Below are positions 1-64,000 of a stretch of 64,000 nt of DNA, in pieces. The notes under the pieces were generated by a model that made no database searches, was not told where the DNA came from, and was given only the letters and a program-made list of their open reading frames with translations. Source of the stretch: a phage; the sequence record PX880103.1; one strand, written 5' to 3'. The position numbers were made by a program, and so were the translations under genes. How positions within the stretch are numbered: position 1 is the stretch's first letter; each line of letters starts with the position of its first letter.

Positions 1-278
1 GCTTCATCACTTAAGCCTGATCCAATTAAATTCATAGCATATACAGCTGGCATGCACTCTGGAAATTGTGATAATGCATTTTCAACCATGAATTTTGAAT
101 AATCCTTTTGAGCAATAGAGCATTTAGTTTTATTATTGATAGCTCCAATTATTTCAAAAAATTCATTTTCAGCTTTTTCTTTAAAAGAATCAGCAGCGGA
201 TTGGACAGCTGTCCAATCTTTTGAATACCAAGCAACTTGATGCTCGTTTAATTGAATATCATCTTCAAATAAGCTCAT
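1..278 (-). CDS. 62: clamp loader small subunit gp62, N-terminal part (gene runs off window start)
   Basis: Reverse-strand translation from ATG at 278 gives [32 protein letters not shown]..., matching recalled T4 gp62 N-terminus; start lies 1 nt after gene 44 stop. Confidence 0.85.
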
Positions 279-279
279 A

Positions 280-1239
280 TCACTTCCACTGCATTTCACA
301 TGCTAATTGAATGAAAAGATAAACTAAATGCAATTCAGTATTAGCTGCAATACCATGATACTGATTATTTTCGCCAACAATTTCGTACATACGAATAATA
401 CTCTGTGGAGTTACACGTGAATAGATTTCTTCGGCAAGTTTACCCACGAACCACGAATAATCAGCCGCATATTTTGGTGCTAAAGCTCTGAGTTGTTTAA
501 CATCTTTATTTTTGAGAGACTCAAGAACATCATCAATAGCACCACGATCGTTAGTAACCAGTGATAAAATACCAGCATCCAAAACACCTTTAGATGAATA
601 ACTATCGAGCTCGCCAATAGTTTTACGAAAATCAGGAAAATTCTTTTTAACCAAAGCTGCTACAACTTTCATATCAGCTATAGCAATTCCTTCATGCTTA
701 CAGATTTCAGTCAATCGACGAATCATCTGCTTCATCATTTCAATTTTATCTTCATCGGTCGGTTGACCGAATGTAATAACTCGACAGCGTGACTGAAGTG
801 GTTTAATAATACCATCAATATTGTTAGCAGTAATAATAATACTACAGTTTGAACTATAAGCTTCCATAAAGGAACGAAGATGTCGCTGAGACTCTGCTAA
901 CCCTGAGCGGTCAAATTCATCAATAACGATTACTTTTTGACGACCATCAAATGAAGCGGCGCTGGCAAAATTAGTCAAAGGACCACGAACGAAATCAATT
1001 TTACAATCTGATCCATTCACAAACATCATATCAGCATTTACATCATGACACAATGCTTTTGCTACAGTTGTTTTACCTGTTCCTGGAGAAGGAGAATGAA
1101 GAATAATATGTGGAATCTTACCTTTACTTGTAATAGATTTAAAGGTTTCTTTATCAAAGGCGGGAAGAATACATTCATCGATAGTAGATGGACGATATTT
1201 CTGTTCAAGAATGTGTTCTTTTTCATTTACGGTAATCAT
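280..1239 (-). CDS. 44: clamp loader ATPase subunit gp44 (AAA+)
   Basis: Walker A GTGKTT, Walker B VIVIDEF, SRC motif; 319 aa from internal ATG (MITVNEK...), ORF-track start is a TTG extension. Confidence 0.9.
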
Positions 1240-1271
1240 AATTTCCTCATTCAAGTTTTAGTGTAAATTAT

Positions 1272-1290
1272 AAAGGGCCGAAGCCCTTTA
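1272..1290 (-). terminator. stem-loop with UUCG tetraloop between 45 and 44 (terminator/attenuator or RNA-stability hairpin)
   Basis: AAAGGGC-CGAA-GCCCTTT inverted repeat; loop reads UUCG on the transcribed strand. Confidence 0.5.
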
Positions 1291-1977
1291 TTAAAAATCG
1301 TGGGTAGAATCAGCTTCAAGAGCTACTACATAATTCGCGTGTTCACCTTCAAATTTAGCAGCACCTTGTTTACCTTTTGCCCAGAGCAGAAGTTTATAAT
1401 TTCCTGGTTGCATTTTCATATTTGCCATATTGATAATGAAATTAAATGTATTTTCACCATCATAATCACCAAGAGTCAAAGAATATTTAACACGGGTCAG
1501 AGCAGAATCTTCTACTTTATTAAAACCGTTAATTACGATTTTACCTTCTTTTACCGTGATAGCAATTGTATCAATTTGCAGACCACGAGATACACGCAAC
1601 AGTTGTTGAAGGTCTTCAGCTTTAATTTCAGTAACAACAGATGCTACTGGGAATGGAATTGGTTTATTAGGAGCAACTACTGTACTCGGATCGGCTGCTG
1701 GCCAAAAAATTGTTGAGCGGGCATCAGCAATTTTAATATTTCCATCTTCTGACTGGGAAATTTCTGCATCATCATTAACTAGAGACAGAATACCGAGAAA
1801 ACCGTTCAAATCGTAAATTGCTACATCAAAATCAATAACGTCAGAAATATTTGCTTCCGCGTAAGTTGTACCATTAACTGCGCGAGTCATAATAAATTGA
1901 CCGGATTTAAGCATAATGCCAGAGTTAATAGTAGCGAAATTTTTAAGCAGAGCAGTAGTATCTTTAGACAGTTTCAT
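1291..1977 (-). CDS. 45: sliding clamp gp45
   Basis: 228 aa, MKLSKDTTALLKNFATINSG... matches recalled T4 gp45. Confidence 0.9.
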   Translation of the reverse strand: MKLSKDTTALLKNFATINSGIMLKSGQFIMTRAVNGTTYAEANISDVIDFDVAIYDLNGFLGILSLVNDDAEISQSEDGNIKIADARSTIFWPAADPSTVVAPNKPIPFPVASVVTEIKAEDLQQLLRVSRGLQIDTIAITVKEGKIVINGFNKVEDSALTRVKYSLTLGDYDGENTFNFIINMANMKMQPGNYKLLLWAKGKQGAAKFEGEHANYVVALEADSTHDF

Positions 1978-2032
1978 GTAATTTCCTTCAATTCAAATGA
2001 GATTTAATTTTATAACTAATTTAATAAAGCAA

Positions 2033-2422
2033 TTAACGATTAAAATCAGCCGCAATTGTTTCCGCAACAATTTGAGCAGCAACAATTAGACGTTCATCTG
2101 CATTACCGCAATAATCATCTTCAAGGCGTTCACCACATGAAGTCATAATAAATTTAGCACCGGCGTTTAGGGATTCTGCAGTATGTTTGCGCATTAGTTC
2201 AATCCATTTATTACTTACTTCACGATCGATAGCTTCATAATACGCATGACGAGCAGGTGCAGATTTAATTTTGTTCTGAATAACTTCCATCGCGTTATCA
2301 GAAAGAGACAAAACCCACGCTCGACGAATTTTATTTTGGTTTTGTGGATTTGATTCAGAACGCACGTGTTTTGGCTGAATATCTTTTACATCAACAGTAT
2401 AATTCACAGTAATTTTAGTCAT
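2033..2422 (-). CDS. rpbA: RNA polymerase binding protein RpbA
   Basis: 129 aa ORF at the T4 rpbA position between 45 and 46, same length as T4 RpbA. Confidence 0.7.
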
Positions 2423-2431
2423 AATACACCT

Positions 2432-2620
2432 TTAGTCATAATAATCAGTAACAGTCCAAGCTTCATTTCTATTGGACATTATTTTTGTATATTCTGCTTT
2501 AAATGCATTCCTAAGCATAGATTCAGTAACTATATGCTCTTCATTAGAAAAATTATTTCTCAGAATATATCGTTTTATTTCAGGAATAGTTAATAGATGC
2601 TGTCCAGTTGAATATTCCAT
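2432..2620 (-). CDS. hypothetical protein (45.2-like)
   Basis: 62 aa ORF, same strand, tight packing between rpbA and 46. Confidence 0.5.
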   Translation of the reverse strand: MEYSTGQHLLTIPEIKRYILRNNFSNEEHIVTESMLRNAFKAEYTKIMSNRNEAWTVTDYYD

Positions 2621-2675
2621 GTTTTTCCTCCATAGAGATTATACTCTAATAAATTAAAGCATAATCTCTTATAAA

Positions 2676-4358
2676 TTAAACCATTACAGTAAATCGACCA
2701 ACTTTCTTCATTTGAAGATGCTGACCGTATGCTTGCGGGTCATGGTCTCTATGCGAAATAACAAAAACGTTAGTATTTTTTAAACTATCTAAAATAGTTG
2801 AAATAGCTTTTACACCTTCAACGTCGGTCGCTGAATCAAAAACTTCGTCAAGAATTAGCGTGTTTATTTTAACACCTGAAACTTTTTCAGCAATATCACG
2901 CCAAGTAAATAAAAGAGCAATATCAATTCGTGCTTTTTCACCTTGACTGAATGAAGCATAACTAAAATCTTCACGACCACGGGATTTAATTGTCTCATTA
3001 AATTCTTCATCTAATGTAAACACATAATCCGCTTCCATTATTTTAAGATAATGGTTAATCTGCTTATTAAATAATGGAATGTACTTTTTAATAATAGCAC
3101 CTTTAATACCAGAATCTTTGAGCATATCAGTCAAAATTCCTCGGTGGTATTTTTCCATTACTAAATTAGTTTTTGTCTTAACAATTTTATCAAGTTCTTC
3201 TTGAAGCAGTGCTATTTCATCAGCATGGTCAATAAACTCAGAAGATGCTTTTTCTATAGCCGCTTTAACTTTTTTAGCTTTATCTACCGTCGTGATTAGA
3301 GATTGCTTTTTATTGCGAATATCATTTGCCAACGACTGTTGGGTTTTAATATTATCTCGGTATTCATCAACAAGAACTTTTAAATTATCACGGTGTGTTG
3401 AAAGCTGTTCAAACGAATACGTACATTCAGAAACTTTATCTTTAATTTTGGAAACAACTTTATCACCGGAACTCAATTGCGACAAACAGGTTGGACATAA
3501 TCCACCTTCGTGATACATATTAATGACTTTATTATACGAGTCAATTTTTGATTTAATTAAAACTGCTTCTTGACCGATTTTATTAAATGCATCAGTCGGG
3601 TCTTCATCTAAAACAATATTAACTAATCTTTCATTAGCTTCTTCTATTTCCGATTTTAGCGTTCTAGCTTCTTTTGCCAAATCATCATACATATTTTGCA
3701 GACGAGTAAGGTTGTCACCAGTTAATTTTTTCTGGCGTTCAACATTATCATTATATATTTTAATTTGTTGGATAATACTATCTTTTTTAACATCAAGCAC
3801 TTGGTTCTGTGAATTTAATTCACGTATTAGTGCTTTGTTAAGCTTATCCATTTCAGCTAATGTTCCTACCTCAAGCAGGTCTTCCACAAGCTTTCTTCGC
3901 ACAGGGGTCGACAAACCCATGAAAGGGGTATACCCTGCTGTACCAAGGACAACAATCTGCTTGAAACTGGCATATGACATTCCGATAAGCTGTTCAAATT
4001 CTGCTTGGAAATCTTTACTGCTGGCAGATTCATTAAGACGTGTACCGTTAACGGTGATTTCGAAAACGTTTGGTTTTTGTCCTCTTTTGATATAGTACTT
4101 TTTCTCATCATATTCCATCCACAGTTCAACTAAAAGTTCTTTCTTATTTGTGCTGTTTATTAATTGACCTTTCTTTACATCACGAAATGGCTTGCCAAAA
4201 AGCCCAAATGTGATGGCTTCTAACATAGTAGACTTACCACCGCCATTTCGTCCAGTAATAAGAGTTTTTTGAACCTTATCTAATTGAATGTCAACTCCAT
4301 TTTGACCAACTGACATTATATTTTTATATTTTACTCTATTAAGTTTAAATGATTTCAT
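2676..4358 (-). CDS. 46: recombination endonuclease subunit gp46 (Rad50/SbcC-like ATPase)
   Basis: 560 aa, Walker A GRNGGGKST near N-terminus, long coiled-coil middle, signature/Walker B near C-terminus (LILDEVFDS). Confidence 0.9.
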   Translation of the reverse strand: MKSFKLNRVKYKNIMSVGQNGVDIQLDKVQKTLITGRNGGGKSTMLEAITFGLFGKPFRDVKKGQLINSTNKKELLVELWMEYDEKKYYIKRGQKPNVFEITVNGTRLNESASSKDFQAEFEQLIGMSYASFKQIVVLGTAGYTPFMGLSTPVRRKLVEDLLEVGTLAEMDKLNKALIRELNSQNQVLDVKKDSIIQQIKIYNDNVERQKKLTGDNLTRLQNMYDDLAKEARTLKSEIEEANERLVNIVLDEDPTDAFNKIGQEAVLIKSKIDSYNKVINMYHEGGLCPTCLSQLSSGDKVVSKIKDKVSECTYSFEQLSTHRDNLKVLVDEYRDNIKTQQSLANDIRNKKQSLITTVDKAKKVKAAIEKASSEFIDHADEIALLQEELDKIVKTKTNLVMEKYHRGILTDMLKDSGIKGAIIKKYIPLFNKQINHYLKIMEADYVFTLDEEFNETIKSRGREDFSYASFSQGEKARIDIALLFTWRDIAEKVSGVKINTLILDEVFDSATDVEGVKAISTILDSLKNTNVFVISHRDHDPQAYGQHLQMKKVGRFTVMV

Positions 4359-4373
4359 TTTGTATCCAATTGT

Positions 4374-5228
4374 TCACAATGAAGAAAATTCTTTAACTAA
4401 AGCCTGTAATGAAGCCTCTATTGGATATCCATTCTTAACTAACATTTTTCTAAACATCACATGTTTAGGACGATTATATGATATCCACAATTCATACAAT
4501 TTATCTTTATTATCCCAATGATAGCCTTTTCGTCGAGACGCTATATGAGCTTTTCTAATCTCCGGATTTTTCCAACTAGCAGCTACTGAATTTGATATAG
4601 CTATTTTATATTCAGGTTTTGATAAAGCAGCACGAACAGCCTTTTGGTGTTTAATTTTATTTTCTTCGTTATTAAACCATTCCCTTGAAGCCATTGAAAT
4701 TTTTTGTTTTGTTTTAAAATTATTTAATCTTTCTTTGTTATCTTTCCTATTTTTTGCTACTGAAAAATATTTTAATGCCCTTTCTCTAGCAGCATTTCTA
4801 TTTTGTGGATTTGAATAATACTGTTGAAGCCTTTTTGATATTGTGTCACTTACATCCTGTCTTATAAAACTATATTCAGCAGCTATTAAATCAACTTCGG
4901 CTAAAGATAAATTTTTATATGTTTTTCCTGACATCATTCTATTTAAAGCATTTAGCATTTTTCCATTTTTACCTTTTGCTAATAAGAAATGTGCTTTGAA
5001 ATGATTAAAATGACTTAAATTAACTAAATTCCATGTAGATTTTAAATATTCAGGAAATATTGATTTAGGAAGCACGTGGTGTGCTTCCGTTTTACCTGGA
5101 GTTTTAACAGTTGAATTCATAGAAATAAAATTAATGTAAGACTTGGCGTCTTCTTCACTCAACGCTAATTTTTCAACTAATTCCTTTATTAAAAATTCAT
5201 CATTAATATCAAGTTTAAAATTCTTCAC
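4374..5228 (-). CDS. free-standing HNH homing endonuclease (mob-like)
   Basis: 284 aa; HNH motif EAHHVLPKS...NLVNL...NHFKAH; basic C-terminal region; GTG start at 5228 with AAGGAA SD; sits between 46 and 47. Confidence 0.7.
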   Translation of the reverse strand: MKNFKLDINDEFLIKELVEKLALSEEDAKSYINFISMNSTVKTPGKTEAHHVLPKSIFPEYLKSTWNLVNLSHFNHFKAHFLLAKGKNGKMLNALNRMMSGKTYKNLSLAEVDLIAAEYSFIRQDVSDTISKRLQQYYSNPQNRNAARERALKYFSVAKNRKDNKERLNNFKTKQKISMASREWFNNEENKIKHQKAVRAALSKPEYKIAISNSVAASWKNPEIRKAHIASRRKGYHWDNKDKLYELWISYNRPKHVMFRKMLVKNGYPIEASLQALVKEFSSL

Positions 5229-5440
5229 AAAAGATTCCTTTTAATGTATCTTTTAGACCATTCTATCATATCATCATAATCTAAAAAGTATTCATCAAAT
5301 TCAGCCATGCAAACAACGCCTTGTGCTGTTTTTGATGTAATATAAATTATTCCAACATATCTAGAATCTTCTTCGGTATAATCAATGTTTGCTATGAATT
5401 CATCATTAATGTCAAATGTCGAAAACTTCACAGTATGCAT
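5225..5440 (-). CDS. hypothetical protein (46.x-like)
   Basis: ORF with internal ATG at 5440 preceded by TAAGGA; N-terminus VKFSTFDINDEF resembles start of the HNH ORF. Confidence 0.4.
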   Translation of the reverse strand: MHTVKFSTFDINDEFIANIDYTEEDSRYVGIIYITSKTAQGVVCMAEFDEYFLDYDDMIEWSKRYIKRNLL

Positions 5441-5675
5441 CCTTAATACAAGATACAGCCATATCTCGCAATGATTTAGGTGTGTCATTATCTAAAATGT
5501 TGAAGTTAAAGGATACAGCCCAGTCAGTGCAGACCGTAACTTTTTTAATACAATTATCTTCAACTTCTAGTGGTTCAAACCAGTATTCAATAATTTCTTT
5601 ATGACCAATATCATCTTTTACTTCACATTCAAAATGCTGACTCATCATAACATTTTTAAATTCATCAAAAGTCAT
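5412..5675 (-). CDS. hypothetical protein (46.x-like)
   Basis: 87 aa ORF immediately downstream of gene 47, same strand. Confidence 0.4.
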   Translation of the reverse strand: MTFDEFKNVMMSQHFECEVKDDIGHKEIIEYWFEPLEVEDNCIKKVTVCTDWAVSFNFNILDNDTPKSLRDMAVSCIKDAYCEVFDI

Positions 5676-6691
5676 TGTGTTGCCTCTACATATAACTGAT
5701 TTGCATATTGAATAAGTGCTTCACGGTCAGAATCAGTGATGTCTGGAATTGCATTAATGTATTCTTCCATCAATGTCTGAAGCGATTGAACTTCAACTTC
5801 TTCACTGTCATCTGACTCGACAGAGTTATCAATCTTTGACACAACTCGTAATGAATGCACAACTTTCTCTAGTTCAGATTCGAACTTCGTCAGATTTTTG
5901 TCTACTTCAGTTACTATAACACGTACTGATAGATTTGTAAAATCTTTATAGTCAATTTTTCCTTTAAATGGATAATGAATTCTACGATGCCAAGTAGTAT
6001 TGTTTGGAATAAATTCCATTCGTTCTGTTTCTGTATCAAACATCCAGAACCCGCGGGGGTCATTCTCGTCACCTGCAGTTAGTGTCCATGGTGTCCCAAT
6101 ATATCTGACGTTAGCAGCCTCAGAGATAGTATGGAAGTGACCAGACCACACTTCTTTGTAAGTCTTAAGGAAATCAGGTTCAAGACCGTGAGATTTCATT
6201 CCTTTATAAAAATAAAATCCATTCAGTTCCCAGTGACCGACACAATAAGAAGCAGATGAAGTTTTGATATGCTCAAGAATTTCACCAGTATTTTCTTCGC
6301 ACATCCAAGGAATCAAATCAATCAAACATCCGTCAAAATCTACTGTAGTAGGCTTATCATATACTTTAACATTAGGATATTTAGCCAAAAGCTCAGTAGA
6401 GGCATTTGGAGTTAAAGTATTTTTAAAGTGCATATCATGGTTTCCTACAACAGTATGTAGGGTAATACCAGCATCATCAAGCATTTGAACTATTTCACGG
6501 GCGAACTCCATAGTTTTATGCGTGATTGCTTTTCGCACATCAAAAATATCGCCGTATTGAATCCAGGTAGTAATTCCATTTTTCTTAGAATATTCTATCG
6601 CTTGCTTAATTCCATCCAACTGAATGGATTGAACCCACTCGTCATCGGCTTTAACGCCTAAATGCCAATCACCTAAATTTAAAATTTTCAT
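5672..6691 (-). CDS. 47: recombination endonuclease subunit gp47 (Mre11/SbcD-like phosphoesterase)
   Basis: 339 aa, MKILNLGDWHLG, metallophosphoesterase motifs GDIFD, GNHD, GHWE. Confidence 0.9.
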   Translation of the reverse strand: MKILNLGDWHLGVKADDEWVQSIQLDGIKQAIEYSKKNGITTWIQYGDIFDVRKAITHKTMEFAREIVQMLDDAGITLHTVVGNHDMHFKNTLTPNASTELLAKYPNVKVYDKPTTVDFDGCLIDLIPWMCEENTGEILEHIKTSSASYCVGHWELNGFYFYKGMKSHGLEPDFLKTYKEVWSGHFHTISEAANVRYIGTPWTLTAGDENDPRGFWMFDTETERMEFIPNNTTWHRRIHYPFKGKIDYKDFTNLSVRVIVTEVDKNLTKFESELEKVVHSLRVVSKIDNSVESDDSEEVEVQSLQTLMEEYINAIPDITDSDREALIQYANQLYVEATQ

Positions 6692-6851
6692 ATATCAAGA
6701 ACCGTCATTGAAATGCAAAATAAAATTATTGAAATAAATCCATCTGGAGTGCTAAAGAACCCAATCCAACATGCTCTAGTGAATAGATAAAATGCAAGAA
6801 AAAGTATCACATATCCAAGAAATATCATTATATCAAACTCTGTATAAAGCT

Positions 6852-6870
6852 AAAGGGCCGAAGCCCTTTA
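6852..6870 (-). terminator. stem-loop with UUCG tetraloop after a-gt
   Basis: Identical AAAGGGCCGAAGCCCTTTA element overlapping a-gt stop, A/T run follows. Confidence 0.5.
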
Positions 6871-8070
6871 TTTTGTAATAATGTCAAACTGTTCTTTAAA
6901 GCAGAAGCTTGAATCTTGATGCTGATACAAAAATTCATATGCTTTTTCTCGCTCACGGTCATAAAGAGCTCGGTCAGATGACAGTTCTTTAATACGTTCA
7001 AATGTTGATTCCATATCATTTTCATCAAACCAAATGATACCGCTATCATGCGAGGTCAAAGGAGTATTATCAACACGGAATTTTAAATTTTCGCCAGTAG
7101 ATTTCCAAAATACTGGAATTGTTCCACATGCACCAAGCTCGAGGTGAGTATATTCTAAAGAACGTTGTAGATATTTTTTATCCAACTTACTCAACTGATA
7201 ACCAAATCCGGATTTACTCATGCGTTCAAGCATTTCGCTATTTACATAGCGATCGAGAATTTGCGTTGGCAAATTAGGAGCAATTTTAATTTGGTCTACT
7301 TGATGAAGACGATAATACTCGTATGGAATTCCTTTTTCTTTAATAGGAATGAACGCTGGAGAACGTTCCAGACCTTCCATAATAGTACTTAGTCCTGCAG
7401 GTTTAAGATGTTTTTCGTGAAAATCAAACATCTGATAAAAACCTTTCCATGTAGTCGTACGACCAATCCAACGGTTGACATTCATGTTAATTTCAGAAAC
7501 ATCTTTCCAGTAGGTTGACCGAACCTTCGCAATATCCATAGGAGGCTGAAAGTTATATACTGTCGGCGCTTCTTCAATATCATCAAACAAAGAAACTGTT
7601 TCAGGATACCATTCTTTCATCAGAACTTTATTAAAATCACCATTATCAGAATGGCTAAAAATAACATCAGCTCGACGAACAGTTTCTTCTAATCCCAAAT
7701 TTCGGCGCAAAGAAAGAGAAGAATGGTCATGCTGATAAACTACAACACGAACAGAAGGTTTAATGTTATCAATAATTTTTTTATAGTTATTAATAGTGTC
7801 TTCTTCAACTGAAGTAGCAGGAACTGAATTGATAATTAGAATATCACAATCATTTACCAGCTTAAGTGTTTTATCGTATTCTTTTGCCAATAAAACCGGA
7901 ATTGAAAATGATTTATAATCATGCGCACAGTTACGAGTAAATGATTTATCTTTGGCATAAACCAAAGTTACTTCATGACCATTTTTAATAAACCAATCAC
8001 GTTGCTCAAGAGAAAATTTAGTTACACCACAACCTTCAAGACCTCGAGCCATAAAAATACATACTTTCAT
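6868..8070 (-). CDS. a-gt: DNA alpha-glucosyltransferase
   Basis: 400 aa, ...FMARGLEGCGVTKFSLEQRDWFIKNGHEVTLVYAKDKSF... matches recalled T4 alpha-gt. Confidence 0.9.
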   Translation of the reverse strand: MKVCIFMARGLEGCGVTKFSLEQRDWFIKNGHEVTLVYAKDKSFTRNCAHDYKSFSIPVLLAKEYDKTLKLVNDCDILIINSVPATSVEEDTINNYKKIIDNIKPSVRVVVYQHDHSSLSLRRNLGLEETVRRADVIFSHSDNGDFNKVLMKEWYPETVSLFDDIEEAPTVYNFQPPMDIAKVRSTYWKDVSEINMNVNRWIGRTTTWKGFYQMFDFHEKHLKPAGLSTIMEGLERSPAFIPIKEKGIPYEYYRLHQVDQIKIAPNLPTQILDRYVNSEMLERMSKSGFGYQLSKLDKKYLQRSLEYTHLELGACGTIPVFWKSTGENLKFRVDNTPLTSHDSGIIWFDENDMESTFERIKELSSDRALYDREREKAYEFLYQHQDSSFCFKEQFDIITK

Positions 8071-8120
8071 TTAATATCCTCATTGTTTTGGTTTATTTTA
8101 CCAAAAATTTATAAAGCAAT

Positions 8121-8140
8121 ATAGGAGCCGAAGCTCCTAT
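8121..8140 (-). terminator. stem-loop with UUCG tetraloop
   Basis: ATAGGAGC-CGAA-GCTCCTAT, 8-bp stem. Confidence 0.45.
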
Positions 8141-8310
8141 CCGCATAATACGCCATACAAAGGCTCATTAGAGCTTCTAAATTTTATGCGCTTATATGTT
8201 ATAGTTCCTTCTGCTTTAGCTTTATCATGAGACTCTTTAAAGCGTCTCATCATTTCCTCTTTAGAGGAACGAATTTTATTATAATCTATTTCAGAAGTCT
8301 GGGTGTTCAT
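8137..8310 (-). CDS. small hypothetical protein
   Basis: 57 aa ATG ORF (MNTQTSEIDYNK...) below ORF-track cutoff; ends in hairpin 8121-8140. Confidence 0.3.
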   Translation of the reverse strand: MNTQTSEIDYNKIRSSKEEMMRRFKESHDKAKAEGTITYKRIKFRSSNEPLYGVLCG

Positions 8311-8313
8311 CTT

Positions 8314-8520
8314 TCATAACTGCCACCATTTTTTAACTTGATAAGAATCAACCCACACTTTCATATTAGGGTCTGCTCTTACAATAGGAGGATTAACTTC
8401 TTTAATTGAACTATCATGGTATTCTTTTTCAGAAATTTTCACACAAAGATGACCATTCAAAGATTCAGTAAATCCTGCATTAATTTTAAGACGCTTGAAT
8501 TTTACGTGTGTAAGCATCAA
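8314..8520 (-). CDS. hypothetical protein
   Basis: 68 aa ORF, same-strand packing. Confidence 0.35.
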   Translation of the reverse strand: MMLTHVKFKRLKINAGFTESLNGHLCVKISEKEYHDSSIKEVNPPIVRADPNMKVWVDSYQVKKWWQL

Positions 8521-8803
8521 TCATATCCTCAATCTGCGATCTAGTAGTCTTCCAAAGAATACTGATGAGTTCATCGTTATATGGCTGTTTTAGAATATCC
8601 CGACTTTTCTTGATAGCATATTCGTATTGAGCAAAATTATTGTTTTCAGCTGCAATCTGAGCGTGCTTATAAAGACGGTTCAGTTCGCGTTTGTTTTTAG
8701 ATAATAACTTATTTGCTTTTCTTTCTGCTTCAAGACGGTTCTTTTCTTCAATAGAAGAAATAAGCTTTTCCACTTCATCATTAATTTCGGGTTTATCAGT
8801 CAT
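8486..8803 (-). CDS. hypothetical protein
   Basis: 105 aa ORF, coiled-coil-like, same-strand packing. Confidence 0.4.
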   Translation of the reverse strand: MTDKPEINDEVEKLISSIEEKNRLEAERKANKLLSKNKRELNRLYKHAQIAAENNNFAQYEYAIKKSRDILKQPYNDELISILWKTTRSQIEDMIDAYTRKIQAS

Positions 8804-8804
8804 A

Positions 8805-9023
8805 TTATTTCTCTAATATAAAATAAAAATCATCATCTGTTAAATGATACCGATAGTTTAATTCTACACCATTAGATTTAAAAGCGGTATCATACGGATT
8901 TTCTGGATCAATATCAATGTCAAGAGCTAAAACTTCCCTGAGATACATTTTAAGTAAATAGGGAATAGCTTCAACTTCAGGTATTTCTTCCAAGAATCCG
9001 GAGAGGTTAATCGTTAGCCTCAT
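8805..9023 (-). CDS. hypothetical protein
   Basis: 72 aa ORF directly downstream of gene 55. Confidence 0.4.
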
Positions 9024-9564
9024 ATAAAAAATCCAAACTAGGAGAATCGTCTACAACACTTTTCTTTTCAGCCCCCGGTGTTCTATAGGTTGATTCTTCG
9101 TAATGCGTCATTTTATCGTAGATGTCTTGAATAAAAGTTTCATCTACTAACGCAACCATATCGTCGTCACGGCTGTCATAGACATTGTGAACGAAGTAAC
9201 TATATTTCTTTGCAACTTCCTTACGTTCTTTTTTAATACGTTGGACGAATGCATTAAAACAAGCTTGAGTTATATACGCATGTGGGTTTTTATATTTCGT
9301 TTCATCAAAATTGTGAAGCCCCTTAATAGAAGCTTCTATACCATCTGCAATCATTTCTTGTTTCCAAGACTGGGTGTATCCTGAAAAGTTGAAACGTTTA
9401 GATAAGCCTTCTGCAATAAGCATAATGGCTAATCCGATAGTATCATTCTGACGAACTACTTTATTTGGGTCTTTATTATTTGCTAATTCTGTTTTCCAAT
9501 CAATAATAGCTTGTAAAAGCTCTTTATTGTTTACGTAATTATATTTAGGCTTAGTTTCTGACAT
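9007..9564 (-). CDS. 55: late promoter sigma factor gp55
   Basis: 185 aa from ATG at 9564 ([24 protein letters not shown]...), matches recalled T4 gp55; GAGGTGA SD upstream. Confidence 0.85.
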
Positions 9565-9646
9565 TTTCACCTCTTAGCTCAATTCATAGATCTATTATAT
9601 CATAATATTTGAAGATCTATCTTAAAGCACAGAGGATGAATCAATT

Positions 9647-9862
9647 TCAAGCATTCATCAGCTTAGCTGCTCCAAGAGCTGCATCTAGTGAATCAAATTG
9701 GTCAACATATTCAATCAATTCGCCGTAATTAGCATATAACCACCATTGGCTAAATTCATACTCAAGGATGAATCCGTTTCCTTCAATTTGAGTTAAACCA
9801 ATGCCATTTGTATTTACTTCATATCCAGCAAGACGTAAATCGTTAATAAGAGCTTCGTTCAT
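9647..9862 (-). CDS. hypothetical protein
   Basis: 71 aa ORF. Confidence 0.35.
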   Translation of the reverse strand: MNEALINDLRLAGYEVNTNGIGLTQIEGNGFILEYEFSQWWLYANYGELIEYVDQFDSLDAALGAAKLMNA

Positions 9863-9864
9863 AA

Positions 9865-10191
9865 TTATACCTTAGTAATTTTCAGGTCTGCAAATTTTTT
9901 CTTGCGTTGATTTTTCATGCGACGAATAGTTTTATCGGAAATTTCATGCTTTTGATAAGCTTTAGATTCTACACCAAAAGCTTTAACATCAAATTCTGAC
10001 AAGATATATTGAACCAGCAATTCACGGACAGTATTGCGTCCAATCTTCTGATCATTCTGTTTCATCATCTGATGAAGCTCTTTTTCCCATTTATCCAAAA
10101 TTTGAGGAGTTACAATATCGCCTTTTTCTAACAAAGAAACTACTTTATCATATGCGTAAGAATTGATGGCGTTTTTAATTTGAATAGTCAT
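9865..10191 (-). CDS. hypothetical protein
   Basis: 108 aa ORF. Confidence 0.4.
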   Translation of the reverse strand: MTIQIKNAINSYAYDKVVSLLEKGDIVTPQILDKWEKELHQMMKQNDQKIGRNTVRELLVQYILSEFDVKAFGVESKAYQKHEISDKTIRRMKNQRKKKFADLKITKV

Positions 10192-10229
10192 ACATTATCC
10201 TCAATTACGTTAAAATTTTATTATCCAAA

Positions 10230-10245
10230 AAGGGCCGAAGCCCTT
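10230..10245 (-). terminator. stem-loop with UUCG tetraloop
   Basis: AAGGGC-CGAA-GCCCTT after ORF 10244-10444. Confidence 0.45.
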
Positions 10246-10444
10246 AGCTAAACTTTTTGGCACCCTTCCAGCCTTCATACATCATTGCGGCTGATATTAA
10301 TATTGCTCCTGAGCAACTTGAATATTTGTGATTCCAAAACCAGTTCAGAAAAACTTCGTCATCAATACCTTGGGCTATCATATTTTCAAAGAACTGACGA
10401 CGAGCTTCAGCAATTCGCTGCGATAATTTAGATTCAGGATTCAT
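10244..10444 (-). CDS. hypothetical protein
   Basis: 66 aa ORF followed by hairpin 10230-10245. Confidence 0.35.
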   Translation of the reverse strand: MNPESKLSQRIAEARRQFFENMIAQGIDDEVFLNWFWNHKYSSCSGAILISAAMMYEGWKGAKKFS

Positions 10445-10579
10445 TTAAATTTCCCACCAATTGCCATTTTCATCAATAAATTTAATCCAGTCATTTACTG
10501 ACCACTTAGTTGTATCGCCTTTTGGAGTAACATTTAAAGTGTATAACCCTTGTTTAAAAAGCATTCGTTTAATATTCAT
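10445..10579 (-). CDS. hypothetical small protein
   Basis: 44 aa from internal ATG (MNIKRMLF...), start uncertain. Confidence 0.25.
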   Translation of the reverse strand: MNIKRMLFKQGLYTLNVTPKGDTTKWSVNDWIKFIDENGNWWEI

Positions 10580-10586
10580 ATTTTCC

Positions 10587-10880
10587 TCAGCTGTAACGAT
10601 AACACTCGTTTGATTTACGTTTAGCAACTCGTTGAGAAGTATTATAATCAAAATCATCGTCAATGTAAACTGATTTTTTCAACTTTCTTACTTCACCGCG
10701 TAATTGACGATTTAGCTCATCTTTAACTTCTGAATCAATGCCTTTCATTCTACGCCATTTATCTGAGCGAAAAATGTTTTCAACCATATCTTTATGACTT
10801 ACCCCATCAGGAGCTTTACGCTTTCCGAAATAGTCATAATCACGCACTTTTAAGTCTTTACGACGATACGTTTTACCCAT
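10587..10880 (-). CDS. hypothetical basic protein
   Basis: 97 aa from ATG at 10880 (MGKTYRRKDLK...), ATG overlaps stop of upstream small ORF. Confidence 0.35.
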   Translation of the reverse strand: MGKTYRRKDLKVRDYDYFGKRKAPDGVSHKDMVENIFRSDKWRRMKGIDSEVKDELNRQLRGEVRKLKKSVYIDDDFDYNTSQRVAKRKSNECYRYS

Positions 10881-11049
10881 GGAGTTTAATTTCCTTAGCA
10901 ACTGAACTAAATACAGCACGATCACAAATCATACGTTTGTTCCATTTAATCACAGTATAATGAACATCTAGATCATCGACTGCTGTAACAATAACGATAT
11001 GTCCGTTAACACGATAATACTGGTCAATTTTAATCTCTTTATCAACCAT
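10873..11049 (-). CDS. small hypothetical protein
   Basis: 58 aa ATG ORF (MVDKEIKIDQYYRVNGH...), translationally coupled to next ORF. Confidence 0.3.
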   Translation of the reverse strand: MVDKEIKIDQYYRVNGHIVIVTAVDDLDVHYTVIKWNKRMICDRAVFSSVAKEIKLHG

Positions 11050-11077
11050 ATCAATTCCTCAAAGGTAATTCATATGT

Positions 11078-11109
11078 TAATAATACCATAGTTTGAACTT
11101 GTTGTAAAC
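11078..11109 (-). promoter_or_regulatory. T4-type early promoter candidate
   Basis: On minus strand GTTTAC then ~18 nt then TGGTATTAT. Confidence 0.4.
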
Positions 11110-11189
11110 AACTTTGTGAAAAATATTTTAGGGAATGATAAGAAAGGAACGATAGCTTAGAATGGTAATATACAGAATGCGAGAAAGAA

Positions 11190-11205
11190 AGGCCCAGAGG
11201 GCCCG
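11190..11205 (-). terminator. GC-rich stem-loop after nrdH
   Basis: GGCCC-AGA-GGGCC hairpin just downstream of nrdH stop. Confidence 0.4.
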
Positions 11206-11207
11206 TC

Positions 11208-11516
11208 TTAATCTTCTATGATATCTCTATCATATCCAAGTGAAATGAGAGTTTCTTTGAAGTGTTTAATGTTCTTTTGTCTAGAATCATTAATGAAAAT
11301 GACTGGATAACGAATGTTAAGAGATGTGAATCCAGCGCGTTTAGCAAGAGATACAATCAGCGGACGATCATACTCAATCTTACCATTATTTGTAAGAACT
11401 TTATAGAAAGTAAAAGGAGCATTGAGCTCCTTTAGAAGTTTTGTAACTGATTGACATCCAGGACAACGACCTACTTCATCTGGAATTCCATAGACTTCAA
11501 TCTTATTTTGTTTCAC
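11208..11516 (-). CDS. nrdH: glutaredoxin-like protein NrdH
   Basis: 102 aa, CPGC redox motif near N-terminus, position beside nrdG/nrdD. Confidence 0.7.
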   Translation of the reverse strand: MKQNKIEVYGIPDEVGRCPGCQSVTKLLKELNAPFTFYKVLTNNGKIEYDRPLIVSLAKRAGFTSLNIRYPVIFINDSRQKNIKHFKETLISLGYDRDIIED

Positions 11517-11518
11517 AA

Positions 11519-11731
11519 CTATTCCTTACTAAGAGCAGCATTCAACTTGTTAGTAATTTTATCCAGACGCTCATTGAACTCGCTAGAAGATAAACCCTTT
11601 TCTGGAGAAATCAAACTAATCACGAAAAATATAGCAATAAAAGGAATAAGGAAAATAGCTCCAACTGCCATAAACAGAAAGAATGTTACAGTTGTAAGAA
11701 AATCAGCTAAACCTTTACGAAATTTATACAT
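11519..11731 (-). CDS. small membrane protein
   Basis: 70 aa with one long hydrophobic segment. Confidence 0.4.
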   Translation of the reverse strand: MYKFRKGLADFLTTVTFFLFMAVGAIFLIPFIAIFFVISLISPEKGLSSSEFNERLDKITNKLNAALSKE

Positions 11732-11849
11732 TTACATTTACCCTTAATTGATTAACCAAGCATTGATAAGCACTAAACTATACTGTGAATAAAATTCTGG
11801 ACCAAAATGAAAAATCATATCATTTATAGTATCCATAATATAATTCAAT

Positions 11850-12320
11850 TTAATCATGTTTCCACACCCCATCGGTATTTGACCAAAGTCGCTGATTATC
11901 TGATCCTCGCCACAGCTTTTTAGTCGGAAGATTTTTCTCATACTTCCCATCAATAATAACATCAACATATTTAAGCATTTCTAGTTGTTTAATATCTTCA
12001 AACTTATATCCTGTCCACAACCAAATGCTTTTATTGGGATAAAGATTTTTTACTGTTTGAACAATGCAATGAATAACATCTCGGTTATCAGGATAGAGAG
12101 GGTCTCCTCCAGTTATAGTTAATCCTTCTATATAATCATTATCCAAACATTCAATTAATTGTTCTAGTGTTTCACCGGTGAATGGAATACCATTTCTAGC
12201 ATTCCATGTTGATTTATTATAACACCCTTCGCATTTATGCAAACAACCTGTAACGAAAAGAACGACCCTGCAACCAGGGCCATTCACAAAATCGCAAGGA
12301 TAAAATCTATCATAATTCAT
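11850..12320 (-). CDS. nrdG: anaerobic ribonucleotide reductase activating protein NrdG (radical SAM)
   Basis: 156 aa, cysteine cluster CLHKCEGCYN, overlaps nrdD stop. Confidence 0.85.
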   Translation of the reverse strand: MNYDRFYPCDFVNGPGCRVVLFVTGCLHKCEGCYNKSTWNARNGIPFTGETLEQLIECLDNDYIEGLTITGGDPLYPDNRDVIHCIVQTVKNLYPNKSIWLWTGYKFEDIKQLEMLKYVDVIIDGKYEKNLPTKKLWRGSDNQRLWSNTDGVWKHD

Positions 12321-14134
12321 TGGTGTTTAACCCTATGCATGATTTCTTTATTTTTACCGAGATTAAATCCGCGCTCGTTCGGATTTCCCAAATAACCACA
12401 TGTTCTTCTTATGGTATTCATCTTTTTAGGATCAGTTTCTCCACAAATAGAACAAACAAATCCATTTTCAGTAGGAGTCATTTCATGGGTACTTCCACAT
12501 GTAAAACATTTATCTACTGGCATATTAACACCAAAATAATCTAAATGTTGTGCAGCATAATCCCATACGGCCTCAAGACCTTTTAAGTTATTTTTCATAT
12601 CAGGAAGTTCAACATAAGAAATGTGACCACCTGTCGCAATGAAATGATACGGCGCTTCACGAGAAATCTTTTCAAACGGAGTAATATTTTCTTCTACTGA
12701 AACATGGAAACTGTTAGTGTACCAGCCTTTATCGGTAACATCTTTTACACTTCCATATTTTTCTGTATCAAGTTTACAGAAGCGATAACAAAGGTTTTCA
12801 GCAGGAGTCGAATATAAACTAAAAGCAAATCCGGTTCTTTCAGTCCACTGTTTAAGATGAGCATTCATTTTAGTTAAAATTTCTCGTCCAATATCACGAC
12901 CGACAAGAATATTCAATTCGTGAATACCAATGTATCCTAAAGACACTGAACTTCTACCGTTTTTAAATAACTCAATTATGTCGTCATCAGGTTTAAGACG
13001 AACCCCGAATGCACCTTCTTGGTAAAGAATAGGAGCAACAGTTGCTTTAACTCCTTTTAAGGAACTAATTCTACACATCAAAGCTTCAAAACACAAATCC
13101 ATTCGTTCATTGAATAATTCAACAAATTTCTGTTCATTGAACTGTGTTCCAATATAAGAATCTAACGCAATGCGAGGAAGATTCAGTGTTACAACACCAA
13201 GATTATTACGTCCATCAAGAATTTCATTGCCAGTCGAATCTTTCCATACGCTCAAAAAACTACGGCAACCCATTGGAGAAACAGGAACAGATGAACCAGT
13301 GATAGCTTTATTGTTCTTAGCTGAAATAATATCAGGATACATCCTTTTGCTTGCACACTCTAGAGCAAGCTGCTTAATATCATAGTTCGGATCGTCTTTA
13401 TAAAGATTAACACCTTCTTCAACGAACATAACAAGCTTAGGGAAAATAGGAGTTATTCCATCACGACCAAGACCTTTAATACGATTTTTCAGAATTGCTT
13501 TCTGAATCATTCGTTCAGTCCAGTCAGTTCCCGTACCAAATGTAATTGTTACAAAAGGAGTCTGTCCGTTTGAACTAAAGAGAGTATTTACTTCATATTC
13601 ATAAGCTTGGAATGCATCGTATACGTCTTTTTCTGTTTTAGATTGAGCATAATTCAACGCATCAGCGATTTGCCATTTTTCTGCATCCTCAATATGTTTT
13701 GCATAGGTGCGTTTAACATAAGGAGAAAGTACTTTATCTACATTCGCAAAAGTCGTTCCGCCATATTGGTGAGAAGCAACTTGTGCAGTAATTTGTGCCA
13801 TAATTGCAGTAGCAACGCCAATTGATTTAGGAGTTTCAATCTGTGCATTACCTAGCTTAAATCCGTTCTCAAGCATTCCTTTTAAATCTACTAAACAGCA
13901 ATTAGTAAATGGAAGAGCAGGGGAATAATCAATATCATGGAAATGAATAATTCCGCTTTCATGCGCTTTCATAATAAAAGACGGGACCATATTTTTGGCA
14001 ATGTGTTTAGACACAATACCAGCCATAAGGTCCCGTTGAGTTGGAAAAACACGAGAATCTTTATTAGCATTCTCGTTTAAAAGGTCTTTATTAGTTTTAT
14101 GAATCAATCCTTCAATTTCTTTTTCAATTGTCAT
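12317..14134 (-). CDS. nrdD: anaerobic ribonucleoside-triphosphate reductase NrdD, uninterrupted
   Basis: 605 aa continuous ORF, glycyl radical motif RRTCGYLG near C-terminus, C-terminal Cys cluster. Confidence 0.9.
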   Translation of the reverse strand: MTIEKEIEGLIHKTNKDLLNENANKDSRVFPTQRDLMAGIVSKHIAKNMVPSFIMKAHESGIIHFHDIDYSPALPFTNCCLVDLKGMLENGFKLGNAQIETPKSIGVATAIMAQITAQVASHQYGGTTFANVDKVLSPYVKRTYAKHIEDAEKWQIADALNYAQSKTEKDVYDAFQAYEYEVNTLFSSNGQTPFVTITFGTGTDWTERMIQKAILKNRIKGLGRDGITPIFPKLVMFVEEGVNLYKDDPNYDIKQLALECASKRMYPDIISAKNNKAITGSSVPVSPMGCRSFLSVWKDSTGNEILDGRNNLGVVTLNLPRIALDSYIGTQFNEQKFVELFNERMDLCFEALMCRISSLKGVKATVAPILYQEGAFGVRLKPDDDIIELFKNGRSSVSLGYIGIHELNILVGRDIGREILTKMNAHLKQWTERTGFAFSLYSTPAENLCYRFCKLDTEKYGSVKDVTDKGWYTNSFHVSVEENITPFEKISREAPYHFIATGGHISYVELPDMKNNLKGLEAVWDYAAQHLDYFGVNMPVDKCFTCGSTHEMTPTENGFVCSICGETDPKKMNTIRRTCGYLGNPNERGFNLGKNKEIMHRVKHQ

Positions 14135-14604
14135 TTTAAACTCTTTCTAAGCTGCTTCTTAAATGAAGCTATTAACTGTGTTTTGGTGTCAGATTCATTA
14201 TATTCAAATCCTCTTTGAAGCATCTCGGCCATCATTTCCTCTTTTCCTAAACGAGAAAATTCCTTTGATTTATCTCCAACAAAGTTAGGGTGAATATTAT
14301 TTTGGGTGTAATCGGATTTTAAATAAGTAAGTAAATTTTCTAACCATTCAAGATAATCAACACCTTGTCCCTTTAAGCCAGAACGATTAAATTTGTGCTT
14401 CATTTGACCTTCTGCAGCATTGCAGAGATTACAAAGCAATCCACGCACCTTTCCTGCTTTTGGTCCATTTAATTCATGGTCATGGTCGAGGTGATTAGCT
14501 TGAACATCAGGATTTAGTTCTCGTTGGCAAATTAAGCATTTACCGTTTTGTGCATCATAAAATTTCTGTTTTTCTTCTTTATATAATTTGCCAGTCAATA
14601 ACAT
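14131..14604 (-). CDS. 49: endonuclease VII (Holliday junction resolvase) gp49
   Basis: 157 aa, MLLTGKLYKEEKQKFYDAQNGKCLICQRELNPDVQANHLDHDHELNGPKAG... matches recalled T4 EndoVII. Confidence 0.9.
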   Translation of the reverse strand: MLLTGKLYKEEKQKFYDAQNGKCLICQRELNPDVQANHLDHDHELNGPKAGKVRGLLCNLCNAAEGQMKHKFNRSGLKGQGVDYLEWLENLLTYLKSDYTQNNIHPNFVGDKSKEFSRLGKEEMMAEMLQRGFEYNESDTKTQLIASFKKQLRKSLK

Positions 14605-14645
14605 AATAAACCCTTACCTTAAATAGATAAGGGTATTTATTATTT

Positions 14646-15131
14646 TCAAGTATTGTAAAACATTTGATGCAATCGCTTATATTGCCGAATCTTTTGGTCA
14701 GAAAAAGAAATTTGAGTTTCAAGCCATTCAATGTACTCTGCGGCAGCTTGCATCAGGTTACCTTCATAGCCATCGTTATTTTCTTGTGCAGCTAATTTAG
14801 CTAATGCGTATGAAATGCGTTCACCTTGAAAATCGGCTTTAGGCTTCTGAACAACTTGATTAGTTCGCTCTACAACTTCTTCAATTTCGCCATTTTCGAC
14901 TGATTCAGTATTCCACAAACACCAGTACGTAATTGGCTTATCGTAGATGTTAATAATCTTTCCGTCGGAAAGTTCAATTTCAATAATTCCAGTGTCAGGC
15001 TCTATATCATCTTCGCATTCTTTTGCAAGTTCACGAACTTTAAAGACAGTACCTGCACTAAGTTCTGGCCAGTAATTACACAGCCCTGTATCAACACGAT
15101 TAATTCTAAACCACTTATCTACTGTAATCAT
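14646..15131 (-). CDS. hypothetical protein, possible protease inhibitor Pin
   Basis: 161 aa from internal ATG (MITVDKW...); length and position between 49 and nrdC fit T4 pin, sequence not verified. Confidence 0.4.
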   Translation of the reverse strand: MITVDKWFRINRVDTGLCNYWPELSAGTVFKVRELAKECEDDIEPDTGIIEIELSDGKIINIYDKPITYWCLWNTESVENGEIEEVVERTNQVVQKPKADFQGERISYALAKLAAQENNDGYEGNLMQAAAEYIEWLETQISFSDQKIRQYKRLHQMFYNT

Positions 15132-15254
15132 GTCCCATCTCCATATCAATTAAGTCATTTATCGTTGGTTCATTATATACTGTTTCTTCATCAGTGTAAA
15201 CCGGTTCTTCCGGCTCTGGCTCTACAGTTTCCCATCTAGCCGCCCACCAAGGTT

Positions 15255-15575
15255 TTATAGCGTAATCCATTCTCGTACTGTCTGAGTTACTACACGTTCT
15301 CGAAGCTCAACCAGTTCAACGGTAGGAACTGCATAATACCAGTCAGAATGATAAGAACCTGAGCGAGATTCATTTACAGCCACATGTACATTATGTTTTG
15401 GACTAAAATAAACACACTGACGATATTGGCATTTACCATCTTGCACCCAGTCTTCTATTTCGATAGGTTTAAGATAATCGGAAAAATCGAAATCATAGTT
15501 TTCTGAAAATGCATCGTGGTCTTCGATGATTTCGCTCAGAACTGCATCAACATCTAATTTATTTTCAATAGTCAT
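15255..15575 (-). CDS. hypothetical protein
   Basis: 106 aa acidic ORF. Confidence 0.4.
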   Translation of the reverse strand: MTIENKLDVDAVLSEIIEDHDAFSENYDFDFSDYLKPIEIEDWVQDGKCQYRQCVYFSPKHNVHVAVNESRSGSYHSDWYYAVPTVELVELRERVVTQTVREWITL

Positions 15576-15586
15576 TTTTTCACCAA

Positions 15587-15796
15587 TTAATTTCGCAATT
15601 TATTAAGTTCTTCATAATCAATCCAGGATTCTAATCCTGATGGCAAATCAGATTCAATTTCCCAAAGAAGTTCTTCAATTTTATGAAGACGATCTAGTTC
15701 TTCAGCTGGAATAGTAACCATTGATGGAGTTCTTGATACACTAATATCGTAAATCATATTTACCCCAGTTTGACCATACAATCGCCGTATTTCCAC
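15587..15796 (-). CDS. hypothetical protein
   Basis: 69 aa ORF. Confidence 0.35.
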   Translation of the reverse strand: MEIRRLYGQTGVNMIYDISVSRTPSMVTIPAEELDRLHKIEELLWEIESDLPSGLESWIDYEELNKLRN

Positions 15797-15975
15797 TTAG
15801 AAATAGACTTTTCGCCATTAGAATAATAAACTTCAAGTTTAGCACGGTTATTTTTAATTTGAATAACCTTTGCTGTCATCAAAGTTCCATACCCATAATA
15901 AACTGCAACTTCATCACCTACATATACCGCGCTTCCGCGGTAGTCATGGATATAATCAGTTCCTTCGAGCATCAT
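15760..15975 (-). CDS. hypothetical protein
   Basis: 71 aa ORF overlapping nrdC stop. Confidence 0.35.
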   Translation of the reverse strand: MMLEGTDYIHDYRGSAVYVGDEVAVYYGYGTLMTAKVIQIKNNRAKLEVYYSNGEKSISKWKYGDCMVKLG

Positions 15976-16235
15976 TTAAAGTATTCCCGCAATTGGTCAA
16001 ATCCACCAATATGACTTCCATCAGGAGCAAATACCTGAGGCATTGTCAAGCCGATTTGAGTATCACGACCTAGTTTAGTCAGAAGCTCAGCGATTTTTTC
16101 ATCATCAAAAACACCTTTTTCCGGCATAATGTTGATAAATTCAAACGGCTGTTTCTTCACGGTCAAAAGACGTTTTGCATTATCACAATACACACATTTA
16201 TGGATGTTGCTATCATAACCATATACTTTAAACAT
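15972..16235 (-). CDS. nrdC: thioredoxin/glutaredoxin NrdC
   Basis: 87 aa, MFKVYGYDSNIHKCVYCDNAKRLL..., CVYC active site, matches recalled T4 thioredoxin. Confidence 0.85.
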   Translation of the reverse strand: MFKVYGYDSNIHKCVYCDNAKRLLTVKKQPFEFINIMPEKGVFDDEKIAELLTKLGRDTQIGLTMPQVFAPDGSHIGGFDQLREYFK

Positions 16236-16236
16236 A

Positions 16237-16479
16237 TTATTCCTTAATTCCTAGTACTTGTTTAAAAGTCTCATCGTAATCAAGACTTTGGCCCGTCTGT
16301 TCTTTATGTTTGTATATAATATCACTTACTTCTGATAGCATATTTTTATATGAACGAGTTAAAGCAGATTTAAGCACGCTGTATCTATCAGGAAATTTAC
16401 CATGTTCATTATAATACGCTATTGCTAATTCACGGACTGCCTTTTCAGCAGTCTCCATATATTCTTTACGCTTTGTCAT
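16237..16479 (-). CDS. hypothetical protein (nrdC.x-like)
   Basis: ORF; ATG start either 16479 or 16458, ORF-track start is an upstream extension. Confidence 0.35.
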
Positions 16480-16780
16480 TTTCTTCTCGGTCAAATCGGT
16501 GTTTACAATGGCGGCATTTATAACGAAGATTACTAGTCTGCCAATGGACCAATTGCACCTGTTCAGTTCCACATTCAGGGCAATTAGGAACGTTTTTAGA
16601 AGCACGTTCGCGACGTTCAACCATAACCATTACAGAATCCCAATTAACAGGAGGGCTATAATCATCACAACCATGAATCTTTCCACGCATTTCCAGATCG
16701 TCTTCTTCACCAGCCATAATAATTTTAATTAGACTAGAATTACTTGAAGCTGCAATGTCTTCTAATAAACGCTTTTTCAT
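16466..16780 (-). CDS. zinc-ribbon protein
   Basis: 104 aa, CPECG...CRHCKH four-Cys ribbon. Confidence 0.45.
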
Positions 16781-17703
16781 TTCAATACCTCAATAGCATT
16801 ACGTAAACCATTTGCTTTGGCGGTTAAAGCCTTGAGAACTTTAGTATGCTCTTCAATTTGTTTTTCAACTTCAACCAAACGAGCATTGAGATATTCGCGT
16901 TCTTCTTTCATAGTATCATTCCCATGATTGGATTTTGGCGTAGGTTTAAATTCACTAGGGTCCTTTAACTTAATAACAAATTTAGTTTCAAACAGTGAAA
17001 GACCATAATTCGTATTATCATCAAAGGATTTGACTACATCCATATCAGATAATAACACGCGCAAATTATAAGCCAAAGAACTAATAGTTTCATTGTGTTT
17101 ATTAGCTTCGCGGGGTTTCATATACGGAAGATTTTTATATATCTCGTGCGGAGCGCAAATTATAATTGACAATTCAAATTGCCCATTCTGGGACGATGGA
17201 GTGAATTTAGCTGTAACCCAGTCTTTTACATTCACATTAATAGTACGGTTATCACCATGACAAAACAGTCTACGAGAATGCTTAAAAAGCATATTCACGT
17301 TATTATTGAATTCGTGTGAAAATTCACTAGCAAATTTTTCTTTACTATCTTTAGAAAACCATTCTTCTAAATAAGTTCTTTTCACGTCGTTAATAATATT
17401 AAATGTAACAACACTAGCATTTGATACATTAGTCTCAATGTAGCTTGGATACATAAATTTTTTAACATTATTAACAGCTATCACAGAAGATAGTAATCGG
17501 GAACGTTTGAACCACTCGAGCAAAGAACCAAGAGAATGTGAATACGCATTTTGTGTATCTTTACAAATATGGTTTTCCCATCCAATATAGTCTAAAAAAT
17601 CACGAAGAATATTATTGATTACTGCTCTGTGTCCTATCTGATAATTACGATGTTTAGTAATAAGACTGTCAAAATAATCAATATAATGTTTACGAGTTTT
17701 CAT
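16777..17703 (-). CDS. hypothetical protein with C-terminal coiled coil (paralog 1)
   Basis: 308 aa, C-terminal heptad-like segment ...[31 protein letters not shown]. Confidence 0.5.
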   Translation of the reverse strand: MKTRKHYIDYFDSLITKHRNYQIGHRAVINNILRDFLDYIGWENHICKDTQNAYSHSLGSLLEWFKRSRLLSSVIAVNNVKKFMYPSYIETNVSNASVVTFNIINDVKRTYLEEWFSKDSKEKFASEFSHEFNNNVNMLFKHSRRLFCHGDNRTINVNVKDWVTAKFTPSSQNGQFELSIIICAPHEIYKNLPYMKPREANKHNETISSLAYNLRVLLSDMDVVKSFDDNTNYGLSLFETKFVIKLKDPSEFKPTPKSNHGNDTMKEEREYLNARLVEVEKQIEEHTKVLKALTAKANGLRNAIEVLK

Positions 17704-17754
17704 GTTCTTCTCACTTGTTAATGATTTATACTCCGAGCCATCCTTGGCTTTAAA

Positions 17755-18756
17755 TTACTTAATTAACTGTAAAGCTTGTTCAAGACGATCCAAGCGATTA
17801 ACAGATTCTTCCCAAATCCTTTTAGCCTGCTCATATTCTTTCTGCGCTTTATTAGAAATTTCTAGAACTTCTTTATAAGCTTTTTCTAGTGCAATAACTT
17901 CTGGACGAATTTCTACCGATTCAGGTGAATCGTCAAGACATTCCATTAGTTCCTCAAGGGTAGTTTCTTCTTTAGGAGTATTCACAATTTCATCACATTT
18001 TTGTTGATAAATTTCTTTATCAGTAGGTGAGTACGCGCACTTTACTTCACGAAGACTAATTACAATTTTATATCCTTCCCAACCGCATATATTCTTAAAA
18101 GGATATGTATGAATATTTTCTACTGTTTCCATACAAAGTAATGCGGTCTCTAATTGACGAGTTATAGTGCTAGCAATTGAGAAAAATTTATTAATATTCT
18201 TTTGGTTAGTTTCTGGTGTAAAAAATCCATAATTCACAAAAATAGCTACTTTATTTTTATCAAGCTCATATTCTTTTATGATAATCATATCAGAAGCCAA
18301 AGGATGAATTTGACGATAATCGCCATAACATAATTTAGAAGCTGATTTTAGAATTTGCTTCTTAAAAAGTCTGAAATTACTAATCCAACGACGAGTAAAA
18401 ATATTCTCAGGGTCTTCTTTGACATTAAGATGATAAGAATTAACATCACCGAACCAATTATATCCTACTACATCTTTGGTTCGTTTAATTTCTTTCCCAA
18501 AATTACCAAGAATATCCCGATTAACCAAATATGAAAGAAGACGAGACTCTTTAAAGGTTTTCTTGATATTATCTTTATCTACACGGCTAGAAATTTTACG
18601 AATTTCATGAATAAATTTAGCAGAAGAAACAATACCTGCATCAACACTATTGAGCCATTGATTGATAATAGAAAGAACGCTATTTTGGCCAAACATCGGT
18701 ATAGCTTTATCATCAATAACGCTATTGAATGATTTGATATATTCGTTACGAGTCAT
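17755..18756 (-). CDS. hypothetical protein with C-terminal coiled coil (paralog 2)
   Basis: 333 aa from ATG (MTRNEYIKSF...); early-promoter motif lies inside the ORF-track N-terminal extension. Confidence 0.5.
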   Translation of the reverse strand: MTRNEYIKSFNSVIDDKAIPMFGQNSVLSIINQWLNSVDAGIVSSAKFIHEIRKISSRVDKDNIKKTFKESRLLSYLVNRDILGNFGKEIKRTKDVVGYNWFGDVNSYHLNVKEDPENIFTRRWISNFRLFKKQILKSASKLCYGDYRQIHPLASDMIIIKEYELDKNKVAIFVNYGFFTPETNQKNINKFFSIASTITRQLETALLCMETVENIHTYPFKNICGWEGYKIVISLREVKCAYSPTDKEIYQQKCDEIVNTPKEETTLEELMECLDDSPESVEIRPEVIALEKAYKEVLEISNKAQKEYEQAKRIWEESVNRLDRLEQALQLIK

Positions 18757-18784
18757 AATAATCTCCTCAGTAGAAAGTAAGAAC

Positions 18785-18814
18785 ATTATACCACATCCTT
18801 GTGGCAAAGTAAAC
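18785..18814 (-). promoter_or_regulatory. T4-type early promoter candidate
   Basis: Minus strand GTTTAC-N18-TGGTATAAT (extended -10), upstream of ATG at 18756. Confidence 0.5.
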
Positions 18815-19833
18815 TAGTTCAGTGCATTTAGTGCATTGTTCAGTTTAGAACGTTGCTTTGTCAGATTTTGAACCCTTGACTGAGCTTGTTCTAACACCTT
18901 TTCAGCTTCTAGCACTTCATTGGTCGCTTTAATGAGTTCAGCATCTACTGCCTTAAGAGACTTCTCAATCGCGTCAGCGTGCCATTTTTCTACAGGTTTA
19001 AAATTTGAATTTTCAGTAGGAAGAAAACTCACTTTATTAAGTTTACATGCATCTATATTGCTTGAGCTATACATCCAAAATTTAGGATCGTTTGATGAGT
19101 AATTGGATAAATTTAAGATATCTTGCACTTCCTGCTTTTTCTCTCGCGGGACTTCGTCCTTTCTCAAAAAATCGTATTTAAATGAAACGATCATATCAAG
19201 TTCATATGTTGTTGTGTCTAATTTAAATCGCTCAAAACGAGGTAAAATCTTAGACTGAACAGCGGCAACAACATCCATATACTTAAATGCTTCTGTCAAC
19301 TGCGATTTAAGGCATTCGCAAATTGAAAGAGAATTTTTTGTATTAGGTTTAAAGCTAATTCGTGCAGTTCTGTTATTTTCTTTTAATGGTCTTACTTCCA
19401 TCTGAAGAGTATAACCATCAAATTTCAGATTCTTTAAGTTAATATCAGAACCTTTTAATCGACTAGCCGTCGACAAAATTTGCTTTAATTGTTTACGGAA
19501 TAGAGCAATAAATCTCCATTCAATACGATAATGATTTGGATTGAAAAATCCAGATGATAAATCGACCTTACTCTGACCAACACCTTGAACAAATAGAGGA
19601 TTTTTATAATCAATAGTTTTACAGAAATCAACGAGCTGCTCACGAGCCGTCATTTGTGTAATATACCCTGCTTCGTTAAAATGACGTAACCATTCACTGC
19701 TATTCATATACTTAAAGTGAATGGAACTATTAACTCTATCAGGGTCTAAATTATTTTCACACAAAAATGTCATAACATCACGAGTATAACTGGCATTACG
19801 AACCATATCTTCAATTTGAGAACGAGTTTTCAT
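18814..19833 (-). CDS. hypothetical protein with C-terminal coiled coil (paralog 3)
   Basis: 339 aa, C-terminal ...EAEKVLEQAQSRVQNLTKQRSKLNNALNALN. Confidence 0.5.
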   Translation of the reverse strand: MKTRSQIEDMVRNASYTRDVMTFLCENNLDPDRVNSSIHFKYMNSSEWLRHFNEAGYITQMTAREQLVDFCKTIDYKNPLFVQGVGQSKVDLSSGFFNPNHYRIEWRFIALFRKQLKQILSTASRLKGSDINLKNLKFDGYTLQMEVRPLKENNRTARISFKPNTKNSLSICECLKSQLTEAFKYMDVVAAVQSKILPRFERFKLDTTTYELDMIVSFKYDFLRKDEVPREKKQEVQDILNLSNYSSNDPKFWMYSSSNIDACKLNKVSFLPTENSNFKPVEKWHADAIEKSLKAVDAELIKATNEVLEAEKVLEQAQSRVQNLTKQRSKLNNALNALN

Positions 19834-19841
19834 GGTGTTCC

Positions 19842-20756
19842 TTAAGATTTAAGTAAATCAACAATTTTAATTAACTTTTCACGCTCAGATTTAGCTTTAC
19901 TACTCAGTCCAGATAGTCTGAAAATTTCATCATCATATTGCTGAATAGAAATATTCAGCTCTTCAATCTGCTTATTAAAATAATCAATTTGTTCAGAATG
20001 TTTTTCGTTACTACGAAATGGTACAGGTTTTGTAGGCAATTTAGTTAAACTGGATTCATCCGGGCGATAAATTAAAATACAATTTGAACCAATCGGGCAT
20101 TTTGCCCCAGATGAATATTCTAATGTTCCAGCTTCTTTTAAAATTTCAAAAGCTAAACAGAGATGATGCCCCATATTAACATAATCTGTAGAGTGAGCTC
20201 TGACGTAATAATCATCTCCACGAGTGCTAAATTTAAAGCATTTAAGGTCTTCTGTATTATTGGTCTTAAAAATCATTTGTTTATCTAGACCTTTAGCTAA
20301 TCGAGCGCCTAATGCTAATAATCGTCGTTGATTTTCCCACAAATCCGCAATCATTTGATCGAATGATAATTTCGGCATTAGTCGACCATAAAGGTCATAT
20401 CCTTTATTATAATTGCGAAGGATTTCACTCGCATTAATACGAGACAACGCTCCAATTTTATTAAGGGCTTTCATGATGCGATTAGATAAACTCATTCCAG
20501 ACCCATTTGTTCGCTGTAAATGTTTTTCTAATCCAAATCCAATATCAACTTTAAATTTATCTAAAATTTTGGCATGAACATCTCTGTCAATAACATTCAA
20601 ATCCAAAGTTGGGTTAAATCTATGAAAAAATTTATCTGGCTCTCCACGACGAAGTACAGTCCATTCATTCATCATTTTTTTATTAACTAAGGATTTAATT
20701 ACTGCATTGACATTATTAATTACTACTGACATATTTTCCTCACTCAATTTTACCAA
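19842..20756 (-). CDS. hypothetical protein with C-terminal coiled coil (paralog 4)
   Basis: 304 aa, C-terminal ...IEELNISIQQYDDEIFRLSGLSSKAKSEREKLIKIVDLLKS. Confidence 0.5.
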   Translation of the reverse strand: MVKLSEENMSVVINNVNAVIKSLVNKKMMNEWTVLRRGEPDKFFHRFNPTLDLNVIDRDVHAKILDKFKVDIGFGLEKHLQRTNGSGMSLSNRIMKALNKIGALSRINASEILRNYNKGYDLYGRLMPKLSFDQMIADLWENQRRLLALGARLAKGLDKQMIFKTNNTEDLKCFKFSTRGDDYYVRAHSTDYVNMGHHLCLAFEILKEAGTLEYSSGAKCPIGSNCILIYRPDESSLTKLPTKPVPFRSNEKHSEQIDYFNKQIEELNISIQQYDDEIFRLSGLSSKAKSEREKLIKIVDLLKS

Positions 20757-21141
20757 TTACGCGGAATAAGATTGAACAAACTATATAAGTACCACATATA
20801 GATTGAACTAATGCCATTCCAAAGAACCAAACAATATTATCAAACCATGTCTGTTTTACGTCGAAAGGACGTAAACTTACAGTAATATTATCGCCTTTTT
20901 CTATTGAAGAATACATCTCCGGTGAAATATATTCGCTAAATCTATAACCGTCTTTGAGTTCATATACAGCAATAAACGATAAACTAGACCCCTTTCCTTG
21001 AGTTCCTGTAAGGGTATTAACTACAGTAACATCATAATCTTTATAATGCATATAATCATTAATAGCATAATAACCATATGCAACTACTATACATAAACAA
21101 CATATCAATAAATTCAATCTTTTAATTATCAACTGTTTCAT
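20740..21141 (-). CDS. membrane protein
   Basis: 133 aa, N-terminal and C-terminal hydrophobic helices. Confidence 0.45.
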   Translation of the reverse strand: MKQLIIKRLNLLICCLCIVVAYGYYAINDYMHYKDYDVTVVNTLTGTQGKGSSLSFIAVYELKDGYRFSEYISPEMYSSIEKGDNITVSLRPFDVKQTWFDNIVWFFGMALVQSICGTYIVCSILFRVIGKIE

Positions 21142-21196
21142 AATAATCTCAATTAAAAGGGCTTAGAACCATTATACCATCCTTGGTATAAAGCGG

Positions 21197-21724
21197 TTAT
21201 GCGAGTACCGTCTTTAACCGTTCTTCAAACTTCCGAAGAGTATTCTGGCGTTCAGCTCTTTGCTTTTTGTAAGTTTCAATACGCTCTGAAATGAGAGTGT
21301 ATCGTTCATTTACTGATTCTTTCATAAAATCAGGAATTTCACGAGAAGCTTTAATCTCATCAAATTTATCAATAACAGCTTGCTCTTCAGCAATTAAGTT
21401 ATCATACATCAAAATATCTTTCTTGATGAACTCAATATCTTCTTGAGTTACACGAGATAATTTAGATGCTTTATCCTTTTTGTACTGTTCGTTAGTATCA
21501 CGAGACCAGTGTAATGTACGATTTTTATTCGTATTCTTGTAAATTTCTACAATACCAATCTCATCAATAATAACGATCCAATTCCAACGGGATTTGTAAA
21601 TTTGTCCTCCATCAACCGTGATTTCACCTCCGATTGAGATGTCATTAAAGAACTTGCTTTGTGCTTCTGATTTAAATTTACCATCGTTGTAATTTACCAG
21701 GTTGAAAATATCTTTAGCGTTCAT
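21197..21724 (-). CDS. hypothetical protein
   Basis: 175 aa from ATG (MNAKDIFNLV...); upstream extension is promoter sequence. Confidence 0.45.
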   Translation of the reverse strand: MNAKDIFNLVNYNDGKFKSEAQSKFFNDISIGGEITVDGGQIYKSRWNWIVIIDEIGIVEIYKNTNKNRTLHWSRDTNEQYKKDKASKLSRVTQEDIEFIKKDILMYDNLIAEEQAVIDKFDEIKASREIPDFMKESVNERYTLISERIETYKKQRAERQNTLRKFEERLKTVLA

Positions 21725-21744
21725 TTTGTGTTCCTCCGTAGTTG

Positions 21745-21781
21745 ATAGTTGTATAGTACCACAGAGGAACGGTCTTGTAAA
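21745..21781 (-). promoter_or_regulatory. T4-type early promoter candidate (repeated cassette)
   Basis: Minus strand GTTTAC ... TGGTACTATACAACTATCAAC; same cassette recurs at 23175, 26737, 37908. Confidence 0.45.
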
Positions 21782-21784
21782 CAA

Positions 21785-22099
21785 CTAAAAGAAACTTCTT
21801 TCACAATTTTTTCCACTGAACCACGCGCTCACTGCTTTCTTAGTCTCAGGAGCAGTGTTATCCATAAACCATTCAAAAGCAGCCTTTTTATGATTCTGGA
21901 GGGCTTCTCGGGCTTTAATCTGCTCACGGTCTATTAACACTAACATATGAGCCTTTCTTGTCACCAGGGGCTTCTTATGATTTTTTGAATACTCCCAATC
22001 ATTTGTCCATCGCATCGTTGTTGCGAATTGAAGTACAGCTTCTTTAATCTTAGTTTCGTAAATTTCACGAGCCTTTGAGTATAACATCATTACCTCCAT
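21785..22099 (-). CDS. hypothetical protein
   Basis: 104 aa ORF. Confidence 0.4.
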   Translation of the reverse strand: MEVMMLYSKAREIYETKIKEAVLQFATTMRWTNDWEYSKNHKKPLVTRKAHMLVLIDREQIKAREALQNHKKAAFEWFMDNTAPETKKAVSAWFSGKNCERSFF

Positions 22100-22188
22100 T
22101 TACCAGTTTAATTTTAGTCATCTTTTTGATGGCAGTCCATATAATCTATTTCTGAACTGCCTTTTTGTCATAGAAGTCCTCTTATGAA

Positions 22189-23157
22189 TTATTTCAGAAG
22201 AGTAACCTCAGCAATTTCTTCCCAACCGTTTTTGTCGGTCATAATAAAGTCAGCAAGATAAAGAGCGGTACGCAGTGAAACATTGCGTAAACGGTTAACA
22301 TTGACTTTCATCCATGATAATGCTTTATAAGTTTCTTCATCAGAAAGACCGCGCTTTTGCATCATGTCGGTTGAAAGAATAACATCTTCAACCCTGACCA
22401 TAATTTCTTCATTAGTGTGAACACCCAAATCTAAATAAACTGAGCGGGACACTAATGCTTGTAAATGTGGAGCAAGTTTAGTACCACGGTCTAATTCGCG
22501 GTCAATATCAACGTTTGTGATAAAAACAATTGTTCCTTTAAATTCAAACTCACGATCAATGCCTTTTTCTTCTAAGTAAGAAGATGCAGTGCTCCAGCAG
22601 ACTTTACGGGTCTCTCCAGTGTCCAGAGCAGCTTTCAGAAGATTAAGAATGTCCATATCAGAAAAAACATCCACATCATCAATCAAAAGGACAGAATTCT
22701 CTTCACGATTATTCCAAAGCTGCTCATAAAGACCGATACCAGAGATTTTACCATTAATGCTTTTATACTCAATGTATCCAATATCATTTGCTTTATTCAA
22801 AGCTTTATCTAAAGAATACGTTTTACCAATACCCGCCGCACCAGAGATAATTAATGAACGAATATTTCCGTTAATAATACCATTCGTCATCATTCCCATA
22901 ACATTAAATCTTTTATTAATGCGGGTTTTCATATCTTCATATGATTCTTTAACTTCTTCAACTTTTACACCATCATATGAAATGTCTGATTTATAAACCC
23001 AAACACCGCGACGTTTACCATCAATTTCAACAAAAACTTTACCGTCTCCTTGTGCATCTACCGGAGCATTATCTGGGAACCATTCGCCTAAGAGTTCAAA
23101 GGTTCCAGAGATTTCTTTACCGAAGTAGATACCCTTATTGATAGTTACAGTTTTCAT
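22189..23157 (-). CDS. P-loop ATPase (AAA-like)
   Basis: Walker A GAAGIGKT, Walker B VLLIDDVD; ATG start MKTVTINKG at 23157. Confidence 0.6.
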   Translation of the reverse strand: MKTVTINKGIYFGKEISGTFELLGEWFPDNAPVDAQGDGKVFVEIDGKRRGVWVYKSDISYDGVKVEEVKESYEDMKTRINKRFNVMGMMTNGIINGNIRSLIISGAAGIGKTYSLDKALNKANDIGYIEYKSINGKISGIGLYEQLWNNREENSVLLIDDVDVFSDMDILNLLKAALDTGETRKVCWSTASSYLEEKGIDREFEFKGTIVFITNVDIDRELDRGTKLAPHLQALVSRSVYLDLGVHTNEEIMVRVEDVILSTDMMQKRGLSDEETYKALSWMKVNVNRLRNVSLRTALYLADFIMTDKNGWEEIAEVTLLK

Positions 23158-23174
23158 TTTATTCTCCAAATCCG

Positions 23175-23211
23175 TATCAGTTGATAGTTGTATAGTACCA
23201 TAAAGCTTTAT
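23175..23211 (-). promoter_or_regulatory. T4-type early promoter candidate (repeated cassette)
   Basis: Minus strand TTTCACAAAGTTGTTTAC ... TGGTACTATACAACTATCAA. Confidence 0.45.
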
Positions 23212-23250
23212 GCTTGTAAACAACTTTGTGAAAAATTTTTGAAATAAAAA

Positions 23251-23270
23251 AGGGAGCCCGAAGGCTCCCT
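23251..23270 (-). terminator. stem-loop with UUCG tetraloop
   Basis: AGGGAGCC-CGAA-GGCTCCCT after nucleotidyltransferase-like ORF, A run upstream on plus strand. Confidence 0.5.
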
Positions 23271-23271
23271 A

Positions 23272-24285
23272 TCATTTATAATAACTTCGATGGTTTTCAA
23301 GATAGACCTTCTCAAGGAAGTCATCCCAGAAACTCATGTCTACTTTTTGCTGCATACCGTTCTTAGAAGCTTCAGTAGATGCTGCTTCTACTTGATCGAC
23401 CACATCTTCCAAAAACTCTTGAACCGTTTTAAATGGATGTTTACCCAACTTCACGTCGAGAATAAATGGAGCATCTTGGAGTGGATAAATCAAGTCGCCA
23501 GTTTTGTAAATTTCCAATAGTTGGAGTCCACCACGACAAGCATGGCTCAGAGCTTTCCAGTCAATACCTTCGTTGGCTTCGGCCTTACGAGCACGTTCAC
23601 CATATTCAGCATCTAATTTGTTCAGTGACTGCTTAAGCTCAATAAGAGAAAGCGTTGTCTGATATTTACGACCCAACACAGTGTAGAACGTTTGTGGGCC
23701 TGTTTTCTCATGATTATGGAACACCCATTCACAGAATTCGTTTTCTGGAAGACGATGCTTAATATCTTCAACTTTAGTGCGACGCTGCTTAATAGAACCA
23801 TCTTCTTGGTAATCAACCCATTGCTCAGGGATTTGATTAACTACTTTCAATACATCACGTAATGCAGCCAAACGAGAACCCTTGACACCGTATTTAGAAG
23901 CTTGCTTGCGGACATATCCTAAATATGATTTCATGTTAGTCGTATAAAAACGAGAACGGTTGTCTTGAATAAACTTCCACACATCAGGCAAATCAGATTT
24001 AACCACTAGTTCAGGTGGAGTGTGAAGCATATCTAATGCTACGGTTTCACCATCTGCTGCTAATTTAAAGAAATATTTAAGACTGTATAGTTCATGGTCA
24101 ATATCATCTTTAGTGTTTTTAGATGATGTGTTGTTAGTGTTTTTACTCATGTGCTCTTTGACATTTCCGATAAGAATATCACGAGCAGGAGGAACAAAAA
24201 TTTCTTTAAAATCTACATCAGATTCTGGGGTAGAAGTTCCATAAAGATGACTACCAAAATAGCTTTTCATTACTGTTTTCATCAT
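23272..24285 (-). CDS. Pol-beta superfamily nucleotidyltransferase-like protein
   Basis: 337 aa, N-terminal motif GSHLYGTSTPESDVDF (G[GS]x(9-13)DxD) plus downstream acidic residues (DIDHE, LDML). Confidence 0.5.
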   Translation of the reverse strand: MMKTVMKSYFGSHLYGTSTPESDVDFKEIFVPPARDILIGNVKEHMSKNTNNTSSKNTKDDIDHELYSLKYFFKLAADGETVALDMLHTPPELVVKSDLPDVWKFIQDNRSRFYTTNMKSYLGYVRKQASKYGVKGSRLAALRDVLKVVNQIPEQWVDYQEDGSIKQRRTKVEDIKHRLPENEFCEWVFHNHEKTGPQTFYTVLGRKYQTTLSLIELKQSLNKLDAEYGERARKAEANEGIDWKALSHACRGGLQLLEIYKTGDLIYPLQDAPFILDVKLGKHPFKTVQEFLEDVVDQVEAASTEASKNGMQQKVDMSFWDDFLEKVYLENHRSYYK

Positions 24286-24743
24286 TCAGCCTTATATTCA
24301 ATAACAGGACATACTTTAGCTTTACGAGCTTTTAAAAATTCGACGATAATCGATTTCTTGGGTTGAATAGGAGGTAAACCTTTATACGCTCTATCAATAT
24401 TTTCTACGTGTAAAGCATAATCCTTTTTCCATTTATAATCTTTATATTTTTCATGCAAATGTGCAGGAATAACAAATGAACCGATAATAAGTAAAACAAC
24501 CAAAAGCGCAAGTATAAATGCCGATGGAAGAAGAGTCCATAAACTACCGAAAATAAGCCAACGTTGTAGGCTTTCTGCACAAATAATTGTTAGCCCTACG
24601 AGTATAGCACATCCAAAAATAGAAACGAAAAATGTAGGAATGGCAATAGACCAAAAATATGCGCATAGTGTCTTAGGTCGTTGCCATTCATCGTTAAACA
24701 ATTTGAATAATTTATAATGCCAAGAGTTTTCATTAATAATCAT
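24282..24743 (-). CDS. membrane protein
   Basis: 153 aa, three hydrophobic segments. Confidence 0.45.
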   Translation of the reverse strand: MIINENSWHYKLFKLFNDEWQRPKTLCAYFWSIAIPTFFVSIFGCAILVGLTIICAESLQRWLIFGSLWTLLPSAFILALLVVLLIIGSFVIPAHLHEKYKDYKWKKDYALHVENIDRAYKGLPPIQPKKSIIVEFLKARKAKVCPVIEYKAE

Positions 24744-24745
24744 AA

Positions 24746-25267
24746 TTATCCTTTCATTGAAGGCGTAACGGTTGTTAAATACTTAATCATAGCTTCAGCT
24801 TCTGATTTTGATAATGAAATTTCTCCATTGTTTTGACGAATAGAAATAAAATCCGGATGACGGTCACCACCAGCTTTTAAAACACACATATAAGTATCAG
24901 TTTCACCTTCAATATTTGAAATGATTGAAGCAGTTCCACATGAATGCGGTTTTTGATAAATCAATGCAGCTTTTCTTCCGCCATTTGACTGCTCATAGGC
25001 TTTTAATACATCAAGCAAATCAGTTCTTTTATCAATAGCTAAAATGTTATTTTCATCTTCAATGTTAAATCCTTCGGATACTTCATAAAGTGTTACCCAT
25101 AAATCACTAATGTCAATAACAGCATTTACTTTTCCACGGCTTTCAAGAGTATGACAAATTTTCTTGATTTCGTCATAACTCATTTTAATAATATCATCTC
25201 CTTGACTAAGGAAGATGTCATTTTTAAATTCAACACGAATTAAACCGCTTCCACTTGAAATAAACAT
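24746..25267 (-). CDS. hypothetical protein (tandem paralog A)
   Basis: 173 aa; C-terminus SKSEAEAMIKYLTTVTPSM resembles C-terminus of next ORF. Confidence 0.45.
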   Translation of the reverse strand: MFISSGSGLIRVEFKNDIFLSQGDDIIKMSYDEIKKICHTLESRGKVNAVIDISDLWVTLYEVSEGFNIEDENNILAIDKRTDLLDVLKAYEQSNGGRKAALIYQKPHSCGTASIISNIEGETDTYMCVLKAGGDRHPDFISIRQNNGEISLSKSEAEAMIKYLTTVTPSMKG

Positions 25268-25273
25268 ATTTCC

Positions 25274-25819
25274 TCACTTTGAAATCATAGTTGGAATAAC
25301 AGAATCAAGATAAGTTTTTAGTGCAATAGCTTCGTCTTTGGTAAATGTGACAATATGTGCTCGAAAATCGTCAATTTGACGAATAGTTAAGACATCTCCA
25401 TCTTCATAACATTTTGATACGTTTAAAACAGTTTCATCATTCTGATTGCAAGCGTTAGTAATAATAGCATTGCAATTTTTAAACCATTTTAAACTATGTT
25501 TTCTTTCATTAGAATAATAAAAATATTTAATCTTATCTATAAAACTATCCCAATGGATAACTGATAAGCATATTGACTCGCTTTCAATATTAAATCCTGG
25601 GCATGAAGAATAAAAATGAATTTTATGCTCATCATTAATGCTTACAATTTTATCAGTATAAGGATTTTCAATTTTGGTTAAATGAATGATTTCACTAGGC
25701 GTAAAATACAGCATATCGTCTTCTTGTGTCAAACGATACATATTATTTACTTTTTCTATAGCCAATTCACCAAAAAGTGAACTAACTTCTAATACTAATC
25801 GTTTCGCCGCTACCGTCAT
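25274..25819 (-). CDS. hypothetical protein (tandem paralog B)
   Basis: 181 aa; C-terminus TKDEAIALKTYLDSVIPTM. Confidence 0.45.
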   Translation of the reverse strand: MTVAAKRLVLEVSSLFGELAIEKVNNMYRLTQEDDMLYFTPSEIIHLTKIENPYTDKIVSINDEHKIHFYSSCPGFNIESESICLSVIHWDSFIDKIKYFYYSNERKHSLKWFKNCNAIITNACNQNDETVLNVSKCYEDGDVLTIRQIDDFRAHIVTFTKDEAIALKTYLDSVIPTMISK

Positions 25820-25949
25820 TACATACTCCTCTGAATCATATCAATAATGTTGTTCACCAAATTATAAGTAAACATTGGGTAATTATATTGAATCATCACA
25901 TACACAACAAACAAAACTTTCATTCTCTTCTCCTTGGCAGTTGACAAGA

Positions 25950-25981
25950 TTACTATATCATAACCTTGCCAACTTGTAAAC
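25950..25981 (-). promoter_or_regulatory. T4-type early promoter candidate
   Basis: Minus strand GTTTAC-N18-TATAGT. Confidence 0.35.
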
Positions 25982-25983
25982 CA

Positions 25984-26157
25984 TTAAATGACGTTTTCAA
26001 TAAAATTCTGAAGCTTTGTGTGAGCATCAACCATGATTTTCATTTCTTCTTTGGCGAAAGCTGTACCTCTTTCCCGAGAAGAACATTCATAGTCAGAAAC
26101 TGCGTTAGCATATTCTTCAATTAGTTTCATTAAAAACATCTGCTTTTCAGTTTTCAT
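25984..26157 (-). CDS. small hypothetical protein
   Basis: 57 aa ATG ORF (MKTEKQMFLMK...), below ORF-track cutoff. Confidence 0.25.
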   Translation of the reverse strand: MKTEKQMFLMKLIEEYANAVSDYECSSRERGTAFAKEEMKIMVDAHTKLQNFIENVI

Positions 26158-26341
26158 TATTCCACCTAATCATTTCAAGATATTGAACTAACTTAGCTTT
26201 AGATTTATCCAAATCCTTTTTAGCTGCTTCTATACCGTCGTATGAATATCCTTCACAATGCTCAACTGCTAATTGATATGAATCTATTTCAATATCACGT
26301 GCTAATTTAATGATTTTTTCAAACTGTTCGCGTGTTAGCAT
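26147..26341 (-). CDS. hypothetical protein
   Basis: 64 aa ORF. Confidence 0.35.
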   Translation of the reverse strand: MLTREQFEKIIKLARDIEIDSYQLAVEHCEGYSYDGIEAAKKDLDKSKAKLVQYLEMIRWNNEN

Positions 26342-26343
26342 AC

Positions 26344-26562
26344 TTAAACTCTCGTATTATGATCGATAATTTCATCAAGAAACATATCTAACGCTTCTAA
26401 AGCATTATCAACTTTAGCTTCAAATTCTTCAATACCTGATAAGGCAAAGTTAATGCGCTCCTCATCTGCTTTACGAATTAAAGCTACCAATTCCTTAATT
26501 TTATCAGCTTGTTCGATACTAATCATTATTCCACCACATATGAAAGAGAGAATATTGCACAC
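26344..26562 (-). CDS. hypothetical protein
   Basis: 72 aa acidic ORF. Confidence 0.35.
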
Positions 26563-26714
26563 GCCATGTGAGTTGCAACTTCATCACACATATTATAACG
26601 TTTCTTAAGAAGTTCTACAAGTTCTTCACTAGTAACTTCATCCATGTCGACGAAAAAATCACCATTAATGATGACGTAGATATTTCCTTCTTGATTGAGT
26701 GCTTCAATTTTCAT
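26526..26714 (-). CDS. hypothetical protein
   Basis: 62 aa from ATG ([10 protein letters not shown]...); extension overlaps promoter motif. Confidence 0.35.
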
Positions 26715-26736
26715 GATGTTCTCCTCTTTATCCGAT

Positions 26737-26772
26737 GGTTGTATAGTACCACAGCTCAAACGGAAAGTAAAC
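26737..26772 (-). promoter_or_regulatory. T4-type early promoter candidate (repeated cassette)
   Basis: Minus strand GTTTAC ... TGGTACTATACAACC. Confidence 0.4.
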
Positions 26773-26787
26773 CGGTAAAATGAAAAA

Positions 26788-26805
26788 AGTCTCCCGAAGG
26801 AGACT
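26788..26805 (-). terminator. stem-loop with UUCG tetraloop
   Basis: AGTCTCC-CGAA-GGAGACT after ORF 26810-27196. Confidence 0.5.
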
Positions 26806-26809
26806 AATG

Positions 26810-27196
26810 TTATTCGAGGGAAAGAAGATACTTACTCTGGTAAAACATTCCAGTAATATCATCTATCGTGCTTTGGATGGCTGGAGGCATTTCTTTATAA
26901 ATGCTGTTAGATTGGTCTAGTATGCGATCAATCATTTTAATTGTGTCGGTAGGAAGTTTACTGGCATCTGGAATTGAAGGTGTGTATTTTCGACCAGAAT
27001 ACCCCAAATATTGCTCACCAAATTTATCAATCAAATCTGGCAACTCGGAGAAAATAAAATCGTATGCTTTGTGTCTAGCATAACTTTTAGTTTCAAAATG
27101 TGCAGAATGAAAATAAGCTTGTGCAGCCATTAATAAACCTAAGTATTCATCTGCCTTTGAAGGTTTTCCACTTTGTGAAAAGTCGCTGAATTTCAT
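26810..27196 (-). CDS. hypothetical protein (rI.-1-like)
   Basis: 128 aa ORF directly downstream of rI. Confidence 0.45.
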
Positions 27197-27486
27197 TCAG
27201 TCTCCAATTTAATGTTCATAATTCTAGCGTATGATTGTGCCATCTCCGCGCCTCGTTCTATACATTCAAAATCAGAAGAGCACGGGTCATTTTTATAGGT
27301 CGTTCTCATAAAACTATAGAATTGTTCAGACGATTCTACGCTTTTATTTTCAAAAAGTGTATAAACGTGCCTAATACCAGATTCCATAAATTTATCAAAA
27401 TGAGGATCGACATTCGCTTCAATTGATGGAGATAAAACAAATGACAATCCTAGCATGGCAAAAAGTGCCGTTGCTTTTAAGGCCAT
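27193..27486 (-). CDS. rI: lysis inhibition regulator RI
   Basis: 97 aa, MALKATALFAMLGLSFVLSPSIEANVDPHFDKFMESGIRHVY..., signal-anchor N-terminus, matches recalled T4 RI. Confidence 0.85.
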   Translation of the reverse strand: MALKATALFAMLGLSFVLSPSIEANVDPHFDKFMESGIRHVYTLFENKSVESSEQFYSFMRTTYKNDPCSSDFECIERGAEMAQSYARIMNIKLETE

Positions 27487-27498
27487 AAAGGCCTCCTA

Positions 27499-27711
27499 TC
27501 ATTTTTGTCCTGTATTTACTTTATGCCGATGCACGGCCTTAACTTTATCAAGGTATTTTTCAAAATTTCGCAATCTAGTATAGTCTGCCAGAGATTGGTT
27601 GAGTGATACTTCTCGACGCAAAGCTGAAATGATATTTCCAACTTCCCTACGAATTTCATCTAATTGAAGCACAGTAAGATTGCGAAGTTGCTTTTCAGTT
27701 AATTGTAGCAT
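27499..27711 (-). CDS. hypothetical protein (rI.1-like)
   Basis: 70 aa ORF. Confidence 0.4.
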
Positions 27712-27739
27712 ATATACCCCTTTAGTTAGATAAACCTAT

Positions 27740-28336
27740 TTATAACTTTTGCACTAACCGAGTTTTTTTAGTTAATTCATTCCAATGTTTTCTACACAAA
27801 GAAACATAAATTTCATCACCAATACAGATTTGATTACCTTCTTTAACAGGTGTTCCATCTTCCATTAATCGAGCTGTCATAATCGCTTTTTTACCGCAAT
27901 GACAAACCGCCTTTAGTTCAATAAGTTTATCTGCAATCGCTAAAAGTTCTTTAGAACCTTCAAACAATTTTCCAGCGAAATCAGTCCTTAATCCATAAGC
28001 CATAACAGGAACATTATATGTATCAACAATTCGGCTCAATTGATGCACTTGTTCAGTTTTTAAAAACTGAGCTTCATCTACAAATACGCAATGAATATCT
28101 TTTTGTGCTTCAGCCCATTTATAGAACTCGAAAATATCCATATCATCTGTAATAATATTCGCTTCCTGCTTAATTCCAATGCGAGAAACGACTTCACAGA
28201 CAGAATCGCGAGTATCAATAGCAGGCTTAAGAACTAATACACTCATTCCACGTTCTTTATAATTATGTGCAGCAGTCAAAAGAGAAGCAGATTTTCCAGC
28301 ATTCATTGCTGCATAAGTAAAAATTAAACTCGCCAT
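27740..28336 (-). CDS. tk: thymidine kinase
   Basis: 198 aa, P-loop AMNAGKSASLL, C-terminal Zn cysteines CHCGKKA...C..H. Confidence 0.9.
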   Translation of the reverse strand: MASLIFTYAAMNAGKSASLLTAAHNYKERGMSVLVLKPAIDTRDSVCEVVSRIGIKQEANIITDDMDIFEFYKWAEAQKDIHCVFVDEAQFLKTEQVHQLSRIVDTYNVPVMAYGLRTDFAGKLFEGSKELLAIADKLIELKAVCHCGKKAIMTARLMEDGTPVKEGNQICIGDEIYVSLCRKHWNELTKKTRLVQKL

Positions 28337-28337
28337 C

Positions 28338-28526
28338 TTAGTCCTTAGTTAAATTTTCTAAATATGTTTCTAAATCATTTTCAGCTTTATCGATAGATTT
28401 TACTAATTCGTAATATGTTTCGGCATCTCCATAATCAGAAGATAATTCAAAAGACAAATCCTTTTCTAAACTAACAATTTCACCAACTAAAAATAATATT
28501 TCGTTCTTTTGTTCGCGAGTAATCAT
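28338..28526 (-). CDS. hypothetical protein (tk.1-like)
   Basis: 62 aa acidic ORF. Confidence 0.35.
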   Translation of the reverse strand: MITREQKNEILFLVGEIVSLEKDLSFELSSDYGDAETYYELVKSIDKAENDLETYLENLTKD

Positions 28527-28714
28527 AAGGAATTTATATAATTAATAAGTTCTTGTTCTTTATTATCGAATTCTTTAGAAAGTTCTTCGTATTCATTTAC
28601 GTTAAAAGGACCGCATTCATTACAAACTCTTTCTAATTCACTATTTTTATCCATAACTTCGTGGATAAGAGAAAAGAGTTTGTCTTTTTGTTCTTTACTT
28701 AAACTCATAACCAT
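28523..28714 (-). CDS. hypothetical protein (tk.2-like)
   Basis: 63 aa acidic ORF. Confidence 0.35.
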   Translation of the reverse strand: MVMSLSKEQKDKLFSLIHEVMDKNSELERVCNECGPFNVNEYEELSKEFDNKEQELINYINSL

Positions 28715-28932
28715 GTCACCTTTAAGCAGTATTCTTCTACATGCTGTTTACGACCTTTCTTATCAATAAAGGTATATTCAACGAATGTTCCAATGTAGTC
28801 TTTATCTACATCATGTGGACTATTAATTGGACATTTAGTACGGCAAATGCGTTCCCATTGACGAATAATTACTGCCTTATTCTTTGGGTCATATGGATGT
28901 GGATAATGTATATTCATAATAACGGTTCCCAA
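28705..28932 (-). CDS. hypothetical protein (tk.3-like)
   Basis: 75 aa ORF. Confidence 0.35.
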   Translation of the reverse strand: MGTVIMNIHYPHPYDPKNKAVIIRQWERICRTKCPINSPHDVDKDYIGTFVEYTFIDKKGRKQHVEEYCLKVTWL

Positions 28933-29381
28933 TCAACAATCACAATTTCTAATTTAGAGGAATACGTATCTAAAATATCTTCAATAATATCCCAGTTCCC
29001 TTTACCTATGCCTGCACCAATCCTAGGCATATAGATTGTAGGTTTAATCAGTTTATTTTCACCAAACTCATTTAATTCTAACATACAATTCATTAAAGCG
29101 GAATACTCAAAATTTGGCCCTGGTTGAAATTGAGTATAAAGGTTGAAGCAATACGCTTTATGAGTCCTAAAGTATTTTTCATAGACTGAGTAAGAACCGA
29201 GTTTAGTTACATCACCCCATTCAGTCTGTAATTTATCAGCTTCCAAAATTTTAGGGAAAGCTTTGGTTAATTGACCCGCTACGCCTGAACCCATAGTATG
29301 AAAACAATTGCATCCATGCGCAATATTTTTACCTTCAGCGAAAAGGGCGACAATATCGCCCTTGATATATTTTACAATCAT
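28914..29381 (-). CDS. macro-domain protein (ADP-ribose binding/processing)
   Basis: 155 aa; GDIVALFAEGKNIAHGCNCFHTMGSGVAGQL and PRIGAGIGKGNW fit macro-domain N-terminal and C-terminal glycine-rich signatures. Confidence 0.55.
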   Translation of the reverse strand: MIVKYIKGDIVALFAEGKNIAHGCNCFHTMGSGVAGQLTKAFPKILEADKLQTEWGDVTKLGSYSVYEKYFRTHKAYCFNLYTQFQPGPNFEYSALMNCMLELNEFGENKLIKPTIYMPRIGAGIGKGNWDIIEDILDTYSSKLEIVIVDWEPLL

Positions 29382-29725
29382 CTAGTACTCAATCCTCGAT
29401 TATAAGAATCTACCAAACGGTCAACCATTGAATGACAAGCGGCTTTATCTTTCTCCTCCGCAACTGAACATTCTAAAGTATTCCACTTTTTAGCATATCG
29501 TTTTAACAATGTATAGTTTTTGTATCTGCTTGATTTATCCCTTTCTCCGTCTTTATATGCATATATTAATTTCTGTGCAAATTCAGCTTGGCATGCTTTA
29601 TTTTTCCCACAATAATCTGCCGCAGTGCGGTTTACATATTCTCTAATTTCAGTATATGATGTATCTGCTGACGCAGAAGCAGAAAATGAAATTAATCCTA
29701 TACATAAAACCAAAATTTTAGTCAT
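29378..29725 (-). CDS. vs: Vs valyl-tRNA synthetase modifier-like secreted protein
   Basis: 115 aa with N-terminal signal peptide, at the T4 vs position next to regB. Confidence 0.6.
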   Translation of the reverse strand: MTKILVLCIGLISFSASASADTSYTEIREYVNRTAADYCGKNKACQAEFAQKLIYAYKDGERDKSSRYKNYTLLKRYAKKWNTLECSVAEEKDKAACHSMVDRLVDSYNRGLSTR

Positions 29726-30263
29726 TTACTATTTCCAAAAGTTTATTATTTTTAAGGTAATTAGCCTTTTCTAGGACTTCAGAAGCATATTTAGAACCTG
29801 CTTTAACATTCCATCCCGAATTATAAGAGGATATTGCTTTTCTTATATCGCCCTTATGTATATTTAACCAATAAGAAAGTTCAATGTACGCCCAGGAAGC
29901 TGAATTGGATCGTTTATTCAACATTCTTTTTATTTCAGCATCGGTCATATTATAACCAAGTTCCTTAACTCTTGCTCGCATAGTAGGCAAATAATTTTGG
30001 AACATTCCGTAGGCGTGATGCTTTGGTTTAGATTTTAAATTAACTCCGCCAGAGCTTTCTTGCCATAAAATGGCTGCCATTATATGACCTAATCCGCTCT
30101 TGTGGATATTTTTATGTGTTTTATATTTTCCATCCTTAGAAAATTGTTCCCCGAATTGATACGCGTAACGCATGTTATCGAGTTGGACATTACTGAAAGT
30201 ATGCTCGGAGCTATGTGCCATCATTGAAATGGCCAATAGACCAGCGAGTAGTGCTTTTCTCAT
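29718..30263 (-). CDS. lytic transglycosylase-like secreted protein (vs.1-like)
   Basis: 181 aa, signal peptide, SLT-like motifs WQESSGG, YGMFQN, SYNSG. Confidence 0.5.
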   Translation of the reverse strand: MRKALLAGLLAISMMAHSSEHTFSNVQLDNMRYAYQFGEQFSKDGKYKTHKNIHKSGLGHIMAAILWQESSGGVNLKSKPKHHAYGMFQNYLPTMRARVKELGYNMTDAEIKRMLNKRSNSASWAYIELSYWLNIHKGDIRKAISSYNSGWNVKAGSKYASEVLEKANYLKNNKLLEIVND

Positions 30264-30270
30264 GCTTACC

Positions 30271-30732
30271 TCATTGAGTTTTAATTACTGCTTTAGAAGC
30301 CTTTCCTGGTAAACGACGACTGTTAATAATTGCCATCCTACATTGAAGTGACGGGTCTTTGAACTTCTCGTTAGGTTTACAAACTGTAAATCCGAGCCAA
30401 AGATTTCCATCTGTGATTTCTAAACGTCCAGGACGATATTCAACCCCATCAATAAAATCCTCGTCAATGTCAGGACGCGGAGGCATACTCAGGAATTCAT
30501 TAACTTCTAAAACATGGTCTTTTATTTTATGGAATAATTCAAAAACGTATGTCTCATCAATCTCCCGTTGAATTGCACGATCAAGAAGATGTTGAGAATA
30601 TTTTAGATGAAACGATGAGACCCCTGCTGCTTTTGATGCCTCACGAATCTCATTGTTAATTTGACGAAACTCCGACTCAAAGTGACGACGAAGCTTATTT
30701 CGACGGATAAAAACTTCAGTGTTGATAGTCAT
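30271..30732 (-). CDS. regB: RegB site-specific endoribonuclease
   Basis: 153 aa, MTINTEVFIRRNKLRRHFESEFRQINNEIREASK... matches recalled T4 RegB. Confidence 0.85.
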   Translation of the reverse strand: MTINTEVFIRRNKLRRHFESEFRQINNEIREASKAAGVSSFHLKYSQHLLDRAIQREIDETYVFELFHKIKDHVLEVNEFLSMPPRPDIDEDFIDGVEYRPGRLEITDGNLWLGFTVCKPNEKFKDPSLQCRMAIINSRRLPGKASKAVIKTQ

Positions 30733-30754
30733 GTTATTCTCCTCTTAACTGATA

Positions 30755-30789
30755 GAAAAATTATACCACAGTCAAGAGGAAAAGTAAAC
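30755..30789 (-). promoter_or_regulatory. T4-type early promoter candidate upstream of regB
   Basis: Minus strand GTTTAC ... TGGTATAAT. Confidence 0.45.
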
Positions 30790-30791
30790 AG

Positions 30792-31070
30792 TTATTCTTT
30801 AAATCTAATCAATTTATTCATAGACTTTGAAACTTCTGCACGGACCTCATGTAGGTTTTTAAGTTGTTCAAGACGTTGCTCATAGTAAGCAATTTCATCT
30901 TCTTCGAGACAGTCCTGCGAATCTTCTTTAAGATACCGTGCATAGTCCTGGAAAGCGTTACGGACTACTTCCTGGAAGTCATCAAGACTTTGAATTTTCT
31001 TAGGAGCAACAGATACACGACGAGGGGCAGTATAATACTCGTAACCAAACCCTGCGCTTAATTGAGCCAT
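30792..31070 (-). CDS. hypothetical protein (vs.x-like)
   Basis: 92 aa from ATG ([13 protein letters not shown]...); ATG overlaps upstream stop. Confidence 0.4.
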
Positions 31071-31372
31071 TAGTATTTTTCCTCTGGTTGGAACACTGCA
31101 CGACAAGCCCACATACTGGCTTCTTTGAGTTTCGTTTTAGCAATAGTTAACTGATCGAGGCTTTCAGCATAATTCTTCGCGAATTCACAGTCTTCACAAT
31201 TATCTAGTGCTTCCCAGAATTCATCATATAAAGCATCAAAGATAAGTCCTAAACGAACTTCAGCGTCTTTGATAGCATTTACTTTACCGATTTTCTCTTC
31301 AGTATGTGGCTTATAACCCTTAATATCTTCAATCATATTTGACTTCCTCACCAGTACATAAATCATATTCAA
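31070..31372 (-). CDS. hypothetical protein (vs.x-like)
   Basis: 100 aa acidic ORF. Confidence 0.4.
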
Positions 31373-31550
31373 CTAAACGAATGGGTTCATGAATGCCATA
31401 TCCCTGAACAGAAATTTCTGTTGTAGGATAAATTCCATCAATATCACCCATATTCCACGCTTCATTAAATTGCTGTTCGCCTGAATTACTAAACCACTCG
31501 GCGAAAGCATTTAGCACATCTTCAGAACCTTCAATAATTATCTTTGCCAT
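31329..31550 (-). CDS. hypothetical protein (vs.x-like)
   Basis: 73 aa acidic ORF. Confidence 0.35.
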   Translation of the reverse strand: MAKIIIEGSEDVLNAFAEWFSNSGEQQFNEAWNMGDIDGIYPTTEISVQGYGIHEPIRLVEYDLCTGEEVKYD

Positions 31551-31912
31551 TACAAACTCTCGGTAAAGGTACGAGCGATAACGTCGCGCTGCTGTTCCGG
31601 AGTCAGAGAGTTAAAGCGAACTGCATAACCGGATACACGGATGGTCAGCTGCGGATATTTTTCCGGATGCTTAACTGCATCTTCCAGAGTTTCACGACGC
31701 AGAACGTTAACGTTCAGGTGTTGACCACCTTCAATTTTAACTGTAGGTTGTGTTTCAATTTCAATTTCACGGGCATGCAAACCATAGAAAATTTCTGGGT
31801 CTACAAAAGAGTCCTCTTTAAAGGTTTTAGAAACAATAATTCGCGCTTGAATACCATCTTCAAAATAAATAGTACCTTTATGCGTGCCTTCAAGAATTTG
31901 ATATGCTTTCAT
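31550..31912 (-). CDS. autonomous glycyl radical cofactor GrcA/YfiD-like protein
   Basis: 120 aa; C-terminal ~60 aa [61 protein letters not shown] with glycyl radical motif RVSGYA, matching recalled E. coli GrcA C-terminus. Confidence 0.75.
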
Positions 31913-31918
31913 ATAACC

Positions 31919-32248
31919 TCAATTAGAAAATAAATTTATCCAAGATTGTTCTTTAATTAAAAATGGCTCAGAATCATATGCCATTAAACTTTGGGTGATT
32001 AGTCCTTTAAAAGGCCCATCAATAAATTCCATGGTAAAATATGGAATTTTATTCATTAACTTTGCATTAGGAGCAGTACACAAAACTCTACATCCTTTGA
32101 ATACACCTTTTTGTAATTTGTATTGCTTAGGATAAAATTCGCTCAAGACGTTGTTATTTGCCAAAATTTCAAAATGATTCACCAATTTATTTTTAATAGT
32201 TTTTGGCGAAAAATAAAGATATTCGAAAAGTTGTGTGTCTGTCATCAT
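31919..32248 (-). CDS. hypothetical protein
   Basis: 109 aa ORF. Confidence 0.4.
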   Translation of the reverse strand: MMTDTQLFEYLYFSPKTIKNKLVNHFEILANNNVLSEFYPKQYKLQKGVFKGCRVLCTAPNAKLMNKIPYFTMEFIDGPFKGLITQSLMAYDSEPFLIKEQSWINLFSN

Positions 32249-32832
32249 TGCATTCCAATTACGAAAAACTGTGGACGAGTAATACCATCAATGCAACATT
32301 TACTGTTGCAGCAGTGTTGTACAGTTTCAATATGAATATCGTAAATTTTATCCATATCAGGAGATTTAACAGGCTCATCGATTATATACAAAATCCGCGA
32401 AAGCGATAAACCTCTGAACTTGCTACCTCTATTACCAACAAAACTACGGACAGAATCAGTAAATAAACGGAATCGAATATCATCGCTAGAATAACGAGAA
32501 AATTCTTTTTTAATGTTGCCAGCAGAAATTTTAGCATAAGCTGAAGTATTAGAAAGAACAATAACTGTTCCGCCGTCATACAGCCAATTAGCAGCGAAGT
32601 TAGTCACAGCAGTTGATTTACCAGATTGACGTCCACCATCTAGTCGAAGTGTGCAATACTGCTTAAGTAAGTCTTCAAATGGCGGGATATAATCATTTTT
32701 ACAAATTTCTTCTACTCTAGCATCAGAATGGTGTGTAAAAGCATTCATCAGGGATAGATAAGGACCAGTTAAAAATGTTCTCATTTTGTTCTCTCTAAAT
32801 TTGGGCCATTCCGTGGCGCATGAATTGTCCAT
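32245..32832 (-). CDS. small P-loop NTPase
   Basis: Walker A GGRQSGKST, Walker B-like ILYIIDE; start uncertain (internal ATG MRTFLTG possible). Confidence 0.45.
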   Translation of the reverse strand: MDNSCATEWPKFRENKMRTFLTGPYLSLMNAFTHHSDARVEEICKNDYIPPFEDLLKQYCTLRLDGGRQSGKSTAVTNFAANWLYDGGTVIVLSNTSAYAKISAGNIKKEFSRYSSDDIRFRLFTDSVRSFVGNRGSKFRGLSLSRILYIIDEPVKSPDMDKIYDIHIETVQHCCNSKCCIDGITRPQFFVIGMQ

Positions 32833-33017
32833 TTCTGTATTTACCCATTACCGCACTTGGGCTCGACCTTATTACAGGTTGGCGGGAATCCCTCACAGAA
32901 TCATGAGGTCCAGCTTGTTCCCATGTTATTTGAATGTAAATATTTTTGCCTTAATACTTATACCAGTGTGGCTTCATTAAAATTTTTTCATCGAGTCATT
33001 TTACCTCTCCAAGTAAT

Positions 33018-33053
33018 TATGAATATACTATCACAATTTTAGGAGAAAGTAAA
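33018..33053 (-). promoter_or_regulatory. T4-type early promoter candidate
   Basis: Minus strand GTTTAC-N18-TAGTATAT; near-identical copy at 34362-34397. Confidence 0.4.
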
Positions 33054-33056
33054 CTG

Positions 33057-33359
33057 TTATTTACCTTTAATTACTTTAGCTGCTTCGATAGCCGCTTGCT
33101 GAAGGTCATCCATAGACATACCGAATTTAGAAGCAAAGTTATCAATTTTCTTTTCGACAGCATTCAAAGGCTTGGCCTGTTTACCTTCATTAGCGCCAGG
33201 AAGAGCGAGAATACGCTCTTTGTCAATATAAAGGCTTACAAGTTTCTTACGGTCTTTATCGGACAAATCATGAAATGAATGGGCCTTTTTATTTATAGCG
33301 GCTTCTAATTTACCTGCACTCACTCGCGCTTCAGTAATAAATTCTTGATATGTTTTCAT
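33057..33359 (-). CDS. ipII: internal protein II-like (capsid-targeted)
   Basis: 100 aa, N-terminal capsid targeting sequence MKTYQEFITE with ITE protease site. Confidence 0.6.
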   Translation of the reverse strand: MKTYQEFITEARVSAGKLEAAINKKAHSFHDLSDKDRKKLVSLYIDKERILALPGANEGKQAKPLNAVEKKIDNFASKFGMSMDDLQQAAIEAAKVIKGK

Positions 33360-33400
33360 ATGTTTCCTTTAAATGTAAATAGGCCTAAGTATCGGCCTTA

Positions 33401-33979
33401 TTAATTACCACGGGCTGCATTAGCAACGGCATAAGCGTACTGAACATTAGCGTCCTTAAACGTACCTTTAGAGGTATCTATTTCTGCCTTAAAGCCGCCT
33501 TTAGCCATAACATCGGCAAATTCTTTACGGAAAGCCATTGCATCAAGACCTTTCCATGATGATTTGTGCTTGGCGAATTCAAGACCAGCGTAGTTGACAG
33601 CCTTAGCTAATTTATTATCAATGACCCATTTACCGGCTTTAGGCACAAACTTCGGACCTTTTTGTTTAGAGAACAGTTTTAAATTCCAGCGACGAAGATC
33701 ACTGTCGGCTTTAACAAAAGCTGCGTCTAAGTTACTAGCAACAACATCTTCAATATGAGCAAATTTAAGTCCGTCAACTTCAATATTTAAATCGGTACGC
33801 CAGCGAAGTCCTTCCCAAGCGAAAGCTTTAAAATCGGAAGCTTTTGTAGCTAAGTATCGTTCAATAGGGGCTGTTTTAGGGTCAAAGCCGTTTCCACCAC
33901 GATAGTTCCACTCATCTTTATTAATGCCTTTGGCCTTTACTACAGAAGCTTCAGCGATAAATTCTTTATACGTTTTCAT
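33401..33979 (-). CDS. ipIII: internal protein III-like (capsid-targeted)
   Basis: 192 aa, N-terminal MKTYKEFIAE CTS. Confidence 0.6.
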   Translation of the reverse strand: MKTYKEFIAEASVVKAKGINKDEWNYRGGNGFDPKTAPIERYLATKASDFKAFAWEGLRWRTDLNIEVDGLKFAHIEDVVASNLDAAFVKADSDLRRWNLKLFSKQKGPKFVPKAGKWVIDNKLAKAVNYAGLEFAKHKSSWKGLDAMAFRKEFADVMAKGGFKAEIDTSKGTFKDANVQYAYAVANAARGN

Positions 33980-33995
33980 GTGTTTCCTTTAATTT

Positions 33996-34313
33996 TTATT
34001 CTTTAGGGAAGTTTTTAGAATATGCATCATAAAGCTTATTTCCAATACGGCGGAAAACTCTAGCCGCAAAACGATTTTCTGGGTTTTTAATCATGATTTG
34101 CATCATATAAGTACCCGCGTCAGAAAGAGCTTCTTCATAGTACCCGTTAATTTCTTTAAGAGTCCTACGTTTACCACCAGGACCATCAACAGTGATTTTC
34201 CATTTACCCGTAGAAGTGCGACTTGGCGGCTCAACTTGTTCAATCCAGATATAACCGCCTTCTACACGTTGTCCTGCAGCAGATTCTGCAATAAATTCTT
34301 GATATGTTTTCAT
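33996..34313 (-). CDS. additional CTS-bearing internal-protein candidate
   Basis: 105 aa, N-terminal MKTYQEFIAE CTS; lies between e and ipIII. Confidence 0.5.
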   Translation of the reverse strand: MKTYQEFIAESAAGQRVEGGYIWIEQVEPPSRTSTGKWKITVDGPGGKRRTLKEINGYYEEALSDAGTYMMQIMIKNPENRFAARVFRRIGNKLYDAYSKNFPKE

Positions 34314-34361
34314 GTGTTTCCTTTAAATATTTTAATTAGTAATTTATCTATTCAAGTAACT

Positions 34362-34397
34362 GTGAATATACTATCACAATTCCAAGAGAAAGTAAAC
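34362..34397 (-). promoter_or_regulatory. T4-type early promoter candidate
   Basis: Minus strand GCTGTTTACTTTCTCTTGGAATTGTGATAGTATATTCAC. Confidence 0.4.
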
Positions 34398-34401
34398 AGC
34401 T

Positions 34402-35370
<969 letters not shown>

Positions 35371-35389
<19 letters not shown>

Positions 35390-35733
35390 TCACTCACAAA
35401 CTCTTTCATTGACTCATTTTCAATATAAGACATGTAGCTATTATATTCCTTTAATTGTATTTTGTAATCCTTTTTTCTTTGCCAATTTATTTTAAAATTA
35501 TCATAATGAAAATATAAAATGATACCAAAGAATGAAAACAATGAAATAATTTTAGTATAACAAAGCTCACTCCAAACTTCTGTTATATTTACTGTGCCGT
35601 CGATGTTTAAAATAAGACAGTCAATTAACAATCCAAAAAGACTACCCGCAAGAGCTGCAGCCAACGCCACAGCAAAAATTAAAAATGACTCAGGAAACGA
35701 ATATTTGACTTTATTTAGTTTTGGCTTTTGCAT
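35371..35733 (-). CDS. membrane protein (e.x-like)
   Basis: 120 aa, two hydrophobic helices. Confidence 0.4.
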
Positions 35734-36128
35734 CGTGATTCCTTAACAAATTTCATAATTTCATCAAATTCATACGCAGCAAGTTTAAGCTGATGTTCCT
35801 TTTTAATCTTTTTACACTGTGCTTTCCAATCACATACGCGTTTACGATAATGTCTTCCTTGATACCAGTATCCTACCCAATTTACGGGTACTAATAAAAG
35901 TGGAACTATTAATGGAAGAATTAGCATTAACACAAGTATTTCGCCAGAATCAATATCAGTCATAACATCTAAAACACCTCCAATAATCAATAGAATTACA
36001 AATGATATAAGTATAACAGGACCTATTAATACATCAGTAGAAATTATCTGACGCTTTAATTCATACTTCAACGGTTTACTTGGAAGGTATAGTGATGGTT
36101 TTGACATATTCTCTACATTCCTTAACAA
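35715..36128 (-). CDS. membrane protein (e.x-like)
   Basis: 137 aa, two hydrophobic helices. Confidence 0.4.
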   Translation of the reverse strand: MLRNVENMSKPSLYLPSKPLKYELKRQIISTDVLIGPVILISFVILLIIGGVLDVMTDIDSGEILVLMLILPLIVPLLLVPVNWVGYWYQGRHYRKRVCDWKAQCKKIKKEHQLKLAAYEFDEIMKFVKESRCKSQN

Positions 36129-36684
36129 ATTTTTCTAGTAATAAATCACTTTCAAAATTAGGATTTTCCACTAATTTATCAAAAAGATCATCAACAATAT
36201 TCAAGATATTTCTTTTACTAAGAATACGTTTATTTTCATGCTTCGTTTCAGAATCAACTATAAGAGTAAAGAAATATTTCTTTCCCTGAAATTTTACTGT
36301 AGTATCAATATAGAATAAATTTGACTTTTGTAAATTACGTTTAAACCATGCGTCACTTAAACTATAAACACCGAGATAATCAAAATCGTCGTTTAAATAA
36401 CATACTGTCCATTCAGGAGAAATGAAATCAGTAAATTCAACATCAAAATCACATGTCAATGAATAAATTGATTCAATACTGTTAATAAGTATTCCAGGAC
36501 GTATTAAAGACTTTTTACCTCTGGAAAATCTTCCAGAAAGACTTTCATCAGTTTCATATGAAGAACCCCAATAATAATTACGTCCTTCTGCCATACGTTT
36601 AAGAGCATTTAATAATTGGTCTGGAACATCAACCTGTCTTTGGAACTCTTCAAACATTGAATTGAAATCACTTTGCATTTTCAT
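36076..36684 (-). CDS. hypothetical protein (e.x-like)
   Basis: 202 aa ORF. Confidence 0.4.
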   Translation of the reverse strand: MKMQSDFNSMFEEFQRQVDVPDQLLNALKRMAEGRNYYWGSSYETDESLSGRFSRGKKSLIRPGILINSIESIYSLTCDFDVEFTDFISPEWTVCYLNDDFDYLGVYSLSDAWFKRNLQKSNLFYIDTTVKFQGKKYFFTLIVDSETKHENKRILSKRNILNIVDDLFDKLVENPNFESDLLLEKFVKECREYVKTITIPSK

Positions 36685-36704
36685 TCCTATTTACTCCAAG
36701 TAAT

Positions 36705-36720
36705 AGGGGCCGAAGCCCCT
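36705..36720 (-). terminator. stem-loop with UUCG tetraloop
   Basis: AGGGGC-CGAA-GCCCCT after ORF 36726-37319. Confidence 0.45.
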
Positions 36721-36725
36721 TATCA

Positions 36726-37319
36726 TTATTTCAGAGAATTAATGTATTCCTGAACATCGGCAGAGGTAGTTTCAACCCCAGAAATATTACCATTAAAGGT
36801 TTCAACTCGAGCAAGAGTATCTTCAATATCAACCTTAGTCAGCGCTGCAATTTCAACTACATCATCGGCAGTACTAATTCCAAGGGCATTTGCTGCACGA
36901 GTTTCACGGATATATTCCAATTTAACTGCAAGTTCTTGGCGAGCATCATCTAACTCAACTACTTTCTTAGCGATTTCAATTCGCATTTCAGCATACCCAT
37001 CAGCTTTAGTAGTCAGCTGTTCAGCTGTTCGACGATATAGCAAACCGAGTTTAGCATGCATTGTTACATCTTGACCTTCGGAAAGAAGCTTGCGAATTTC
37101 ACGCTCTTTTGATTCGGCCTGTTTATTCTTTTCAATAACAAGTTCACGAATACGTTTTTCTTCATTAATAGATTTAATAGAAGCAGTTTTTAGATCTTTA
37201 ATTTTATCAAGTAGTTTTGCTGCCGCAGCAGTATACTGTTCTTCAACAGATAGATTTTTAGCCATAGCAGAACCGAGTTTAGTGCGAATAAACTCAACAA
37301 TTTTCTTCAGTGTGTTCAT
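36726..37319 (-). CDS. coiled-coil protein (e.x-like)
   Basis: 197 aa, largely helical/coiled-coil composition. Confidence 0.4.
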
Positions 37320-37362
37320 AGTATTTCCTTAGGTTAATTAAGATTTAAAATCCATGAGAGTA

Positions 37363-37539
37363 TTATACTCCGGATAGTTTGTAAACTATTTCAACATCGC
37401 CTTTTGCTGCTTTATAACCTTCAGCCCAAGATACAACCGAGTTTTTATCTGAAGATTCAAATTCTGGCATTGGGCTTTCTCCAATGTTCACGCAGTATGT
37501 TTCTTCATTTTCGTCGAACCAAATAATTAAAGTAGTCAT
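37363..37539 (-). CDS. small hypothetical protein
   Basis: 58 aa ATG ORF (MTTLIIWFDENEETY...), below ORF-track cutoff. Confidence 0.25.
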   Translation of the reverse strand: MTTLIIWFDENEETYCVNIGESPMPEFESSDKNSVVSWAEGYKAAKGDVEIVYKLSGV

Positions 37540-37607
37540 TTATTTCTCCGTTTCTGTATTTGTTTTGATAAGTCTATAATAACACCGTCCTTGGTGTTTG
37601 TACACAA

Positions 37608-37883
37608 TTATTTCATATTATTGAAATATTCTTCTGCGATTTCGTCATTATCATGGTAAACTTTAGAAGACAGTTTAACATAACCTTCTGCCGTGAACAT
37701 ATTAATCACAACCTTTACAGTATACCACTGACCATCTTCATTACCCATTACTGCGTAAGTTTCAAACATCGGATGGTCAGGACCGATAACTTTAATATCA
37801 TTCACTGTACGACCAAAATCTTCTGAAACGCATTTCATAAAGAAGTTGAACAGTTCGCCGTAATTATCCATTTTATTCTCCAA
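37608..37883 (-). CDS. hypothetical protein (e.x-like)
   Basis: 91 aa ORF with early-promoter motif upstream. Confidence 0.4.
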   Translation of the reverse strand: MENKMDNYGELFNFFMKCVSEDFGRTVNDIKVIGPDHPMFETYAVMGNEDGQWYTVKVVINMFTAEGYVKLSSKVYHDNDEIAEEYFNNMK

Positions 37884-37907
37884 GTTGTTTTCTGTATCAG
37901 TAGTTGA

Positions 37908-37944
37908 TAGTTTTATAGTACCATGGAAGAACAGGGATGTAAAC
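37908..37944 (-). promoter_or_regulatory. T4-type early promoter candidate (repeated cassette)
   Basis: Minus strand AAAACTGTTTAC ... TGGTACTATAAAACTATCAAC. Confidence 0.45.
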
Positions 37945-38100
37945 AGTTTTGTGAAAAATTTTTAGGGAATTCTAGGGGCAGGGAGGGGCAATTAAAAGAT
38001 AGGATAATATATTATAAAGGGTATAAACTAAATGATGCCTAGAGAGGTCTGGAAAGGCCTAGATACCAAAAATCCCTATCATTTAGATAGGGATTTAAAA

Positions 38101-38664
38101 TTATTTACCTAGTTTAGTTATTATAGCTTCGGCAGCAGCTTTTAGCTTAGATGCAGTGTTAATACGATTTTTAATTTCAGTATAAGCATCGCCAAGAACA
38201 TCAAGGCTATCAGAATAAACACTTACACTATTGCGTTCGCTATTTGAAATAGAACCTTTAGTTTTACGATCAAAATCAGTGTACACATCTTGAAGATCGC
38301 GGGCTGCCTTCTTTGCATCATCTAACGCATCAAGAGCTTTATTCAAAGCATTGACATATTTTTTAGTATCAAACATATTCTTAGAAATTTTGACAGGTGC
38401 GCGTTCAGGAGTAGCTAAGGCAGATTTAGGAACCTGAGCGCCTGATGCTAATTTCTTAGAAATTTTGAAAAATGCTTTATTGAATTTATTTTCTTGACTC
38501 ATCGTAAAAGAACTATTATCAATGTTATACATTTCAATAGCTTTAGCTTTCCACTTAAGAAAATCGCCACGGTCTTTTGGGTCCAATTGGAAGAATACTT
38601 TAGTAAGATCTGCTTCAGATGGTAATTTTGCTGCTTCGGTTAAAAATTCGGCATAGGTTTTCAT
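38101..38664 (-). CDS. CTS-bearing protein (e.8-like), possible internal protein
   Basis: 187 aa, N-terminus MKTYAEFLTEAAKL resembles capsid targeting sequence. Confidence 0.45.
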   Translation of the reverse strand: MKTYAEFLTEAAKLPSEADLTKVFFQLDPKDRGDFLKWKAKAIEMYNIDNSSFTMSQENKFNKAFFKISKKLASGAQVPKSALATPERAPVKISKNMFDTKKYVNALNKALDALDDAKKAARDLQDVYTDFDRKTKGSISNSERNSVSVYSDSLDVLGDAYTEIKNRINTASKLKAAAEAIITKLGK

Positions 38665-38751
38665 TTAAAATCCTTGAAATAATTTATCGGTTGGTTATTA
38701 ATTATTTATTACTTTGTTATTATCCGTAACAGCATTCTCTATGTGATTCAA

Positions 38752-38780
38752 ACTAAAAAGCCCCAACCTTTCGGTCGGGG
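38752..38780 (-). terminator. rho-independent terminator downstream of tRNA region
   Basis: Minus strand CCCCGACC-GAAA-GGTTGGGG followed by CTTTTTAGTTT. Confidence 0.55.
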
Positions 38781-39098
38781 CTAAGCCTTGCGGCAACCTT
38801 GTCGGGGTTCCACCTGCTAAGGCAAGTGTTTGTACGAAACGCCGGGATTCGAACCCGGTTATTAAGCAGTTGACGCTACTCAATATTTTTAAAAGGCCAT
38901 ATCTCGACCATATCCGAACGTTCCGTCAAAAACGCTACTCGGCTTACGGCAAAGATATTTCCTCGAATCGATAATTCTGTGCGCCGTTTCTGCTGTGATG
39001 TAAGGGGACATTAACAGATCGTAAAGATTTGATAATGTCAGTCCTTACTCAGGGAACATCAGTCCGACGACTTACCGGTAGCGACCCGGTTTCTTGTT

Positions 39099-39174
39099 TG
39101 GTCGAGGCAGTAGGGATCGAACCTACGACCTAGGACTTAGAAGGTCCTTGCTCTTCCTTCTGAGCTATGCCTCG
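39099..39174 (-). tRNA. tRNA-Arg: tRNA-Arg (anticodon TCT)
   Basis: Hand-folded cloverleaf: acceptor CGAGGCA/TGCCTCG, anticodon loop CTTCTAA, T-arm GTAGG-TTCGATC-CCTAC, encoded CCA. Confidence 0.8.
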
Positions 39175-39178
39175 GATT

Positions 39179-39252
39179 TGGCGGACGTGATAGGATTCGA
39201 ACCTATAACCAATCGCTTAACAGGCGATCGCTCTGCCATTGAGCTACACATC
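39179..39252 (-). tRNA. tRNA-Asn: tRNA-Asn (anticodon GTT)
   Basis: Hand-folded: acceptor GGATGTG/CACGTCC, anticodon stem ATCGC/GCGAT with loop CTGTTAA, T-loop TTCGAAT, encoded CCA. Confidence 0.7.
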
Positions 39253-39257
39253 CAAAT

Positions 39258-39344
39258 TGGTGGGGAGTGATGGAGTCGAACCACCCGAGTCGCAATGACA
39301 ATGGATTTACAGTCCACACCGCTACCTCTACGGGATAACTCCCC
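39258..39344 (-). tRNA. tRNA-Tyr: tRNA-Tyr (anticodon GTA), long variable arm
   Basis: Hand-folded: acceptor GGGGAGT/ACTCCCC, anticodon loop CTGTAAA, long variable arm, T-loop TTCGACT, encoded CCA. Confidence 0.65.
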
Positions 39345-39353
39345 AAATTAATT

Positions 39354-39428
39354 TGGTGGCCCTGGGTGGAATTGAACCACCATCTGGCGATTATGAGTCG
39401 CTTGCTTGAACCTTCCAGCTACAGGGCC
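39354..39428 (-). tRNA. tRNA-Met/Ile: tRNA with CAT anticodon (Met or lysidine-modified Ile)
   Basis: Hand-folded: acceptor GGCCCTG/CAGGGCC, anticodon loop CTCATAA, T-arm GGTGG-TTCAATT-CCACC, encoded CCA. Confidence 0.7.
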
Positions 39429-39436
39429 AAATTTTC

Positions 39437-39919
39437 TTATTTTATGTAATATTTATTTAAAAACTTTCTAGCTTGAGTATGGCTAACATTTATAGCGTTT
39501 GCATAATTTTTAATAAAACCTCGTTCATCCATATTAAAATTTTCTAATATTTTTAATCGTCTAGTTATCTCATCTTGACTTAAGGTACTTGCATTATTTT
39601 TAGAAATTTTTTCTAAGGACTGTGCCGAGTGTTTTCGACCATTAAAATTAAAATTTTTAGATTTTGGAGGAAATCTAGCATTTAATCTCGCATCTTTTGT
39701 ATTTTGATTATTAGTTGCGCAATATATGTTATTTAATGAATATGGTCCTTTATCGCCGAAACGGCACATGCAGTATTCATGACCCTTTCTTCCACGCTTA
39801 TCATAATTTCCCGTTGATTTCCACCAATGCAACCATTCATCAAAAGTTAAATTCCATTCAATGTTTCTACGTATAGCAGAATTCCGCTGAGAAATATATT
39901 TTGCATAATCTTCTTTCAT
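39437..39919 (-). CDS. endonuclease-like protein inside the tRNA cluster (degenerate HNH_3-like, with C-terminal DNA-binding-like region)
   Basis: 160 aa from ATG; segment GHEYCMCRFGDKGPYSLNNIYCATNNQN loosely resembles HNH_3 core (H..DGN..NN...NL..T..N); basic C-terminus. Confidence 0.4.
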   Translation of the reverse strand: MKEDYAKYISQRNSAIRRNIEWNLTFDEWLHWWKSTGNYDKRGRKGHEYCMCRFGDKGPYSLNNIYCATNNQNTKDARLNARFPPKSKNFNFNGRKHSAQSLEKISKNNASTLSQDEITRRLKILENFNMDERGFIKNYANAINVSHTQARKFLNKYYIK

Positions 39920-39966
39920 CACAAATTTCTCTACTTATTCAATACACTGAGCTAAATCAGCAAAAC

Positions 39967-40056
39967 TGGCGGAGGCGATAGGATTTGAACCTATGAGTCG
40001 CCGGAGCGACTGCCGGTTTTCAAGACCGGTGCATTAAACCACTCTGCCACGCCTCC
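39967..40056 (-). tRNA. tRNA-Ser: tRNA-Ser (anticodon TGA), long variable arm
   Basis: Hand-folded: acceptor GGAGGCG/CGCCTCC, anticodon loop CTTGAAA, long variable arm, T-loop TTCAAAT, encoded CCA. Confidence 0.8.
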
Positions 40057-40058
40057 AG

Positions 40059-40132
40059 TCTCCGTGGCAGGATTTGAACCTACGACATTCTGCTCCCAAA
40101 GCAGACGCTCTACCAAACTGAGCTACACGGAG
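40059..40132 (-). tRNA. tRNA-Pro: tRNA-Pro (anticodon TGG)
   Basis: Hand-folded: acceptor CTCCGTG/CACGGAG, anticodon loop TTTGGGA, T-loop TTCAAAT; CCA not encoded; 2 nt from tRNA-Ser. Confidence 0.8.
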
Positions 40133-40142
40133 TAAATTAAAT

Positions 40143-40216
<74 letters not shown>

Positions 40217-40221
40217 AAATT

Positions 40222-40309
40222 TGGTGCGAGAAGTGGGACTCGAACCCACAAGGAAATCATTCCGCAGCATTTTAAGTGCTGTGCCTTTACCAATTTGACC
40301 ATTCTCGCG
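40222..40309 (-). tRNA. tRNA-Leu: tRNA-Leu (anticodon TAA), long variable arm
   Basis: Hand-folded: acceptor GCGAGAA/TTCTCGC, anticodon stem CAGCA/TGCTG loop CTTAAAA, long variable arm, T-arm GTGGG-TTCGAGT-CCCAC, encoded CCA. Confidence 0.8.
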
Positions 40310-40314
40310 CTATA

Positions 40315-40923
40315 TTATTTATTACGTGAAAAAGACTGTTCTATCAATTCTGGACACTTTCGTTCTATCCATTTTCTAGCTTTTTGTGGGCTTATACCTA
40401 TTATTTTAGCAGCTTTACTAACCCATCCAAATTTAGAATAATCGATTTTAACTAATTCTTCGTAAATTTCATCAGTTAAAATCTTTTCATTAATATTTAC
40501 CAGTAAATGATATAATTTATTATCATTAGCAATTTTAATGAATCTTTTATAGTTTCCGCCTTTACTTAAACCTAATGAAGTAATTGCAGATGATATAGTA
40601 GCCGAATTTAATAGCGCGTTTAAAATTTCTTCATCACTAACATTATAACGCTTTTTATTATTTTTAATATTTTTACCAGCAAAAGTATCAGTTTGCGAAT
40701 GGCAGTTTGGACATAATAATCTTAAATTAGATTTAAGATGATTTTTGTTATTTCCATCAATATGGTCTAATTGCAGAACAATATGCTTATTTTGCCATTT
40801 TGAAATTTTACAAATTGCACACTCATATGGAAAAATATTTTCTTTTATTATTTTGTCTTTCAGCTTTCCTGTACTAAAATTTGGATGTTTTCCTTCAAAA
40901 ATTTCAGCTAATTTAGTATCCAT
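40315..40923 (-). CDS. free-standing HNH homing endonuclease
   Basis: HNH motif CAICKISKWQNKHIVLQLDHIDGNNKNHLKSNLRLLCPNCHSQTD; ends 6 nt from tRNA-Leu; ATG start at 40923 (track start is TTG). Confidence 0.75.
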   Translation of the reverse strand: MDTKLAEIFEGKHPNFSTGKLKDKIIKENIFPYECAICKISKWQNKHIVLQLDHIDGNNKNHLKSNLRLLCPNCHSQTDTFAGKNIKNNKKRYNVSDEEILNALLNSATISSAITSLGLSKGGNYKRFIKIANDNKLYHLLVNINEKILTDEIYEELVKIDYSKFGWVSKAAKIIGISPQKARKWIERKCPELIEQSFSRNK

Positions 40924-41033
40924 AATATAATTCCCAATTATTAACAAAGGCTCTCAAACAAGAACCCTTGATGATAGAGGGTATTAATCAGTGCGGTATG
41001 AGTTAATAATAACAAATAATTCTTAAAGCATAT

Positions 41034-41321
41034 TTACCATTTATGATGATACGTATTTACGATACATTCAAAACCCAAAGGATTCTTGAAAATATCATAT
41101 TCAAGAGGACCTTTTTCTGTTTCAATAAAGAAATCAAAATTTACTGTATTAAATTTACGGTCTTCCTTCACTAATTTAACCTGAGAAGATGAACGGTCAA
41201 TGTAAACCTTTTCAACTTCAAAACATGTTAAAATGCCATAATCATCAATCAAGGCTTTAGCTGCTTCTTGATCATATTTATATCCATTTTCAATGGATGA
41301 TACTTTAGCATAAAGAATCAT
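41034..41321 (-). CDS. hypothetical protein (ipI-locus)
   Basis: 95 aa ORF. Confidence 0.4.
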   Translation of the reverse strand: MILYAKVSSIENGYKYDQEAAKALIDDYGILTCFEVEKVYIDRSSSQVKLVKEDRKFNTVNFDFFIETEKGPLEYDIFKNPLGFECIVNTYHHKW

Positions 41322-41323
41322 TA

Positions 41324-41734
41324 TCAGCCTCTATCAACAATAGCATGAGTATGGGCATTTACGATTTGCCACCAGTCGAAACGATTGGAACCATAATCTG
41401 GTTTATTTTCATTTTCTTTAATGATATCACGCAGTTTATCTTCTGTTTCAGCATACGCAATTAAATCATCATATCCACCACAAGGATAATAATTATCACC
41501 TGCGAATAAAAGAAAATTTACCTTAGATGGATTTACGTAATAATGGTCTTTAGGATATTTAGTTCCTCTCCAATCAGTTACTTCAACATAACGATAAGAA
41601 AATCCATTTTTACTTTCAATCCAACTCCACGCTTCAAAAGGAGTATTAAAAACTTTATCAGGTATTAAATTACCTTCAAAATGAGAAGGATTTGCATAAT
41701 CCCCGGCATAAACATAATATTCGTTAATACTCAT
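41324..41734 (-). CDS. hypothetical protein (ipI-locus)
   Basis: 136 aa ORF, aromatic-rich. Confidence 0.4.
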   Translation of the reverse strand: MSINEYYVYAGDYANPSHFEGNLIPDKVFNTPFEAWSWIESKNGFSYRYVEVTDWRGTKYPKDHYYVNPSKVNFLLFAGDNYYPCGGYDDLIAYAETEDKLRDIIKENENKPDYGSNRFDWWQIVNAHTHAIVDRG

Positions 41735-41920
41735 TTATTCACCTTTAGAAATTTTATCCATAACGATAGCGATTAAACCAATTAAAAATGCTACTACAAG
41801 TGAAAACACATTTTCTGCTGTAGTTAATAATCCGCATATAAATCCAACAAACATTGAAAAACTAAAAGCGGAAGCAGAAATTGCAATAGCAACATTTCGA
41901 ATTAATTCACAGCGTTTCAT
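41735..41920 (-). CDS. small membrane protein (ipI-locus)
   Basis: 61 aa, two hydrophobic segments; early-promoter motif upstream. Confidence 0.4.
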   Translation of the reverse strand: MKRCELIRNVAIAISASAFSFSMFVGFICGLLTTAENVFSLVVAFLIGLIAIVMDKISKGE

Positions 41921-41942
41921 TTTATTCTCCTCAGTAGTTGAT

Positions 41943-41977
41943 AGGGTAATAGTATCACAACTAAAACCCTATGTAAA
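41943..41977 (-). promoter_or_regulatory. T4-type early promoter candidate
   Basis: Minus strand TTTCACAAAGTTGTTTAC ... GTGATACTATTACCC. Confidence 0.45.
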
Positions 41978-41990
41978 CAACTTTGTGAAA

Positions 41991-42248
41991 TTATTTTAAA
42001 TCTTCTAATCGTTTCTTCATCTTAGAACCGTTCTTAGCGATTTCGCCTGCATCAGAGCATAATGCTAAAAGTGCTTTAACTTTAGTTTGGTCTCCTTTAA
42101 AAGATGAAGGATCAACAGCAGCAGCAAGTTCTTTAATACGAGAGAAAAGACGCTCAGCTTCAGCTAAAGCCATTCCAAGCTTTACTTCCATACCGTGGGA
42201 AGATTCAGTGATAGTAGTTTTTGTAGCAAACTCTTTGAAAGTTTTCAT
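41991..42248 (-). CDS. CTS-bearing small protein at ipI position (internal protein candidate)
   Basis: 85 aa, N-terminus MKTFKEFATKTTITE resembles CTS with ITE cleavage site; adjacent to 57B as ipI is in T4; early promoter upstream. Confidence 0.45.
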   Translation of the reverse strand: MKTFKEFATKTTITESSHGMEVKLGMALAEAERLFSRIKELAAAVDPSSFKGDQTKVKALLALCSDAGEIAKNGSKMKKRLEDLK

Positions 42249-42274
42249 TTTTATTTTCCTAATTAATTCTGATG

Positions 42275-42309
42275 AGATAATAGTATCACTACCTCATCAG
42301 TATGTAAAC
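42275..42309 (-). promoter_or_regulatory. T4-type early promoter candidate upstream of ipI-locus gene
   Basis: Minus strand TTTCACAAAGTTGTTTAC ... GTGATACTATTATC. Confidence 0.45.
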
Positions 42310-42321
42310 AACTTTGTGAAA

Positions 42322-43018
<697 letters not shown>

Positions 43019-43019
<1 letters not shown>

Positions 43020-43744
43020 TATAGTACCTTTAGTGTATTTTTAATTTTAGAAAAAAGTTCTTCAAGAGAACCATCGTTTGTAATTACTAAATCGCCATCA
43101 CGAATTGGCAATCCAGCTTCTGTAATATGTGTATCATTGGATTTTTGACCAGGACGAACTACATGAATTACCGTAGCACCCATCGCCCTAGCCGCATCCA
43201 TTTCATGATCTTGACGGGTATCAGGAACGATATAATAATCATAACCTGAGTTAAATTTATCAAGATAATCTAAAGCAAATAATTTTACCCAGTACATGCG
43301 GTCGAAGTTATTAACAATCAAATCCGTACCTAGGGCTTGCATCAGACGACGGACTGACCATTGATCTTCAATATTATTTATAACGTCAGTAATCTTATTA
43401 AATGCTACGAAATTAACTGATTCTTTTCCTTCGTCATCAAAAACAAACACACCTTTAATTGGGCTTTTACCATTAAGATAGCAAAATGCTTGTTCCATAA
43501 TCGTGATTACTTCTAATTTAGTCAGATTTAAATTAGTCTCACGATCATAGTCAATTCCTTCAAACTCTTTACGAGTTAAGCAAGGATAATCGGTGTTTGC
43601 TGCAAATACTCCCCATGCATAAGCCAATGCATCCTTAATAGGACCAGCAAGTTGGTATTTAATTGCAGAATAATTGCTCATGATAAAATCAGCAGTAGTA
43701 TCTTTTCCACTACGCTTTACACCGCTTAAAAAGATTAGTTTCAT
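43019..43744 (-). CDS. 1: deoxynucleoside monophosphate kinase gp1
   Basis: 241 aa from ATG (MKLIFLSGVKRSGKDTTADF...), P-loop GVKRSGKDT. Confidence 0.85.
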
Positions 43745-43793
43745 GTGTTTCTCCTCAAATTTAATTAAGATTATAACACACAAAACTGAAGCA

Positions 43794-44324
43794 TTAAACT
43801 TCTGCTATAATTTTTCCATCTTTTTCTACTTGAAAATAGGTGTAAGGAATCGTTGCTGTACATACTAAAGCCGGGTCTGAATCTTCCGTGTAGCTAAATT
43901 CTACTTCAGACAGGTCAGAAACCCAAGGCTTATAAAAATTTATTGACATCACGATTTCAGTTTTGCTATTATCTAAGATGTAAAGCGTAATGTACTCAGG
44001 ACCTGTTTTTTGGGCAGTATTTTCACCTGTAAGATAGTTGCTAGTTCCTAGCATCCATTCATACATTCCTATCCACGACTTAAGTTCTTCATCAACTATA
44101 AATCTCACGATGAGTGGATCGTACTCAAATGTAGCACCTGGACGTTGTGCTCGGCCCAGTCCAAACGGCCCAGTCACGGTATCAGTAACAGGTATTCTAA
44201 TTCCTGGAATAGGAACTGACTGAGCATTTAAAGTAAAAGCAGATGTAGTATTACTATGTGGTATTGATACTACAAAGTTAGTTGTATTTGCTTGGTTAAA
44301 AATTTGTTGCAGAGCTTGCGACAT
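43794..44324 (-). CDS. 3: tail completion/sheath stabilizer gp3
   Basis: 176 aa from internal ATG (MSQALQQIF...), length and position match T4 gp3. Confidence 0.7.
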   Translation of the reverse strand: MSQALQQIFNQANTTNFVVSIPHSNTTSAFTLNAQSVPIPGIRIPVTDTVTGPFGLGRAQRPGATFEYDPLIVRFIVDEELKSWIGMYEWMLGTSNYLTGENTAQKTGPEYITLYILDNSKTEIVMSINFYKPWVSDLSEVEFSYTEDSDPALVCTATIPYTYFQVEKDGKIIAEV

Positions 44325-44430
44325 ATATTCCTCATAATGCTTTATAACTGTTGGTGGTATAATGGGTCTAAGTCCCTTCCATTCAATTCCATTTAGAACA
44401 AACAACAGAAAAGAATGGAAGATAATAGAA

Positions 44431-45255
44431 TTAGATATTTGACCAGACTTTGTTTGCAGAGAAACGTTTTCCTTTTGAAACGAACTGCTGAAGTGGCATT
44501 AACACAACGTTCGCCCAGTCTTTCGGGGCGATTTCAACAAGGCTACCCATAATATTACCAGGTATATATGCCTTAATCATTTGGTCTGCACCCCTAAATC
44601 CTTTCACTTGACTCCAATCAATTTTTAATTTCGTTTTATTAGTAATAGTAGGTGTATTTGAATATTGCTTTAAAAGCTCTTCTAGAAACTGCTGACGAGC
44701 TTTAGGTGGAATATAGTGCAAGTTTAATCCGTACATTAAATTATGCTTACCTAAACCAAGGTAAATTATCAAAGGAAATTTATCCCAGTAAGGAAGAGTT
44801 TCCTTGTGTTTAGCATCATAAGCAAAAGCATATATTCGTCCCGGCTGCGGGCGAACAACTTTATGTCCTTTTACTTGCTTAATAGTTTCAGCAAACCACT
44901 TTCTGGTTTTATTATTAATTGCTGCACCTTCATTACGAATTTTATCACGCAATGTTTGTCTGAATGAATTTATCATAAGCAGTTGTCTTTCTTGCTTATT
45001 GAGTTTATTCATTGGTTTTGATTCAAGCTTTTGAATCTTTTCAGCCGTTTTAATTCCTGAAGCATATTTTGACATTGCTGAAGTAAACGTAGAGTATTTG
45101 ATTCCTCTTTCTTCAGCAAATTGCTTTCCTGTCATTCCTTTTGCTTTGGCCTTTTTATATTCAAGACCTATCTGAATCCATTTCTTTTCGTTTAATGATT
45201 GCTTAACCTTTGGAACTTGGGGAGTGCTTTCATTAATTATTTGAAAAATAGCCAT
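44431..45255 (-). CDS. 2: DNA end protector gp2
   Basis: 274 aa, same length and position as T4 gp2. Confidence 0.75.
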
Positions 45256-45707
45256 TATGCCCCCTTAAAGCCAAGAGCTCGTAATCCATCTTCTGTTAGA
45301 ATTCTAAATTTTATTCCACGCTTTTCAGCTAAAGATTGTGCTGCTTTCCATTTATCAGTGTTCACAGACCAGGTATAAATTTCATTCATAAATCTTTTCT
45401 TCGCTGCGGTTGTTAGATGTGCTGGTTTAACTGGTGGTTGTGTTTCTTTTTTAGGTTTTATTTCAATAAAAAATTCTTGTCCAGAAGAATCTTTCATCCA
45501 AATATCCATGAAGTATCTACGTTTTTTCCCTTCTGCATTACAAAAATAAGGAATTACTGCTGTTTCACTACCCCATGCAATAATTTCTGGATTTTTATCT
45601 AACCATTCAAAAAAGAATTTTTCCCAATTTGATCTATACGTAATTTTTTTAGGGTCACCTCTATATTTTGATATATTTTTAGGAACCCATTTTCCAGAAT
45701 ATGCCAT
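45255..45707 (-). CDS. 4: head completion protein gp4
   Basis: 150 aa, same length and position as T4 gp4; ATGA-type overlap with gene 2. Confidence 0.75.
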
Positions 45708-45718
45708 TGGATTCTCCT

Positions 45719-45726
45719 TATAAATA
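45719..45726 (+). promoter_or_regulatory. late promoter -10 box for gene 53 operon
   Basis: TATAAATA about 29 nt upstream of gene 53 ATG. Confidence 0.6.
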
Positions 45727-45733
45727 GATAATA

Positions 45734-45741
45734 TATTTATA
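45734..45741 (-). promoter_or_regulatory. late promoter -10 box for gene 4 (divergent)
   Basis: TATTTATA on plus strand (TATAAATA on minus) about 27 nt upstream of gene 4 start. Confidence 0.55.
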
Positions 45742-45754
45742 AACAGGAGGGCCC

Positions 45755-46345
45755 ATGCTCTTTACATTTTTTGATCCGATTGAATATGCGGCCAAAACGG
45801 TGAATAAAAACGCGCCGACTATTCCTATGACAGATATTTTTAGAAACTATAAAGACTATTTTAAACGCGCTCTTGCGGGATACCGCTTACGTACTTATTA
45901 TATCAAAGGTTCACCACGTCCGGAAGAATTAGCAAATACTATATATGGAAATCCACAGCTGTATTGGGTTTTATTGATGTGTAATGATAATTATGATCCA
46001 TATTATGGATGGATTACTTCGCAAGAAGCTGCTTATCAAGCATCTATACAAAAATATAAAAATATAGGTGGAGACCAAATAGTATATCATGTGAATGAGA
46101 ACGGTGAAAAATTTTATAACTTAATATCATACGATGATAATCCACATATTTGGTACGATAAAGGTGATAAAGCTAGAAAATATCCTCAATATGAAGGAGC
46201 ACTTGCTGCGGTCGATACGTATGAAGCGGCTGTTCTTGAAAATGAAAAACTTCGTCAAATAAAAATAATAGCAAAATCAGACATCAATTCATTTATGAAC
46301 GACCTTATACGTATAATGGAGAAATCTTATGGAAATGATAAGTAA
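45755..46345 (+). CDS. 53: baseplate wedge protein gp53
   Basis: 196 aa, late promoter TATAAATA upstream. Confidence 0.85.
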   Translation: MLFTFFDPIEYAAKTVNKNAPTIPMTDIFRNYKDYFKRALAGYRLRTYYIKGSPRPEELANTIYGNPQLYWVLLMCNDNYDPYYGWITSQEAAYQASIQKYKNIGGDQIVYHVNENGEKFYNLISYDDNPHIWYDKGDKARKYPQYEGALAAVDTYEAAVLENEKLRQIKIIAKSDINSFMNDLIRIMEKSYGNDK

Positions 46346-48056
46346 TAACCTCAATTGGTTTGTTGGTGTTGTTGAAGATAGAATGGACCCATTAAAATTA
46401 GGTCGTGTTCGTGTTCGTGTGGTTGGTCTGCATCCACCTCAAAGAGCACAAGGTGATGTAATGGGTATTCCAACTGAAAAATTACCATGGATGTCAGTTA
46501 TTCAACCTATAACTTCTGCAGCAATGTCTGGAATTGGAGGCTCCGTTACTGGTCCGGTAGAAGGAACTAGAGTTTATGGTCATTTTTTGGACAAATGGAA
46601 AACTAATGGAATTGTCCTTGGCACGTATGGTGGAATAGTTCGCGAAAAACCGAATAGACTTGAAGGATTTTCTGACCCAACTGGACAGTATCCTAGACGT
46701 CTAGGAAATGATACTAACGTATTAAACCAAGGCGGAGAAGTAGGATATGATTCCTCTTCTAATATTATCCAAGATAGTAATCTAGACACTGCAATAAATC
46801 CCGATGATAGACCACTATCAGAAATTCCAACTGATGATAATCCAAATATGTCAATGGCTGAAATGCTTCGCCGTGATGAAGGATTAAGACTAAAAGTTTA
46901 TTGGGATACCGAAGGATATCCGACAATTGGTATTGGTCATCTTATCATGAAGCAGCCAGTTCGTGATATGGCTCAAATTAATAAAGTTTTATCAAAACAA
47001 GTTGGTCGTGAAATTACAGGAAATCCAGGTTCTATTACAATGGAAGAAGCGACAGCTTTATTTGAGCGTGATTTGGCTGATATGCAACGTGACATTAAAT
47101 CACATTCTAAAGTAGGACCAGTCTGGCAAGCTGTCAACCGTTCTCGTCAAATGGCGTTAGAAAATATGGCATTTCAGATGGGTGTTGGTGGTGTAGCTAA
47201 ATTTAACACAATGTTAACTGCTATGTTAGCCGGAGATTGGGAAAAAGCATATAAAGCCGGTCGTGATTCATTGTGGTATCAACAAACAAAAGGTCGTGCA
47301 TCCCGTGTTACCATGATTATTCTTACAGGGAATTTGGAATCATATGGTGTTGAAGTGAAAACCCCAGCTAGGTCTCTATCAGCAATGGCTGCTACTATAG
47401 CTAAATCTTCTGACCCGGCTGACCCTCCTATTCCGAATGATTCGAGAATTTTATTCAAAGAACCTGTTTCTTCATATAAAGGTGAATATCCGTATGTTCA
47501 CACAATGGAAACTGAAAGCGGTCATATTCAAGAATTTGATGATACCCCTGGGCAAGAACGATACAGATTAGTTCATCCGACAGGAACATATGAGGAAGTA
47601 TCACCGTCAGGAAGAAGAACAAGAAAAACTGTTGATAATTTGTATGATATAACCAACGCTGATGGTAATTTTTTGGTAGCCGGTGATAAAAAGACTAACG
47701 TCGGTGGATCAGAAATTTATTACAACATGGATAGTCGTCTTCACCAGATAGATGGAAGCAATACAATATTTGTACGTGGCGATGAAACTAAAACGGTTGA
47801 AGGTAATGGAACTATCCTAGTTAAAGGTAATGTTACTATTGTAGTTGAAGGTAATGCTGACATCACAGTTAAAGGAGATGCTACCACTTTAGTTGAAGGA
47901 AATCAAACTAATACAGTAAATGGAAATCTTTCTTGGAAAGTTGCTGGGACAGTTGATTGGGACGTTGGTGGTGATTGGACAGAAAAAATGGCATCTATGA
48001 GTTCTATTTCATCTGGTCAATACACAATTGATGGATCGAGGATTGACATTGGCTAA
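46329..48056 (+). CDS. 5: baseplate hub and tail lysozyme gp5
   Basis: 575 aa; MEMISNNLNWFVGVVEDRMDPL...; internal lysozyme domain (EMLRRDEGLRLKVYWDTEGYPTIGIGHL); C-terminal VEGN beta-helix repeats. Confidence 0.9.
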   Translation: MEMISNNLNWFVGVVEDRMDPLKLGRVRVRVVGLHPPQRAQGDVMGIPTEKLPWMSVIQPITSAAMSGIGGSVTGPVEGTRVYGHFLDKWKTNGIVLGTYGGIVREKPNRLEGFSDPTGQYPRRLGNDTNVLNQGGEVGYDSSSNIIQDSNLDTAINPDDRPLSEIPTDDNPNMSMAEMLRRDEGLRLKVYWDTEGYPTIGIGHLIMKQPVRDMAQINKVLSKQVGREITGNPGSITMEEATALFERDLADMQRDIKSHSKVGPVWQAVNRSRQMALENMAFQMGVGGVAKFNTMLTAMLAGDWEKAYKAGRDSLWYQQTKGRASRVTMIILTGNLESYGVEVKTPARSLSAMAATIAKSSDPADPPIPNDSRILFKEPVSSYKGEYPYVHTMETESGHIQEFDDTPGQERYRLVHPTGTYEEVSPSGRRTRKTVDNLYDITNADGNFLVAGDKKTNVGGSEIYYNMDSRLHQIDGSNTIFVRGDETKTVEGNGTILVKGNVTIVVEGNADITVKGDATTLVEGNQTNTVNGNLSWKVAGTVDWDVGGDWTEKMASMSSISSGQYTIDGSRIDIG

Positions 48057-48066
48057 TATACTTCCA

Positions 48067-48585
48067 ATGAGCGCTGATTTAGGAGAATCCATGGAAGGTT
48101 CTTCTATCGACGTCACCTTTACCGCTCAATTAGAAATAGGTGAAACGTTAGTATCTATAAATATAACTAGTTACGAAGAAACTCCTGGGGTTTTAGTAGA
48201 AGAAAATCGCTTATATGGAACATATGAATCTGTGTTTGGTTTCGGAAATGATGCATTGAAATATCGTTTAGGCGATGAATTTAAAACTGCTGCTTCATGG
48301 GAAGAACTTCCTACTGATTCTAACACTCAGTTGTATTTGTGGAAAGCTCCTCAAAATCTCCAGAAGACATTCACTTACGAAGTAACATTAATATATGACT
48401 ACCAAGAACAAAGTGAATCTGGAGGTTCTGGTAGTAATTCTAGGTCATCTTCTGATACTACTGAACCGACGGATCCTCCTGCTCCAGTAAGAAAAACTCT
48501 AGTTAAAAATTACACAAAAACTATAGTTGGAAATTGGAGTCGTTGGGCTAATAAATTGAGAAGCTATGTGTATGAGAGGCCATAA
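48067..48585 (+). CDS. 5.1: gp5.1-like protein
   Basis: ORF downstream of gene 5; start uncertain (ATG at 48067 chosen to avoid overlap). Confidence 0.45.
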
Positions 48586-48879
48586 ATGTCAGGATTAAGT
48601 TATGATAAGTGTGTTACTGCTGGCCATGAAGCGTGGCCTCCAACAGTTGTGAATGCCACACAAAGTAAAGTATTCACCGGAGGAATTGCTGTTCTCGTAG
48701 CAGGTGATCCAATTACAGAACACACAGAAATTAAAAAGCCATATGAAACACATGGCGGAGTGACACAACCTAGAACTTCTAAGGTATATGTCACTGGAAA
48801 GAAAGCTGTTCAAATGGCTGATCCAATATCATGCGGTGATACTGTGGCTCAGGCATCATCTAAAGTATTCATTAAATAG
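48586..48879 (+). CDS. 5.4: gp5.4 PAAR-repeat spike tip protein
   Basis: 97 aa, same size and position as T4 gp5.4. Confidence 0.7.
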
Positions 48880-48887
48880 GATTTAAA

Positions 48888-50870
48888 ATGGCAAATACCC
48901 CTGTAAATTATCAATTAACAAGAACAGCAAATGCTATTCCCGAGATATTCGTCGGGGGTACGTTTGCTGAAATAAAGCAAAATCTCATTGAATGGCTTAA
49001 TGGCCAAAATGAATTTTTGGATTATGATTTTGAAGGCTCAAGATTAAACGTTCTGTGTGACCTTTTAGCTTATAATACGCTGTACATTCAACAGTTTGGT
49101 AATGCTGCTGTGTATGAGAGCTTTATGCGTACTGCTAACTTACGAAGTTCAGTTGTTCAAGCTGCACAAGATAACGGATATTTACCTACTTCAAAATCAG
49201 CTGCTCAAACTGAAATTATGCTAACTTGTACAGACGCGTTGAATAGAAATTACATTACAATTCCTCGTGGTACTCGCTTCTTAGCATACGCAAAGGATAC
49301 TTCTGTTAATCCATACAACTTCGTTTCTACCGAAGACGTTATTGCTATTCGTGATAAAAATAACCAATATTTTCCGCGTTTAAAATTGGCTCAGGGACGT
49401 ATAGTAAGAACTGAAATCATTTATGATAAATTAACGCCTATTATCATTTATGATAAAAATATTGATAGAAACCAGGTTAAATTATATGTTGATGGAGCGG
49501 AATGGATTAACTGGACGAGAAAGTCAATGGTTCATGCTGGTTCAACATCAACGATTTACTATATGCGTGAAACTATTGATGGAAACACTGAATTCTATTT
49601 TGGTGAAGGTGAAATTTCTGTTAATGCTTCTGAAGGAGCTTTGACCGCTAATTATATCGGAGGTCTTAAACCTACTCAGAACTCTACGATTGTTATTGAG
49701 TACATTAGTACTAATGGCGCGGATGCGAACGGAGCAGTTGGATTTTCATACGCAGATACATTAACAAATATAACTATCATCAATATTAATGAAAATCCAA
49801 ACGATGACCCAGATTTTGTTGGGGCAGATGGCGGCGGTGATCCAGAAGATATTGAGCGTATTCGCGAATTGGGTACTATTAAACGCGAAACACAACAACG
49901 ATGCGTAACTGCGACTGACTACGATACATTCGTTTCAGAGAGATTTGGTTCTATTATTCAAGCAGTTCAGACTTTCACTGATTCTACTAAACCTGGGTAT
50001 GCATTTATTGCTGCTAAACCTAAATCAGGTCTGTATCTAACTACTGTACAACGTGAAGATATTAAAAATTATCTCAAAGACTATAATTTAGCTCCTATTA
50101 CGCCATCAATTATTTCTCCTAATTATCTTTTTATTAAGACTAATTTAAAAGTCACATATGCTTTAAATAAGCTGCAAGAATCCGAACAGTGGCTTGAAGG
50201 TCAAATAATTGATAAAATTGATCGCTATTATACCGAAGATGTAGAAATTTTTAACTCGTCTTTTGCCAAGTCTAAGATGTTGACATATGTAGATGATGCA
50301 GATCATTCTATAATTGGCTCATCGGCGACAATTCAAATGGTACGTGAAGTACAAAACTTCTATAAAACGCCTGAAGCAGGTATTAAATACAATAATCAAA
50401 TAAAAGATCGTTCTATGGAATCTAATACGTTTTCATTTAATTCTGGACGAAAGGTTGTAAATCCTGATACTGGTTTAGAAGAAGATGTATTATATGGCGT
50501 TCGTATAGTATCAACAGACCGAGATTCTAAAGGAATTGGTAAAGTTATTATTGGTCCATTTGCTTCTGGCGATGTTACAGAAAATGAAAACATTCAGCCA
50601 TATACAGGCAATGATTTTAATAAATTAGCAAATTCTGATGGACGCGACAAATACTATGTTATCGGTGAAATAAATTATCCGGCTGACATGATTTATTGGA
50701 ATATCGCTAAAATTAATTTAACATCTGAAAAATTTGAGGTTCAGACTATTGAATTATATTCTGACCCAACCGATGATGTTATCTTTACTCGCGATGGTTC
50801 ACTGATTGTATTTGAAAATGACTTACGTCCACAATACTTAACTATCGATTTGGAGCCTATATCACAATGA
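48888..50870 (+). CDS. 6: baseplate wedge protein gp6
   Basis: 660 aa, MANTPVNYQLTRTANAIPEIFVGG... Confidence 0.9.
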   Translation: MANTPVNYQLTRTANAIPEIFVGGTFAEIKQNLIEWLNGQNEFLDYDFEGSRLNVLCDLLAYNTLYIQQFGNAAVYESFMRTANLRSSVVQAAQDNGYLPTSKSAAQTEIMLTCTDALNRNYITIPRGTRFLAYAKDTSVNPYNFVSTEDVIAIRDKNNQYFPRLKLAQGRIVRTEIIYDKLTPIIIYDKNIDRNQVKLYVDGAEWINWTRKSMVHAGSTSTIYYMRETIDGNTEFYFGEGEISVNASEGALTANYIGGLKPTQNSTIVIEYISTNGADANGAVGFSYADTLTNITIININENPNDDPDFVGADGGGDPEDIERIRELGTIKRETQQRCVTATDYDTFVSERFGSIIQAVQTFTDSTKPGYAFIAAKPKSGLYLTTVQREDIKNYLKDYNLAPITPSIISPNYLFIKTNLKVTYALNKLQESEQWLEGQIIDKIDRYYTEDVEIFNSSFAKSKMLTYVDDADHSIIGSSATIQMVREVQNFYKTPEAGIKYNNQIKDRSMESNTFSFNSGRKVVNPDTGLEEDVLYGVRIVSTDRDSKGIGKVIIGPFASGDVTENENIQPYTGNDFNKLANSDGRDKYYVIGEINYPADMIYWNIAKINLTSEKFEVQTIELYSDPTDDVIFTRDGSLIVFENDLRPQYLTIDLEPISQ

Positions 50871-53800
50871 CAGTAAAAGCACCTTCAGTCACTAGTCTCA
50901 GAATTTCCAAGTTATCCGCAAATCAGGTGCAAGTACGCTGGGATGACGTTGGTGCTAATTTCTACTATTTTGTAGAAATCGCTGAGACAAAAACAGACTC
51001 GGGGGAAAATCTCTCGAGCGATCAATATCGTTGGATTAATTTAGGGTATACAGCAAATAATAGTTTCTTTTTTGATGATGCTGATCCACTAACATCATAC
51101 ATCATTAGAGTAGCTACAGCTGCGCAAGATTTTGAGCAATCTGATTGGGTTTATACAGAAGAGTTTGAAACTTTTGCTACGAATGCTTACACATTTCAAA
51201 ACATGATTGAAATGCAATTAGCCAATAAATTCATTCAGGAAAAATTTACTCTTAACAATTCTAATTATGTCAATTTTAATAATGACACTATAATGGCTGC
51301 ATTGATGAATGAATCGTTCCAATTCAGCCCATCATATGTTGATGTTTCATCAATAAGTAATTTTATTATTGGTGAAAATGAGTATCATGAAATACAAGGT
51401 TCTATTCAACAAGTATGTAAGGATATTAACCGTGTTTATTTGATGGAATCAGAAGGGATTCTATATCTTTTTGAGCGCTATCAACCCGTAGTTAAAGTAT
51501 CTAATGATAAAGGACAAACCTGGAAAGCTGTAAAGCTCTTCAATGACCGTGTAGGATATCCTTTATCTAAGACAGTATATTACCAATCTGCAAACACAAC
51601 ATACGTTCTAGGATACGACAAGATTTTCTACGGCCGTAAATCTACTGATGTTAGATGGTCAGCTGATGATGTCAGATTTAGTTCACAGGATATAACATTT
51701 GCTAAACTTGGTGACCAATTGCATCTAGGATTTGATGTAGAAATTTTTGCCACTTATGCGACTTTACCGGCGAATATATATCGCATTGCAGAAGCTATTA
51801 CTTGCACCGATGATTACATTTACGTTGTCGCCAGAGACAAAGTTAGATACATAAAAACGAATAATGCACCTATAGATTCTGATCCATTATCTCCAACATA
51901 TTCGGAAAGACTTTTTGAACCTGATACCATGACTATAACTGGAAATCCCAAAGCAGTATGCTATAAAATGGATTCTATCGGTGATAAAGTTTTTGCTCTT
52001 ATTATTGGTGAAGTTGAAACATTAAATGCTAATCCGAGGACTTCAAAAATAATTGATTCCGCTGATAAAGGAATATATGTTTTAAATCATGACGAAAAAA
52101 CATGGAAAAGAGTTTTCGGTAATACCGAAGAAGAAAGAAGACGTATTCAACCCGGATATGCGAATATGTCAACTGACGGTAAATTAGTTTCTCTATCTTC
52201 GAGTAATTTTAAATTTTTAAGTGATAACATTGTTAATGACCCTGAAACTGCAGCAAAATATCAGTTAATCGGTGCTGTTAAATATGAATTTCCTCGTGAA
52301 TGGTTAGCTGATAAGCATTATCATATGATGGCATTTATAGCGGATGAAAAATCCGATTGGGAGACTTTTACTCCTCAACCAATGAAATACTACGCAGAAC
52401 CGTTCTTTAACTGGTCTAAAAAATCTAACACGCGTTGTTGGATAAACAACTCTGATAGAGCTGTTGTAGTTTATGCTGATTTAAAATACACCAAAGTTAT
52501 AGAAAATATTCCGGAAACATCACCAGATAGATTAGTTCATGAATACTGGGATGATGGTGATTGCACTATAGTAATGCCAAATGTTAAATTCACTGGATTT
52601 AAAAAATACGCATCTGGGATGCTTTTCTATAAAGCCTCCGGTGAAATAATTTCTTACTATGATTTTAACTATCGTGTTAGAGATACAGTAGAAATTATTT
52701 GGAAGCCAACTGAAGTATTTTTAAAAGCATTTTTACAAAACCAAGAGCATGAGACTCCTTGGTCACCAGAAGAAGAGCGTGGATTAGCTGACCCTGATTT
52801 AAGACCATTAATTGGCACAATGATGCCTGATTCTTATTTGTTACAGGATTCGAATTTTGAGGCATTTTGCGAAGCATATATTCAATATCTTTCTGATGGA
52901 TATGGAACTCAGTATAACAATTTACGAAATTTAATTCGTAACCAATATCCACGAGAAGAGCATGCGTGGGAATATTTGTGGTCAGAGATATATAAAAGAA
53001 ACATTTATTTAAATGCTGACAAACGCGATGCTGTTGCAAGATTTTTTGAATCACGTAGCTATGATTTTTATTCTACTAAAGGAATTGAAGCATCATACAA
53101 GTTTCTTTTTAAAGTTCTTTATAATGAAGAAGTTGAAATTGAAATTGAATCTGGGGCTGGTACTGAATATGACATAATCGTTCAATCTGATTCTTTGACT
53201 GAAGACTTAGTAGGACAAACGATTTATACGGCAACAGGAAGATGTAATGTTACTTATATAGAAAGAAGCTATTCTAACGGTAAATTGCAATGGACCGTAA
53301 CTATTCATAATCTTTTGGGAAGATTAATTGCTGGCCAAGAAGTTAAAGCAGAAAGACTTCCTAGTTTTGAAGGCGAAATTATTCGTGGGGTTAAAGGAAA
53401 GGATTTGCTTCAAAACAATATAGACTATATTAATAGAAGTAGATCATACTATGTAATGAAAATTAAATCCAATTTACCTTCTTCTCGTTGGAAATCTGAC
53501 GTTATTCGTTTTGTTCATCCAGTAGGATTTGGATTTATAGCAATTACTCTTTTAACGATGTTTATTAATGTTGGTTTAACTCTTAAACATACAGAGACTA
53601 TAATTAATAAATACAAAAACTATAAATGGGATTCTGGATTGCCTACTGAATATGCCGATAGAGTAGCTAAATTGACTCCAACTGGTGAAATTGAGCATGA
53701 TTCAGTAACAGGCGAAGCAATTTATGAGCCTGGCCCAATGGCTGGTGTAAAATATCCTCTTCCTGATGACTATAATGCTGAAAATAATAATTCAATATTT

Positions 53801-53965
53801 CAAGGTCAATTGCCGTCTGAGCGACGTAAATTAATGAGTCCTTTATTTGATGCATCTGGAACAACATTTGCGCAATTTAGGGATTTAGTTAATAAACGTC
53901 TAAAAGATAATATAGGAAATCCAAGAGACCCTGAAAATCCAACACAGGTTAAAATAGATGAATGA
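50867..53965 (+). CDS. 7: baseplate wedge protein gp7
   Basis: 1032 aa, MTVKAPSVTSLRISKLSANQVQVRWDDV... Confidence 0.9.
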   Translation: MTVKAPSVTSLRISKLSANQVQVRWDDVGANFYYFVEIAETKTDSGENLSSDQYRWINLGYTANNSFFFDDADPLTSYIIRVATAAQDFEQSDWVYTEEFETFATNAYTFQNMIEMQLANKFIQEKFTLNNSNYVNFNNDTIMAALMNESFQFSPSYVDVSSISNFIIGENEYHEIQGSIQQVCKDINRVYLMESEGILYLFERYQPVVKVSNDKGQTWKAVKLFNDRVGYPLSKTVYYQSANTTYVLGYDKIFYGRKSTDVRWSADDVRFSSQDITFAKLGDQLHLGFDVEIFATYATLPANIYRIAEAITCTDDYIYVVARDKVRYIKTNNAPIDSDPLSPTYSERLFEPDTMTITGNPKAVCYKMDSIGDKVFALIIGEVETLNANPRTSKIIDSADKGIYVLNHDEKTWKRVFGNTEEERRRIQPGYANMSTDGKLVSLSSSNFKFLSDNIVNDPETAAKYQLIGAVKYEFPREWLADKHYHMMAFIADEKSDWETFTPQPMKYYAEPFFNWSKKSNTRCWINNSDRAVVVYADLKYTKVIENIPETSPDRLVHEYWDDGDCTIVMPNVKFTGFKKYASGMLFYKASGEIISYYDFNYRVRDTVEIIWKPTEVFLKAFLQNQEHETPWSPEEERGLADPDLRPLIGTMMPDSYLLQDSNFEAFCEAYIQYLSDGYGTQYNNLRNLIRNQYPREEHAWEYLWSEIYKRNIYLNADKRDAVARFFESRSYDFYSTKGIEASYKFLFKVLYNEEVEIEIESGAGTEYDIIVQSDSLTEDLVGQTIYTATGRCNVTYIERSYSNGKLQWTVTIHNLLGRLIAGQEVKAERLPSFEGEIIRGVKGKDLLQNNIDYINRSRSYYVMKIKSNLPSSRWKSDVIRFVHPVGFGFIAITLLTMFINVGLTLKHTETIINKYKNYKWDSGLPTEYADRVAKLTPTGEIEHDSVTGEAIYEPGPMAGVKYPLPDDYNAENNNSIFQGQLPSERRKLMSPLFDASGTTFAQFRDLVNKRLKDNIGNPRDPENPTQVKIDE

Positions 53966-54962
53966 TTCAAGTGTTATCTATCGTGCGATAGTTACTTCAA
54001 AATTTAGAACAGAAAAAATGTTGAATTTTTATAATTCAATTGGAAGTGGTCCGGATAAAAACACTATCTTTATCACATTTGGAAGATCAGAACCGTGGTC
54101 ATCAAATGAAAATGAGGTGGGCTTTGCCCCACCTTATCCAACCGATTCTGTATTAGGCGTAACTGACATGTGGACGCATATGATGGGAACAGTAAAAGTT
54201 CTTCCATCAATGCTTGATGCAGTTATTCCTCGTAGAGATTGGGGAGATACTCGACATCCTGACCCATACACATTTAGAATTAATGACATTGTAGTATGTA
54301 ACTCAGCTCCTTACAACGCTACTGAATCCGGCGCAGGCTGGTTAGTATATCGTTGTTTAGACGTTCCTGATACTGGAATGTGCTCAATAGCATCTTTAAC
54401 TGATAAGGATGAATGCCTTAAATTAGGCGGAAAATGGACACCTTCTGTTAGATCAATAACTCCTCCTGAAGGTCGAGGAGATGCTGAAGGAACAATTGAA
54501 CCCGGAGACGGGTATGTGTGGGAATATCTATTTGAGATTCCGCCTGATGTATCTATAAATAGATGCACGAATGAATATATCGTGGTTCCTTGGCCTGAGG
54601 AATTAAAAGAAGACCCGACTAGATGGGGGTATGAAGATAATCTCACTTGGCAACAAGATGATTTTGGATTAATTTACCGTGTTAAGGCAAATACTATCCG
54701 TTTTAAAGCATATTTAGATTCAGTTTATTTTCCTGAAGCTGCATTGCCAGGAAATAAAGGATTTAGACAAATATCAATAATCACGAATCCTCTTGAAGCT
54801 AAAGCTCATCCAAATGACCCAAACGTTAAAGCTGAAAAGGATTATTATGACCCGGAAGATTTAATGAGGCATTCGGGTGAAATGATTTATATGGAAAATA
54901 GGCCACCTATTATTATGGCAATGGATCAAACAGAAGAAATCAATATTCTGTTTACATTTTAA
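53958..54962 (+). CDS. 8: baseplate wedge protein gp8
   Basis: 334 aa. Confidence 0.9.
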   Translation: MNDSSVIYRAIVTSKFRTEKMLNFYNSIGSGPDKNTIFITFGRSEPWSSNENEVGFAPPYPTDSVLGVTDMWTHMMGTVKVLPSMLDAVIPRRDWGDTRHPDPYTFRINDIVVCNSAPYNATESGAGWLVYRCLDVPDTGMCSIASLTDKDECLKLGGKWTPSVRSITPPEGRGDAEGTIEPGDGYVWEYLFEIPPDVSINRCTNEYIVVPWPEELKEDPTRWGYEDNLTWQQDDFGLIYRVKANTIRFKAYLDSVYFPEAALPGNKGFRQISIITNPLEAKAHPNDPNVKAEKDYYDPEDLMRHSGEMIYMENRPPIIMAMDQTEEINILFTF

Positions 54963-54967
54963 ATTAA

Positions 54968-54990
54968 GGGAGCCCATGGGCTCCCTTTTT
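54968..54990 (+). terminator. rho-independent terminator after gene 8
   Basis: Palindrome GGGAGCCCATGGGCTCCC followed by TTTTTC. Confidence 0.6.
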
Positions 54991-54993
54991 CTT

Positions 54994-55001
54994 TATAAAT
55001 A
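54994..55001 (+). promoter_or_regulatory. late promoter -10 box for gene 9
   Basis: TATAAATA about 25 nt upstream of gene 9 ATG. Confidence 0.6.
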
Positions 55002-55025
55002 CTATAAACTCATAAGGAAACCGCT

Positions 55026-55892
55026 ATGTTCATTCAAGAACCAAAGAAATTGATTGATACCGGCGAAATTGGTAACGCTTCTACTGGTGATATCTTATTC
55101 GACGGTGGTAATAAAATTAATAGTGATTTTAACGCAATTTATAATGCGTTTGGCGATCAGCGTAAAATGGCAGTAGCAAATGGCACTGGAGCAGATGGTC
55201 AAATTATCCATGCTACTGGATATTATCAAAAACACTCTATTACAGAGTACGCAACTCCAGTGAAAGTTGGCACTAGACATGATATTGATACCTCTACTGT
55301 AGGTGTTAAAGTTATCATTGAAAGAGGCGAACTCGGCGATTGTGTTGAATTCATTAACTCTAATGGATCAATATCAGTTACTAATCCTTTGACAATTCAA
55401 GCTATTGATTCAATTAAAGGTGTTTCAGGTAATTTAGTAGTAACTAGCCCATATAGTAAAGTTACTTTACGCTGTATTTCATCTGATAATTCTACGTCGG
55501 TTTGGAATTATTCTATTGAAAGTATGTTTGGACAAAAGGAATCACCAGCTGAAGGTACATGGAATATTTCTACATCCGGATCAGTTGATATTCCACTATT
55601 TCATCGCACTGAATATAATATGGCTAAATTGCTAGTTACGTGTCAATCGGTAGATGGAAGAAAAATTAAAACAGCAGAAATAAATATTCTTGTGGATACT
55701 GTTAATTCAGAGGTAATTTCTTCTGAATATGCTGTCATGCGAGTTGGGAATGAAACCGAAGAAGACGAAATCGCTAATATTGCATTTAGTATTAAAGAAA
55801 ATTATGTAACGGCGACTATAAGTTCTTCAACTGTCGGTATGAGAGCAGCAGTTAAAGTTATCGCTACGCAGAAAATCGGGGTGGCTCAATAA
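55026..55892 (+). CDS. 9: baseplate protein gp9 (long tail fiber socket)
   Basis: 288 aa; late promoter and hairpin upstream. Confidence 0.9.
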   Translation: MFIQEPKKLIDTGEIGNASTGDILFDGGNKINSDFNAIYNAFGDQRKMAVANGTGADGQIIHATGYYQKHSITEYATPVKVGTRHDIDTSTVGVKVIIERGELGDCVEFINSNGSISVTNPLTIQAIDSIKGVSGNLVVTSPYSKVTLRCISSDNSTSVWNYSIESMFGQKESPAEGTWNISTSGSVDIPLFHRTEYNMAKLLVTCQSVDGRKIKTAEINILVDTVNSEVISSEYAVMRVGNETEEDEIANIAFSIKENYVTATISSSTVGMRAAVKVIATQKIGVAQ

Positions 55893-57700
55893 TGAAACAA
55901 AATATTAATATCGGTAATGTTGTAGATGATGGTACCGGTGACTACCTGCGTAAAGGTGGTATAAAAATAAATGAAAACTTTGATGAGCTTTATTATGAAC
56001 TTGGTGATGGTGATGTTCCATATTCAGCCGGTGCCTGGAAAACTTATAATGCTTCATCAGGACAAACATTAACAGCAGAATGGGGAAAATCATACGCTAT
56101 TAATACATCTTCTGGAAGAGTGACTATAAATCTTCCAAAGGGTACAGTTAATGATTACAACAAGGTAATTAGAGCCAGAGACGTATTTGCTACATGGAAC
56201 GTTAATCCAGTTACACTAGTAGCTGCTTCCGGCGATACGATTAAAGGGTCTGCAGTACCAGTTGAAATTAATGTTCAATTCAGCGATTTAGAACTAGTGT
56301 ATTGTGCCCCAGGACGTTGGGAATATGTCAAAAATAAACAAATTGACAAAATTACCAGTTCAGACATTAGTAATGTAGCTCGTAAAGAATTTTTAGTTGA
56401 AGTTCAAGGACAAACGGACTTTTTAGATGTTTTCCGTGGAACTAGTTATAATGTAAACAACATCAGAGTAAAACACCGCGGTAACGAATTGTATTACGGT
56501 GATGTATTTAGCGAAAACAGCGATTTTGGCTCTCCGGGCGAAAATGAAGGAGAACTAGTTCCTCTTGATGGATTTAATATTCGATTAAGACAGCCTTGTA
56601 ATATTGGTGACACTGTTCAAATTGAAACATTTATGGATGGTGTATCACAGTGGAGAAGTTCATATACAAGACGTCAAATTAGATTGTTAGATTCAAAATT
56701 AACGTCAAAAACTTCTTTAGAAGGAAGCATTTACGTTACTGATTTATCAACAATGAAATCAATTCCATTTTCTGCTTTTGGATTAATTCCAGGAGAACCT
56801 ATTAATCCTAACTCTCTTGAGGTTCGTTTTAACGGGATTTTGCAGGAATTGGCTGGCACAGTTGGAATGCCATTATTTCATTGTGTTGGTGCCGATTCAG
56901 ACGATGAAGTAGAATGCTCTGTTTTAGGTGGAACTTGGGAACAATCTCATACCGATTATTCAGTTGAAACTGATGAAAACGGCATACCGGAAATTTTACA
57001 TTTCGATAGAGTATTTGAGCATGGTGACATTATCAATATCACATGGTTTAATAATGATTTGGGTACATTATTAACAAAAGATGAGATTATTGATGAAACT
57101 GATAATCTTTATGTATCGCAAGGACCGGGAGTAGATATTTCTGGTGATGTAAATTTAACAGACTTCGATAAAATTGGTTGGCCAAATGTAGAAGCAGTTC
57201 AATCTTATCAACGCGAATTTAATGCTGTTTCAAATATCTTTGATACGATTTATCCTATTGGAACTATATATGAAAACGCTGTTAATCCAAACAACCCTGT
57301 TACATATATGGGATTCGGCTCATGGAAATTATTTGGGCAAGGAAAAGTTTTAGTTGGATGGAATGAAGATATTTCGGACCCTAACTTTGCTCTAAATAAC
57401 AACGATTTAGATTCCGGTGGAAATCCTTCGCATACTGCAGGTGGAACAGGTGGTTCTACTTCTGTTACATTGGAAAATGCTAATCTTCCTGCAACTGAAA
57501 CAGATGAAGAAGTTCTAATAGTTGATGAAAATGGATCAGTCATTGTTGGTGGATGTCAATACGATCCAGATGAATCCGGTCCAATTTACACTAAATACCG
57601 TGAAGCTAAAGCATCTACTAACTCTACTCACACTCCGCCAACATCAATAACTAACATTCAACCATATATTACAGTTTATCGTTGGATAAGGATTGCATAA
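55892..57700 (+). CDS. 10: baseplate wedge protein gp10
   Basis: 602 aa. Confidence 0.9.
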
Positions 57701-58355
57701 TGAGTTTACTTAATAATAAAGCGGGAGTTATTTCCCGCTTAGCCGATTTTCTTGGTTTTAGACCTAAAGCTGGTAATATAGATGTAATGAATCATCAATC
57801 AGTTGGGTCAGTGACAATTTCTCAATTAGCGAAAGGATTTTATGAACCAAACGTAGAATCAGCTATTAATGACGTTCATAATTTTTCTATAAAAGACGTT
57901 GGTACAATTATTACTAATAAAACTGGTGTTTCTCCTGAGGGTGTTTCTCAAACTGATTATTGGGCATTTTCTGGAACTGTAACAGACGATTCTCTTCCTC
58001 CGGGTTCTCCTGTTACGGTATTAGTATTTGGTCTTCCAGTTTCAGCAACTACTGGAATGACGGCAATTGAGTTTGTTGCAAAAGTTCGTGTTGCCCTTCA
58101 AGAAGCTATTGCGTCATTTACTGCTATCAACTCATATAAAGACCATCCAACAGATGGTAGTAAATTAGAAGTTACTTATTTAGATAATCAAAAACATGTA
58201 TTAAGCACATATTCTACATATGGAATAACTATTTCGCAGGAAATTATTTCTGAGTCTAAACCTGGCTACGGTACATGGAATTTATTGGGCGCACAAACAG
58301 TAACTTTAGATAATCAGCAGACTCCTACAGTATTTTATCATTTTGAGAGAATAGC

Positions 58356-58359
<4 letters not shown>
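57700..58359 (+). CDS. 11: baseplate wedge protein gp11
   Basis: 219 aa from ATG overlapping gp10 stop (TAATG); [23 protein letters not shown]... Confidence 0.85.
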
Positions 58360-61399
<3,040 letters not shown>

Positions 61400-61401
61400 C
61401 A

Positions 61402-61417
61402 TGGGGCCGCAAGGCCC
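61402..61417 (+). terminator. stem-loop after wac (GNRA-type loop)
   Basis: GGGGCC-GCAA-GGCCCC immediately after fibritin stop; no strong T run. Confidence 0.4.
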
Positions 61418-61430
61418 CAAAGGATTTTAA

Positions 61431-63132
<1,702 letters not shown>

Positions 63133-63173
63133 TAAATATTATAAACTAATTAAAGCCCAGATTAGGAGAAATC

Positions 63174-63992
63174 ATGTTTGGTTATTTTTATAATTCGTCT
63201 TTTAGACGATATGCTACCTTGATGGGCGATTTGTTTTCAAATATCCAAATCAAACGTCAGTTAGAATCTGGTGATAAGTTTATACGTGTTCCTATTACGT
63301 ATGCATCAAAGGAACACTTCATGATGAAATTAAATAAATGGACATCAATAAATTCACAAGAAGATGTAGCTAAAGTTGAAACTATTCTACCTCGTATAAA
63401 TTTACATTTAGTTGATTTTAGCTATAATGCTCCATTTAAAACAAACATTTTAAATCAGAATTTACTACAAAAAGGCGCAACTTCTGTAGTATCGCAGTAT
63501 AATCCATCTCCTATTAAAATGATTTATGAATTGAGTATCTTTACTCGCTACGAAGATGATATGTTTCAAATAGTTGAACAGATTCTTCCATATTTTCAAC
63601 CTCATTTTAATACAACTATGTACGAACAGTTCGGAAATGATATTCCATTTAAAAGGGATATCAAAATTGTATTAATGTCTGCTGCTATAGACGAAGCTAT
63701 AGATGGGGATAATTTATCTCGTCGTAGAATTGAATGGTCATTAACATTTGAAGTAAATGGATGGATGTATCCTCCAGTAGATGATGCAGAAGGATTAATT
63801 CGTACTACTTATACAGATTTTCATTCTAATACAAGAGATTTGCCTGATGGCGAAGGCGTTTTTGAATCTGTCGATAGCGAAGTTGTTCCTCGAGATATTG
63901 ACCCAGAAGACTGGGATGGAACAGTAAAACAAACTTTCACTAGTAATGTAAATAGACCAACACCGCCAGAACCTCCTGGCCCAAGAACATAG
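63174..63992 (+). CDS. 15: tail sheath stabilizer/terminator gp15
   Basis: 272 aa. Confidence 0.85.
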   Translation: MFGYFYNSSFRRYATLMGDLFSNIQIKRQLESGDKFIRVPITYASKEHFMMKLNKWTSINSQEDVAKVETILPRINLHLVDFSYNAPFKTNILNQNLLQKGATSVVSQYNPSPIKMIYELSIFTRYEDDMFQIVEQILPYFQPHFNTTMYEQFGNDIPFKRDIKIVLMSAAIDEAIDGDNLSRRRIEWSLTFEVNGWMYPPVDDAEGLIRTTYTDFHSNTRDLPDGEGVFESVDSEVVPRDIDPEDWDGTVKQTFTSNVNRPTPPEPPGPRT

Positions 63993-64000
63993 AGGTTATT

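Follow-up and report, generated by a model that had tools for sequence, protein, structure and literature searches.

A predicted Mob-type HNH homing endonuclease gene lodged in the first codons of recombination gene 46 of T2/T6-like phages

The Mob genes of phage T4 (MobA-E) are free-standing, lie between conserved genes and have starts that overlap the upstream ORF. Translational coupling of free-standing homing endonuclease genes (HEGs) to upstream ORFs has been described, as has nicking by MobA and MobE, the only Mobs shown to nick (PMC2988022). The intronless homing of SegF, SegG and MobE involves cleavage in a neighbouring conserved gene, co-conversion and marker exclusion (PMC2988022). 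One-sided illegitimate double-strand-break repair at microhomologies has also been described in T4 (PMC2988022). For the td intron it was studied experimentally in the context of T4 intron homing (Parker, Belisle and Belfort 1999, as cited in PMC2988022), and the citing source mentions it as a proposed route by which homing elements enter new contexts.

In this work we focused on a window of 64,000 nucleotides, the whole stretch of DNA analysed (sequence record PX880103.1), which comes from a T2-like Tequatrovirus. A first-pass annotation, made from the letters alone, had pointed to an HNH ORF of 284 aa on the minus strand at 4374-5228, at a place where T4 is not known to have an endonuclease gene. 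The ORF is indeed present, and T4 has no gene here, the stop codon of its 46.1 overlapping the start of its gene 46. The HEG is flanked by 46.1 on one side and by gene 46 on the other, and the coordinates of 46.1 agree with the RefSeq annotation of T2 and T4. The product of gene 46 is a Rad50/SbcC-like nuclease subunit with a presumed role in processing the breaks that homing exploits. In the literature searched there was no mention of an endonuclease gene at 46.1/46. The features of the locus are as follows.

2676..4358, minus strand: gene 46 (SbcC/Rad50-like recombination nuclease subunit), intact, first codons replaced
4295..4341, minus strand: gene 46 codons 6-22 (+17 to +63), a hypervariable patch and candidate zone of recognition/cleavage and co-conversion
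4341..4358, minus strand: right direct-repeat copy, substitute gene-46 start ATGAAATCATTTAAACTT (MKSFKL), carried by the element
4359..4373, minus strand: spacer of 15 nt, from the HEG stop (TGA, 4374-4376) to the ATG of the new gene-46 start, read from the sequence
4374..5228, minus strand: HEG, predicted free-standing, Mob-type HNH homing endonuclease gene, GTG start, 284 aa, intact
4977..5090, minus strand: predicted beta-beta-alpha metal nuclease core, HEG codons 47-84 (TEAHH...NLVNLS-HFNHFKAHFLLA), from the model and the invariant motif columns
5193..5210, minus strand: HEG codons 7-12 (DINDEF), tract apparently from 46.1 codons 7-12, 16/18 nt identity
5211..5228, minus strand: left direct-repeat copy, native gene-46 start GTGAAGAATTTTAAACTT, which is HEG codons 1-6
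5225..5431, minus strand: gene 46.1 (DUF5487), intact, Pfam PF17589 (E=2.3e-49)
5396..5413, minus strand: 46.1 codons 7-12, source-like copy of the DINDEF tract
5412-5675: 46.2, upstream of the HEG
5672-6691: gene 47, upstream of the HEG

The joint explanation that we favour, with a probability of about 0.8, is that a Mob-family HEG lineage has settled on gene 46, that the element of the window uses the native gene-46 start and carries a substitute one, that it moves by homing, and that the 5' end of the window HEG was built in two steps.

By family, the gene appears to be a Mob-type HNH homing endonuclease gene. Profile searches with its protein gave PHROG 655 'homing endonuclease' (E=3.5e-45) and PHROG 12434 'HNH endonuclease' (E=1.8e-15), in agreement with the HNH label given at first pass. 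By tblastn it matched mobD of T4, RB3 and RB5, with more matches to genes annotated as mobE; identity to T4 MobD was 30.5% over residues 47-281 (83% of the length, E=6e-12). The HH...N...H...H motif is invariant in an alignment of 32 sequences and corresponds to H50, H51, N67, H76 and H80 of the HEG protein, which has all family-invariant residues (H50 H51 P54 N67 L71 H76 H80). In the AlphaFold2 model (pLDDT 93.2), strands 47-51 and 68-72 and helix 73-84 surround the motif as a predicted beta-beta-alpha core, residues 89 to 283 are all-helical, and the first ten residues are disordered (pLDDT 66), which an appended leader would be expected to show. N-termini in the family normally comprise 3-5 residues ahead of an I-K-x-L helix, so that the first ~8-10 residues of the HEG protein are extra.

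Pfam and NCBIfam scans of the HEG protein matched no HNH model and returned only a sub-threshold putAbiC, and the Pfam scan gave no NUMOD match. Among its 32 homologues, Pfam matches were to NUMOD3 (10), an I-HmuI NUMOD-like model (4), HNH (3), HNH_4 (2) and HNH_5 (2). As none of the curated HNH profiles considered (Pfam PF01844, PF13395, PF14279, or NCBIfam) was matched by the protein itself, its Mob/HNH membership rests on PHROG 655/12434, the motif and transitive homology. Searches of the PDB by phmmer and with the 32-sequence profile found nothing relevant, and fold searches retrieved no HNH structure. With the T4 Mobs the window HEG shares protein family and PHROG, an N-terminal HH...N...H...H nuclease core followed by a long helical C-terminal part, and the free-standing position between conserved genes with a start overlapping the upstream ORF (PMC2988022). 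It differs from them in its locus (46.1/46, empty in T4) and in lying within the opening codons of the essential gene downstream, to which it supplies a replacement start.

The HEG occurs in T2/T6-like phages and is missing from T4. Of 518 Tequatrovirus records, 72 contain the gene, and in the other 446 the 46.1/46 junction is uninterrupted. In the alignment with relatives that had been proposed at first pass, the empty sites were precise in T4 and in these 446 records, and we did not find the adverse outcome named there, namely relatives that all carry the gene with no empty site. Among the copies listed, protein identity is at least 97.5%, Ac3 excepted, and in eight HEG-bearing genomes the flanking haplotypes are shuffled beyond about -80/+75. 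Approximately 11 of the 50 copies listed are decayed; the T2 copy has a 2-nt deletion, and those of RB51, RB68, G2133 and MLP2 are likewise disrupted (frameshifted or truncated). The gene thus shows presence/absence polymorphism with a precise empty site, as well as the near-identical copies in differing backgrounds and the decayed copies of an invasion-degeneration cycle. We also considered a domesticated resident gene, such as a regulator of gp46 translation or an exclusion/defence nuclease, kept by selection in T2/T6-like phages. An ORF intact in about 39 of the 50 listed copies would fit this proposal, as would its control of the translation-initiation region that precedes an essential gene, but the patchy distribution with precise empty sites in most relatives, the several independent frameshifted or truncated copies in viable phages, T2 among them, and the shuffled backgrounds of near-identical copies make it very unlikely.

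Relative to T4, the window contains an 870-bp insertion within gene 46, following codon 6, and the base-level breakpoints of the element were set by alignment to the empty sites of T4 and RB32. The left junction (...AAACTT|GATATT) has TT in common with 46.1 (...ACATTT|GACATT). The 3' end of the element consists of a short spacer and the substitute gene-46 start ATGAAATCATTTAAACTT, which lies 870 bp downstream of the native start and thereby creates an imperfect direct repeat of 18 nt with a 9-nt exact core, TTTAAACTT, the two copies being 870 bp apart. This start was found in all eight HEG-bearing genomes examined, its first 15 nt equal the gene-46 start of RB69, and its presence on the element appears to keep the essential gene 46 intact. 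The 15-nt spacer before gene 46 offers a weak GGA Shine-Dalgarno sequence; in the variant P0167 one T fewer extends the HEG ORF to 290 aa and an ATGA overlap with gene 46.

To judge from the junction, the HEG itself has no translation start of its own and uses the original Shine-Dalgarno sequence and GTG of gene 46. The GTG overlaps the stop codon of 46.1 (GTGA), with the Shine-Dalgarno sequence AAGGAA 6 nt upstream, and because of this overlap translation of the HEG is probably low and coupled to that of 46.1. RNA folding gave z of 0.18 around the HEG start, 0.69 around the new gene-46 start and -1.09 around the T4 junction, and thus no sign of a hairpin that would hide the ribosome-binding site. 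Scans for sigma-70-type promoters and terminators gave the same counts as in shuffled sequences. Neither T4 late promoter (TATAAATA) nor full MotA-box motifs were present within 4200-7000, a region in which bare TGCTTTA cores without a full MotA box occur at 4950 and 4629, within the HEG.

At this locus Mosigvirus and Gelderlandvirus-like phages have sister genes, with 42-44% identity. Among 1.84 billion representatives, no relatives had E below 1e-30 apart from the genes of F2, Salmonella phage Melville and L010; an exhaustive search of these representatives found none between 44% and 95% identity, and the members found in a 90%-identity cluster search all had the same MKNFKLDINDEF N-terminus. 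These closest relatives (F2-type, Melville and Logan contig L010 'MobD-like' genes) resemble the window HEG in lying immediately upstream of gene 46, in abutting the gene-46 start with the same C-terminal region and in being linked to a hypervariable gene-46 patch. The gene order is 47-46.2-HEG-46 in F2 and 47-HEG-46 in Melville and L010. In F2 (Mosigvirus) the element has taken the place of 46.1, of which it keeps the first 7 codons as a fusion: over 22 nt from its start the HEG does not differ from RB69 46.1 (MTKTDYE), and its start has the same overlap with the 46.2 stop as that of RB69 46.1. In Melville and L010 the HEG starts on the stop codon of gene 47. The window, unlike all three, has retained 46.1, and the leader of its HEG consists of gene-46 codons 1-6 followed by 46.1 codons 7-12; the stop codon of the three relatives lies within gene 46 codons 4-5, whereas the window HEG stops 15 nt before gene 46. 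The HEG lineage thus appears to specialise on the 5' end of recombination gene 46.

The resemblance between the starts of the HEG and 46.1, noticed at first pass, was reproduced: minus-strand positions 5230-5193 and 5433-5396 agree in register at 29 of 38 nucleotides, with a 14-nt exact run, ATTAATGATGAATT. This 14-mer occurs exactly twice in the 64-kb window, with one further 1-mismatch copy at 8772-8785, against 0.17 matches expected from shuffles. In-register ORF-start pairs in the window (n=14,196) averaged 12.4/38 (sd 2.9), and only five reached 29/38. The other four of these are not comparable controls, since three fall in a MKTY(Q/K)EFI small-ORF family with a common N-terminus and the fourth joins two TTG-start ORFs with early-promoter-like DNA. 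The match between the HEG and 46.1 is far beyond chance. The rarity of the 14-mer and the ORF-start statistics rule out both coincidence and a generic leader or ribosome-binding site; such an element shared by many unrelated genes, the alternative raised at first pass, was looked for in the window and was not found.

This 38-nt resemblance is composite. Its first 20 nt, which include 2 nt upstream of the HEG start, are identical to the native gene-46 start of T4 (20/20) and match 46.1 at only 13/20, whereas its last 18 nt match 46.1 codons 7-12 at 16/18 and gene 46 at 5/18. According to the first-pass annotation, the HEG had homed into or beside 46.1 and its whole 12-codon 5' end was a copy of the 46.1 start. 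The 29/38 identity with its exact run speaks for this version, and the sister element of F2 is truly fused to its local 46.1 start; it is nevertheless highly improbable here, as it is contradicted by the first 20 nt and by the empty sites of T4 and RB32, which put the breakpoint past gene-46 codon 6. 46.1 was not the insertion target: it is intact and unchanged, the start that was replaced belongs to gene 46, and only codons 7-12 (DINDEF) appear to derive from 46.1. The idea of a footprint left by recombination stands, with the duplicated start assigned to gene 46 in place of 46.1. To revive the version would require a second 46.1-like gene starting VKNFKLDINDEF in element-free relatives.

The best account of codons 7-12 is that the endonuclease had earlier been joined to the 46.1 start. 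In the first of two steps the endonuclease gene would have replaced most of 46.1, giving an in-frame fusion to its first 12 codons, a step modelled on the F2 sister element (7 codons). In the second, one-sided, microhomology-guided (illegitimate) double-strand-break repair would have joined a broken element-free end (...TGTGAAGAATTTTAAACTT) in register to the 46.1-type leader (TGTGAAGTTTTCGACATTT|GAYATTAATGATGAATT), so that 46.1 would again have been intact and the endonuclease would have been headed by gene-46 codons 1-6 and 46.1 codons 7-12. The F2 fusion supports a 46.1-fused ancestor, and the fusion points of the two elements precede the conserved Y-x-x-F-I by nearly equal distances (18 vs 19 residues). 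Both marks of one-sided illegitimate repair, target duplication flanking the insert and a microhomology junction, are present. As in the td intron, there is one homologous junction (gene 46) and one microhomology junction with target duplication; the td case is experimental, whereas ours is inferred from junction sequences.

A single-step origin without a 46.1-fused ancestor is unlikely. Here the invading end would first have primed synthesis at the start of 46.1 in a sister genome, through the shared TGTGAAG, and after copying ~18 nt would have switched template at GAATT to the incoming HEG. Such a template switch within one repair event would account equally well for the 18-nt 46.1-like tract, which has a microhomology at either end (TT at the left, GAATT(T) at the right), and microhomology junctions are known from illegitimate repair in T4 (PMC2988022). 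Moreover, searches of INPHARED, IMG/VR, JGI metagenomes and the 90% clusters did not turn up the fused intermediate postulated by the two-step history (46.1 codons 1-12::HEG, without 46.1); DNA patterns for it or for other left junctions, whether exact or degenerate, had zero matches in IMG/VR and the JGI metagenomes. The single-step origin needs, however, two consecutive illegitimate steps, both in frame, and F2 shows a stable 46.1-start fusion within the lineage at nearly the same endonuclease position.

We give a very small probability to DINDEF being the endonuclease's own N-terminus (compare MIDAET in Melville and MDINF in SmallBear), its match to 46.1 then reflecting coincidence or a later local gene conversion. 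The N-termini do show a weak amino-acid resemblance in alignments, but 16/18 nt in exact register is very unlikely by chance, DINDEF shares only 2/6 residues with Melville, and it falls in the stretch that is extra relative to the family and disordered in the model.

Downstream of the insertion lies the hypervariable patch of gene 46. Here T4 and RB32 differ at 13 positions within 46 nt (+17..+62), whereas in the flanks one mismatch occurs roughly every 40-75 nt. F2 and RB69 differ by a like cluster at +33..+65. One patch allele is common to all eight HEG-bearing genomes examined; T4-type empty sites carry it too, so that its linkage to the HEG is not exclusive. Compared with RB69, the RB32-type allele is at normal inter-genus distance (0.84 identity, baseline 0.82), whereas the HEG-linked allele is aberrant (0.67 vs 0.81). 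In two genera the patch goes with the element, and it is probably the target and co-conversion zone. In the favoured explanation the enzyme would nick or cut element-free gene 46 near codons 6-22 in mixed infections, and the recombination-dependent repair of T4 would copy the element together with a short flanking patch. The locus resembles those of SegF, SegG and MobE in the position of the element beside a conserved essential gene, in the allelic differences near the insertion point and in the short flanking tracts that may travel with the element (PMC2988022). The Seg enzymes are GIY-YIG, whereas the window HEG is assigned to HNH, with a candidate cleavage site.

A broader reading is more tentative, and we hold it to be rather doubtful. 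The lineage would have followed the 5' end of gene 46 through three or more genera, capturing upstream starts and dragging along an 'immune' patch, the T4 allele being a scar of former occupancy and the common RB32-type allele a naive target. The T4 allele combines the native start with the HEG-linked patch, as expected from a deletion between the TTTAAACTT repeats, which suggests the scar. If this reading is true, the start captured in each genus would be the stop overlap of gene 47, the start of 46.1 or that of gene 46 itself; gene 46 codons 6-22 would be the 'immune' patch, and the RB32-type allele would be naive and cleavable.

The HEG is an element of an ordinary kind, unusual in how easily its insertion scar can be read, and the current understanding of homing endonucleases is not overturned by it. 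The T-even homing elements gain an uncharacterised, predicted Mob-type endonuclease at a locus outside the T4 catalogue and with it a concrete candidate target, gene 46 codons 6-22, for which candidate natural sensitive and immune alleles exist. Since T2 and T6 are phages in standard laboratory use, the element could skew how markers near genes 46/47 are inherited in crosses of T2/T6 x T4. The junctions show base by base how a selfish gene may lodge harmlessly in the first codons of an essential gene, by taking over the resident translation start and bringing a spare one, a start-codon problem that a single lineage appears to have solved differently in three genera.

The window belongs to a T2-like Tequatrovirus, with 97.8% identity to T2 records across its first 24 kb and 99.2% in the 2-kb region around the 284-aa ORF lying between 46.1 and gene 46, here called HEG. 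The genes of this region are arranged as follows.

Gene order around HEG (window coordinates)
5672-6691, minus strand: gene 47
5412-5675, minus strand: 46.2 (Pfam T4_Y03C)
GTG 5431 to 5225, minus strand: 46.1 (DUF5487, E = 2.3e-49)
GTG 5228 to stop at 4374, minus strand: HEG, 284 aa
between HEG and gene 46, minus strand: 15-nt spacer
ATG 4358 to 2676, minus strand: gene 46

In T4 the gene-46 start is overlapped by the 46.1 stop, with no gene in between. The T2 and T6 counterparts of HEG already bear the RefSeq label 'homing endonuclease'. The copy in reference T2 (L001) is split into two annotated ORFs by a 2-nt deletion (window 4619-4620) and the window copy is intact, so the window comes from a strain other than the sequenced T2.

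The first-pass annotation had called HEG an HNH homing endonuclease, which was borne out by matches to PHROG 655 'homing endonuclease' (E = 3.5e-45) and PHROG 12434 'HNH endonuclease' (E = 1.8e-15), by homology to T4 mobD (tblastn, 30.5% identity over HEG residues 47-281, E = 6e-12) and by an HH...N...H...H signature. This signature is contained in the invariant columns of a 32-sequence alignment (Y31, H50, H51, P54, N67, L71, H76 and H80), all of which are present in HEG. The tblastn search found 315 phage records, many 'Mob-like' genes among them. Curated Pfam and NCBIfam HNH models did not match the protein, HNH or NUMOD models matched a minority of its homologues only, and PDB sequence and fold searches retrieved no HNH structure. 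The confident AlphaFold2 model (pLDDT 93.2) has strands at 47-51 and 68-72 and a helix at 73-84, in beta-beta-alpha order; the long region after them is all-helical. Judged by its homologies, HEG is a database-annotated, uncharacterised member of the Mob/HNH free-standing homing endonucleases.

Alignment with T4 showed that the HEG start through GTGAAGAATTTTAAACTT is T4's own 46.1/46 junction, including the AAGGAA Shine-Dalgarno sequence and the first six gene-46 codons (20/20 identical to the T4 gene-46 start vs 13/20 to 46.1). HEG and T4 diverge from codon 7 on, and the next 18 nt of HEG (GATATTAATGATGAATTT, DINDEF) match 46.1 codons 7-12 at 16/18 positions vs 5/18 for gene 46. Gene 46 restarts 870 bp downstream with ATGAAATCATTTAAACTT, after which its sequence is precisely that of T4. 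Relative to T4 there is thus an 870-bp insert within gene 46 after codon 6; HEG has taken over the translation-initiation region of gene 46 and its GTGA overlap with 46.1, the substitute gene-46 start having arrived together with the element. The insert has an 18-nt imperfect direct repeat at its ends, exact over the last 9 nt (TTTAAACTT). The first 15 nt of the substitute start are those of the RB69 gene-46 start; it was present in 8/8 occupied genomes examined, and the native start in all nine with an uninterrupted 46.1/46 junction (empty sites). This junction anatomy has apparently not been described so far.

The 5' end of HEG had been proposed to duplicate that of 46.1, as the footprint of a homing insertion. 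The likeness itself holds, with 29/38 positions matching in the same register relative to the GTG starts, including a 14-nt exact run. This 14-mer has two exact copies in the window, shuffles giving an expectation of 0.17 matches, and the 14,196 in-register ORF-start pairs of the window have a mean identity of 12.4/38 (sd 2.9). Among the rest, four pairs reach 29/38, three inside a small-ORF family beginning MKTY(Q/K)EFI and one consisting of two TTG-start ORFs with early-promoter-like DNA. Chance and a generic leader are thereby ruled out as sources of the HEG/46.1 match. The footprint of a homing insertion is thus retained; the gene whose start was duplicated is gene 46, only six codons coming from 46.1.

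Three side observations came from these comparisons. A 1-mismatch copy of the 14-mer (ATTAATGATGAAGT, ...EINDEVEKL...) at 8772-8785 (minus), in codons 7-11 of ORF 8486-8803, is probably due to chance, given the 0.17 matches expected. The two TTG-start 'ORFs', starting near 21784 and 23223 (minus), have 29/38 nt in common (GTTGTTTACAAG...TGGTACTATACAA), which looks like repeated T4 early-promoter sequence and not coding similarity. The adjacent ORFs 33057-33359, 33401-33979 and 33996-34313 (minus) share the N-terminus MKTY(Q/K)EFI(A/T)E, with further starts near 38664 and 42248; over the first 38 nt they agree at 26-32 positions and the remainder of the proteins differs, a second example of neighbouring genes with shared 5' ends.

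The origin of the 46.1-like tract was approached through Mosigvirus. In RB69, an element-free relative of phage F2, the order is 47-46.2-46.1-46. The F2 endonuclease gene opens with 22 nt (ATGACGAAGACTGATTATGAAA, MTKTDYE) identical to the RB69 46.1 start, and overlaps the 46.2 stop just as RB69 46.1 does; in Mosigvirus the endonuclease has thus replaced 46.1 and is joined in frame to its first codons. In F2 the fusion is placed 19 residues ahead of the conserved Y-x-x-F-I, and the window's 46.1-like tract ends 18 residues ahead of it. The simplest reading of the HEG 5' end is a two-step history. The Tequatrovirus element would once have been fused, in the F2 fashion, to codons 1-12 of a T4-type 46.1. 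One-sided, microhomology-guided repair would then have produced the present arrangement, the end of a broken element-free genome (...TGTGAAGAATTTTAAACTT) pairing in register with the leader TGTGAAGTTTTCGACATTT and being extended from codon 7. Illegitimate double-strand break repair that uses microhomologies has been documented in T4 intron homing (PMC2988022). The two steps would account for gene-46 codons 1-6 being followed by 46.1 codons 7-12 in identical register, and for 46.1 being intact. The fused intermediate (46.1 leader plus HEG) was absent from every collection searched, and a single-event template switch is a live alternative. Residues 1-10 are the sole low-confidence, unstructured part of the AlphaFold2 model (pLDDT 66), which would fit an appended leader; the I-K-x-L helix, normally preceded by just 3-5 residues in homologues, begins at residue 14 in HEG.

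Only one other cluster (44% identity) came below E = 1e-30 when 1.84 billion representatives were searched exhaustively, and its relatives all lie at HEG's own locus: the lineage is tied to gene 46. Mosigvirus F2-type phages have the order 47-46.2-HEG-46, without the 46.1 that the window keeps, and the arrangement in Salmonella phage Melville and in a Logan contig is 47-HEG-46; in all of these the endonuclease stop codon lies inside gene-46 codons 4-5. A 290-aa T2-type variant (P0167, Logan assemblies) likewise reaches gene 46. It has one T fewer in a T-run (GAATTTTCTTC, window 4374-4385) and reads ...EFLHCEQLDTK*, finishing in an ATGA overlap. This is probably the older state, the common 284-aa form, which ends 15 nt sooner, apparently being derived from it by a +1 frameshift. 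The 46/47 region is also a hotspot of further endonuclease genes in relatives. Lutter and PhiZZ23 (L014, L016; 1-332) carry an ORF overlapping the gene 47 start, at the a-gt/47.1 position of T2, annotated 'HNH endonuclease' in the former and only 'hypothetical protein' in the latter; PhiZZ30 and Paracelsus (L019, L023; 3427-3501) carry an opposite-strand 'homing endonuclease' overlapping the gene 46 3' end. The window has none of these extra ORFs.

Empty-site Tequatroviruses fall into two classes, RB32-type and T4-type, distinguished by 13 substitutions crowded in gene 46 +17..+62 (codons 6-21), with about one difference per 40-75 nt in the flanks; F2 and RB69 show a similar cluster at +33..+65. 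The T4-type patch was found in 8/8 occupied genomes examined. The RB32-type patch is as far from RB69 as is usual between the genera (0.84; 0.82 in the 114 nt that follow), whereas the T4/T2-type patch is abnormally distant (0.67 vs 0.81) and slightly nearer Melville (0.82 vs 0.77). From these distances, the element-linked patch looks like a derived or imported allele in both genera. We infer a candidate recognition region in gene 46 around the conserved NIMSVG codons, the patch being a putative marker of target or immunity variation and co-conversion. T4 combines the native gene-46 start with the element-linked patch, as would be expected equally after element loss by recombination between the two TTTAAACTT repeats or in a genome that received the original insertion.

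Neither a terminator nor a promoter of sigma-70-like, late or full MotA type stood out in or around HEG, and no significant RNA structure was found over the HEG or gene-46 start; HEG is therefore most probably carried on 47-46 transcripts and translated by coupling to 46.1. Several T4 free-standing endonuclease ORFs are described as overlapping the upstream gene (PMC2988022), as HEG overlaps 46.1.

Among 518 related records HEG was present in 72, the other 446 having an uninterrupted junction. Protein identity among its copies is 97.5% or more, except in record Ac3 (L005, OK040907.1). At 1546-3062 of Ac3, DNA identity to the window is ~60-80% vs 89.5% for the protein, the divergence begins exactly at the endonuclease start codon and extends into gene 46, and GC rises from ~31% to 45-53%, the codons being those that E. 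coli prefers (CTG, GCG, ATC...); the ORF begins with GTT and has a frameshift. This part of a public phage record resembles recoded or synthetic DNA, or else a chimera created in assembly. In occupied genomes the flanking SNP haplotypes are freely shuffled beyond about -80 and +75, and about 11 of the 50 copies listed are frameshifted or truncated. This distribution presents the usual invasion-and-decay picture of a homing endonuclease gene, with predicted cleavage and predicted biased inheritance.

Follow-up and report, generated by a model that had tools for sequence, protein, structure and literature searches.

Four diverged, coiled-coil-tailed proteins encoded by the nrdC.3–nrdC.6 array of a T4-like phage as a possible counter-defence family

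We analysed a 64,000-nucleotide stretch of phage DNA (sequence record PX880103.1; hereafter the window). The phage is a Tequatrovirus, with 95–96% nucleotide identity to T4 and T2 across the whole 4 kb considered here. Four adjacent ORFs on one strand had been noted in the initial annotation, and these are seen on the minus strand at 16777–20732. They are the orthologues of T4 nrdC.3, nrdC.4, nrdC.5 and nrdC.6, in the same order between nrdC.2 and nrdC.7, and not of the T4 nrdC.4–nrdC.9 region that had been proposed for comparison. The products are 92% (NrdC.3), 97% (NrdC.4), 92% (NrdC.5) and 98% (NrdC.6) identical in amino acid sequence to those of T4, and NrdC.3 is 98% identical to the T2 protein. 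The lengths first given for three of the ORFs (308, 333 and 339 aa) were borne out; the nrdC.4 ATG that gives 333 aa is preceded by a GAGGAG ribosome binding site (RBS). The fourth ORF had been read as 304 aa, extending to 20756, from a TTG further upstream; this start lacks an RBS and would make the gene run into the end of nrdC.7. The real product is 296 aa: its ATG is preceded by a GAGGAAA RBS, the resulting 'MS...' start is common to every homologue, and the T4 annotation agrees. Since dN/dS is well below 1 in each, the four ORFs are real coding genes. A consensus scan (10 of 12 matches, including the TG) and direct reading of the sequence also gave a putative early promoter between nrdC.5 and nrdC.4. 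The genes and this promoter are:

16777–17703, minus strand: nrdC.3 orthologue, 308 aa, closest family member nrdC.4 (phrog_1435 match, E 3e-101)
17755–18756, minus strand: nrdC.4 orthologue, 333 aa, the sole member with a confident structure model (phrog_1435 match, E 7e-168)
18785–18813, minus strand: predicted T4-early-type promoter in the nrdC.5/nrdC.4 gap, GTTTACT, 17 nt, TGgTATAAT (consensus match only)
18814–19833, minus strand: nrdC.5 orthologue, 339 aa, DUF7235 (Pfam PF23882, 375 bits, E 3.5e-112)
19842–20732, minus strand: nrdC.6 orthologue, 296 aa, the most diverged of the four (phrog_2257 match)

NrdC.3 and NrdC.4 both match the phrog_1435 profile from end to end (E 2.9e-101 and 6.6e-168), NrdC.5 belongs to phrog_2351 and NrdC.6 to phrog_2257. 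Membership of DUF7235 (PF23882) requires that the protein as a whole exceed 30 bits, the gathering threshold, and only NrdC.5 qualifies (375.3 bits over residues 1–339). NrdC.3 scores 13.9 bits, below threshold and on the coiled coil alone, and the Pfam scan gave no DUF7235 match for NrdC.4 or NrdC.6. Homologues that are 88–97% identical bear the precomputed Pfam tags PF26897 (NrdC.3/4) and PF26899 (NrdC.6); the Pfam-A scan of the window proteins matched neither model, both being apparently absent from the copy searched. Many GenBank records label these proteins as thioredoxin or glutaredoxin; neither the Pfam nor the NCBIfam scan found a thioredoxin family, and the label derives from the naming of the locus as nrdC.x.

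Members of the superfamily turned up solely in T4-like phages (Straboviridae), next to the gene for the NrdC glutaredoxin. The searches gave neither a solved structure nor a cellular homologue, and profile searches of PDB chain sequences with NrdC.4, NrdC.5 and NrdC.6 returned only unrelated chance matches (E 0.025–0.78). An exhaustive profile search of 1.84 billion representatives gave only 13 relatives of NrdC.5. The AlphaFold2 (AF2) model of NrdC.4 (pLDDT 83.6) has a helical bundle (residues 3–84), an alpha/beta core (88–259), a linker and a helix (285–332). With this model, Foldseek matched 300–370-aa proteins of many T4-like phages in BFVD; among the 50 matches listed there was no recognisable Escherichia-phage entry of NrdC.5 or NrdC.6 size. 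The NrdC.5 model is weak (pLDDT 44), its C-terminal helix (283–338, pLDDT up to 92) being the sole confident part, and its order of secondary structure agrees with the hhalign register. The models thus indicate a common fold directly for NrdC.4 and its distant BFVD relatives only. The architecture appears to be common to the family: a helical bundle at the N-terminus, an alpha/beta core, a flexible linker and a long heptad helix running to the very C-terminus. The four helices are:

16780–16917, minus strand: NrdC.3 C-terminal heptad helix, aa 263–308 (hydrophobic fraction at a/d 0.85, elsewhere 0.24)
17758–17904, minus strand: NrdC.4 C-terminal heptad helix, aa 285–333 (AF2 helix 285–332; a/d 0.79)
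18817–18987, minus strand: NrdC.5 C-terminal heptad helix, aa 283–339 (AF2 helix 283–338; a/d 0.94)
19845–20006, minus strand: NrdC.6 C-terminal heptad helix, aa 243–296, with a possible kink at SGLSS (a/d 0.80)

A heptad-like helix of ~40 residues had been described at each C-terminus. Fitting the register lengthens it: the last 46–57 residues of all four proteins hold one unbroken heptad register, the four registers end in the same phase, and AF2 places helices of 48 and 56 residues in NrdC.4 and NrdC.5. Hydrophobic residues occupy 79–94% of the a/d positions versus 18–26% of the others. By a crude sliding score, shuffled sequences reached the observed value in 0/200 (NrdC.3), 8/200 (NrdC.4), 1/200 (NrdC.5) and 1/200 (NrdC.6) cases; the NrdC.4 heptad is marginal by this measure, though the structure model shows it clearly. 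A terminal motif whose pattern was derived post hoc, L..[AIV][LIV].[LVAI][LI][KN], has only four occurrences in the window ORFs (18,822 residues in all), and these are precisely the C-termini of the four proteins. Within families, conservation is higher in the helix than in the globular part (NrdC.3, 0.82 versus 0.71; NrdC.4, 0.68 versus 0.54; NrdC.6, 0.65 versus 0.52), and the DDEI.RL, K..ER and LLK motifs of the NrdC.6 helix are invariant in its family. The NrdC.5 coiled coil is the most variable among the four. Such a tail would be expected to make homo-oligomers.

Similarity outside the coiled coil was detectable by profile alignment in all four proteins, so that the refutation set for paralogy, no similarity beyond the coiled coil, fails. 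NrdC.3 and NrdC.4 are the closest pair (hhalign 98%, E 1e-13 over 214 columns; HMM cross-matches 1e-14 to 6e-18). The alignment of NrdC.3/4 with NrdC.5 rose steadily, from P 0.016 to 92.5% and E 4.9e-7, as verified uncontaminated NrdC.5 relatives joined the profile, none of which matches the NrdC.3/4 HMM. The two groups are bridged by homologues at the corresponding position in phages JD18 (Klebsiella) and CGG4-1 (Salmonella) (E 9e-7 and 9e-9; up to 96–97%), with JD18 gp070 matching NrdC.3/4 at E 1.2e-6 and CGG4-1 gp078 matching NrdC.5 at E 1.9e-6. PHROG cross-matches through phrog_26858, 33957, 12512 and 31182 also link the families. The case for homology of NrdC.3, NrdC.4 and NrdC.5 is strong. 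NrdC.6, the weakest link, is a probable member of the same superfamily: against the superfamily profile it gave 80% and E 1.4e-5 by hhalign over ~70 aligned columns, spanning two collinear helix motifs outside the coiled coil. Its score was reached by 0/60 column permutations and 0/60 block permutations, and stands at 46.1 against at most 20.3 for 48 other window proteins. NrdC.6 also aligns with NrdC.4 (P 0.0019 over 134 collinear columns) and is without the beta-meander between the two conserved helices. The earlier description of a locally duplicated and diverged family is supported, except that only NrdC.3/NrdC.4 looks like a recent local duplication; NrdC.5 and NrdC.6 are older lineages.

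The four genes change several-fold faster than those on either side: dN/dS is 0.17–0.36 for nrdC.3–nrdC.5, 0.08–0.15 for nrdC.6 and 0–0.08 for flanking genes, and amino acid identity across loci is 60–99% versus 97–100% for the flanks. Tequatrovirus NrdC.3 falls into two deep allele classes (>90% and ~60% identity), as does the Acinetobacter-phage homologue. Phages carry one, two, three or four copies, and frameshifts, deletions and fusions are seen. Dhakavirus and Gaprivervirus have only nrdC.4 at the nrdC.3/nrdC.4 position, Mosigvirus has only nrdC.3, and nrdC.6 holds the first place of the array in four genera. A gene-wide dN/dS below 1 could reflect relaxed constraint just as well as selection for diversity. 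In T4 all four genes are non-essential (HIDEN-SEQ supplement).

The function of the four had been given as unknown, which does not hold for nrdC.5, the one member with an experimental function. A deletion mutant regains plating on dsr1-carrying cells when T4 nrdC.5 is expressed (Srikant et al. 2022; PMC9391042), and the trigger of Dsr1, a SIR2 NADase defence, is the major capsid protein (PMC12803255). The window NrdC.5 is the orthologue of this T4 protein, to which it is 92% identical; it matches DUF7235 over its full length and shares the position and early transcription unit, which makes it a candidate anti-Dsr1 protein. The other three share the architecture with T4 NrdC.5 and are remote homologues, below the DUF7235 threshold. 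Because nrdC.5 disarms Dsr1, its paralogues nrdC.3, nrdC.4 and nrdC.6 are candidate immune-evasion genes.

The genes nearby have a similar logic. In the T4 pin–nrdC.2 cluster, gp49.2 inhibits OLD and NrdC.1 inhibits Septu; the window gp49.2 is 99% identical to that of T4, and NrdC.1 is 99–100% identical across the Tequatrovirus loci compared. Like nrdC.3–nrdC.6, the genes of this cluster and of the dmd–tifA–adfA 'anti-TA island' are small, dispensable, early and hypervariable among T-even phages, and each neutralises one defence. However, their products are unrelated, single-copy proteins of 80–106 aa, whereas nrdC.3–nrdC.6 encode what is probably one ~300-aa fold, duplicated into a tandem array whose members share a presumed oligomerisation tail.

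By analogy, SPbeta DSAD1 is the nearest functional model for how NrdC.5 may work, via occupation of the sensor, both being phage proteins that silence a SIR2-domain NADase with a sensor that recognises a virion protein. DSAD1 differs in its target, DSR2, and in its host clade, and to our knowledge no C-terminal coiled coil has been reported for it. As for NrdC.5 being a DSAD1-like inhibitor by sequence or fold, no DSAD1 chain was among the NrdC.4, NrdC.5 and NrdC.6 profile matches in PDB chain sequences, in which the DSAD1 chains from cryo-EM papers are presumably included, and DSAD1 is missing from the structural matches listed.

We consider it probable that the four genes encode diverged members of one superfamily, a diversifying counter-defence family in which a variable head is carried on an oligomerising stalk. 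The proteins would be expressed early, and each variable head would bind a particular host immune protein. The NrdC.5 head may occupy Dsr1 before the late major capsid protein, the Dsr1 trigger, is made. Head duplication and divergence would then yield inhibitors of different defences, in which case NrdC.3, NrdC.4 and NrdC.6 would target other systems. A more far-reaching proposal, which we put forward only tentatively, is that nrdC.3–nrdC.6 are a modular Straboviridae counter-immunity cassette, one scaffold (an alpha/beta head on an oligomerising coiled-coil stalk) that has repeatedly been duplicated, exchanged between deep allele classes and lost, with each copy or allele blinding a different host immune sensor; NrdC.3, NrdC.4 and NrdC.6, with related proteins from phages of Klebsiella, Salmonella and Acinetobacter, would then be three or more new anti-defence proteins. 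On this proposal mixed oligomers may also form, given the conserved surface of the helix.

It is also conceivable, albeit rather unlikely, that the family is real and counter-defence is a speciality of NrdC.5, the other paralogues having another early host-takeover role or being redundant and drifting towards loss. The papers that mention nrdC.3, nrdC.4 or nrdC.6 describe no phenotype for them, and neither do the HIDEN-SEQ screens, which on clinical strains reported nrdC.1 and none of nrdC.3–nrdC.6. In T2 both nrdC.4 and nrdC.6 are frameshifted, LYE-01 and ACG-C40 are without nrdC.4, and values of dN/dS of 0.2–0.36 are compatible with relaxed constraint. Against this reading stand a dN/dS still well below 1, the full-length copies kept in >460 of 507 sequenced relatives, and the strong conservation of the C-terminal helix and two core helices inside each family. 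Anti-defence genes are themselves typically polymorphic for presence and absence, and the array sits among proven ones.

That only three of the proteins are paralogues, with NrdC.6 unrelated and its similar coiled coil acquired or convergent, we regard as improbable. Pairwise BLAST among the proteins gave nothing, HMM-to-sequence scores for the NrdC.6 link are not significant (E 0.04–0.16), and NrdC.6 has no PHROG cross-match to the other families. It has a separate Pfam entry (PF26899), lacks the M(K)TR..[YFI] start that is exact in NrdC.3 and NrdC.5 and near in NrdC.4 (MTRNEY), and without the enlarged superfamily profile its family-to-family hhalign values are P 0.002–0.06. Against this stand the superfamily-profile match in two collinear helices outside the coiled coil, with its 0/120 permutations and its lead over 48 window proteins, and the growth of that signal from P 7e-4 as diversity was added. 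The top non-self match of the NrdC.6 HMM within the window is NrdC.4, and NrdC.6 shares the length class and C-terminal heptad phase as well as its conserved first place in the array.

The in-phase helices could instead zip the four proteins together as one hetero-oligomeric early complex with several heads, a reading to which we give little weight. The common heptad phase and terminal motif (L..[AIV][LIV]..L[KN]) would allow this, the genes are co-transcribed neighbours, and the surface positions of the helix (b, c, e, f and g) show roughly the same conservation as its core in NrdC.3 (0.80), NrdC.4 (0.65) and NrdC.6 (0.61). Such surface conservation suggests a specific partner. However, plasmid-borne nrdC.5 alone rescues the mutant on Dsr1 cells (a mutant that possibly retains some paralogues), and the helix sequences differ strongly between paralogues except in the last nine residues. 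Natural phages with one to four members in varied combinations argue against an obligate complex. Finally, that the alpha/beta core is a decoy mimicking the phage tail-terminator protein and titrating host sensors of virion proteins is highly improbable: the structural match to the tail terminator (lambda gpU fold) is below usual significance and escapes Foldseek, the sequences show no similarity, and nrdC.3–nrdC.6 are early rather than late genes whose products have extra N-terminal and coiled-coil parts.

The genes themselves were already known, as was one function (NrdC.5 against Dsr1); the three anti-defence candidates are new. T-even phages are a reference model, and yet annotations still call ~4 kb of the early region 'hypothetical' or, wrongly, 'thioredoxin'. 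The kinship of nrdC.3, nrdC.4 and nrdC.6 with an anti-Dsr1 gene makes them three concrete candidates for new anti-defence activities. The shared architecture of a variable head on a conserved coiled-coil tail suggests a common mechanism, which may extend to the homologues in therapy-used Klebsiella, Salmonella and Acinetobacter phages. Diversification of counter-defence would account for the variability of this locus between near-identical phages, and bears on the prediction of host range.

The initial annotation had described four adjacent ORFs on one strand, and we confirmed them as minus-strand ORFs at 16777-20732, named here from the T4 and T2 annotations. The coordinates, together with those of a promoter match in the same region, are:

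16777-17703, minus strand, nrdC.3 (308 aa)
17755-18756, minus strand, nrdC.4 (333 aa)
18785-18813, minus strand, near-consensus match to a T4-early-type promoter (GTTTACT, 17 nt, TGgTATAAT)
18814-19833, minus strand, nrdC.5 (339 aa)
19842-20732, minus strand, nrdC.6 (296 aa)

The 304 aa given earlier for nrdC.6 had been counted from a TTG further upstream, which has no ribosome-binding site and overlaps the nrdC.7 gene; the start is the ATG at 20732, which lies behind GAGGAAA and is shared by every homologue. The start of nrdC.4 is an ATG preceded by GAGGAG. The promoter match lies in the 57-nt spacer that separates nrdC.5 from nrdC.4, directly after the nrdC.5 stop and before the nrdC.4 ribosome-binding site, so that nrdC.4 and nrdC.3 may have an early transcript of their own from this predicted promoter. 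The remaining intergenic gaps are 51, 8 and 7 nt, and the plus-strand ORFs across the region are short and spurious-looking. The window is a segment of a Tequatrovirus genome; the four-gene region shares 95-96% identity with T4 and T2 over its 3,980 bases, and 462 of 507 matching phage records span at least 80% of that length. In many GenBank phage records, nrdC.3-6 and likewise nrdC.8-11 carry the name 'thioredoxin'. None of the proteins so labelled gave a thioredoxin-family match, and the label appears to have been copied from the locus name nrdC.x. Elsewhere in the window, nrdD (12317-14134, minus strand) is a single uninterrupted 605-aa ORF. The T4 reference nrdD carries the I-TevII group I intron while T2 nrdD is intron-less; this phage is thus intron-less in nrdD, like T2.

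The suggestion that the four genes are paralogues is supported by profile-profile similarity among NrdC.3, NrdC.4 and NrdC.5 and by a weaker link to NrdC.6. In pairwise BLASTP among the four, NrdC.3-NrdC.4 alone was weakly significant (E 0.001). The same pair aligned by hhalign over 214 columns (98%, E 1e-13), both proteins match phrog_1435 end to end, and the NrdC.4 HMM matches every NrdC.3 (E 1e-13 to 6e-18). Family-to-family significance for the other pairs required enlarged, verified profiles, the narrower family alignments giving hhalign P values of 0.005 (NrdC.4-NrdC.5), 0.002 (NrdC.4-NrdC.6) and 0.06 (NrdC.5-NrdC.6). The signal between the joint NrdC.3/4 profile and NrdC.5 rose with the depth of the latter, from P 0.016 with six close sequences through 5e-4 and 8.5e-6 with partial additions to E 4.9e-7 (92.5%) with all eleven. 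This link is not contamination, because the added sequences are true relatives that match the pure NrdC.5 HMM (E 2e-7 to 1e-37) and none of them matches the NrdC.3/4 HMM. The observed score was 56.2, against a column-permutation null of 14.3 +/- 2.2 (maximum 24.5) and a reversed control of 15.8.

Two positional homologues bridge the families: gp070 of Klebsiella phage JD18 matches NrdC.3/4 (E 1.2e-6), and gp078 of Salmonella phage CGG4-1 matches NrdC.5 over 278 columns (E 1.9e-6). Co-aligned, the two match both families at 91-96%. Cross-hits connect phrog_1435, 2351, 26858, 33957, 12512, 23608 and 31182, and the alignment of NrdC.4 70-226 with NrdC.5 54-203 agrees with the order of secondary structure in both AlphaFold2 models. 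From these profile comparisons we conclude that NrdC.3, NrdC.4 and NrdC.5 are homologous.

NrdC.6 is the outlier, with neither BLAST nor PHROG cross-hits to the other three. Its hhalign P value was 0.002-0.06 against single families and 7e-4 against the merged NrdC.3-5 profile; with the two bridging sequences added to give a superfamily profile, the match reached 80%, E 1.4e-5 and a score of 46.1. The aligned part consists of two helices in collinear order, both lying outside the coiled coil ('K.SRLLS..VN.DIL..F' and 'F..N.K.ILK.A.KL'), between which NrdC.6 has no meander. None of 60 column permutations (maximum 20.3) or 60 block-of-12 permutations (maximum 25.7) reached 46.1, and the highest score among 48 other window proteins (150 aa or longer) was 20.3. 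We regard NrdC.6 as probably a more distant member of the superfamily. The best-scoring non-member was NrdC.8 (20.3, within noise). Its gene (21197-21724, minus strand; 175 aa) encodes a protein ending in a charged heptad-like helix, …ERYTLISERIETYKKQRAERQNTLRKFEERLKTVLA, and it was rejected as a fifth member, homology not being detected (hhalign P >= 0.05).

The AlphaFold2 model of NrdC.4, built on a 34-sequence alignment, was good (pLDDT 83.6, pTM 0.68) and contains:

aa 3-84, helices
aa 88-110, three-stranded meander
aa 119-148, helices
aa 158-174, hairpin
aa 185-208, helix
aa 212-235, hairpin
aa 246-259, helix
between the helices ending at aa 259 and starting at aa 285, low-confidence linker
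aa 285-332, single C-terminal helix

The NrdC.5 alignment was shallow (20 sequences, 89% mean identity) and its model poor (pLDDT 44); only helix 283-338 is trustworthy, and the model was useless as a fold-search query. A single unbroken heptad register spans the last 46-57 residues of each of the four proteins and reaches the C-terminus in identical phase in all of them. In these helices the a/d positions are 79-94% hydrophobic, against 18-26% at other positions; a crude heptad score was matched by 0, 8, 1 and 1 of 200 shuffles for NrdC.3 to NrdC.6, respectively. The window ORFs, 18,822 residues in all, contain the ending L..[AIV][LIV].[LVAI][LI][KN] four times, precisely at the four C-termini; this nine-residue pattern was derived post hoc from the same sequences and is descriptive only. 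Within the NrdC.3, NrdC.4 and NrdC.6 families, the C-terminal helix is better conserved than the head, surface positions included.

Several other candidates were set aside. A resemblance to a tail terminator was rejected as too weak. In P0230, a 173-aa protein, a near-identical NrdC.5 coiled coil follows an unrelated N-terminus; P0230 was dropped as evidence of module swapping, is found full-length in no sequenced phage, and could be either a metagenomic artefact or a homologue that is short and divergent. The five matches of P0236, a 302-aa tandem-repeat protein, to the NrdC.5 profile are probably spurious.

An exhaustive NrdC.5 profile search of 1.84 billion representatives recovered 13 proteins, with no bridge to the other families and no cellular homologue, and IMG/VR related-locus searches (2 and 15 loci) added few new relatives, all close. 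The 'bacterial' matches sit on ~167 kb contigs and are read as phage genomes within bacterial assemblies. Foldseek with the NrdC.4 model against BFVD gave 17 matches at E < 1e-3, all uncharacterised and mostly 300-370 aa, from T4-like phages of Enterobacter, Pectobacterium, Yersinia, Acinetobacter, Erwinia, Serratia and Klebsiella. For these proteins, nothing was found in NCBIfam, the EVADES supplement or PDB sequence searches, and no family member was found at the locus in Pseudotevenvirus (CfP1) or Slopekvirus (Matisse). In Acinetobacter phage Abraxas, a 343-aa protein (18392-19423) adjoining the glutaredoxin gene shares the M-T-T-R start and has a C-terminal heptad helix. Its fHyAci03 relative (36% identity) lies at the expected site of a 335-aa fHyAci03 protein that is a Foldseek match to the NrdC.4 model, and the two may be the same protein.

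Array content by genus (C3-C6, NrdC.3-NrdC.6)
Tequatrovirus: C6-C5-C4-C3
RB69: C6-C5-C3
Mosigvirus ESCO47: C6-C3
Dhakavirus JS10 and Gaprivervirus CJ20: C6-C5like-C4
Jiaodavirus and Gelderlandvirus: single member

The local duplication proposed initially thus appears to hold for NrdC.3 and NrdC.4, which the arrays mark as a recent duplication; NrdC.5 and NrdC.6 are older lineages. The single member in Jiaodavirus and Gelderlandvirus is always preceded by a DUF4031 gene and a conserved ~260-aa gene that adjoins the family homologue (JD18, 17140-17928; CGG4-1, 13418-14200); the ~260-aa genes are unrelated to the family.

Content also varies within Tequatrovirus loci. Frameshifts split nrdC.4 and nrdC.6 in T2 (locus L001, 4982-5921 and 7069-7902), LYE-01 is missing nrdC.4, and ACG-C40 (locus L004, 7802-8213) retains only a remnant, a short nrdC.5 N-terminus plus the nrdC.3 C-terminus. 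Judged by their sequences, these three are natural loss-of-function variants. In P0056, a metagenomic protein, NrdC.5 and NrdC.3 are fused in frame. The NrdC.3 alleles of Tequatrovirus fall into two classes (>90% and ~60% identity), as do those of the Acinetobacter-phage homologue (>95% and ~35%). The four genes show 60-99% protein identity, with dN/dS of 0.17-0.36 for NrdC.3-5 and 0.08-0.15 for NrdC.6; flanking genes in the same phages show 97-100% and 0-0.08. The adjacent nrdC.2 (16466-16780, minus strand) equals the four in variability, with protein identities of 58-100% among Tequatroviruses and dS reaching 1.3, against 97-100% identity for nrdC, nrdC.1 and nrdC.8-11, and may be a further arms-race gene.

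Neither ECOR17 nor MG1655 with ECOR17 dsr1 supported plating of a T4 clone with a deletion, and the clone plated again when the early gene nrdC.5 was expressed (PMC9391042). Dsr1, a SIR2 NADase, has a TPR sensor for which the phage major capsid protein is the trigger (PMC12803255, preprint). In T4, none of the four genes is essential on a laboratory strain (HIDEN-SEQ supplement). Neighbouring gp49.2 inhibits OLD and NrdC.1 inhibits Septu (PMC13096335; bioRxiv 10.1101/2025.11.20.689424); the window gp49.2 is 99% identical to that of T4, and its NrdC.1 shows 99-100% identity among the Tequatrovirus loci that were compared. The genes are dispensable, fast-evolving, variable in copy number and expressed early, and one member has a proven anti-defence role; together these points indicate, as the best-supported reading, that the four belong to a diversifying counter-defence family. 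The variable head would attach to an immune protein of the host, and oligomerisation would be the role of the coiled-coil tail. In the simplest case, NrdC.5 would occupy Dsr1 before gp23 is present, on the model of DSAD1, the phage SPbeta inhibitor, acting on DSR2. These proteins have no detectable similarity to DSAD1.

The four genes are already known T4 ORFs, one with a published function, and are not a new kind of system. What is new here is their union in a single superfamily whose coiled-coil tail is shared and in phase, the reach of this superfamily into other Straboviridae, and the nomination of nrdC.3, nrdC.4 and nrdC.6 as three candidate anti-defence genes.

Follow-up and report, generated by a model that had tools for sequence, protein, structure and literature searches.

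The tk.4 (adfM) gene of a T4-type phage: a stand-alone ALC1/TARG1-like macrodomain and likely DNA ADP-ribosyl glycohydrolase

Phage T4 lacking both adfA and adfN is still DarTG2-resistant, from which a further factor was predicted, and T4 AdfN depends on other phage factors for its function (PMC11825919). In a HIDEN-SEQ study posted as a bioRxiv preprint in November 2025, a T4 transposon library was screened on DarTG2-expressing E. coli; tk.4 was the sole significant hit, and T4 from which tk.4 had been cleanly removed became sensitive to DarTG2, whereas the gene was dispensable on plain K-12 and important only with DarTG2 (10.1101/2025.11.20.689424). The authors renamed the gene adfM (anti-DarT factor Macrodomain), remarked on the structural likeness of its product to Mycobacterium tuberculosis DarG and wrote of the enzymatic removal of ADP-ribose from DNA by T4 AdfM only that it "seems likely" (10.1101/2025.11.20.689424). 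Macro domains have been reported in 41% of myoviruses (PMC9503650).

The biochemistry of such proteins has been described for several macrodomains. SCO6735 (PDB 5E3B) and BT1257 (PDB 2FG1/2AFC) are ALC1-like hydrolases of thymidine-linked ADP-ribose on DNA that carry an active-site glutamine (Gln-type). SCO6735 efficiently removes ADP-ribose from DNA when the linkage is to thymidine but not when it is to guanosine, and it also rescues E. coli from DarT. Its activity is lost in the Q85A variant, almost lost in N27S and lowered in G128E, and the proposed mechanism is water-initiated, with the glutamine positioning the distal ribose (PMC9411070). The hallmark of the SCO6735/BT1257 subclass is a mobile loop five residues longer than that of DarG and TARG1, and in SCO6735 this loop carries Lys89, which is important for activity on DNA (PMC9411070). 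DarG (M. tuberculosis, PDB 5M3I; Thermus aquaticus, PDB 5M31/5M3E) has a C-terminal DarT-binding domain and is linked to its toxin, and its catalytic lysine, K80, lies in a "TK" motif (PMC8120803). Further, gp104 of phage PhiKZ, also called AdfM, strips DarT2-made ADP-ribose from DNA in vitro, and its residue N23 is required for full activity (Cell Rep 2026, PMC13309987).

Identity of the open reading frame

We analyzed a 64,000-nucleotide stretch of phage DNA (PX880103.1; the whole stretch is referred to as the window). An earlier sequence-only reading of the window had described a 155-amino acid macro-domain ORF between tk and vs. The ORF is real, and the motifs GDIV, IAHGCNC, GSGVAGQL and PRIGAGIGKG are all present in its translation. 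The ORF and its boundaries are as follows.

28914..29381, minus strand: tk.4 (adfM) coding sequence, ATG to TGA, 155 amino acids plus the TGA stop; a single macrodomain
29378..29381, minus strand: ATGA overlap of the vs stop and the tk.4 start, seen in the sequence; translational coupling
28914..28917, minus strand: ATGA overlap of the tk.4 stop and the tk.3 start, seen in the sequence with the tk.3 start taken as annotated in T4 and RB14 (annotated tk.3 length of 213 nt in both)

The encoded protein is 100% identical to Tk.4 of phage RB14 and identical at 154/155 positions to Tk.4 of T4, the sole change being an aspartate at residue 135 here (as in RB14) for a glycine in T4; this residue lies in a helix and is not conserved. 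The flanking 2.6 kb are 98.4-98.9% identical to RB14, T2 and T4, in which the ORF is annotated as tk.4, and the gene order vs-tk.4-tk.3, upstream of tk, found in these three records is also that of the window. Sequence (154/155), synteny and the ATGA overlaps, which T4 and RB14 also have, thus agree on orthology to T4 tk.4, and, on these grounds, we identify the ORF as tk.4 of a Tequatrovirus. The presence of ATGA overlaps on both sides of tk.4 indicates tight coupling inside the minus-strand block that runs from regB to tk. Existing GenBank labels for tk.4 are "macro domain protein," "Poa1p-like" or "phosphatase."

T4 AdfM is therefore the same gene as the window ORF and, like it, is flanked by vs and tk.3, the phenotype having been measured in T4. 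The anti-DarTG2 role of tk.4 is already known; it was shown by knockout in T4 and not in the window phage. The sequence-only reading had proposed counter-defense against DarT-like toxins, and this agrees with the T4 transposon screen and with the phenotype of the tk.4 deletion; the experiment it had suggested, infection of DarTG-carrying hosts with a knockout, has been published for T4, which became sensitized to DarTG2 (10.1101/2025.11.20.689424).

Macro fold and active-site pattern of Tk.4

The assignment of a macro fold was borne out by profile search. Pfam Macro (PF01661) matches Tk.4 with 28.4 bits over profile positions 2-117 of 118, above the gathering cut-off of 22 bits, and PHROG 335, labeled "phosphatase," matches with an E value of 6.8e-66. 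An AlphaFold2 model of Tk.4 built with 65 homologues has a mean pLDDT of 95 and a pTM of 0.90, and the protein has the α/β macro fold, both of its glycine-rich ADP-ribose-binding loops being conserved. Its nearest structural and sequence neighbors are TARG1, DarG, Poa1p, SCO6735 and BT1257 and not macrodomains of the MacroD, viral or PARG types. We conclude that Tk.4 is a stand-alone macrodomain of the ALC1/TARG1-like class. Conservation was scored over 201 sequences (120 database proteins, 80 bacterial loci and the query), and three segments of the protein are considered below.

29277..29318, minus strand: first ADP-ribose-binding loop, residues 22-35, HGCNCFHTMGSGVA; placed by sequence and by alignment to SCO6735, DarG and PhiKZ gp104
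29130..29144, minus strand: NLYTQ, residues 80-84; placed by HMMER profile alignment (TARG1, BT1257) and MAFFT alignments
28998..29027, minus strand: second glycine-rich (phosphate-binding) loop, residues 119-128, PRIGAGIGKG; placed by sequence and alignment

The first loop, HGCNCFHTMGSGVA, holds a G-x-G motif and N25, the counterpart of SCO6735 N27 and PhiKZ AdfM N23, and is conserved at H22 (196 of the 201 sequences), G23 (200), C24 (192), N25 (200), C26 (200), G33 (201) and A35 (201). In the second loop, P119, G122 and G124 are each found in 200 of the 201 sequences and I121 in 198, and G122 and G124 align with SCO6735 G126 and G128. The glycine-rich loops named in the earlier reading are thus kept in the homologues (G33 in 201/201, G122 and G124 in 200/201).

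The NLYTQ segment is where Tk.4 departs from the lysine-dependent members of its class. Q84 aligns with the catalytic lysine of TARG1 (K84) and DarG (K80; the T-K motif of the T. aquaticus protein corresponds to T83-Q84 in Tk.4) and with Gln-85 of SCO6735 and the glutamine of BT1257. Within the set of 201, N80 is present in 200 sequences and Y82 and Q84 in all, and none has a lysine at position 84. Further, Tk.4 has the same Gln/Asn/Gly pattern as SCO6735 and BT1257: N25, Q84 and G124 align with SCO6735 N27, Q85 and G128 and are conserved in 200/201, 201/201 and 200/201 sequences, respectively. We conclude from these alignments that Tk.4 is to be placed in the Gln-type (SCO6735-like) branch and not in the Lys-type DarG branch. 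Because the equivalents of the SCO6735 residues are near-invariant, a Tk.4 without the lysine would have a precedent-backed route for reversing DarT2 damage.

The missing catalytic lysine could also be read differently, namely that Tk.4 binds DarT2 or covers ADP-ribosylated DNA and so blocks the toxin or masks the lesion without catalysis. In line with this, catalytically dead SCO6735 Q85A, DarG K80A and TARG1 K84A still inhibit DarT in vitro, SCO6735 most strongly (PMC9411070). However, the C-terminal domain through which DarG binds DarT is missing from Tk.4, which is 155 amino acids long, and the residues used for hydrolysis by SCO6735 are all invariant or nearly so in the Tk.4 family, which would argue for retained catalysis. 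We regard such a mainly non-catalytic role as unlikely.

Although Tk.4 shares its catalytic pattern with SCO6735 and BT1257, it differs from them in three respects. First, the longer mobile loop of these proteins is absent from the Tk.4 family, whose loop is about 6 residues shorter: BT1257, when aligned to the profile of the Tk.4 family, carries six additional residues after Q84, and the Lys89 region of SCO6735 is missing from Tk.4. Second, Tk.4 has HGCNC in place of HVCND. Third, it has Asp49 in place of a tyrosine. We note that Asp49 (window positions 29235..29237, minus strand) is present in 200 of the 201 Tk.4 family sequences, and that a tyrosine is aligned with it in SCO6735, BT1257, DarG, PhiKZ gp104 and Poa1p.

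Membership of Tk.4 in DarG was considered and rejected. The NCBIfam DarG equivalog model (NF048014; PADLOC DarG) scores Tk.4 with 31.4 bits over model positions 2-147 of 338, its N-terminal macro part, against a cut-off of 250 bits, and Tk.4 has no second domain, no catalytic lysine and, in the bacterial loci checked, no linkage to a toxin. PhiKZ gp104, like Tk.4, is a stand-alone phage macrodomain that counters DarTG2, and its N23 corresponds to Tk.4 N25; the two proteins are nevertheless only ~20% identical (pairwise E value of 0.057), and close homology behind the common AdfM name was rejected on these values. By contrast, gp104 matches M. tuberculosis DarG with an E value of 9.4e-25 and keeps the lysine of the PTK motif, making it a genuine DarG-type protein. 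Judged by these comparisons, T4 AdfM and PhiKZ AdfM are assigned to different sub-lineages within the ALC1-like class, and "AdfM" of T4 and PhiKZ should not be handled as a single homologous family.

The labels "phosphatase" and "Poa1p-like" raise the possibility that Tk.4 is mainly a small-molecule enzyme, either an ADP-ribose-1''-phosphate phosphatase or an O-acetyl-ADP-ribose deacetylase, with the DarTG2 phenotype being secondary. These transferred database labels and the common H-x-C-N-C motif are the only points in its favor: in yeast Poa1p (PDB 6LFQ-6LFU), a eukaryotic ADP-ribose-1''-phosphate phosphatase, the motif reads HSCNC and resembles the HGCNC of Tk.4. However, in the same comparison, the alignment for which covered the N-terminal half of Poa1p, position 84 is a serine in Poa1p, whereas Tk.4 has an invariant glutamine there, as does the DNA hydrolase SCO6735. 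The sole experimental phenotype, obtained in T4, is DarTG2-specific. Further, to our knowledge, ADP-ribose-1''-phosphate is not generated by tRNA repair in T4 (Pnk/Rnl1), which also counts against a Poa1p-type activity, and we consider such an activity to be quite improbable as the main function of Tk.4.

Proposed activity and distribution

Taken as a whole, the ORF is best explained as tk.4 (adfM), an early-region, T4-type, stand-alone ALC1/TARG1-like macrodomain that is most likely a DNA ADP-ribosyl glycohydrolase, and we hold this explanation with good confidence. What the present analysis contributes to it are the identity of the ORF, the fold, the class and the active-site pattern with its conservation. 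The host toxin DarT2 puts ADP-ribose on thymidines in single-stranded DNA and blocks replication. In the proposed sequence of events, this ADP-ribose would be held between the two glycine-rich loops of Tk.4, and Tk.4 would hydrolyze the bond between thymine and ribose, giving free ADP-ribose and phage DNA that can be replicated again. The chemistry, with no catalytic lysine involved, would probably be SCO6735-like rather than DarG-like: Q84, held by N25, would position the distal ribose, and a water molecule held by the backbone would start the reaction. By analogy with SCO6735, we infer that Tk.4 hydrolyzes thymidine-linked ADP-ribose on DNA through such a Gln/water mechanism. Points against this explanation are the absence of the DarG/TARG1 lysine and of the longer mobile loop and the HxCNC motif common to Poa1p; given the family-specific Asp49, the range of substrates may also differ.

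The sequence-only reading had also offered a regulatory role, which we took to be the reversal or tuning by Tk.4 of the ADP-ribosylation or RNAylation carried out by the phage's own Alt, ModA and ModB. The sole point for this is that T4-type genomes carry both ADP-ribosyltransferases and a macrodomain. However, Alt, ModA and ModB modify arginine, and we know of no cleavage of arginine-linked ADP-ribose by macrodomains of the TARG1 class, for which this linkage is the wrong chemistry. The substrates of SCO6735 and TARG1 are instead Glu/Asp-linked ADP-ribose on proteins and thymidine-linked ADP-ribose on DNA (PMC9411070). In addition, T4 tk.4 can be dispensed with on plain K-12 and matters only when DarTG2 is present, and the Alt and Mod genes are not known to lie close to tk.4. 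This part of the earlier reading finds no support here, and we consider action on the phage's own modifications to be highly improbable.

Relatives of Tk.4 were found by tblastn in 2,843 of 50,697 phage records, the carriers including T4-like, rV5-like, Felix-O1-like and Kuttervirus-like phages as well as phages of Pseudomonas, Acinetobacter and Vibrio. Among the GTDB representative genomes, at least 526 stretches encode a relative, and in the best 80 of these bacterial loci it mostly stands alone, as an ORF of 140-180 amino acids. Clustering of the 1,121 neighboring ORFs from the best 80 loci revealed no conserved neighbor beyond lineage-level synteny, the largest cluster covering 8 of the 80 loci. 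Ten DarT-sized neighbors that are tightly coupled to the bacterial homologues were spot-checked against Pfam; none matched DarT, and the neighbors had unrelated domains or no domains. With neither a recurring neighbor nor DarT, the Tk.4 family is therefore not obviously an orphan antitoxin from a DarTG operon; rather, it looks like a widespread stand-alone predicted hydrolase that is carried by phages. That the family is widespread in bacteria, with homologues not linked to DarT, also counts against the non-catalytic role considered above, and, for the preferred hydrolase, implies that a broader activity may serve, among other purposes, to counter DarT2.

It is possible, and we put this forward tentatively, that Tk.4-type macrodomains form a catalytic subclass of their own among the ALC1-like proteins, defined by Gln84, the short mobile loop, HGCNC and Asp49, with native substrates that could go beyond the thymidine adducts made by DarT2, e.g. 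other ADP-ribose lesions on nucleic acids. If so, the AdfM proteins of T4 and PhiKZ would represent independent recruitments with different chemistry. The tk.4 case confirms that a working anti-defense gene can be recognized from sequence alone; the practical value is small because both the macrodomain annotation (GenBank) and the anti-DarTG2 role in T4 are already available. The gain is mechanistic: with placement in the Gln-type branch, the targets for mutagenesis or inhibitors become Q84, N25 and possibly D49 instead of a lysine.

Regulatory signals and neighboring genes

A consensus scan of the region gave one promoter match that is relevant to the operon containing tk.4.

30760..30788, minus strand: σ70-like promoter match upstream of regB (TTTACT-17-TATAAT, plus an upstream TG)

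This match is only a lead, to a candidate start of a regB-vs.1-vs-tk.4-tk.3 transcription unit. Promoter-like sites in the region were not enriched (19 found and 18.3 expected from shuffles), and neither were terminator-like sites (4 found and 2.6 ± 1.5 expected from shuffles); the idea that tk.4 has a promoter or terminator of its own was rejected because the site counts do not rise above those of shuffles. Antisense within the 5' end of tk.4 (29343..29363, plus strand), a hairpin with a perfect stem of 8 bp, AAGGGCGACAATATCGCCCTT, precedes a T-rich run; it is terminator-like, but is probably a chance match.

Several of the neighboring genes deserve mention. Directly upstream of tk.4 and coupled to it is vs (29378..29725, minus strand), the valyl-tRNA synthetase modifier, which has no Pfam match; in minimal medium, vs was depleted more strongly than any other T4 gene (10.1101/2025.11.20.689424). 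Just upstream of vs, the 181-amino acid product of vs.1 (29718..30263, minus strand), hypothetical in most records, contains a lytic-transglycosylase domain of the SLT type (25.1 bits; cut-off of 21.3) and has a signal-peptide-like N terminus. Downstream of tk.4, tk.3 (28705..28917, minus strand) encodes 70 amino acids with a full-length match to DUF7202 (131 bits). The interval from tk to tk.4 (28338..28932) has the T4 arrangement tk.1-tk.2-tk.3, without RB32ORF110c and RB32ORF111c. RB14 and T2 carry these two small additional ORFs between tk.2 and tk.3, and the window Tk.4 is nonetheless 100% of the RB14 type. We conclude, from this comparison of gene content and protein identity, that the tk-tk.4 stretch shows local mosaicism among the T-even phages.

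Further away, a 151-amino acid NUDIX hydrolase (34934..35389, minus strand; Pfam, 51.5 bits) is encoded at the position of T4 nudE/e.1. NUDIX hydrolases of the nudE kind hydrolyze free ADP-ribose, the product that a macro hydrolase would release, and a functional link between this gene and tk.4 is a matter of speculation. The NUDIX gene adjoins that of lysozyme e (34402..34896, minus strand).

Follow-up and report, generated by a model that had tools for sequence, protein, structure and literature searches.

The two anti-CBASS proteins of phage T4, the cyclic-dinucleotide sponge Vs.4 (anti-CBASS protein 2, Acb2) and gp57B (Acb1), are the closest described counterparts of the genes considered here. 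T4 Vs.4, crystallised as a construct comprising residues 1-88, is hexameric both in solution and in the crystal, where three cGAMP molecules are bound; it binds 3'3'-cGAMP with a Kd of ~31 nM and blocks the cGAMP activation of the phospholipase effector CapV, and knockout of vs.4 makes the phage plate ~50-fold worse on a CBASS host with an inactive Cap2 (Jenson et al. 2023, PMC10097602). The PHROG by which these authors defined Vs.4 homologues is phrog_717 (PMC10097602). A second, independent study reported a Kd of ~84 nM for T4-Acb2 and no binding of the cyclic trinucleotide cA3, which the D61R mutant of T4-Acb2 likewise failed to bind; the identity between the T4-type protein and Acb2 of phage PaMx33 was given there as 24.2% (Cao et al. 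2023, PMC10312549). The Y8A and F82C changes abolish Vs.4/Acb2 function (PMC10097602, PMC12657218). T4 Acb2 also binds 2'3'-c-di-AMP, with a Kd of ~62 nM, and it is this binding that trips the Panoptes defence; acb2 was mutated in 14 of 15 T4 escapers of Panoptes, with frameshifts, premature stops and large deletions among the mutations (PMC12657218). Because sponge activity thus triggers defence in Panoptes hosts, acb2 is not purely beneficial: it helps the phage against CBASS but exposes it to Panoptes. As for Acb1, its catalytic tetrad consists of H44, T46, H113 and T115, and activity is lost in the H44A/H113A mutant (Hobbs et al. 2022, PMC9117128).

How does the corresponding locus of the present phage compare? 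The window, meaning the whole stretch of 64,000 nt that was analysed (one strand of phage record PX880103.1), has its relatives among the T4-like phages of the genus Tequatrovirus. A megablast of positions 30200-32300 matched 815 phage records, nearly all of them T4-like phages of enterobacteria, with Shigella phage ESh18 on top (97.8%) and T4 and T4T at 97.5% nucleotide identity, and a 22-kb query around the vs block returned mosaic matches of 95-97% to many T4-like phages of Escherichia, Shigella and Yersinia. The identity of ~97.5% with T4, taken together with this mosaic pattern, indicates that the window comes from a close relative of T4 and not from T4 itself. The T4T annotation (HM137666), when overlaid on the window, gave a one-to-one correspondence of genes, and the segment from 28.3 to 34.9 kb is an uninterrupted series of minus-strand genes that includes the following features:

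30271-30732, minus strand: regB endoribonuclease, the downstream neighbour (Pfam REGB_T4, 231 bits; 153/153 residues identical to T4T RegB)
30760-30788, minus strand: promoter-like site in the gap between vs.3 and regB (TTTACT-17 nt-TATAAT with an extended -10 TG; top match in 30200-33500, 10/12)
30792-31070, minus strand: vs.3, 92 aa, acidic (91/92 residues identical to T4T Vs.3; phrog_2037)
31070-31336, minus strand: vs.4/acb2, 88 aa, almost certainly the cyclic-dinucleotide sponge, anti-CBASS protein 2 (88/88 residues identical to PDB 7UQ2 and to T4T Vs.4)
31337-31372, minus strand: TTG extension of the vs.4 ORF, inside the vs.5 coding sequence
31329-31550, minus strand: vs.5, 73 aa, very acidic, pI 4.05, net charge -12 (73/73 residues identical to T4T Vs.5; phrog_1986)
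31550-31912, minus strand: vs.6, the upstream neighbour, encoding a GrcA-like glycyl-radical protein (Pfam Gly_radical, 67 bits; 119/120 residues identical to T4T Vs.6)
31919-32248, minus strand: vs.7 (T4T annotation overlay)
32245-32832, minus strand: vs.8 (T4T annotation overlay)

The original prediction, made from the sequence alone, had placed three small acidic ORFs of 92, 100 and 73 aa between regB and the GrcA-like gene, and had suggested that one of them might be the vs.4 sponge. Three minus-strand ORFs indeed lie exactly where it put them, and each of them encodes an acidic product (pI 5.23, 4.66 and 4.05 and net charge -3, -7 and -12 for vs.3, vs.4 and vs.5, respectively). The lengths of 92 and 73 aa were right as well; that of 100 aa was not, being produced by the TTG extension of a gene whose true product has 88 aa. 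The genes are packed tightly: the sequence TAATG forms a 1-nt overlap between the vs.6 stop and the vs.5 start and again between the vs.4 stop and the vs.3 start, and the end of vs.5 overlaps the start of vs.4 by 8 nt. Accordingly, vs.6 and vs.5 are translationally coupled, and Vs.3 and Vs.5 are the coupled neighbours of vs.4. Compared with T4T, vs.4 carries 4 and vs.5 carries 6 nucleotide differences, all of them synonymous, and the 10 differences in vs.3 include a single amino-acid change; by tblastn, Vs.4 finds matches in ~1200 phage genomes and Vs.5 in 989. The unbroken minus-strand run, the overlaps, the many homologues and the mostly synonymous changes together argue that vs.3, vs.4 and vs.5 are genes and not chance ORFs, and they are all conserved and under purifying selection.

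How this run of genes is transcribed is suggested by a promoter scan of 30200-33500, in which no passing site was detected immediately upstream of vs.4, so transcription must start further upstream. The promoter-like site at 30760-30788 serves regB and not the vs genes; shifted by one base upstream it reads GTTTAC, which we take to be the -35 type of T4 early promoters. A weak GTTTAC-type site was seen, by eye only, at ~33010-33050. The Rfam scan at gathering thresholds, which covered the whole window, left the vs block without RNA features and had eight tRNAs at 39102-40308 as its only matches; these eight genes, on the minus strand, form a cluster whose relative position agrees with that of the T4T tRNA genes (tRNA-Gln with the ORFs trna.2-trna.4), and the one at 39263-39342 barely exceeds the Rfam threshold (30.2 versus 29 bits). 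The upstream neighbour Vs.6 has features of its own: it scores 154.6 bits against the GrcA family TIGR04365, under the 170-bit equivalog cut-off, and its glycyl-radical domain match is limited to the C-terminal half (residues 60-120), the N-terminal ~55 residues being phage-specific. The vs.6 gene directly adjoins acb2 in Slopekvirus too, where vs.5 is absent.

Of the three ORFs, the middle one alone is the sponge gene that the original prediction had suspected somewhere in the block. Its product matches the PDB entry 7UQ2, 'Vs.4', at 88/88 residues (E 1.9e-57), it passes the Pfam family PF24729 Acb2_Tad1_hairpin with 71.4 bits (cut-off 27) and it falls in phrog_717 (E 1.5e-33); moreover, the syntenic gene of phage P8, a close relative, is already annotated as 'anti-CBASS protein 2'. 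When the pocket, interface and genetic-screen residues listed for the T4 protein (PMC10097602; T4 numbering) were compared with the translated ORF, all of them proved to be kept, namely Y8, H11, K23, R79 and F82 in the cyclic-dinucleotide pocket, which stack against or hydrogen-bond cGAMP, L29, F33, A66, A73 and A77 at the hexamer interface, and the screen positions T12 and S74. Hence, the outcome by which the suggestion would have fallen, that none of the three ORFs aligns with Acb2, did not occur, since the middle one aligns at 100% identity. Directly observed are the identity to T4 Vs.4, the membership in the Acb2 family, the conserved residues, the arrangement of the genes and the lack of dependence on vs.3 and vs.5. 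No feature of the sequence speaks against the assignment, and we regard it as virtually assured that 31070-31336 on the minus strand is vs.4/acb2 of a T4-like phage, encoding a CBASS-countering cyclic-dinucleotide sponge, with vs.3 and vs.5 as separate, unrelated genes.

Where does this gene begin? The ORF at 31070-31372 is a mechanical TTG-to-stop reading of 100 aa that reaches back to the TTG at 31372, and the phrog_717 alignment begins at residue 10 of this longer form, so one could ask whether the true product is the 100-aa protein and not the 88-aa Vs.4. However, the scan upstream of that TTG found no Shine-Dalgarno sequence, whereas the ATG at 31336, 36 nt 3' of it, is preceded by GAGGAAG and opens an 88-aa frame. 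This shorter form agrees with the T4T annotation and with the T4 record X04567 ('ORF 62.5 (AA 1-88)'), in which a ribosome-binding site is marked, and residues 1-88 also make up the protein that was crystallised and is functional. The longer form would furthermore overlap vs.5 by 44 nt, and the upstream extension differs in length in phAPEC8 and Av-05 and is not conserved. The TTG-start reading, lacking both a Shine-Dalgarno sequence and conservation, was therefore rejected as highly improbable, and Vs.4 probably does not include the residues encoded by 31337-31372.

A different objection would be that this copy of vs.4 no longer functions or is in decay, in the manner of the denV remnant elsewhere in the window. 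The clear loss of denV nearby means that gene loss does occur in the region, and Panoptes selects for loss of acb2 function; yet the vs.4 ORF is intact from ATG to stop, has not one amino-acid change from the functional T4 protein, and differs from the T4T gene only by synonymous substitutions, which leaves the idea of a remnant with a next to negligible probability. We infer that vs.4 would be expressed and would do the same job in this phage as in T4.

The denV gene itself, which in T4 lies between ipII and vs.8 and encodes endonuclease V, a glycosylase of UV repair, is absent from the corresponding interval of the window (32833-33056; remnant at 32936-32995, minus strand). Left over are a promoter and Shine-Dalgarno region and the first 8 nt of denV (ATGACTCG), the latter fused to a 3' piece, with a stop after 3 codons. 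A tblastn search of the whole 64-kb window with T4 DenV matched residues 118-137 only, and the phage may be UV-sensitive unless denV resides elsewhere in its genome; in phage P8, denV lies beyond the internal-protein genes and does not adjoin vs.8. The adjacent vs.8 region (32245-32896, minus strand) encodes an N-terminus unlike that of the T4T annotation, with 195 aa from another ATG as opposed to 216 aa, and owing to a 1-nt indel the N-terminal peptide of T4T (MRDSRQPVIRSS...) lies in a separate 33-aa frame at 32795-32896. Since the conserved core of Vs.8 starts near MRTFLTGPYL, and the phrog_1488 alignment at residue 19, the annotated T4 start may be too far upstream. Vs.8 also contains a P-loop, GGRQSGKST, and has a weak AAA/terminase-N similarity.

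Returning to vs.4, homologues in two other phages show that the gene can stand alone. Escherichia phage phAPEC8 (JX561091; Stephanstirmvirinae) carries a Vs.4 homologue of 77% identity amid unrelated small genes, and in the Slopekvirus phiKp_1 a vs.4 homologue directly follows grcA, with vs.5 and vs.3 absent; the presence of vs.4 without vs.3 and vs.5 in both phages indicates that it is independent of these neighbours. Both homologues keep the N-terminal DIKGYKPHT, the lysine in IKDAE/LKDAE and the C-terminal (A/S)VFQP, with a variable middle, a pattern of conservation that agrees with the published binding and interface residues. As to the phAPEC8 locus, acb2 occupies positions 1995-2264 of the stretch examined, the phage is a non-T4-like myovirus, and the neighbours are small acidic ORFs ending in ...SSC or ...SMC, among which a C-terminal SS(S)C motif recurs. 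Its occurrence in this setting points to a horizontal transfer of acb2 on its own.

Given that both the sequence and the genomic position are those of T4 Vs.4, the product should be the same hexameric cyclic-dinucleotide sponge, and its action can be sketched after the T4 protein. The 88-aa product would form an interlocked hexamer holding three cyclic dinucleotides in pockets between pairs of monomers, its expected ligands being 3'3'-cGAMP (Kd ~30-85 nM) and other cyclic dinucleotides, and not cyclic trinucleotides. By sequestering the signal made by the CD-NTase, it would keep CBASS effectors such as CapV inactive and thereby allow phage replication to be completed, alongside Acb1 (57B), which would destroy cyclic nucleotides enzymatically. 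Could it instead belong to the PaMx33/JBD67 subtype with its trinucleotide pocket? That subtype would call for an arginine equivalent to R67, along with a threonine equivalent to T74 and a helix kink by which the second pocket is enlarged. The ORF has D61 at the position equivalent to R67, and T68 is present; this combination, found in T4-Acb2, places it in the dinucleotide-only T4 subtype.

If the middle gene is the sponge, what are the two others? That Vs.3 or Vs.5, instead of or besides the middle ORF, might be an Acb2-type sponge, for instance a diverged paralogue, is an idea invited by three small acidic proteins encoded by overlapping genes in one tight run, and by a helical hairpin in the Vs.3 model that loosely recalls the Acb2/Tad1 hairpin. 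However, hhalign alignments of the Vs.3 and Vs.5 families against Vs.4 detected no homology (probabilities of 0.6% and 0.2%, respectively), neither protein matched PF24729 even at E<=1, and the Vs.4 signature KGY...K...R..F occurs in neither. Foldseek comparisons of both models against the PDB, which includes structures of Acb2, Tad1 and Tad2, likewise gave no match at E<=0.001, but with models of low confidence: the AlphaFold2 model of Vs.3 (pLDDT 61.7, shallow alignment) has residues 1-21 disordered, followed by the helical hairpin, and that of Vs.5 (pLDDT 66.5, also from a shallow alignment) consists of a long helix between two strands, and both are too weak for interpretation. The hhalign values led us to reject the paralogue idea as very hard to credit, and Vs.3 and Vs.5 are separate small acidic proteins and not Acb2-type sponges.

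What else these two proteins might be is approached through their relatives. No Pfam, NCBIfam or PADLOC family was found for either of them, phrog_2037 and phrog_1986 being labelled 'unknown function' and the Pfam output amounting to sub-threshold noise (Tex_N, 18.6 bits, and UvsW_N, 14.4 bits). A search of 5.8 billion proteins yielded 43 homologue clusters for Vs.3 and 11 for Vs.5, whose named members are all from T4-like phages or from bacterial entries resembling phage contigs; both proteins are thus restricted to the T4-like group. In an exhaustive search of 1.84 billion representatives, the Vs.5 profile matched 16 proteins at E<=0.001; half of them are short (50-118 aa) and include all the full-length matches (62-97 aa), and the other eight are proteins of 895-1839 aa in which only short repeated stretches match, and which were taken as spurious. 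The literature search for vs.3, vs.5 and vs.6 returned only clinical papers with 'vs.3' and similar strings as text, and a HIDEN-SEQ preprint that names only 57B. One 57-aa metagenomic gene call (P0054) combines the N-terminus of Vs.3, at 94% identity over 35% of Vs.3, with the Acb2 domain of Pfam; instead of a genuine fusion protein, this is most likely the result of a contig edge or a frameshift that joined vs.4 and vs.3 across their 1-nt overlap. Based on their location, their charge (-12 within the 73 aa of Vs.5) and their conservation in hundreds of T4-like phages, one may speculate that Vs.3 and/or Vs.5 are accessory or independent counter-defence factors, Vs.5 as a nucleic-acid mimic or inhibitor, or either of them modulating Acb2 or shielding the phage from the sponge-sensing Panoptes; we consider this a rather unlikely proposal. 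The two proteins, packed in an overlapping run with a proven anti-defence gene, could be the remaining point of interest in the block.

The sponge is accompanied in the window by two further anti-defence genes:

42322-42780, minus strand: 57B/acb1, 2H-phosphoesterase cleaving CBASS cyclic nucleotides (152/152 residues identical to T4T gp57B)
6868-8070, minus strand: a-gt, DNA alpha-glucosyltransferase, 400 aa (hmC glucosylation, anti-restriction; Pfam PF11440 AGT, 786 bits)

That the 57B gene at 42322-42780 is Acb1, as had been proposed, is borne out by its 100% identity to T4 gp57B and by a score of 202.7 bits against Pfam PF23474 Acb1 (cut-off 27). In the alignment with the Acb1 structure PDB 7T26 (E 4.2e-62) both HxT motifs are aligned, and the catalytic tetrad HxT/HxT is present as H44-S-T46 and H113-I-T115; thus H44, T46, H113 and T115, the loss of which would have spoken against the assignment, were all found. 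The a-gt product covers the PF11440 profile end to end (positions 1-355/355). The expectation that the window would carry at least three anti-defence functions has accordingly held up, with the Acb2 sponge, the Acb1 nuclease and the alpha-glucosyltransferase all identified by sequence, and this T4 relative possesses the complete, unaltered T4 anti-CBASS pair together with hmC alpha-glucosylation. Such knowledge aids host-range prediction, in that the phage would be expected to evade CBASS of the cGAMP type and to be sensitive to Panoptes.

Several other genes of the window deserve mention. At 41991-42248 (minus strand), in the ipI locus by 57B, lies an ORF of 85 aa that has only the leader MKTFKEF... 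in common with T4 IPI and is otherwise unrelated, so the internal-protein cargo differs in this phage. In T4, IPI* is an anti-GmrSD factor, a function that this phage probably lacks. T4T lacks any gene between ipIII and the lysozyme gene e, but in the window this interval contains an extra ORF of 105 aa with the internal-protein leader MKTYQEFIAE (33996-34313, minus strand); identical or similar proteins occur in 190 phage records, some annotated as internal head protein, and the product is probably one more internal protein that is injected. Closer to regB, the product of tk.4 (28914-29381, minus strand) has a macro domain (Pfam Macro, 28 bits), which in a phage could act on ADP-ribose-based host signals, and vs.1 (29718-30263, minus strand) has a weak match to the SLT transglycosylase domain (25 bits, cut-off 21.3) and an N-terminus that looks, by eye, like a signal peptide.

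Among the known nucleotide-capturing systems, one parallel is offered by Tad1, which has a hairpin domain in common with Acb2, hence the name of PF24729. The anti-Thoeris sponges Tad1 and Tad2 likewise work by capturing a nucleotide signal of immunity, but they have other ligands (gcADPR) and another overall architecture, and the search for a Tad-like protein in the vs block found none. Acb1 differs from Vs.4 in another way, as it acts enzymatically, with a 2H phosphoesterase fold, and is no sponge, is unrelated to Vs.4 in sequence and is encoded 11 kb away; the protein in the window, identical to T4 gp57B, is directed at the same CBASS signals as the described Acb1 proteins (PMC9117128; PDB 7T26, from Erwinia phage FBB1). 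Closer to Vs.4 stands PaMx33 Acb2 (p26; PDB 8H2J and 8IXZ; Huiting 2023; Cao 2023, PMC10312549), which belongs to the same Pfam family and aligns over the full length, with the N-terminal IKGY motif, a lysine in helix 1 (Vs.4 K23) and R-A-x-x-Q-P at the C-terminus conserved between the two, even though the direct sequence match of the Vs.4 ORF to the PaMx33 structures is marginal (E 0.026-0.027). [quoted passage not shown] With T4 itself, whose protein, structure and mechanism were already published in 2023, the comparison reveals no new biology but the known anti-CBASS pair in a close relative: relative to T4 Vs.4 (PDB 7UQ2; Jenson et al. 2023, PMC10097602), the 88 aa are identical, the order vs.5-vs.4-vs.3-regB is the same, and the gene differs by the 4 synonymous nucleotide changes only, within a block of ~97.5% nucleotide identity.

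Follow-up and report, generated by a model that had tools for sequence, protein, structure and literature searches.

Mosaic structure of a vs.6 (grcA-like) gene in a T4-like phage, with a 172-nt patch identical to Escherichia coli grcA and a Klebsiella-type counterpart in related phages

A 120-aa open reading frame in the window (the whole stretch of phage DNA that was analyzed, 64,000 nt, sequence record PX880103.1) encodes a protein whose C-terminal half is that of the E. coli protein GrcA and whose N-terminal half is divergent. The locus raises the question of what the gene is, whether the host-like half was taken from a host chromosome and, if so, from which host, how recently and how often. 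The gene, its ribosome-binding site and its predicted catalytic residue were located as follows.

31550..31912, minus strand: CDS of 120 aa, vs.6/Y06I ortholog, GrcA/YfiD-like autonomous glycyl radical cofactor (ORF list, ATG start).
31917..31920, minus strand: Shine-Dalgarno-like GAGG, read from the sequence, 5 nt 5' of the ATG of the vs.6 ortholog.
31628..31630, minus strand: GGT codon of Gly95, the predicted radical-bearing glycine in RVSGYA (translation, motif position and GrcA/PFL alignment).

The window was a segment of a Tequatrovirus (T4-like) genome, and a 1.5-kb query around the gene matched 810 phage records, the best at 97.5%. T4 proteins searched by tblastn (86-100% identity) recovered the gene order vs.8-vs.7-vs.6-vs.5-vs.4-vs.3-regB-vs.1-vs on one strand, collinear with T4. 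The GAGG overlaps the stop codon of the vs.7-like ORF upstream, and the stop codon of the vs.6 ortholog overlaps, as TAATG, the ATG of the vs.5-like ORF downstream (31329..31550). A promoter and terminator scan near the vs.6 ortholog gave no signal above shuffle expectation, and the gene is therefore probably co-transcribed with the genes upstream. The product was equal in length to that of T4 vs.6 (NC_000866 63557..63919; UniProt Y06I_BPT4; RefSeq name 'autonomous glycyl radical cofactor GrcA'), with 118/120 aa identical. T4 vs.6 likewise lies between vs.7 and vs.5 and contains the same E. coli-identical tract, with one non-synonymous change (R73H). Overall, the T4 gene is set apart from that of this phage by two amino-acid changes (T54P and R73H) and by a few synonymous ones among the last four codons, and nothing functional is implied by them.

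The protein is small (about 14 kDa), stands alone and is essentially one glycyl-radical domain; Pfam Gly_radical (PF01228) was matched at 67.2 bits (cutoff 22.2) over residues 60-101, and no other domain was detected. The GrcA/YfiD family was tested as TIGR04365 and IPR011140. Profile positions 25-126 of 126 were matched by the NCBIfam model TIGR04365 (GrcA equivalog), and the score of 154.6 bits fell under the cutoff of 170 because of the divergent N-terminus. E. coli GrcA (YfiD, PDB 6OWR) was matched with E=4.6e-42, phage residues 22-120 aligning to GrcA 28-127 in phmmer, and residues 697-759 of the PFL chains 1CM5/1H16 were matched with E=4.8e-26. By alignment, Gly95 of the phage protein corresponds to G102 in E. 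coli GrcA and to G734 in PflB. E. coli GrcA resembles the phage protein in being a stand-alone radical domain of similar size with a homologous N-terminus; it differs in that the phage N-terminal half is 7 residues shorter and about 35% identical, and in that the phage gene lies in the early-gene cluster of a virulent phage whereas E. coli grcA lies next to ung/eamB.

Much of what a first-pass annotation of this DNA had stated was borne out by these comparisons. It had claimed that the C-terminal ~60 residues were identical to E. coli GrcA, including RVSGYA (60/60 over residues 61-120), that the N-terminal half was divergent (divergent but homologous, with 14/40 identical and E=2e-6 when the first 60 aa were compared with GrcA residues 1-67 by BLASTP), and that T4 encodes a YfiD homologue, Y06I, which is the vs.6 product compared above. 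It had also placed the gene in the same early block as nrdD. Both nrdD (12317..14134) and nrdG (11850..12320) were confirmed with Pfam and share the strand of the vs.6 ortholog, but they are 17.4 kb away with many genes between, so that the link is only thematic. The tract itself was of the PFL/GrcA type, not the NrdD type.

According to the summary of Wagner et al. 2001 in PMC8683613, PFL-AE radicalises T4 Y06I, which then reactivates PFL that oxygen has cleaved; as described there, the T4 protein acts with host PFL and its activase and not with NrdD. Because it is 98% identical to the T4 protein, the protein of this phage would be expected to do the same. Host PFL-activating enzyme would place the radical on Gly95, and the radicalised phage protein would then dock on oxygen-cleaved host pyruvate formate-lyase and replace the lost C-terminal radical domain. 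In this way fermentative production of acetyl-CoA and formate, and hence of ATP, might be kept up in the infected cell at fluctuating oxygen. The gene and its biochemical role are already known from T4, at textbook level, and the system is not novel; the value of the locus lies in its DNA-level history, for which the gene was divided into three parts.

31735..31912, minus strand: 5' part of phage type and AT-rich (GC 0.33, GC3 0.19), covering gene nt 1-178, from codon 1 to the first base of codon 60.
31563..31734, minus strand: patch of host origin that encodes the glycyl radical domain (residues 61-116 and adjoining bases); all 172 nt agree with E. coli grcA (pairwise alignment and exact-run computation).
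31550..31562, minus strand: 3' tail, made up of ACC GAG AGT TTG (the final four codons, encoding TESL as in the host) and TAA, with 4 synonymous differences from E. coli.

A nucleotide alignment with E. coli grcA, which the first-pass annotation had suggested as a check, showed that the identity reaches the DNA level (172/172 nt). By blastn, the 3' 185 nt of the gene were found at 97.8% in grcA of 5426/5426 complete E. coli genomes, and the alignment was lost abruptly upstream of the patch, the 5' part having no DNA similarity to E. coli grcA. At 85% identity per site, the upper range of unconverted phage copies, the probability of a 172-nt identity is 0.85^172, or about 7e-13, and the run cannot be due to chance. 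Patch GC was 0.49, and its GC3 (0.43) equaled that of the E. coli grcA tract (0.43), compared with 0.19 in the phage 5' half and 0.23-0.27 in neighbouring phage genes. Within window positions 20001-44000, no DNA other than the grcA tract reached 95% identity to E. coli chromosomes. For the 5' half, dN/dS was about 0.15 (vs. Mosigvirus copies), which indicates purifying selection and is consistent with a working gene.

Over the last 186 nt, identity to grcA of other hosts was 82% for Salmonella, 85% for Klebsiella and 90% for Citrobacter amalonaticus, values about equal to the divergence of E. coli itself from those same hosts. Twenty-two sites in these 186 nt tell E. coli from K. pneumoniae grcA, and this phage had the E. 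coli state at 21/22; the sole site with the K. pneumoniae state (tail position 174, in the ACC codon) lies just beyond the 3' edge of the 172-nt run. As candidate donors, pflB and tdcE were rejected, the best E. coli match being always grcA and secondary places being about 80% identical.

The direction of transfer could be the opposite, with E. coli and K. pneumoniae grcA having received the tract from phages; two-way host-phage exchange has been proposed for cyanophage psbA (PMC1484495), and some alleles are common to host and phage populations. Such a reverse transfer is extremely unlikely at this locus, given that the GC3 of the tract is that of the host and not the 0.19-0.27 of phage sequence, that the tract is present in every one of the complete E. 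coli genomes searched, and that the divergence of E. coli from Salmonella, Klebsiella and Enterobacter is about as great in the tract as in the 5' half of grcA (Salmonella: 0.156 vs. 0.157), which identifies the host as the donor.

The end of the gene has another history. Codon states GAG, AGT and CTA/TTG of the 3' tail are common to distant phage genera such as Slopekvirus and Pseudotevenvirus, where E. coli has GAA, AGC and CTG. Judged by these codons, the tail keeps the phage-ancestral state, so that the patch is an internal gene conversion rather than a captured 3' end. The gene is a three-part mosaic, made of an AT-rich phage 5' half, a 172-nt E. coli grcA patch and last codons of phage-ancestral type; host sequence has thus replaced the interior of the conserved domain in an old grcA-like phage gene that occurs throughout Straboviridae and also outside that family. 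The probability that an assembly chimera or contaminating host reads produced the host-identical tract is negligible. Short conserved repeats can yield chimeric assemblies, and one metagenomic host contig (L203) is itself a possible grcA/pflB chimera, but the T4 reference and hundreds of independently sequenced isolates have this mosaic with identical junctions, and in this phage the reading frame is intact with both junctions inside a single ORF.

The E. coli-type patch was common to about 645 Tequatrovirus and Mosigvirus genomes, T4 and T2 included, with at most one mismatch to the E. coli tract in 372 of the approximately 645 and about 97% identity or above in nearly all others. The first-pass annotation had proposed a recent host-derived recombination. 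Host origin was supported by the DNA identity, the GC3, the ancestral tail codons and a parallel in Klebsiella phages (below), but 'recent' holds only in a relative sense, as a patch with this distribution was not this phage's own event. The near-identity of the proteins, on which that proposal had been argued, was insufficient. The C-terminal ~58 residues were near-invariant across all phage homologs fetched (T5-like, Slopekvirus, Krischvirus, Karamvirus, Pseudotevenvirus and Jiaodavirus) and in hosts from E. coli to Serratia and Edwardsiella, and they remain near-identical in phages whose DNA is only 70-85% host-like. Protein identity to the host was accordingly rejected as a sign of recency, and a general caution follows, that it is uninformative on this point when a domain is near-invariant.

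Host-like patches were also found outside the E. coli phages. Jiaodavirus (Klebsiella T4-like phages) encode the Klebsiella-type LLDAVEH where the E. coli type is LEDAVKH, residues 77 and 81 being L/E in Klebsiella phages and E/K in E. coli phages. The Jiaodavirus tract was 96-98% identical to the metagenomic host loci L171-L173, which were identified as grcA of K. pneumoniae by a match of 100% over 981 nt with a record from that species bearing the annotation grcA-srmB, and the exact runs of the Jiaodavirus tract reached 107-140 nt, where the 99th percentile among host-host pairs of similar overall identity was 44 nt. At the 22 diagnostic sites, E. coli phages carried the E. coli state at 20-22, and in Jiaodavirus 16-19 were of the K. 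pneumoniae state, with exceptions mainly towards the patch edges (copy L006 also had one in the interior). Identity to the K. pneumoniae tract was 92-98% in about 134 genomes of Klebsiella or Raoultella phages, all of them with an identical left edge, and the last codons of Jiaodavirus were also phage-ancestral. Patching has therefore recurred and tracks the host, with the E. coli type in Tequatrovirus and Mosigvirus and the K. pneumoniae type in Jiaodavirus.

Compared with 161 sampled host grcA genes, a patch of this kind was absent from Slopekvirus, Karamvirus (CC31-like), Krischvirus, Pseudotevenvirus and T5-like phages, in which identity was at most 88% and exact runs at most 37 nt; tract DNA in unpatched copies was 70-88% like any sampled host grcA (T5-like, 70-75%). 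The L097-L101 group, considered as E. coli phages with an unconverted tract, was rejected as such, being Enterobacter phage CC31-like (Karamvirus).

To date the patch relative to the gene around it, synonymous divergence (Nei-Gojobori pS) was compared between the 5' half and the tract. Between Tequatrovirus and Mosigvirus, pS fell from 0.327 for the 5' half to 0.049 for the tract, a ratio of 0.15 (Fisher p=0.002, mean counts), and the 5' half, unlike the tract, splits by genus. In the T5-like control (325 pairs) the corresponding values were 0.315 and 0.267 (ratio 0.85), and in the Slopek/Pseudoteven-like control (36 pairs) 0.382 and 0.385 (ratio 1.0); these two control lineages indicate that the tract is without intrinsic synonymous constraint, and such constraint was rejected. 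Phage differences from E. coli within the tract were mostly private singletons, so that the copies radiate like a star from the host sequence. The surrounding phage gene is older than the patch.

The same data bear on a single ancient capture of grcA by a T-even ancestor, with the tract held host-identical since then by selection on synonymous sites (codon usage or RNA constraint). The codons of the tract are indeed those that E. coli prefers, and purifying selection on the protein domain is extreme. The explanation is nevertheless very improbable, because in the control lineages the tract diverges at synonymous sites as much as the 5' half does, because hosts themselves differ by 12-16% in the tract, and because constraint cannot give the K. 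pneumoniae-specific states seen in Klebsiella phages.

A more difficult question is whether the E. coli-type patch arose once or more than once. Tequatrovirus and Mosigvirus share hosts and are known mosaics. A single host-to-phage conversion in one E. coli phage lineage, followed by spread between the two genera through recombination during co-infection, would agree with that shared host range and mosaicism, with a left junction and general patch extent that are alike in both genera, and with a tract pS within genus (0.03-0.07) similar to that between genera (0.05). In a sliding comparison with four Mosigvirus copies, however, nucleotide divergence was 25% upstream, 11-13% in the 5' half, 0-1.7% in the tract and 31-38% downstream, and the nearest mismatches lay 8 nt before the tract and 1-8 nt after it, so that the trough of divergence matches the host-homology block at both ends. 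Phage-phage homology runs on into the 5' half at 87-89%, and an exchange between phages would have had no reason to stop at that edge, where an exchange templated by the host would have to end. The Klebsiella case, moreover, is one of independent host-templated patches with the same left edge. One conversion with later spread is hence rather unlikely, and the end of the trough at the limit of host homology, with phage-phage homology continuing beyond it, favours separate conversions in Tequatrovirus and Mosigvirus. Tequatroviruses isolated on Yersinia keep the E. coli-type tract, which suggests that conversion is not fast relative to host range.

Taken as a whole, the explanation of this gene as a vs.6 ortholog with spare-part function, mosaic structure and recurrent host-tracking patches was given a probability of roughly 0.85. 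As to how the patch could have come about, extreme protein conservation of the radical domain would hold phage and host DNA about 75-85% alike, with exact runs of 20-37 nt, and such likeness may be enough for rare homeologous recombination. Alternatively, host DNA fragments released during infection might be taken up by an annealing-type route or single-strand assimilation. By either route nearly the whole homologous block would be overwritten.

Variation within the E. coli tract was used to ask if exchange continues. The tract is polymorphic in the host, a TCC>TCA allele occurring in about 10% of genomes (6/60 evenly spaced rows at 100% to a Mosigvirus tract); among the phages, the TCA allele was present in a single copy from each of Tequatrovirus and Mosigvirus. 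The common host allele GTA is matched exactly in phages Shfl2 and EC121. Among 11 phage copies and 14 host alleles, 3/11 distinct phage variants coincided with host variants, where about 0.9 were expected. The two-site host haplotype 24T+48G was in no phage, the best phage being one mismatch away. These observations are suggestive of ongoing exchange within E. coli phages, although single-site coincidences may instead reflect parallel mutation with about 645 phages sampled. More broadly, and at somewhat below even odds, the radical domain could be a standing window of recombination between phage and host, in which the phage copy is overwritten time and again by host grcA, with alleles perhaps flowing back as well. 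If so, the tract would be a molecular record of the recent host species of a phage lineage, and the spare part of the phage would remain an exact match for the GrcA of the resident host, residues 77 and 81 included.

T4-like phages are strictly lytic, degrade host DNA and carry modified cytosines. The patches provide clean, quantifiable evidence that such phages have repeatedly taken up short homologous patches of host chromosome in nature. The fit of donor species to phage host genus suggests a simple host-tracking marker for T-even phages, and the locus suggests a tractable system in which host-to-phage gene conversion could be measured with synonymously marked grcA.

Host-phage intragenic recombination was reportedly described for cyanophage psbA/psbD by Zeidner in 2005. 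In that system a T4-like phage carries host-derived metabolic genes with patchy G+C and signatures of segmental host exchange (Sullivan et al. 2006, PMC1484495). The likeness is that of a segment of host-like composition, with synonymous states specific to the host, in a T4-like phage gene, bounded by phage-type sequence, and the host-specific patching seen here is a new example of host-phage intragenic recombination as in cyanophage psbA. It differs in that the patch is short (172 nt), perfectly host-identical and sharply bounded by the limit of homology, and in that the phages are enterobacterial T-even phages with hmC DNA whose donors are host-species-specific (E. coli vs. K. pneumoniae). 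Prior description of the grcA DNA patch was not found in the searchable literature, which is not proof of its absence.

Other phage GrcA-like genes (Tequintavirus, Slopekvirus, Karamvirus, Krischvirus and Pseudotevenvirus) have the same architecture, at about 120-139 aa and with a near-invariant radical domain, and unlike the gene of this phage they are without a recent host patch. The T5-like copies end in the PflB-like TFTQAM.

Residues 77 and 81 of the phage GrcA-like protein, the T4 vs.6 ortholog, are the two variable positions of the glycyl radical domain, and they track host genus. Their codons lie at the following positions.

31682..31684 of the window, codon of residue 77
31670..31672 of the window, codon of residue 81

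The tracking extends to lineages without a recognisable DNA patch: Slopekvirus Klebsiella phages carry L/E at the two residues, as in Klebsiella, and their Cronobacter and Citrobacter relatives carry E/K.

In Klebsiella phage KPV15, the vs.6 homolog has a frameshift in its 5' half and is annotated there as two short CDS. The K. pneumoniae-type tract was intact despite this frameshift, and the copy is either a pseudogene or the product of a sequencing error.

524..885 of L252, vs.6 region of Klebsiella phage KPV15 (L252 / L116)

A metagenome contig (L203, OHAV01008836.1) carries an E. coli-type grcA with pflB-like sequence.

301..684 of L203, E. coli-type grcA

The radical domain of this gene encodes the PflB-type residues NVMNREMLLDAMENPEKY, and the gene shares an exact run of 101 nt with E. 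coli pflB. Either paralog gene conversion within a host or an assembly chimera would account for it; the contig is short. For the copies of T5-like phages (L010, L132-L158), the C-terminal end is the PflB-like TFTQAM, as against the GrcA-like TFTESL, and further PflB-like residues are present. These residues hint that the T5-like spare-part gene had a separate origin, from pflB.

A grcA-like ORF was also found on a 19-kb 'viral' contig (L119, IMGVR_UViG_2706794630_000006), with a tract 91% identical to Yersinia grcA, and long exact runs were absent from that comparison. This contig may be host DNA, either mis-binned or lying in a prophage contig. When window positions 20001..44000 were compared with an E. 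coli genome collection by megablast, 264 plasmid places were 80-90% identical to some portion of the query.

Three further features were recorded in the window, the last two being compared with T4 proteins by tblastn.

33996..34313, minus strand, additional 105-aa ORF separating lysozyme e from the ipIII-like gene
32936..32995, minus strand, denV remnant
31329..31550, minus strand, vs.5-like ORF

The N-terminus of the additional ORF (MKTYQEFIAES...) is internal-protein-like and resembles ipII/ipIII; no Pfam match was obtained for this ORF, and the ipIII-e interval holds no gene in the stretch of the T4 annotation examined. Between the vs.8-like and ipII-like genes (32833..33056, the T4 denV site), denV, encoding endonuclease V, is absent, and the sole detectable DenV trace was a 20-aa C-terminal remnant with 70% identity to T4 DenV residues 118-137. 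The vs.5-like ORF encodes 73 aa, compared with 58 aa in T4, and since T4 vs.5 aligned to the window as two segments in different frames, the ORF has an indel or frame difference from T4.
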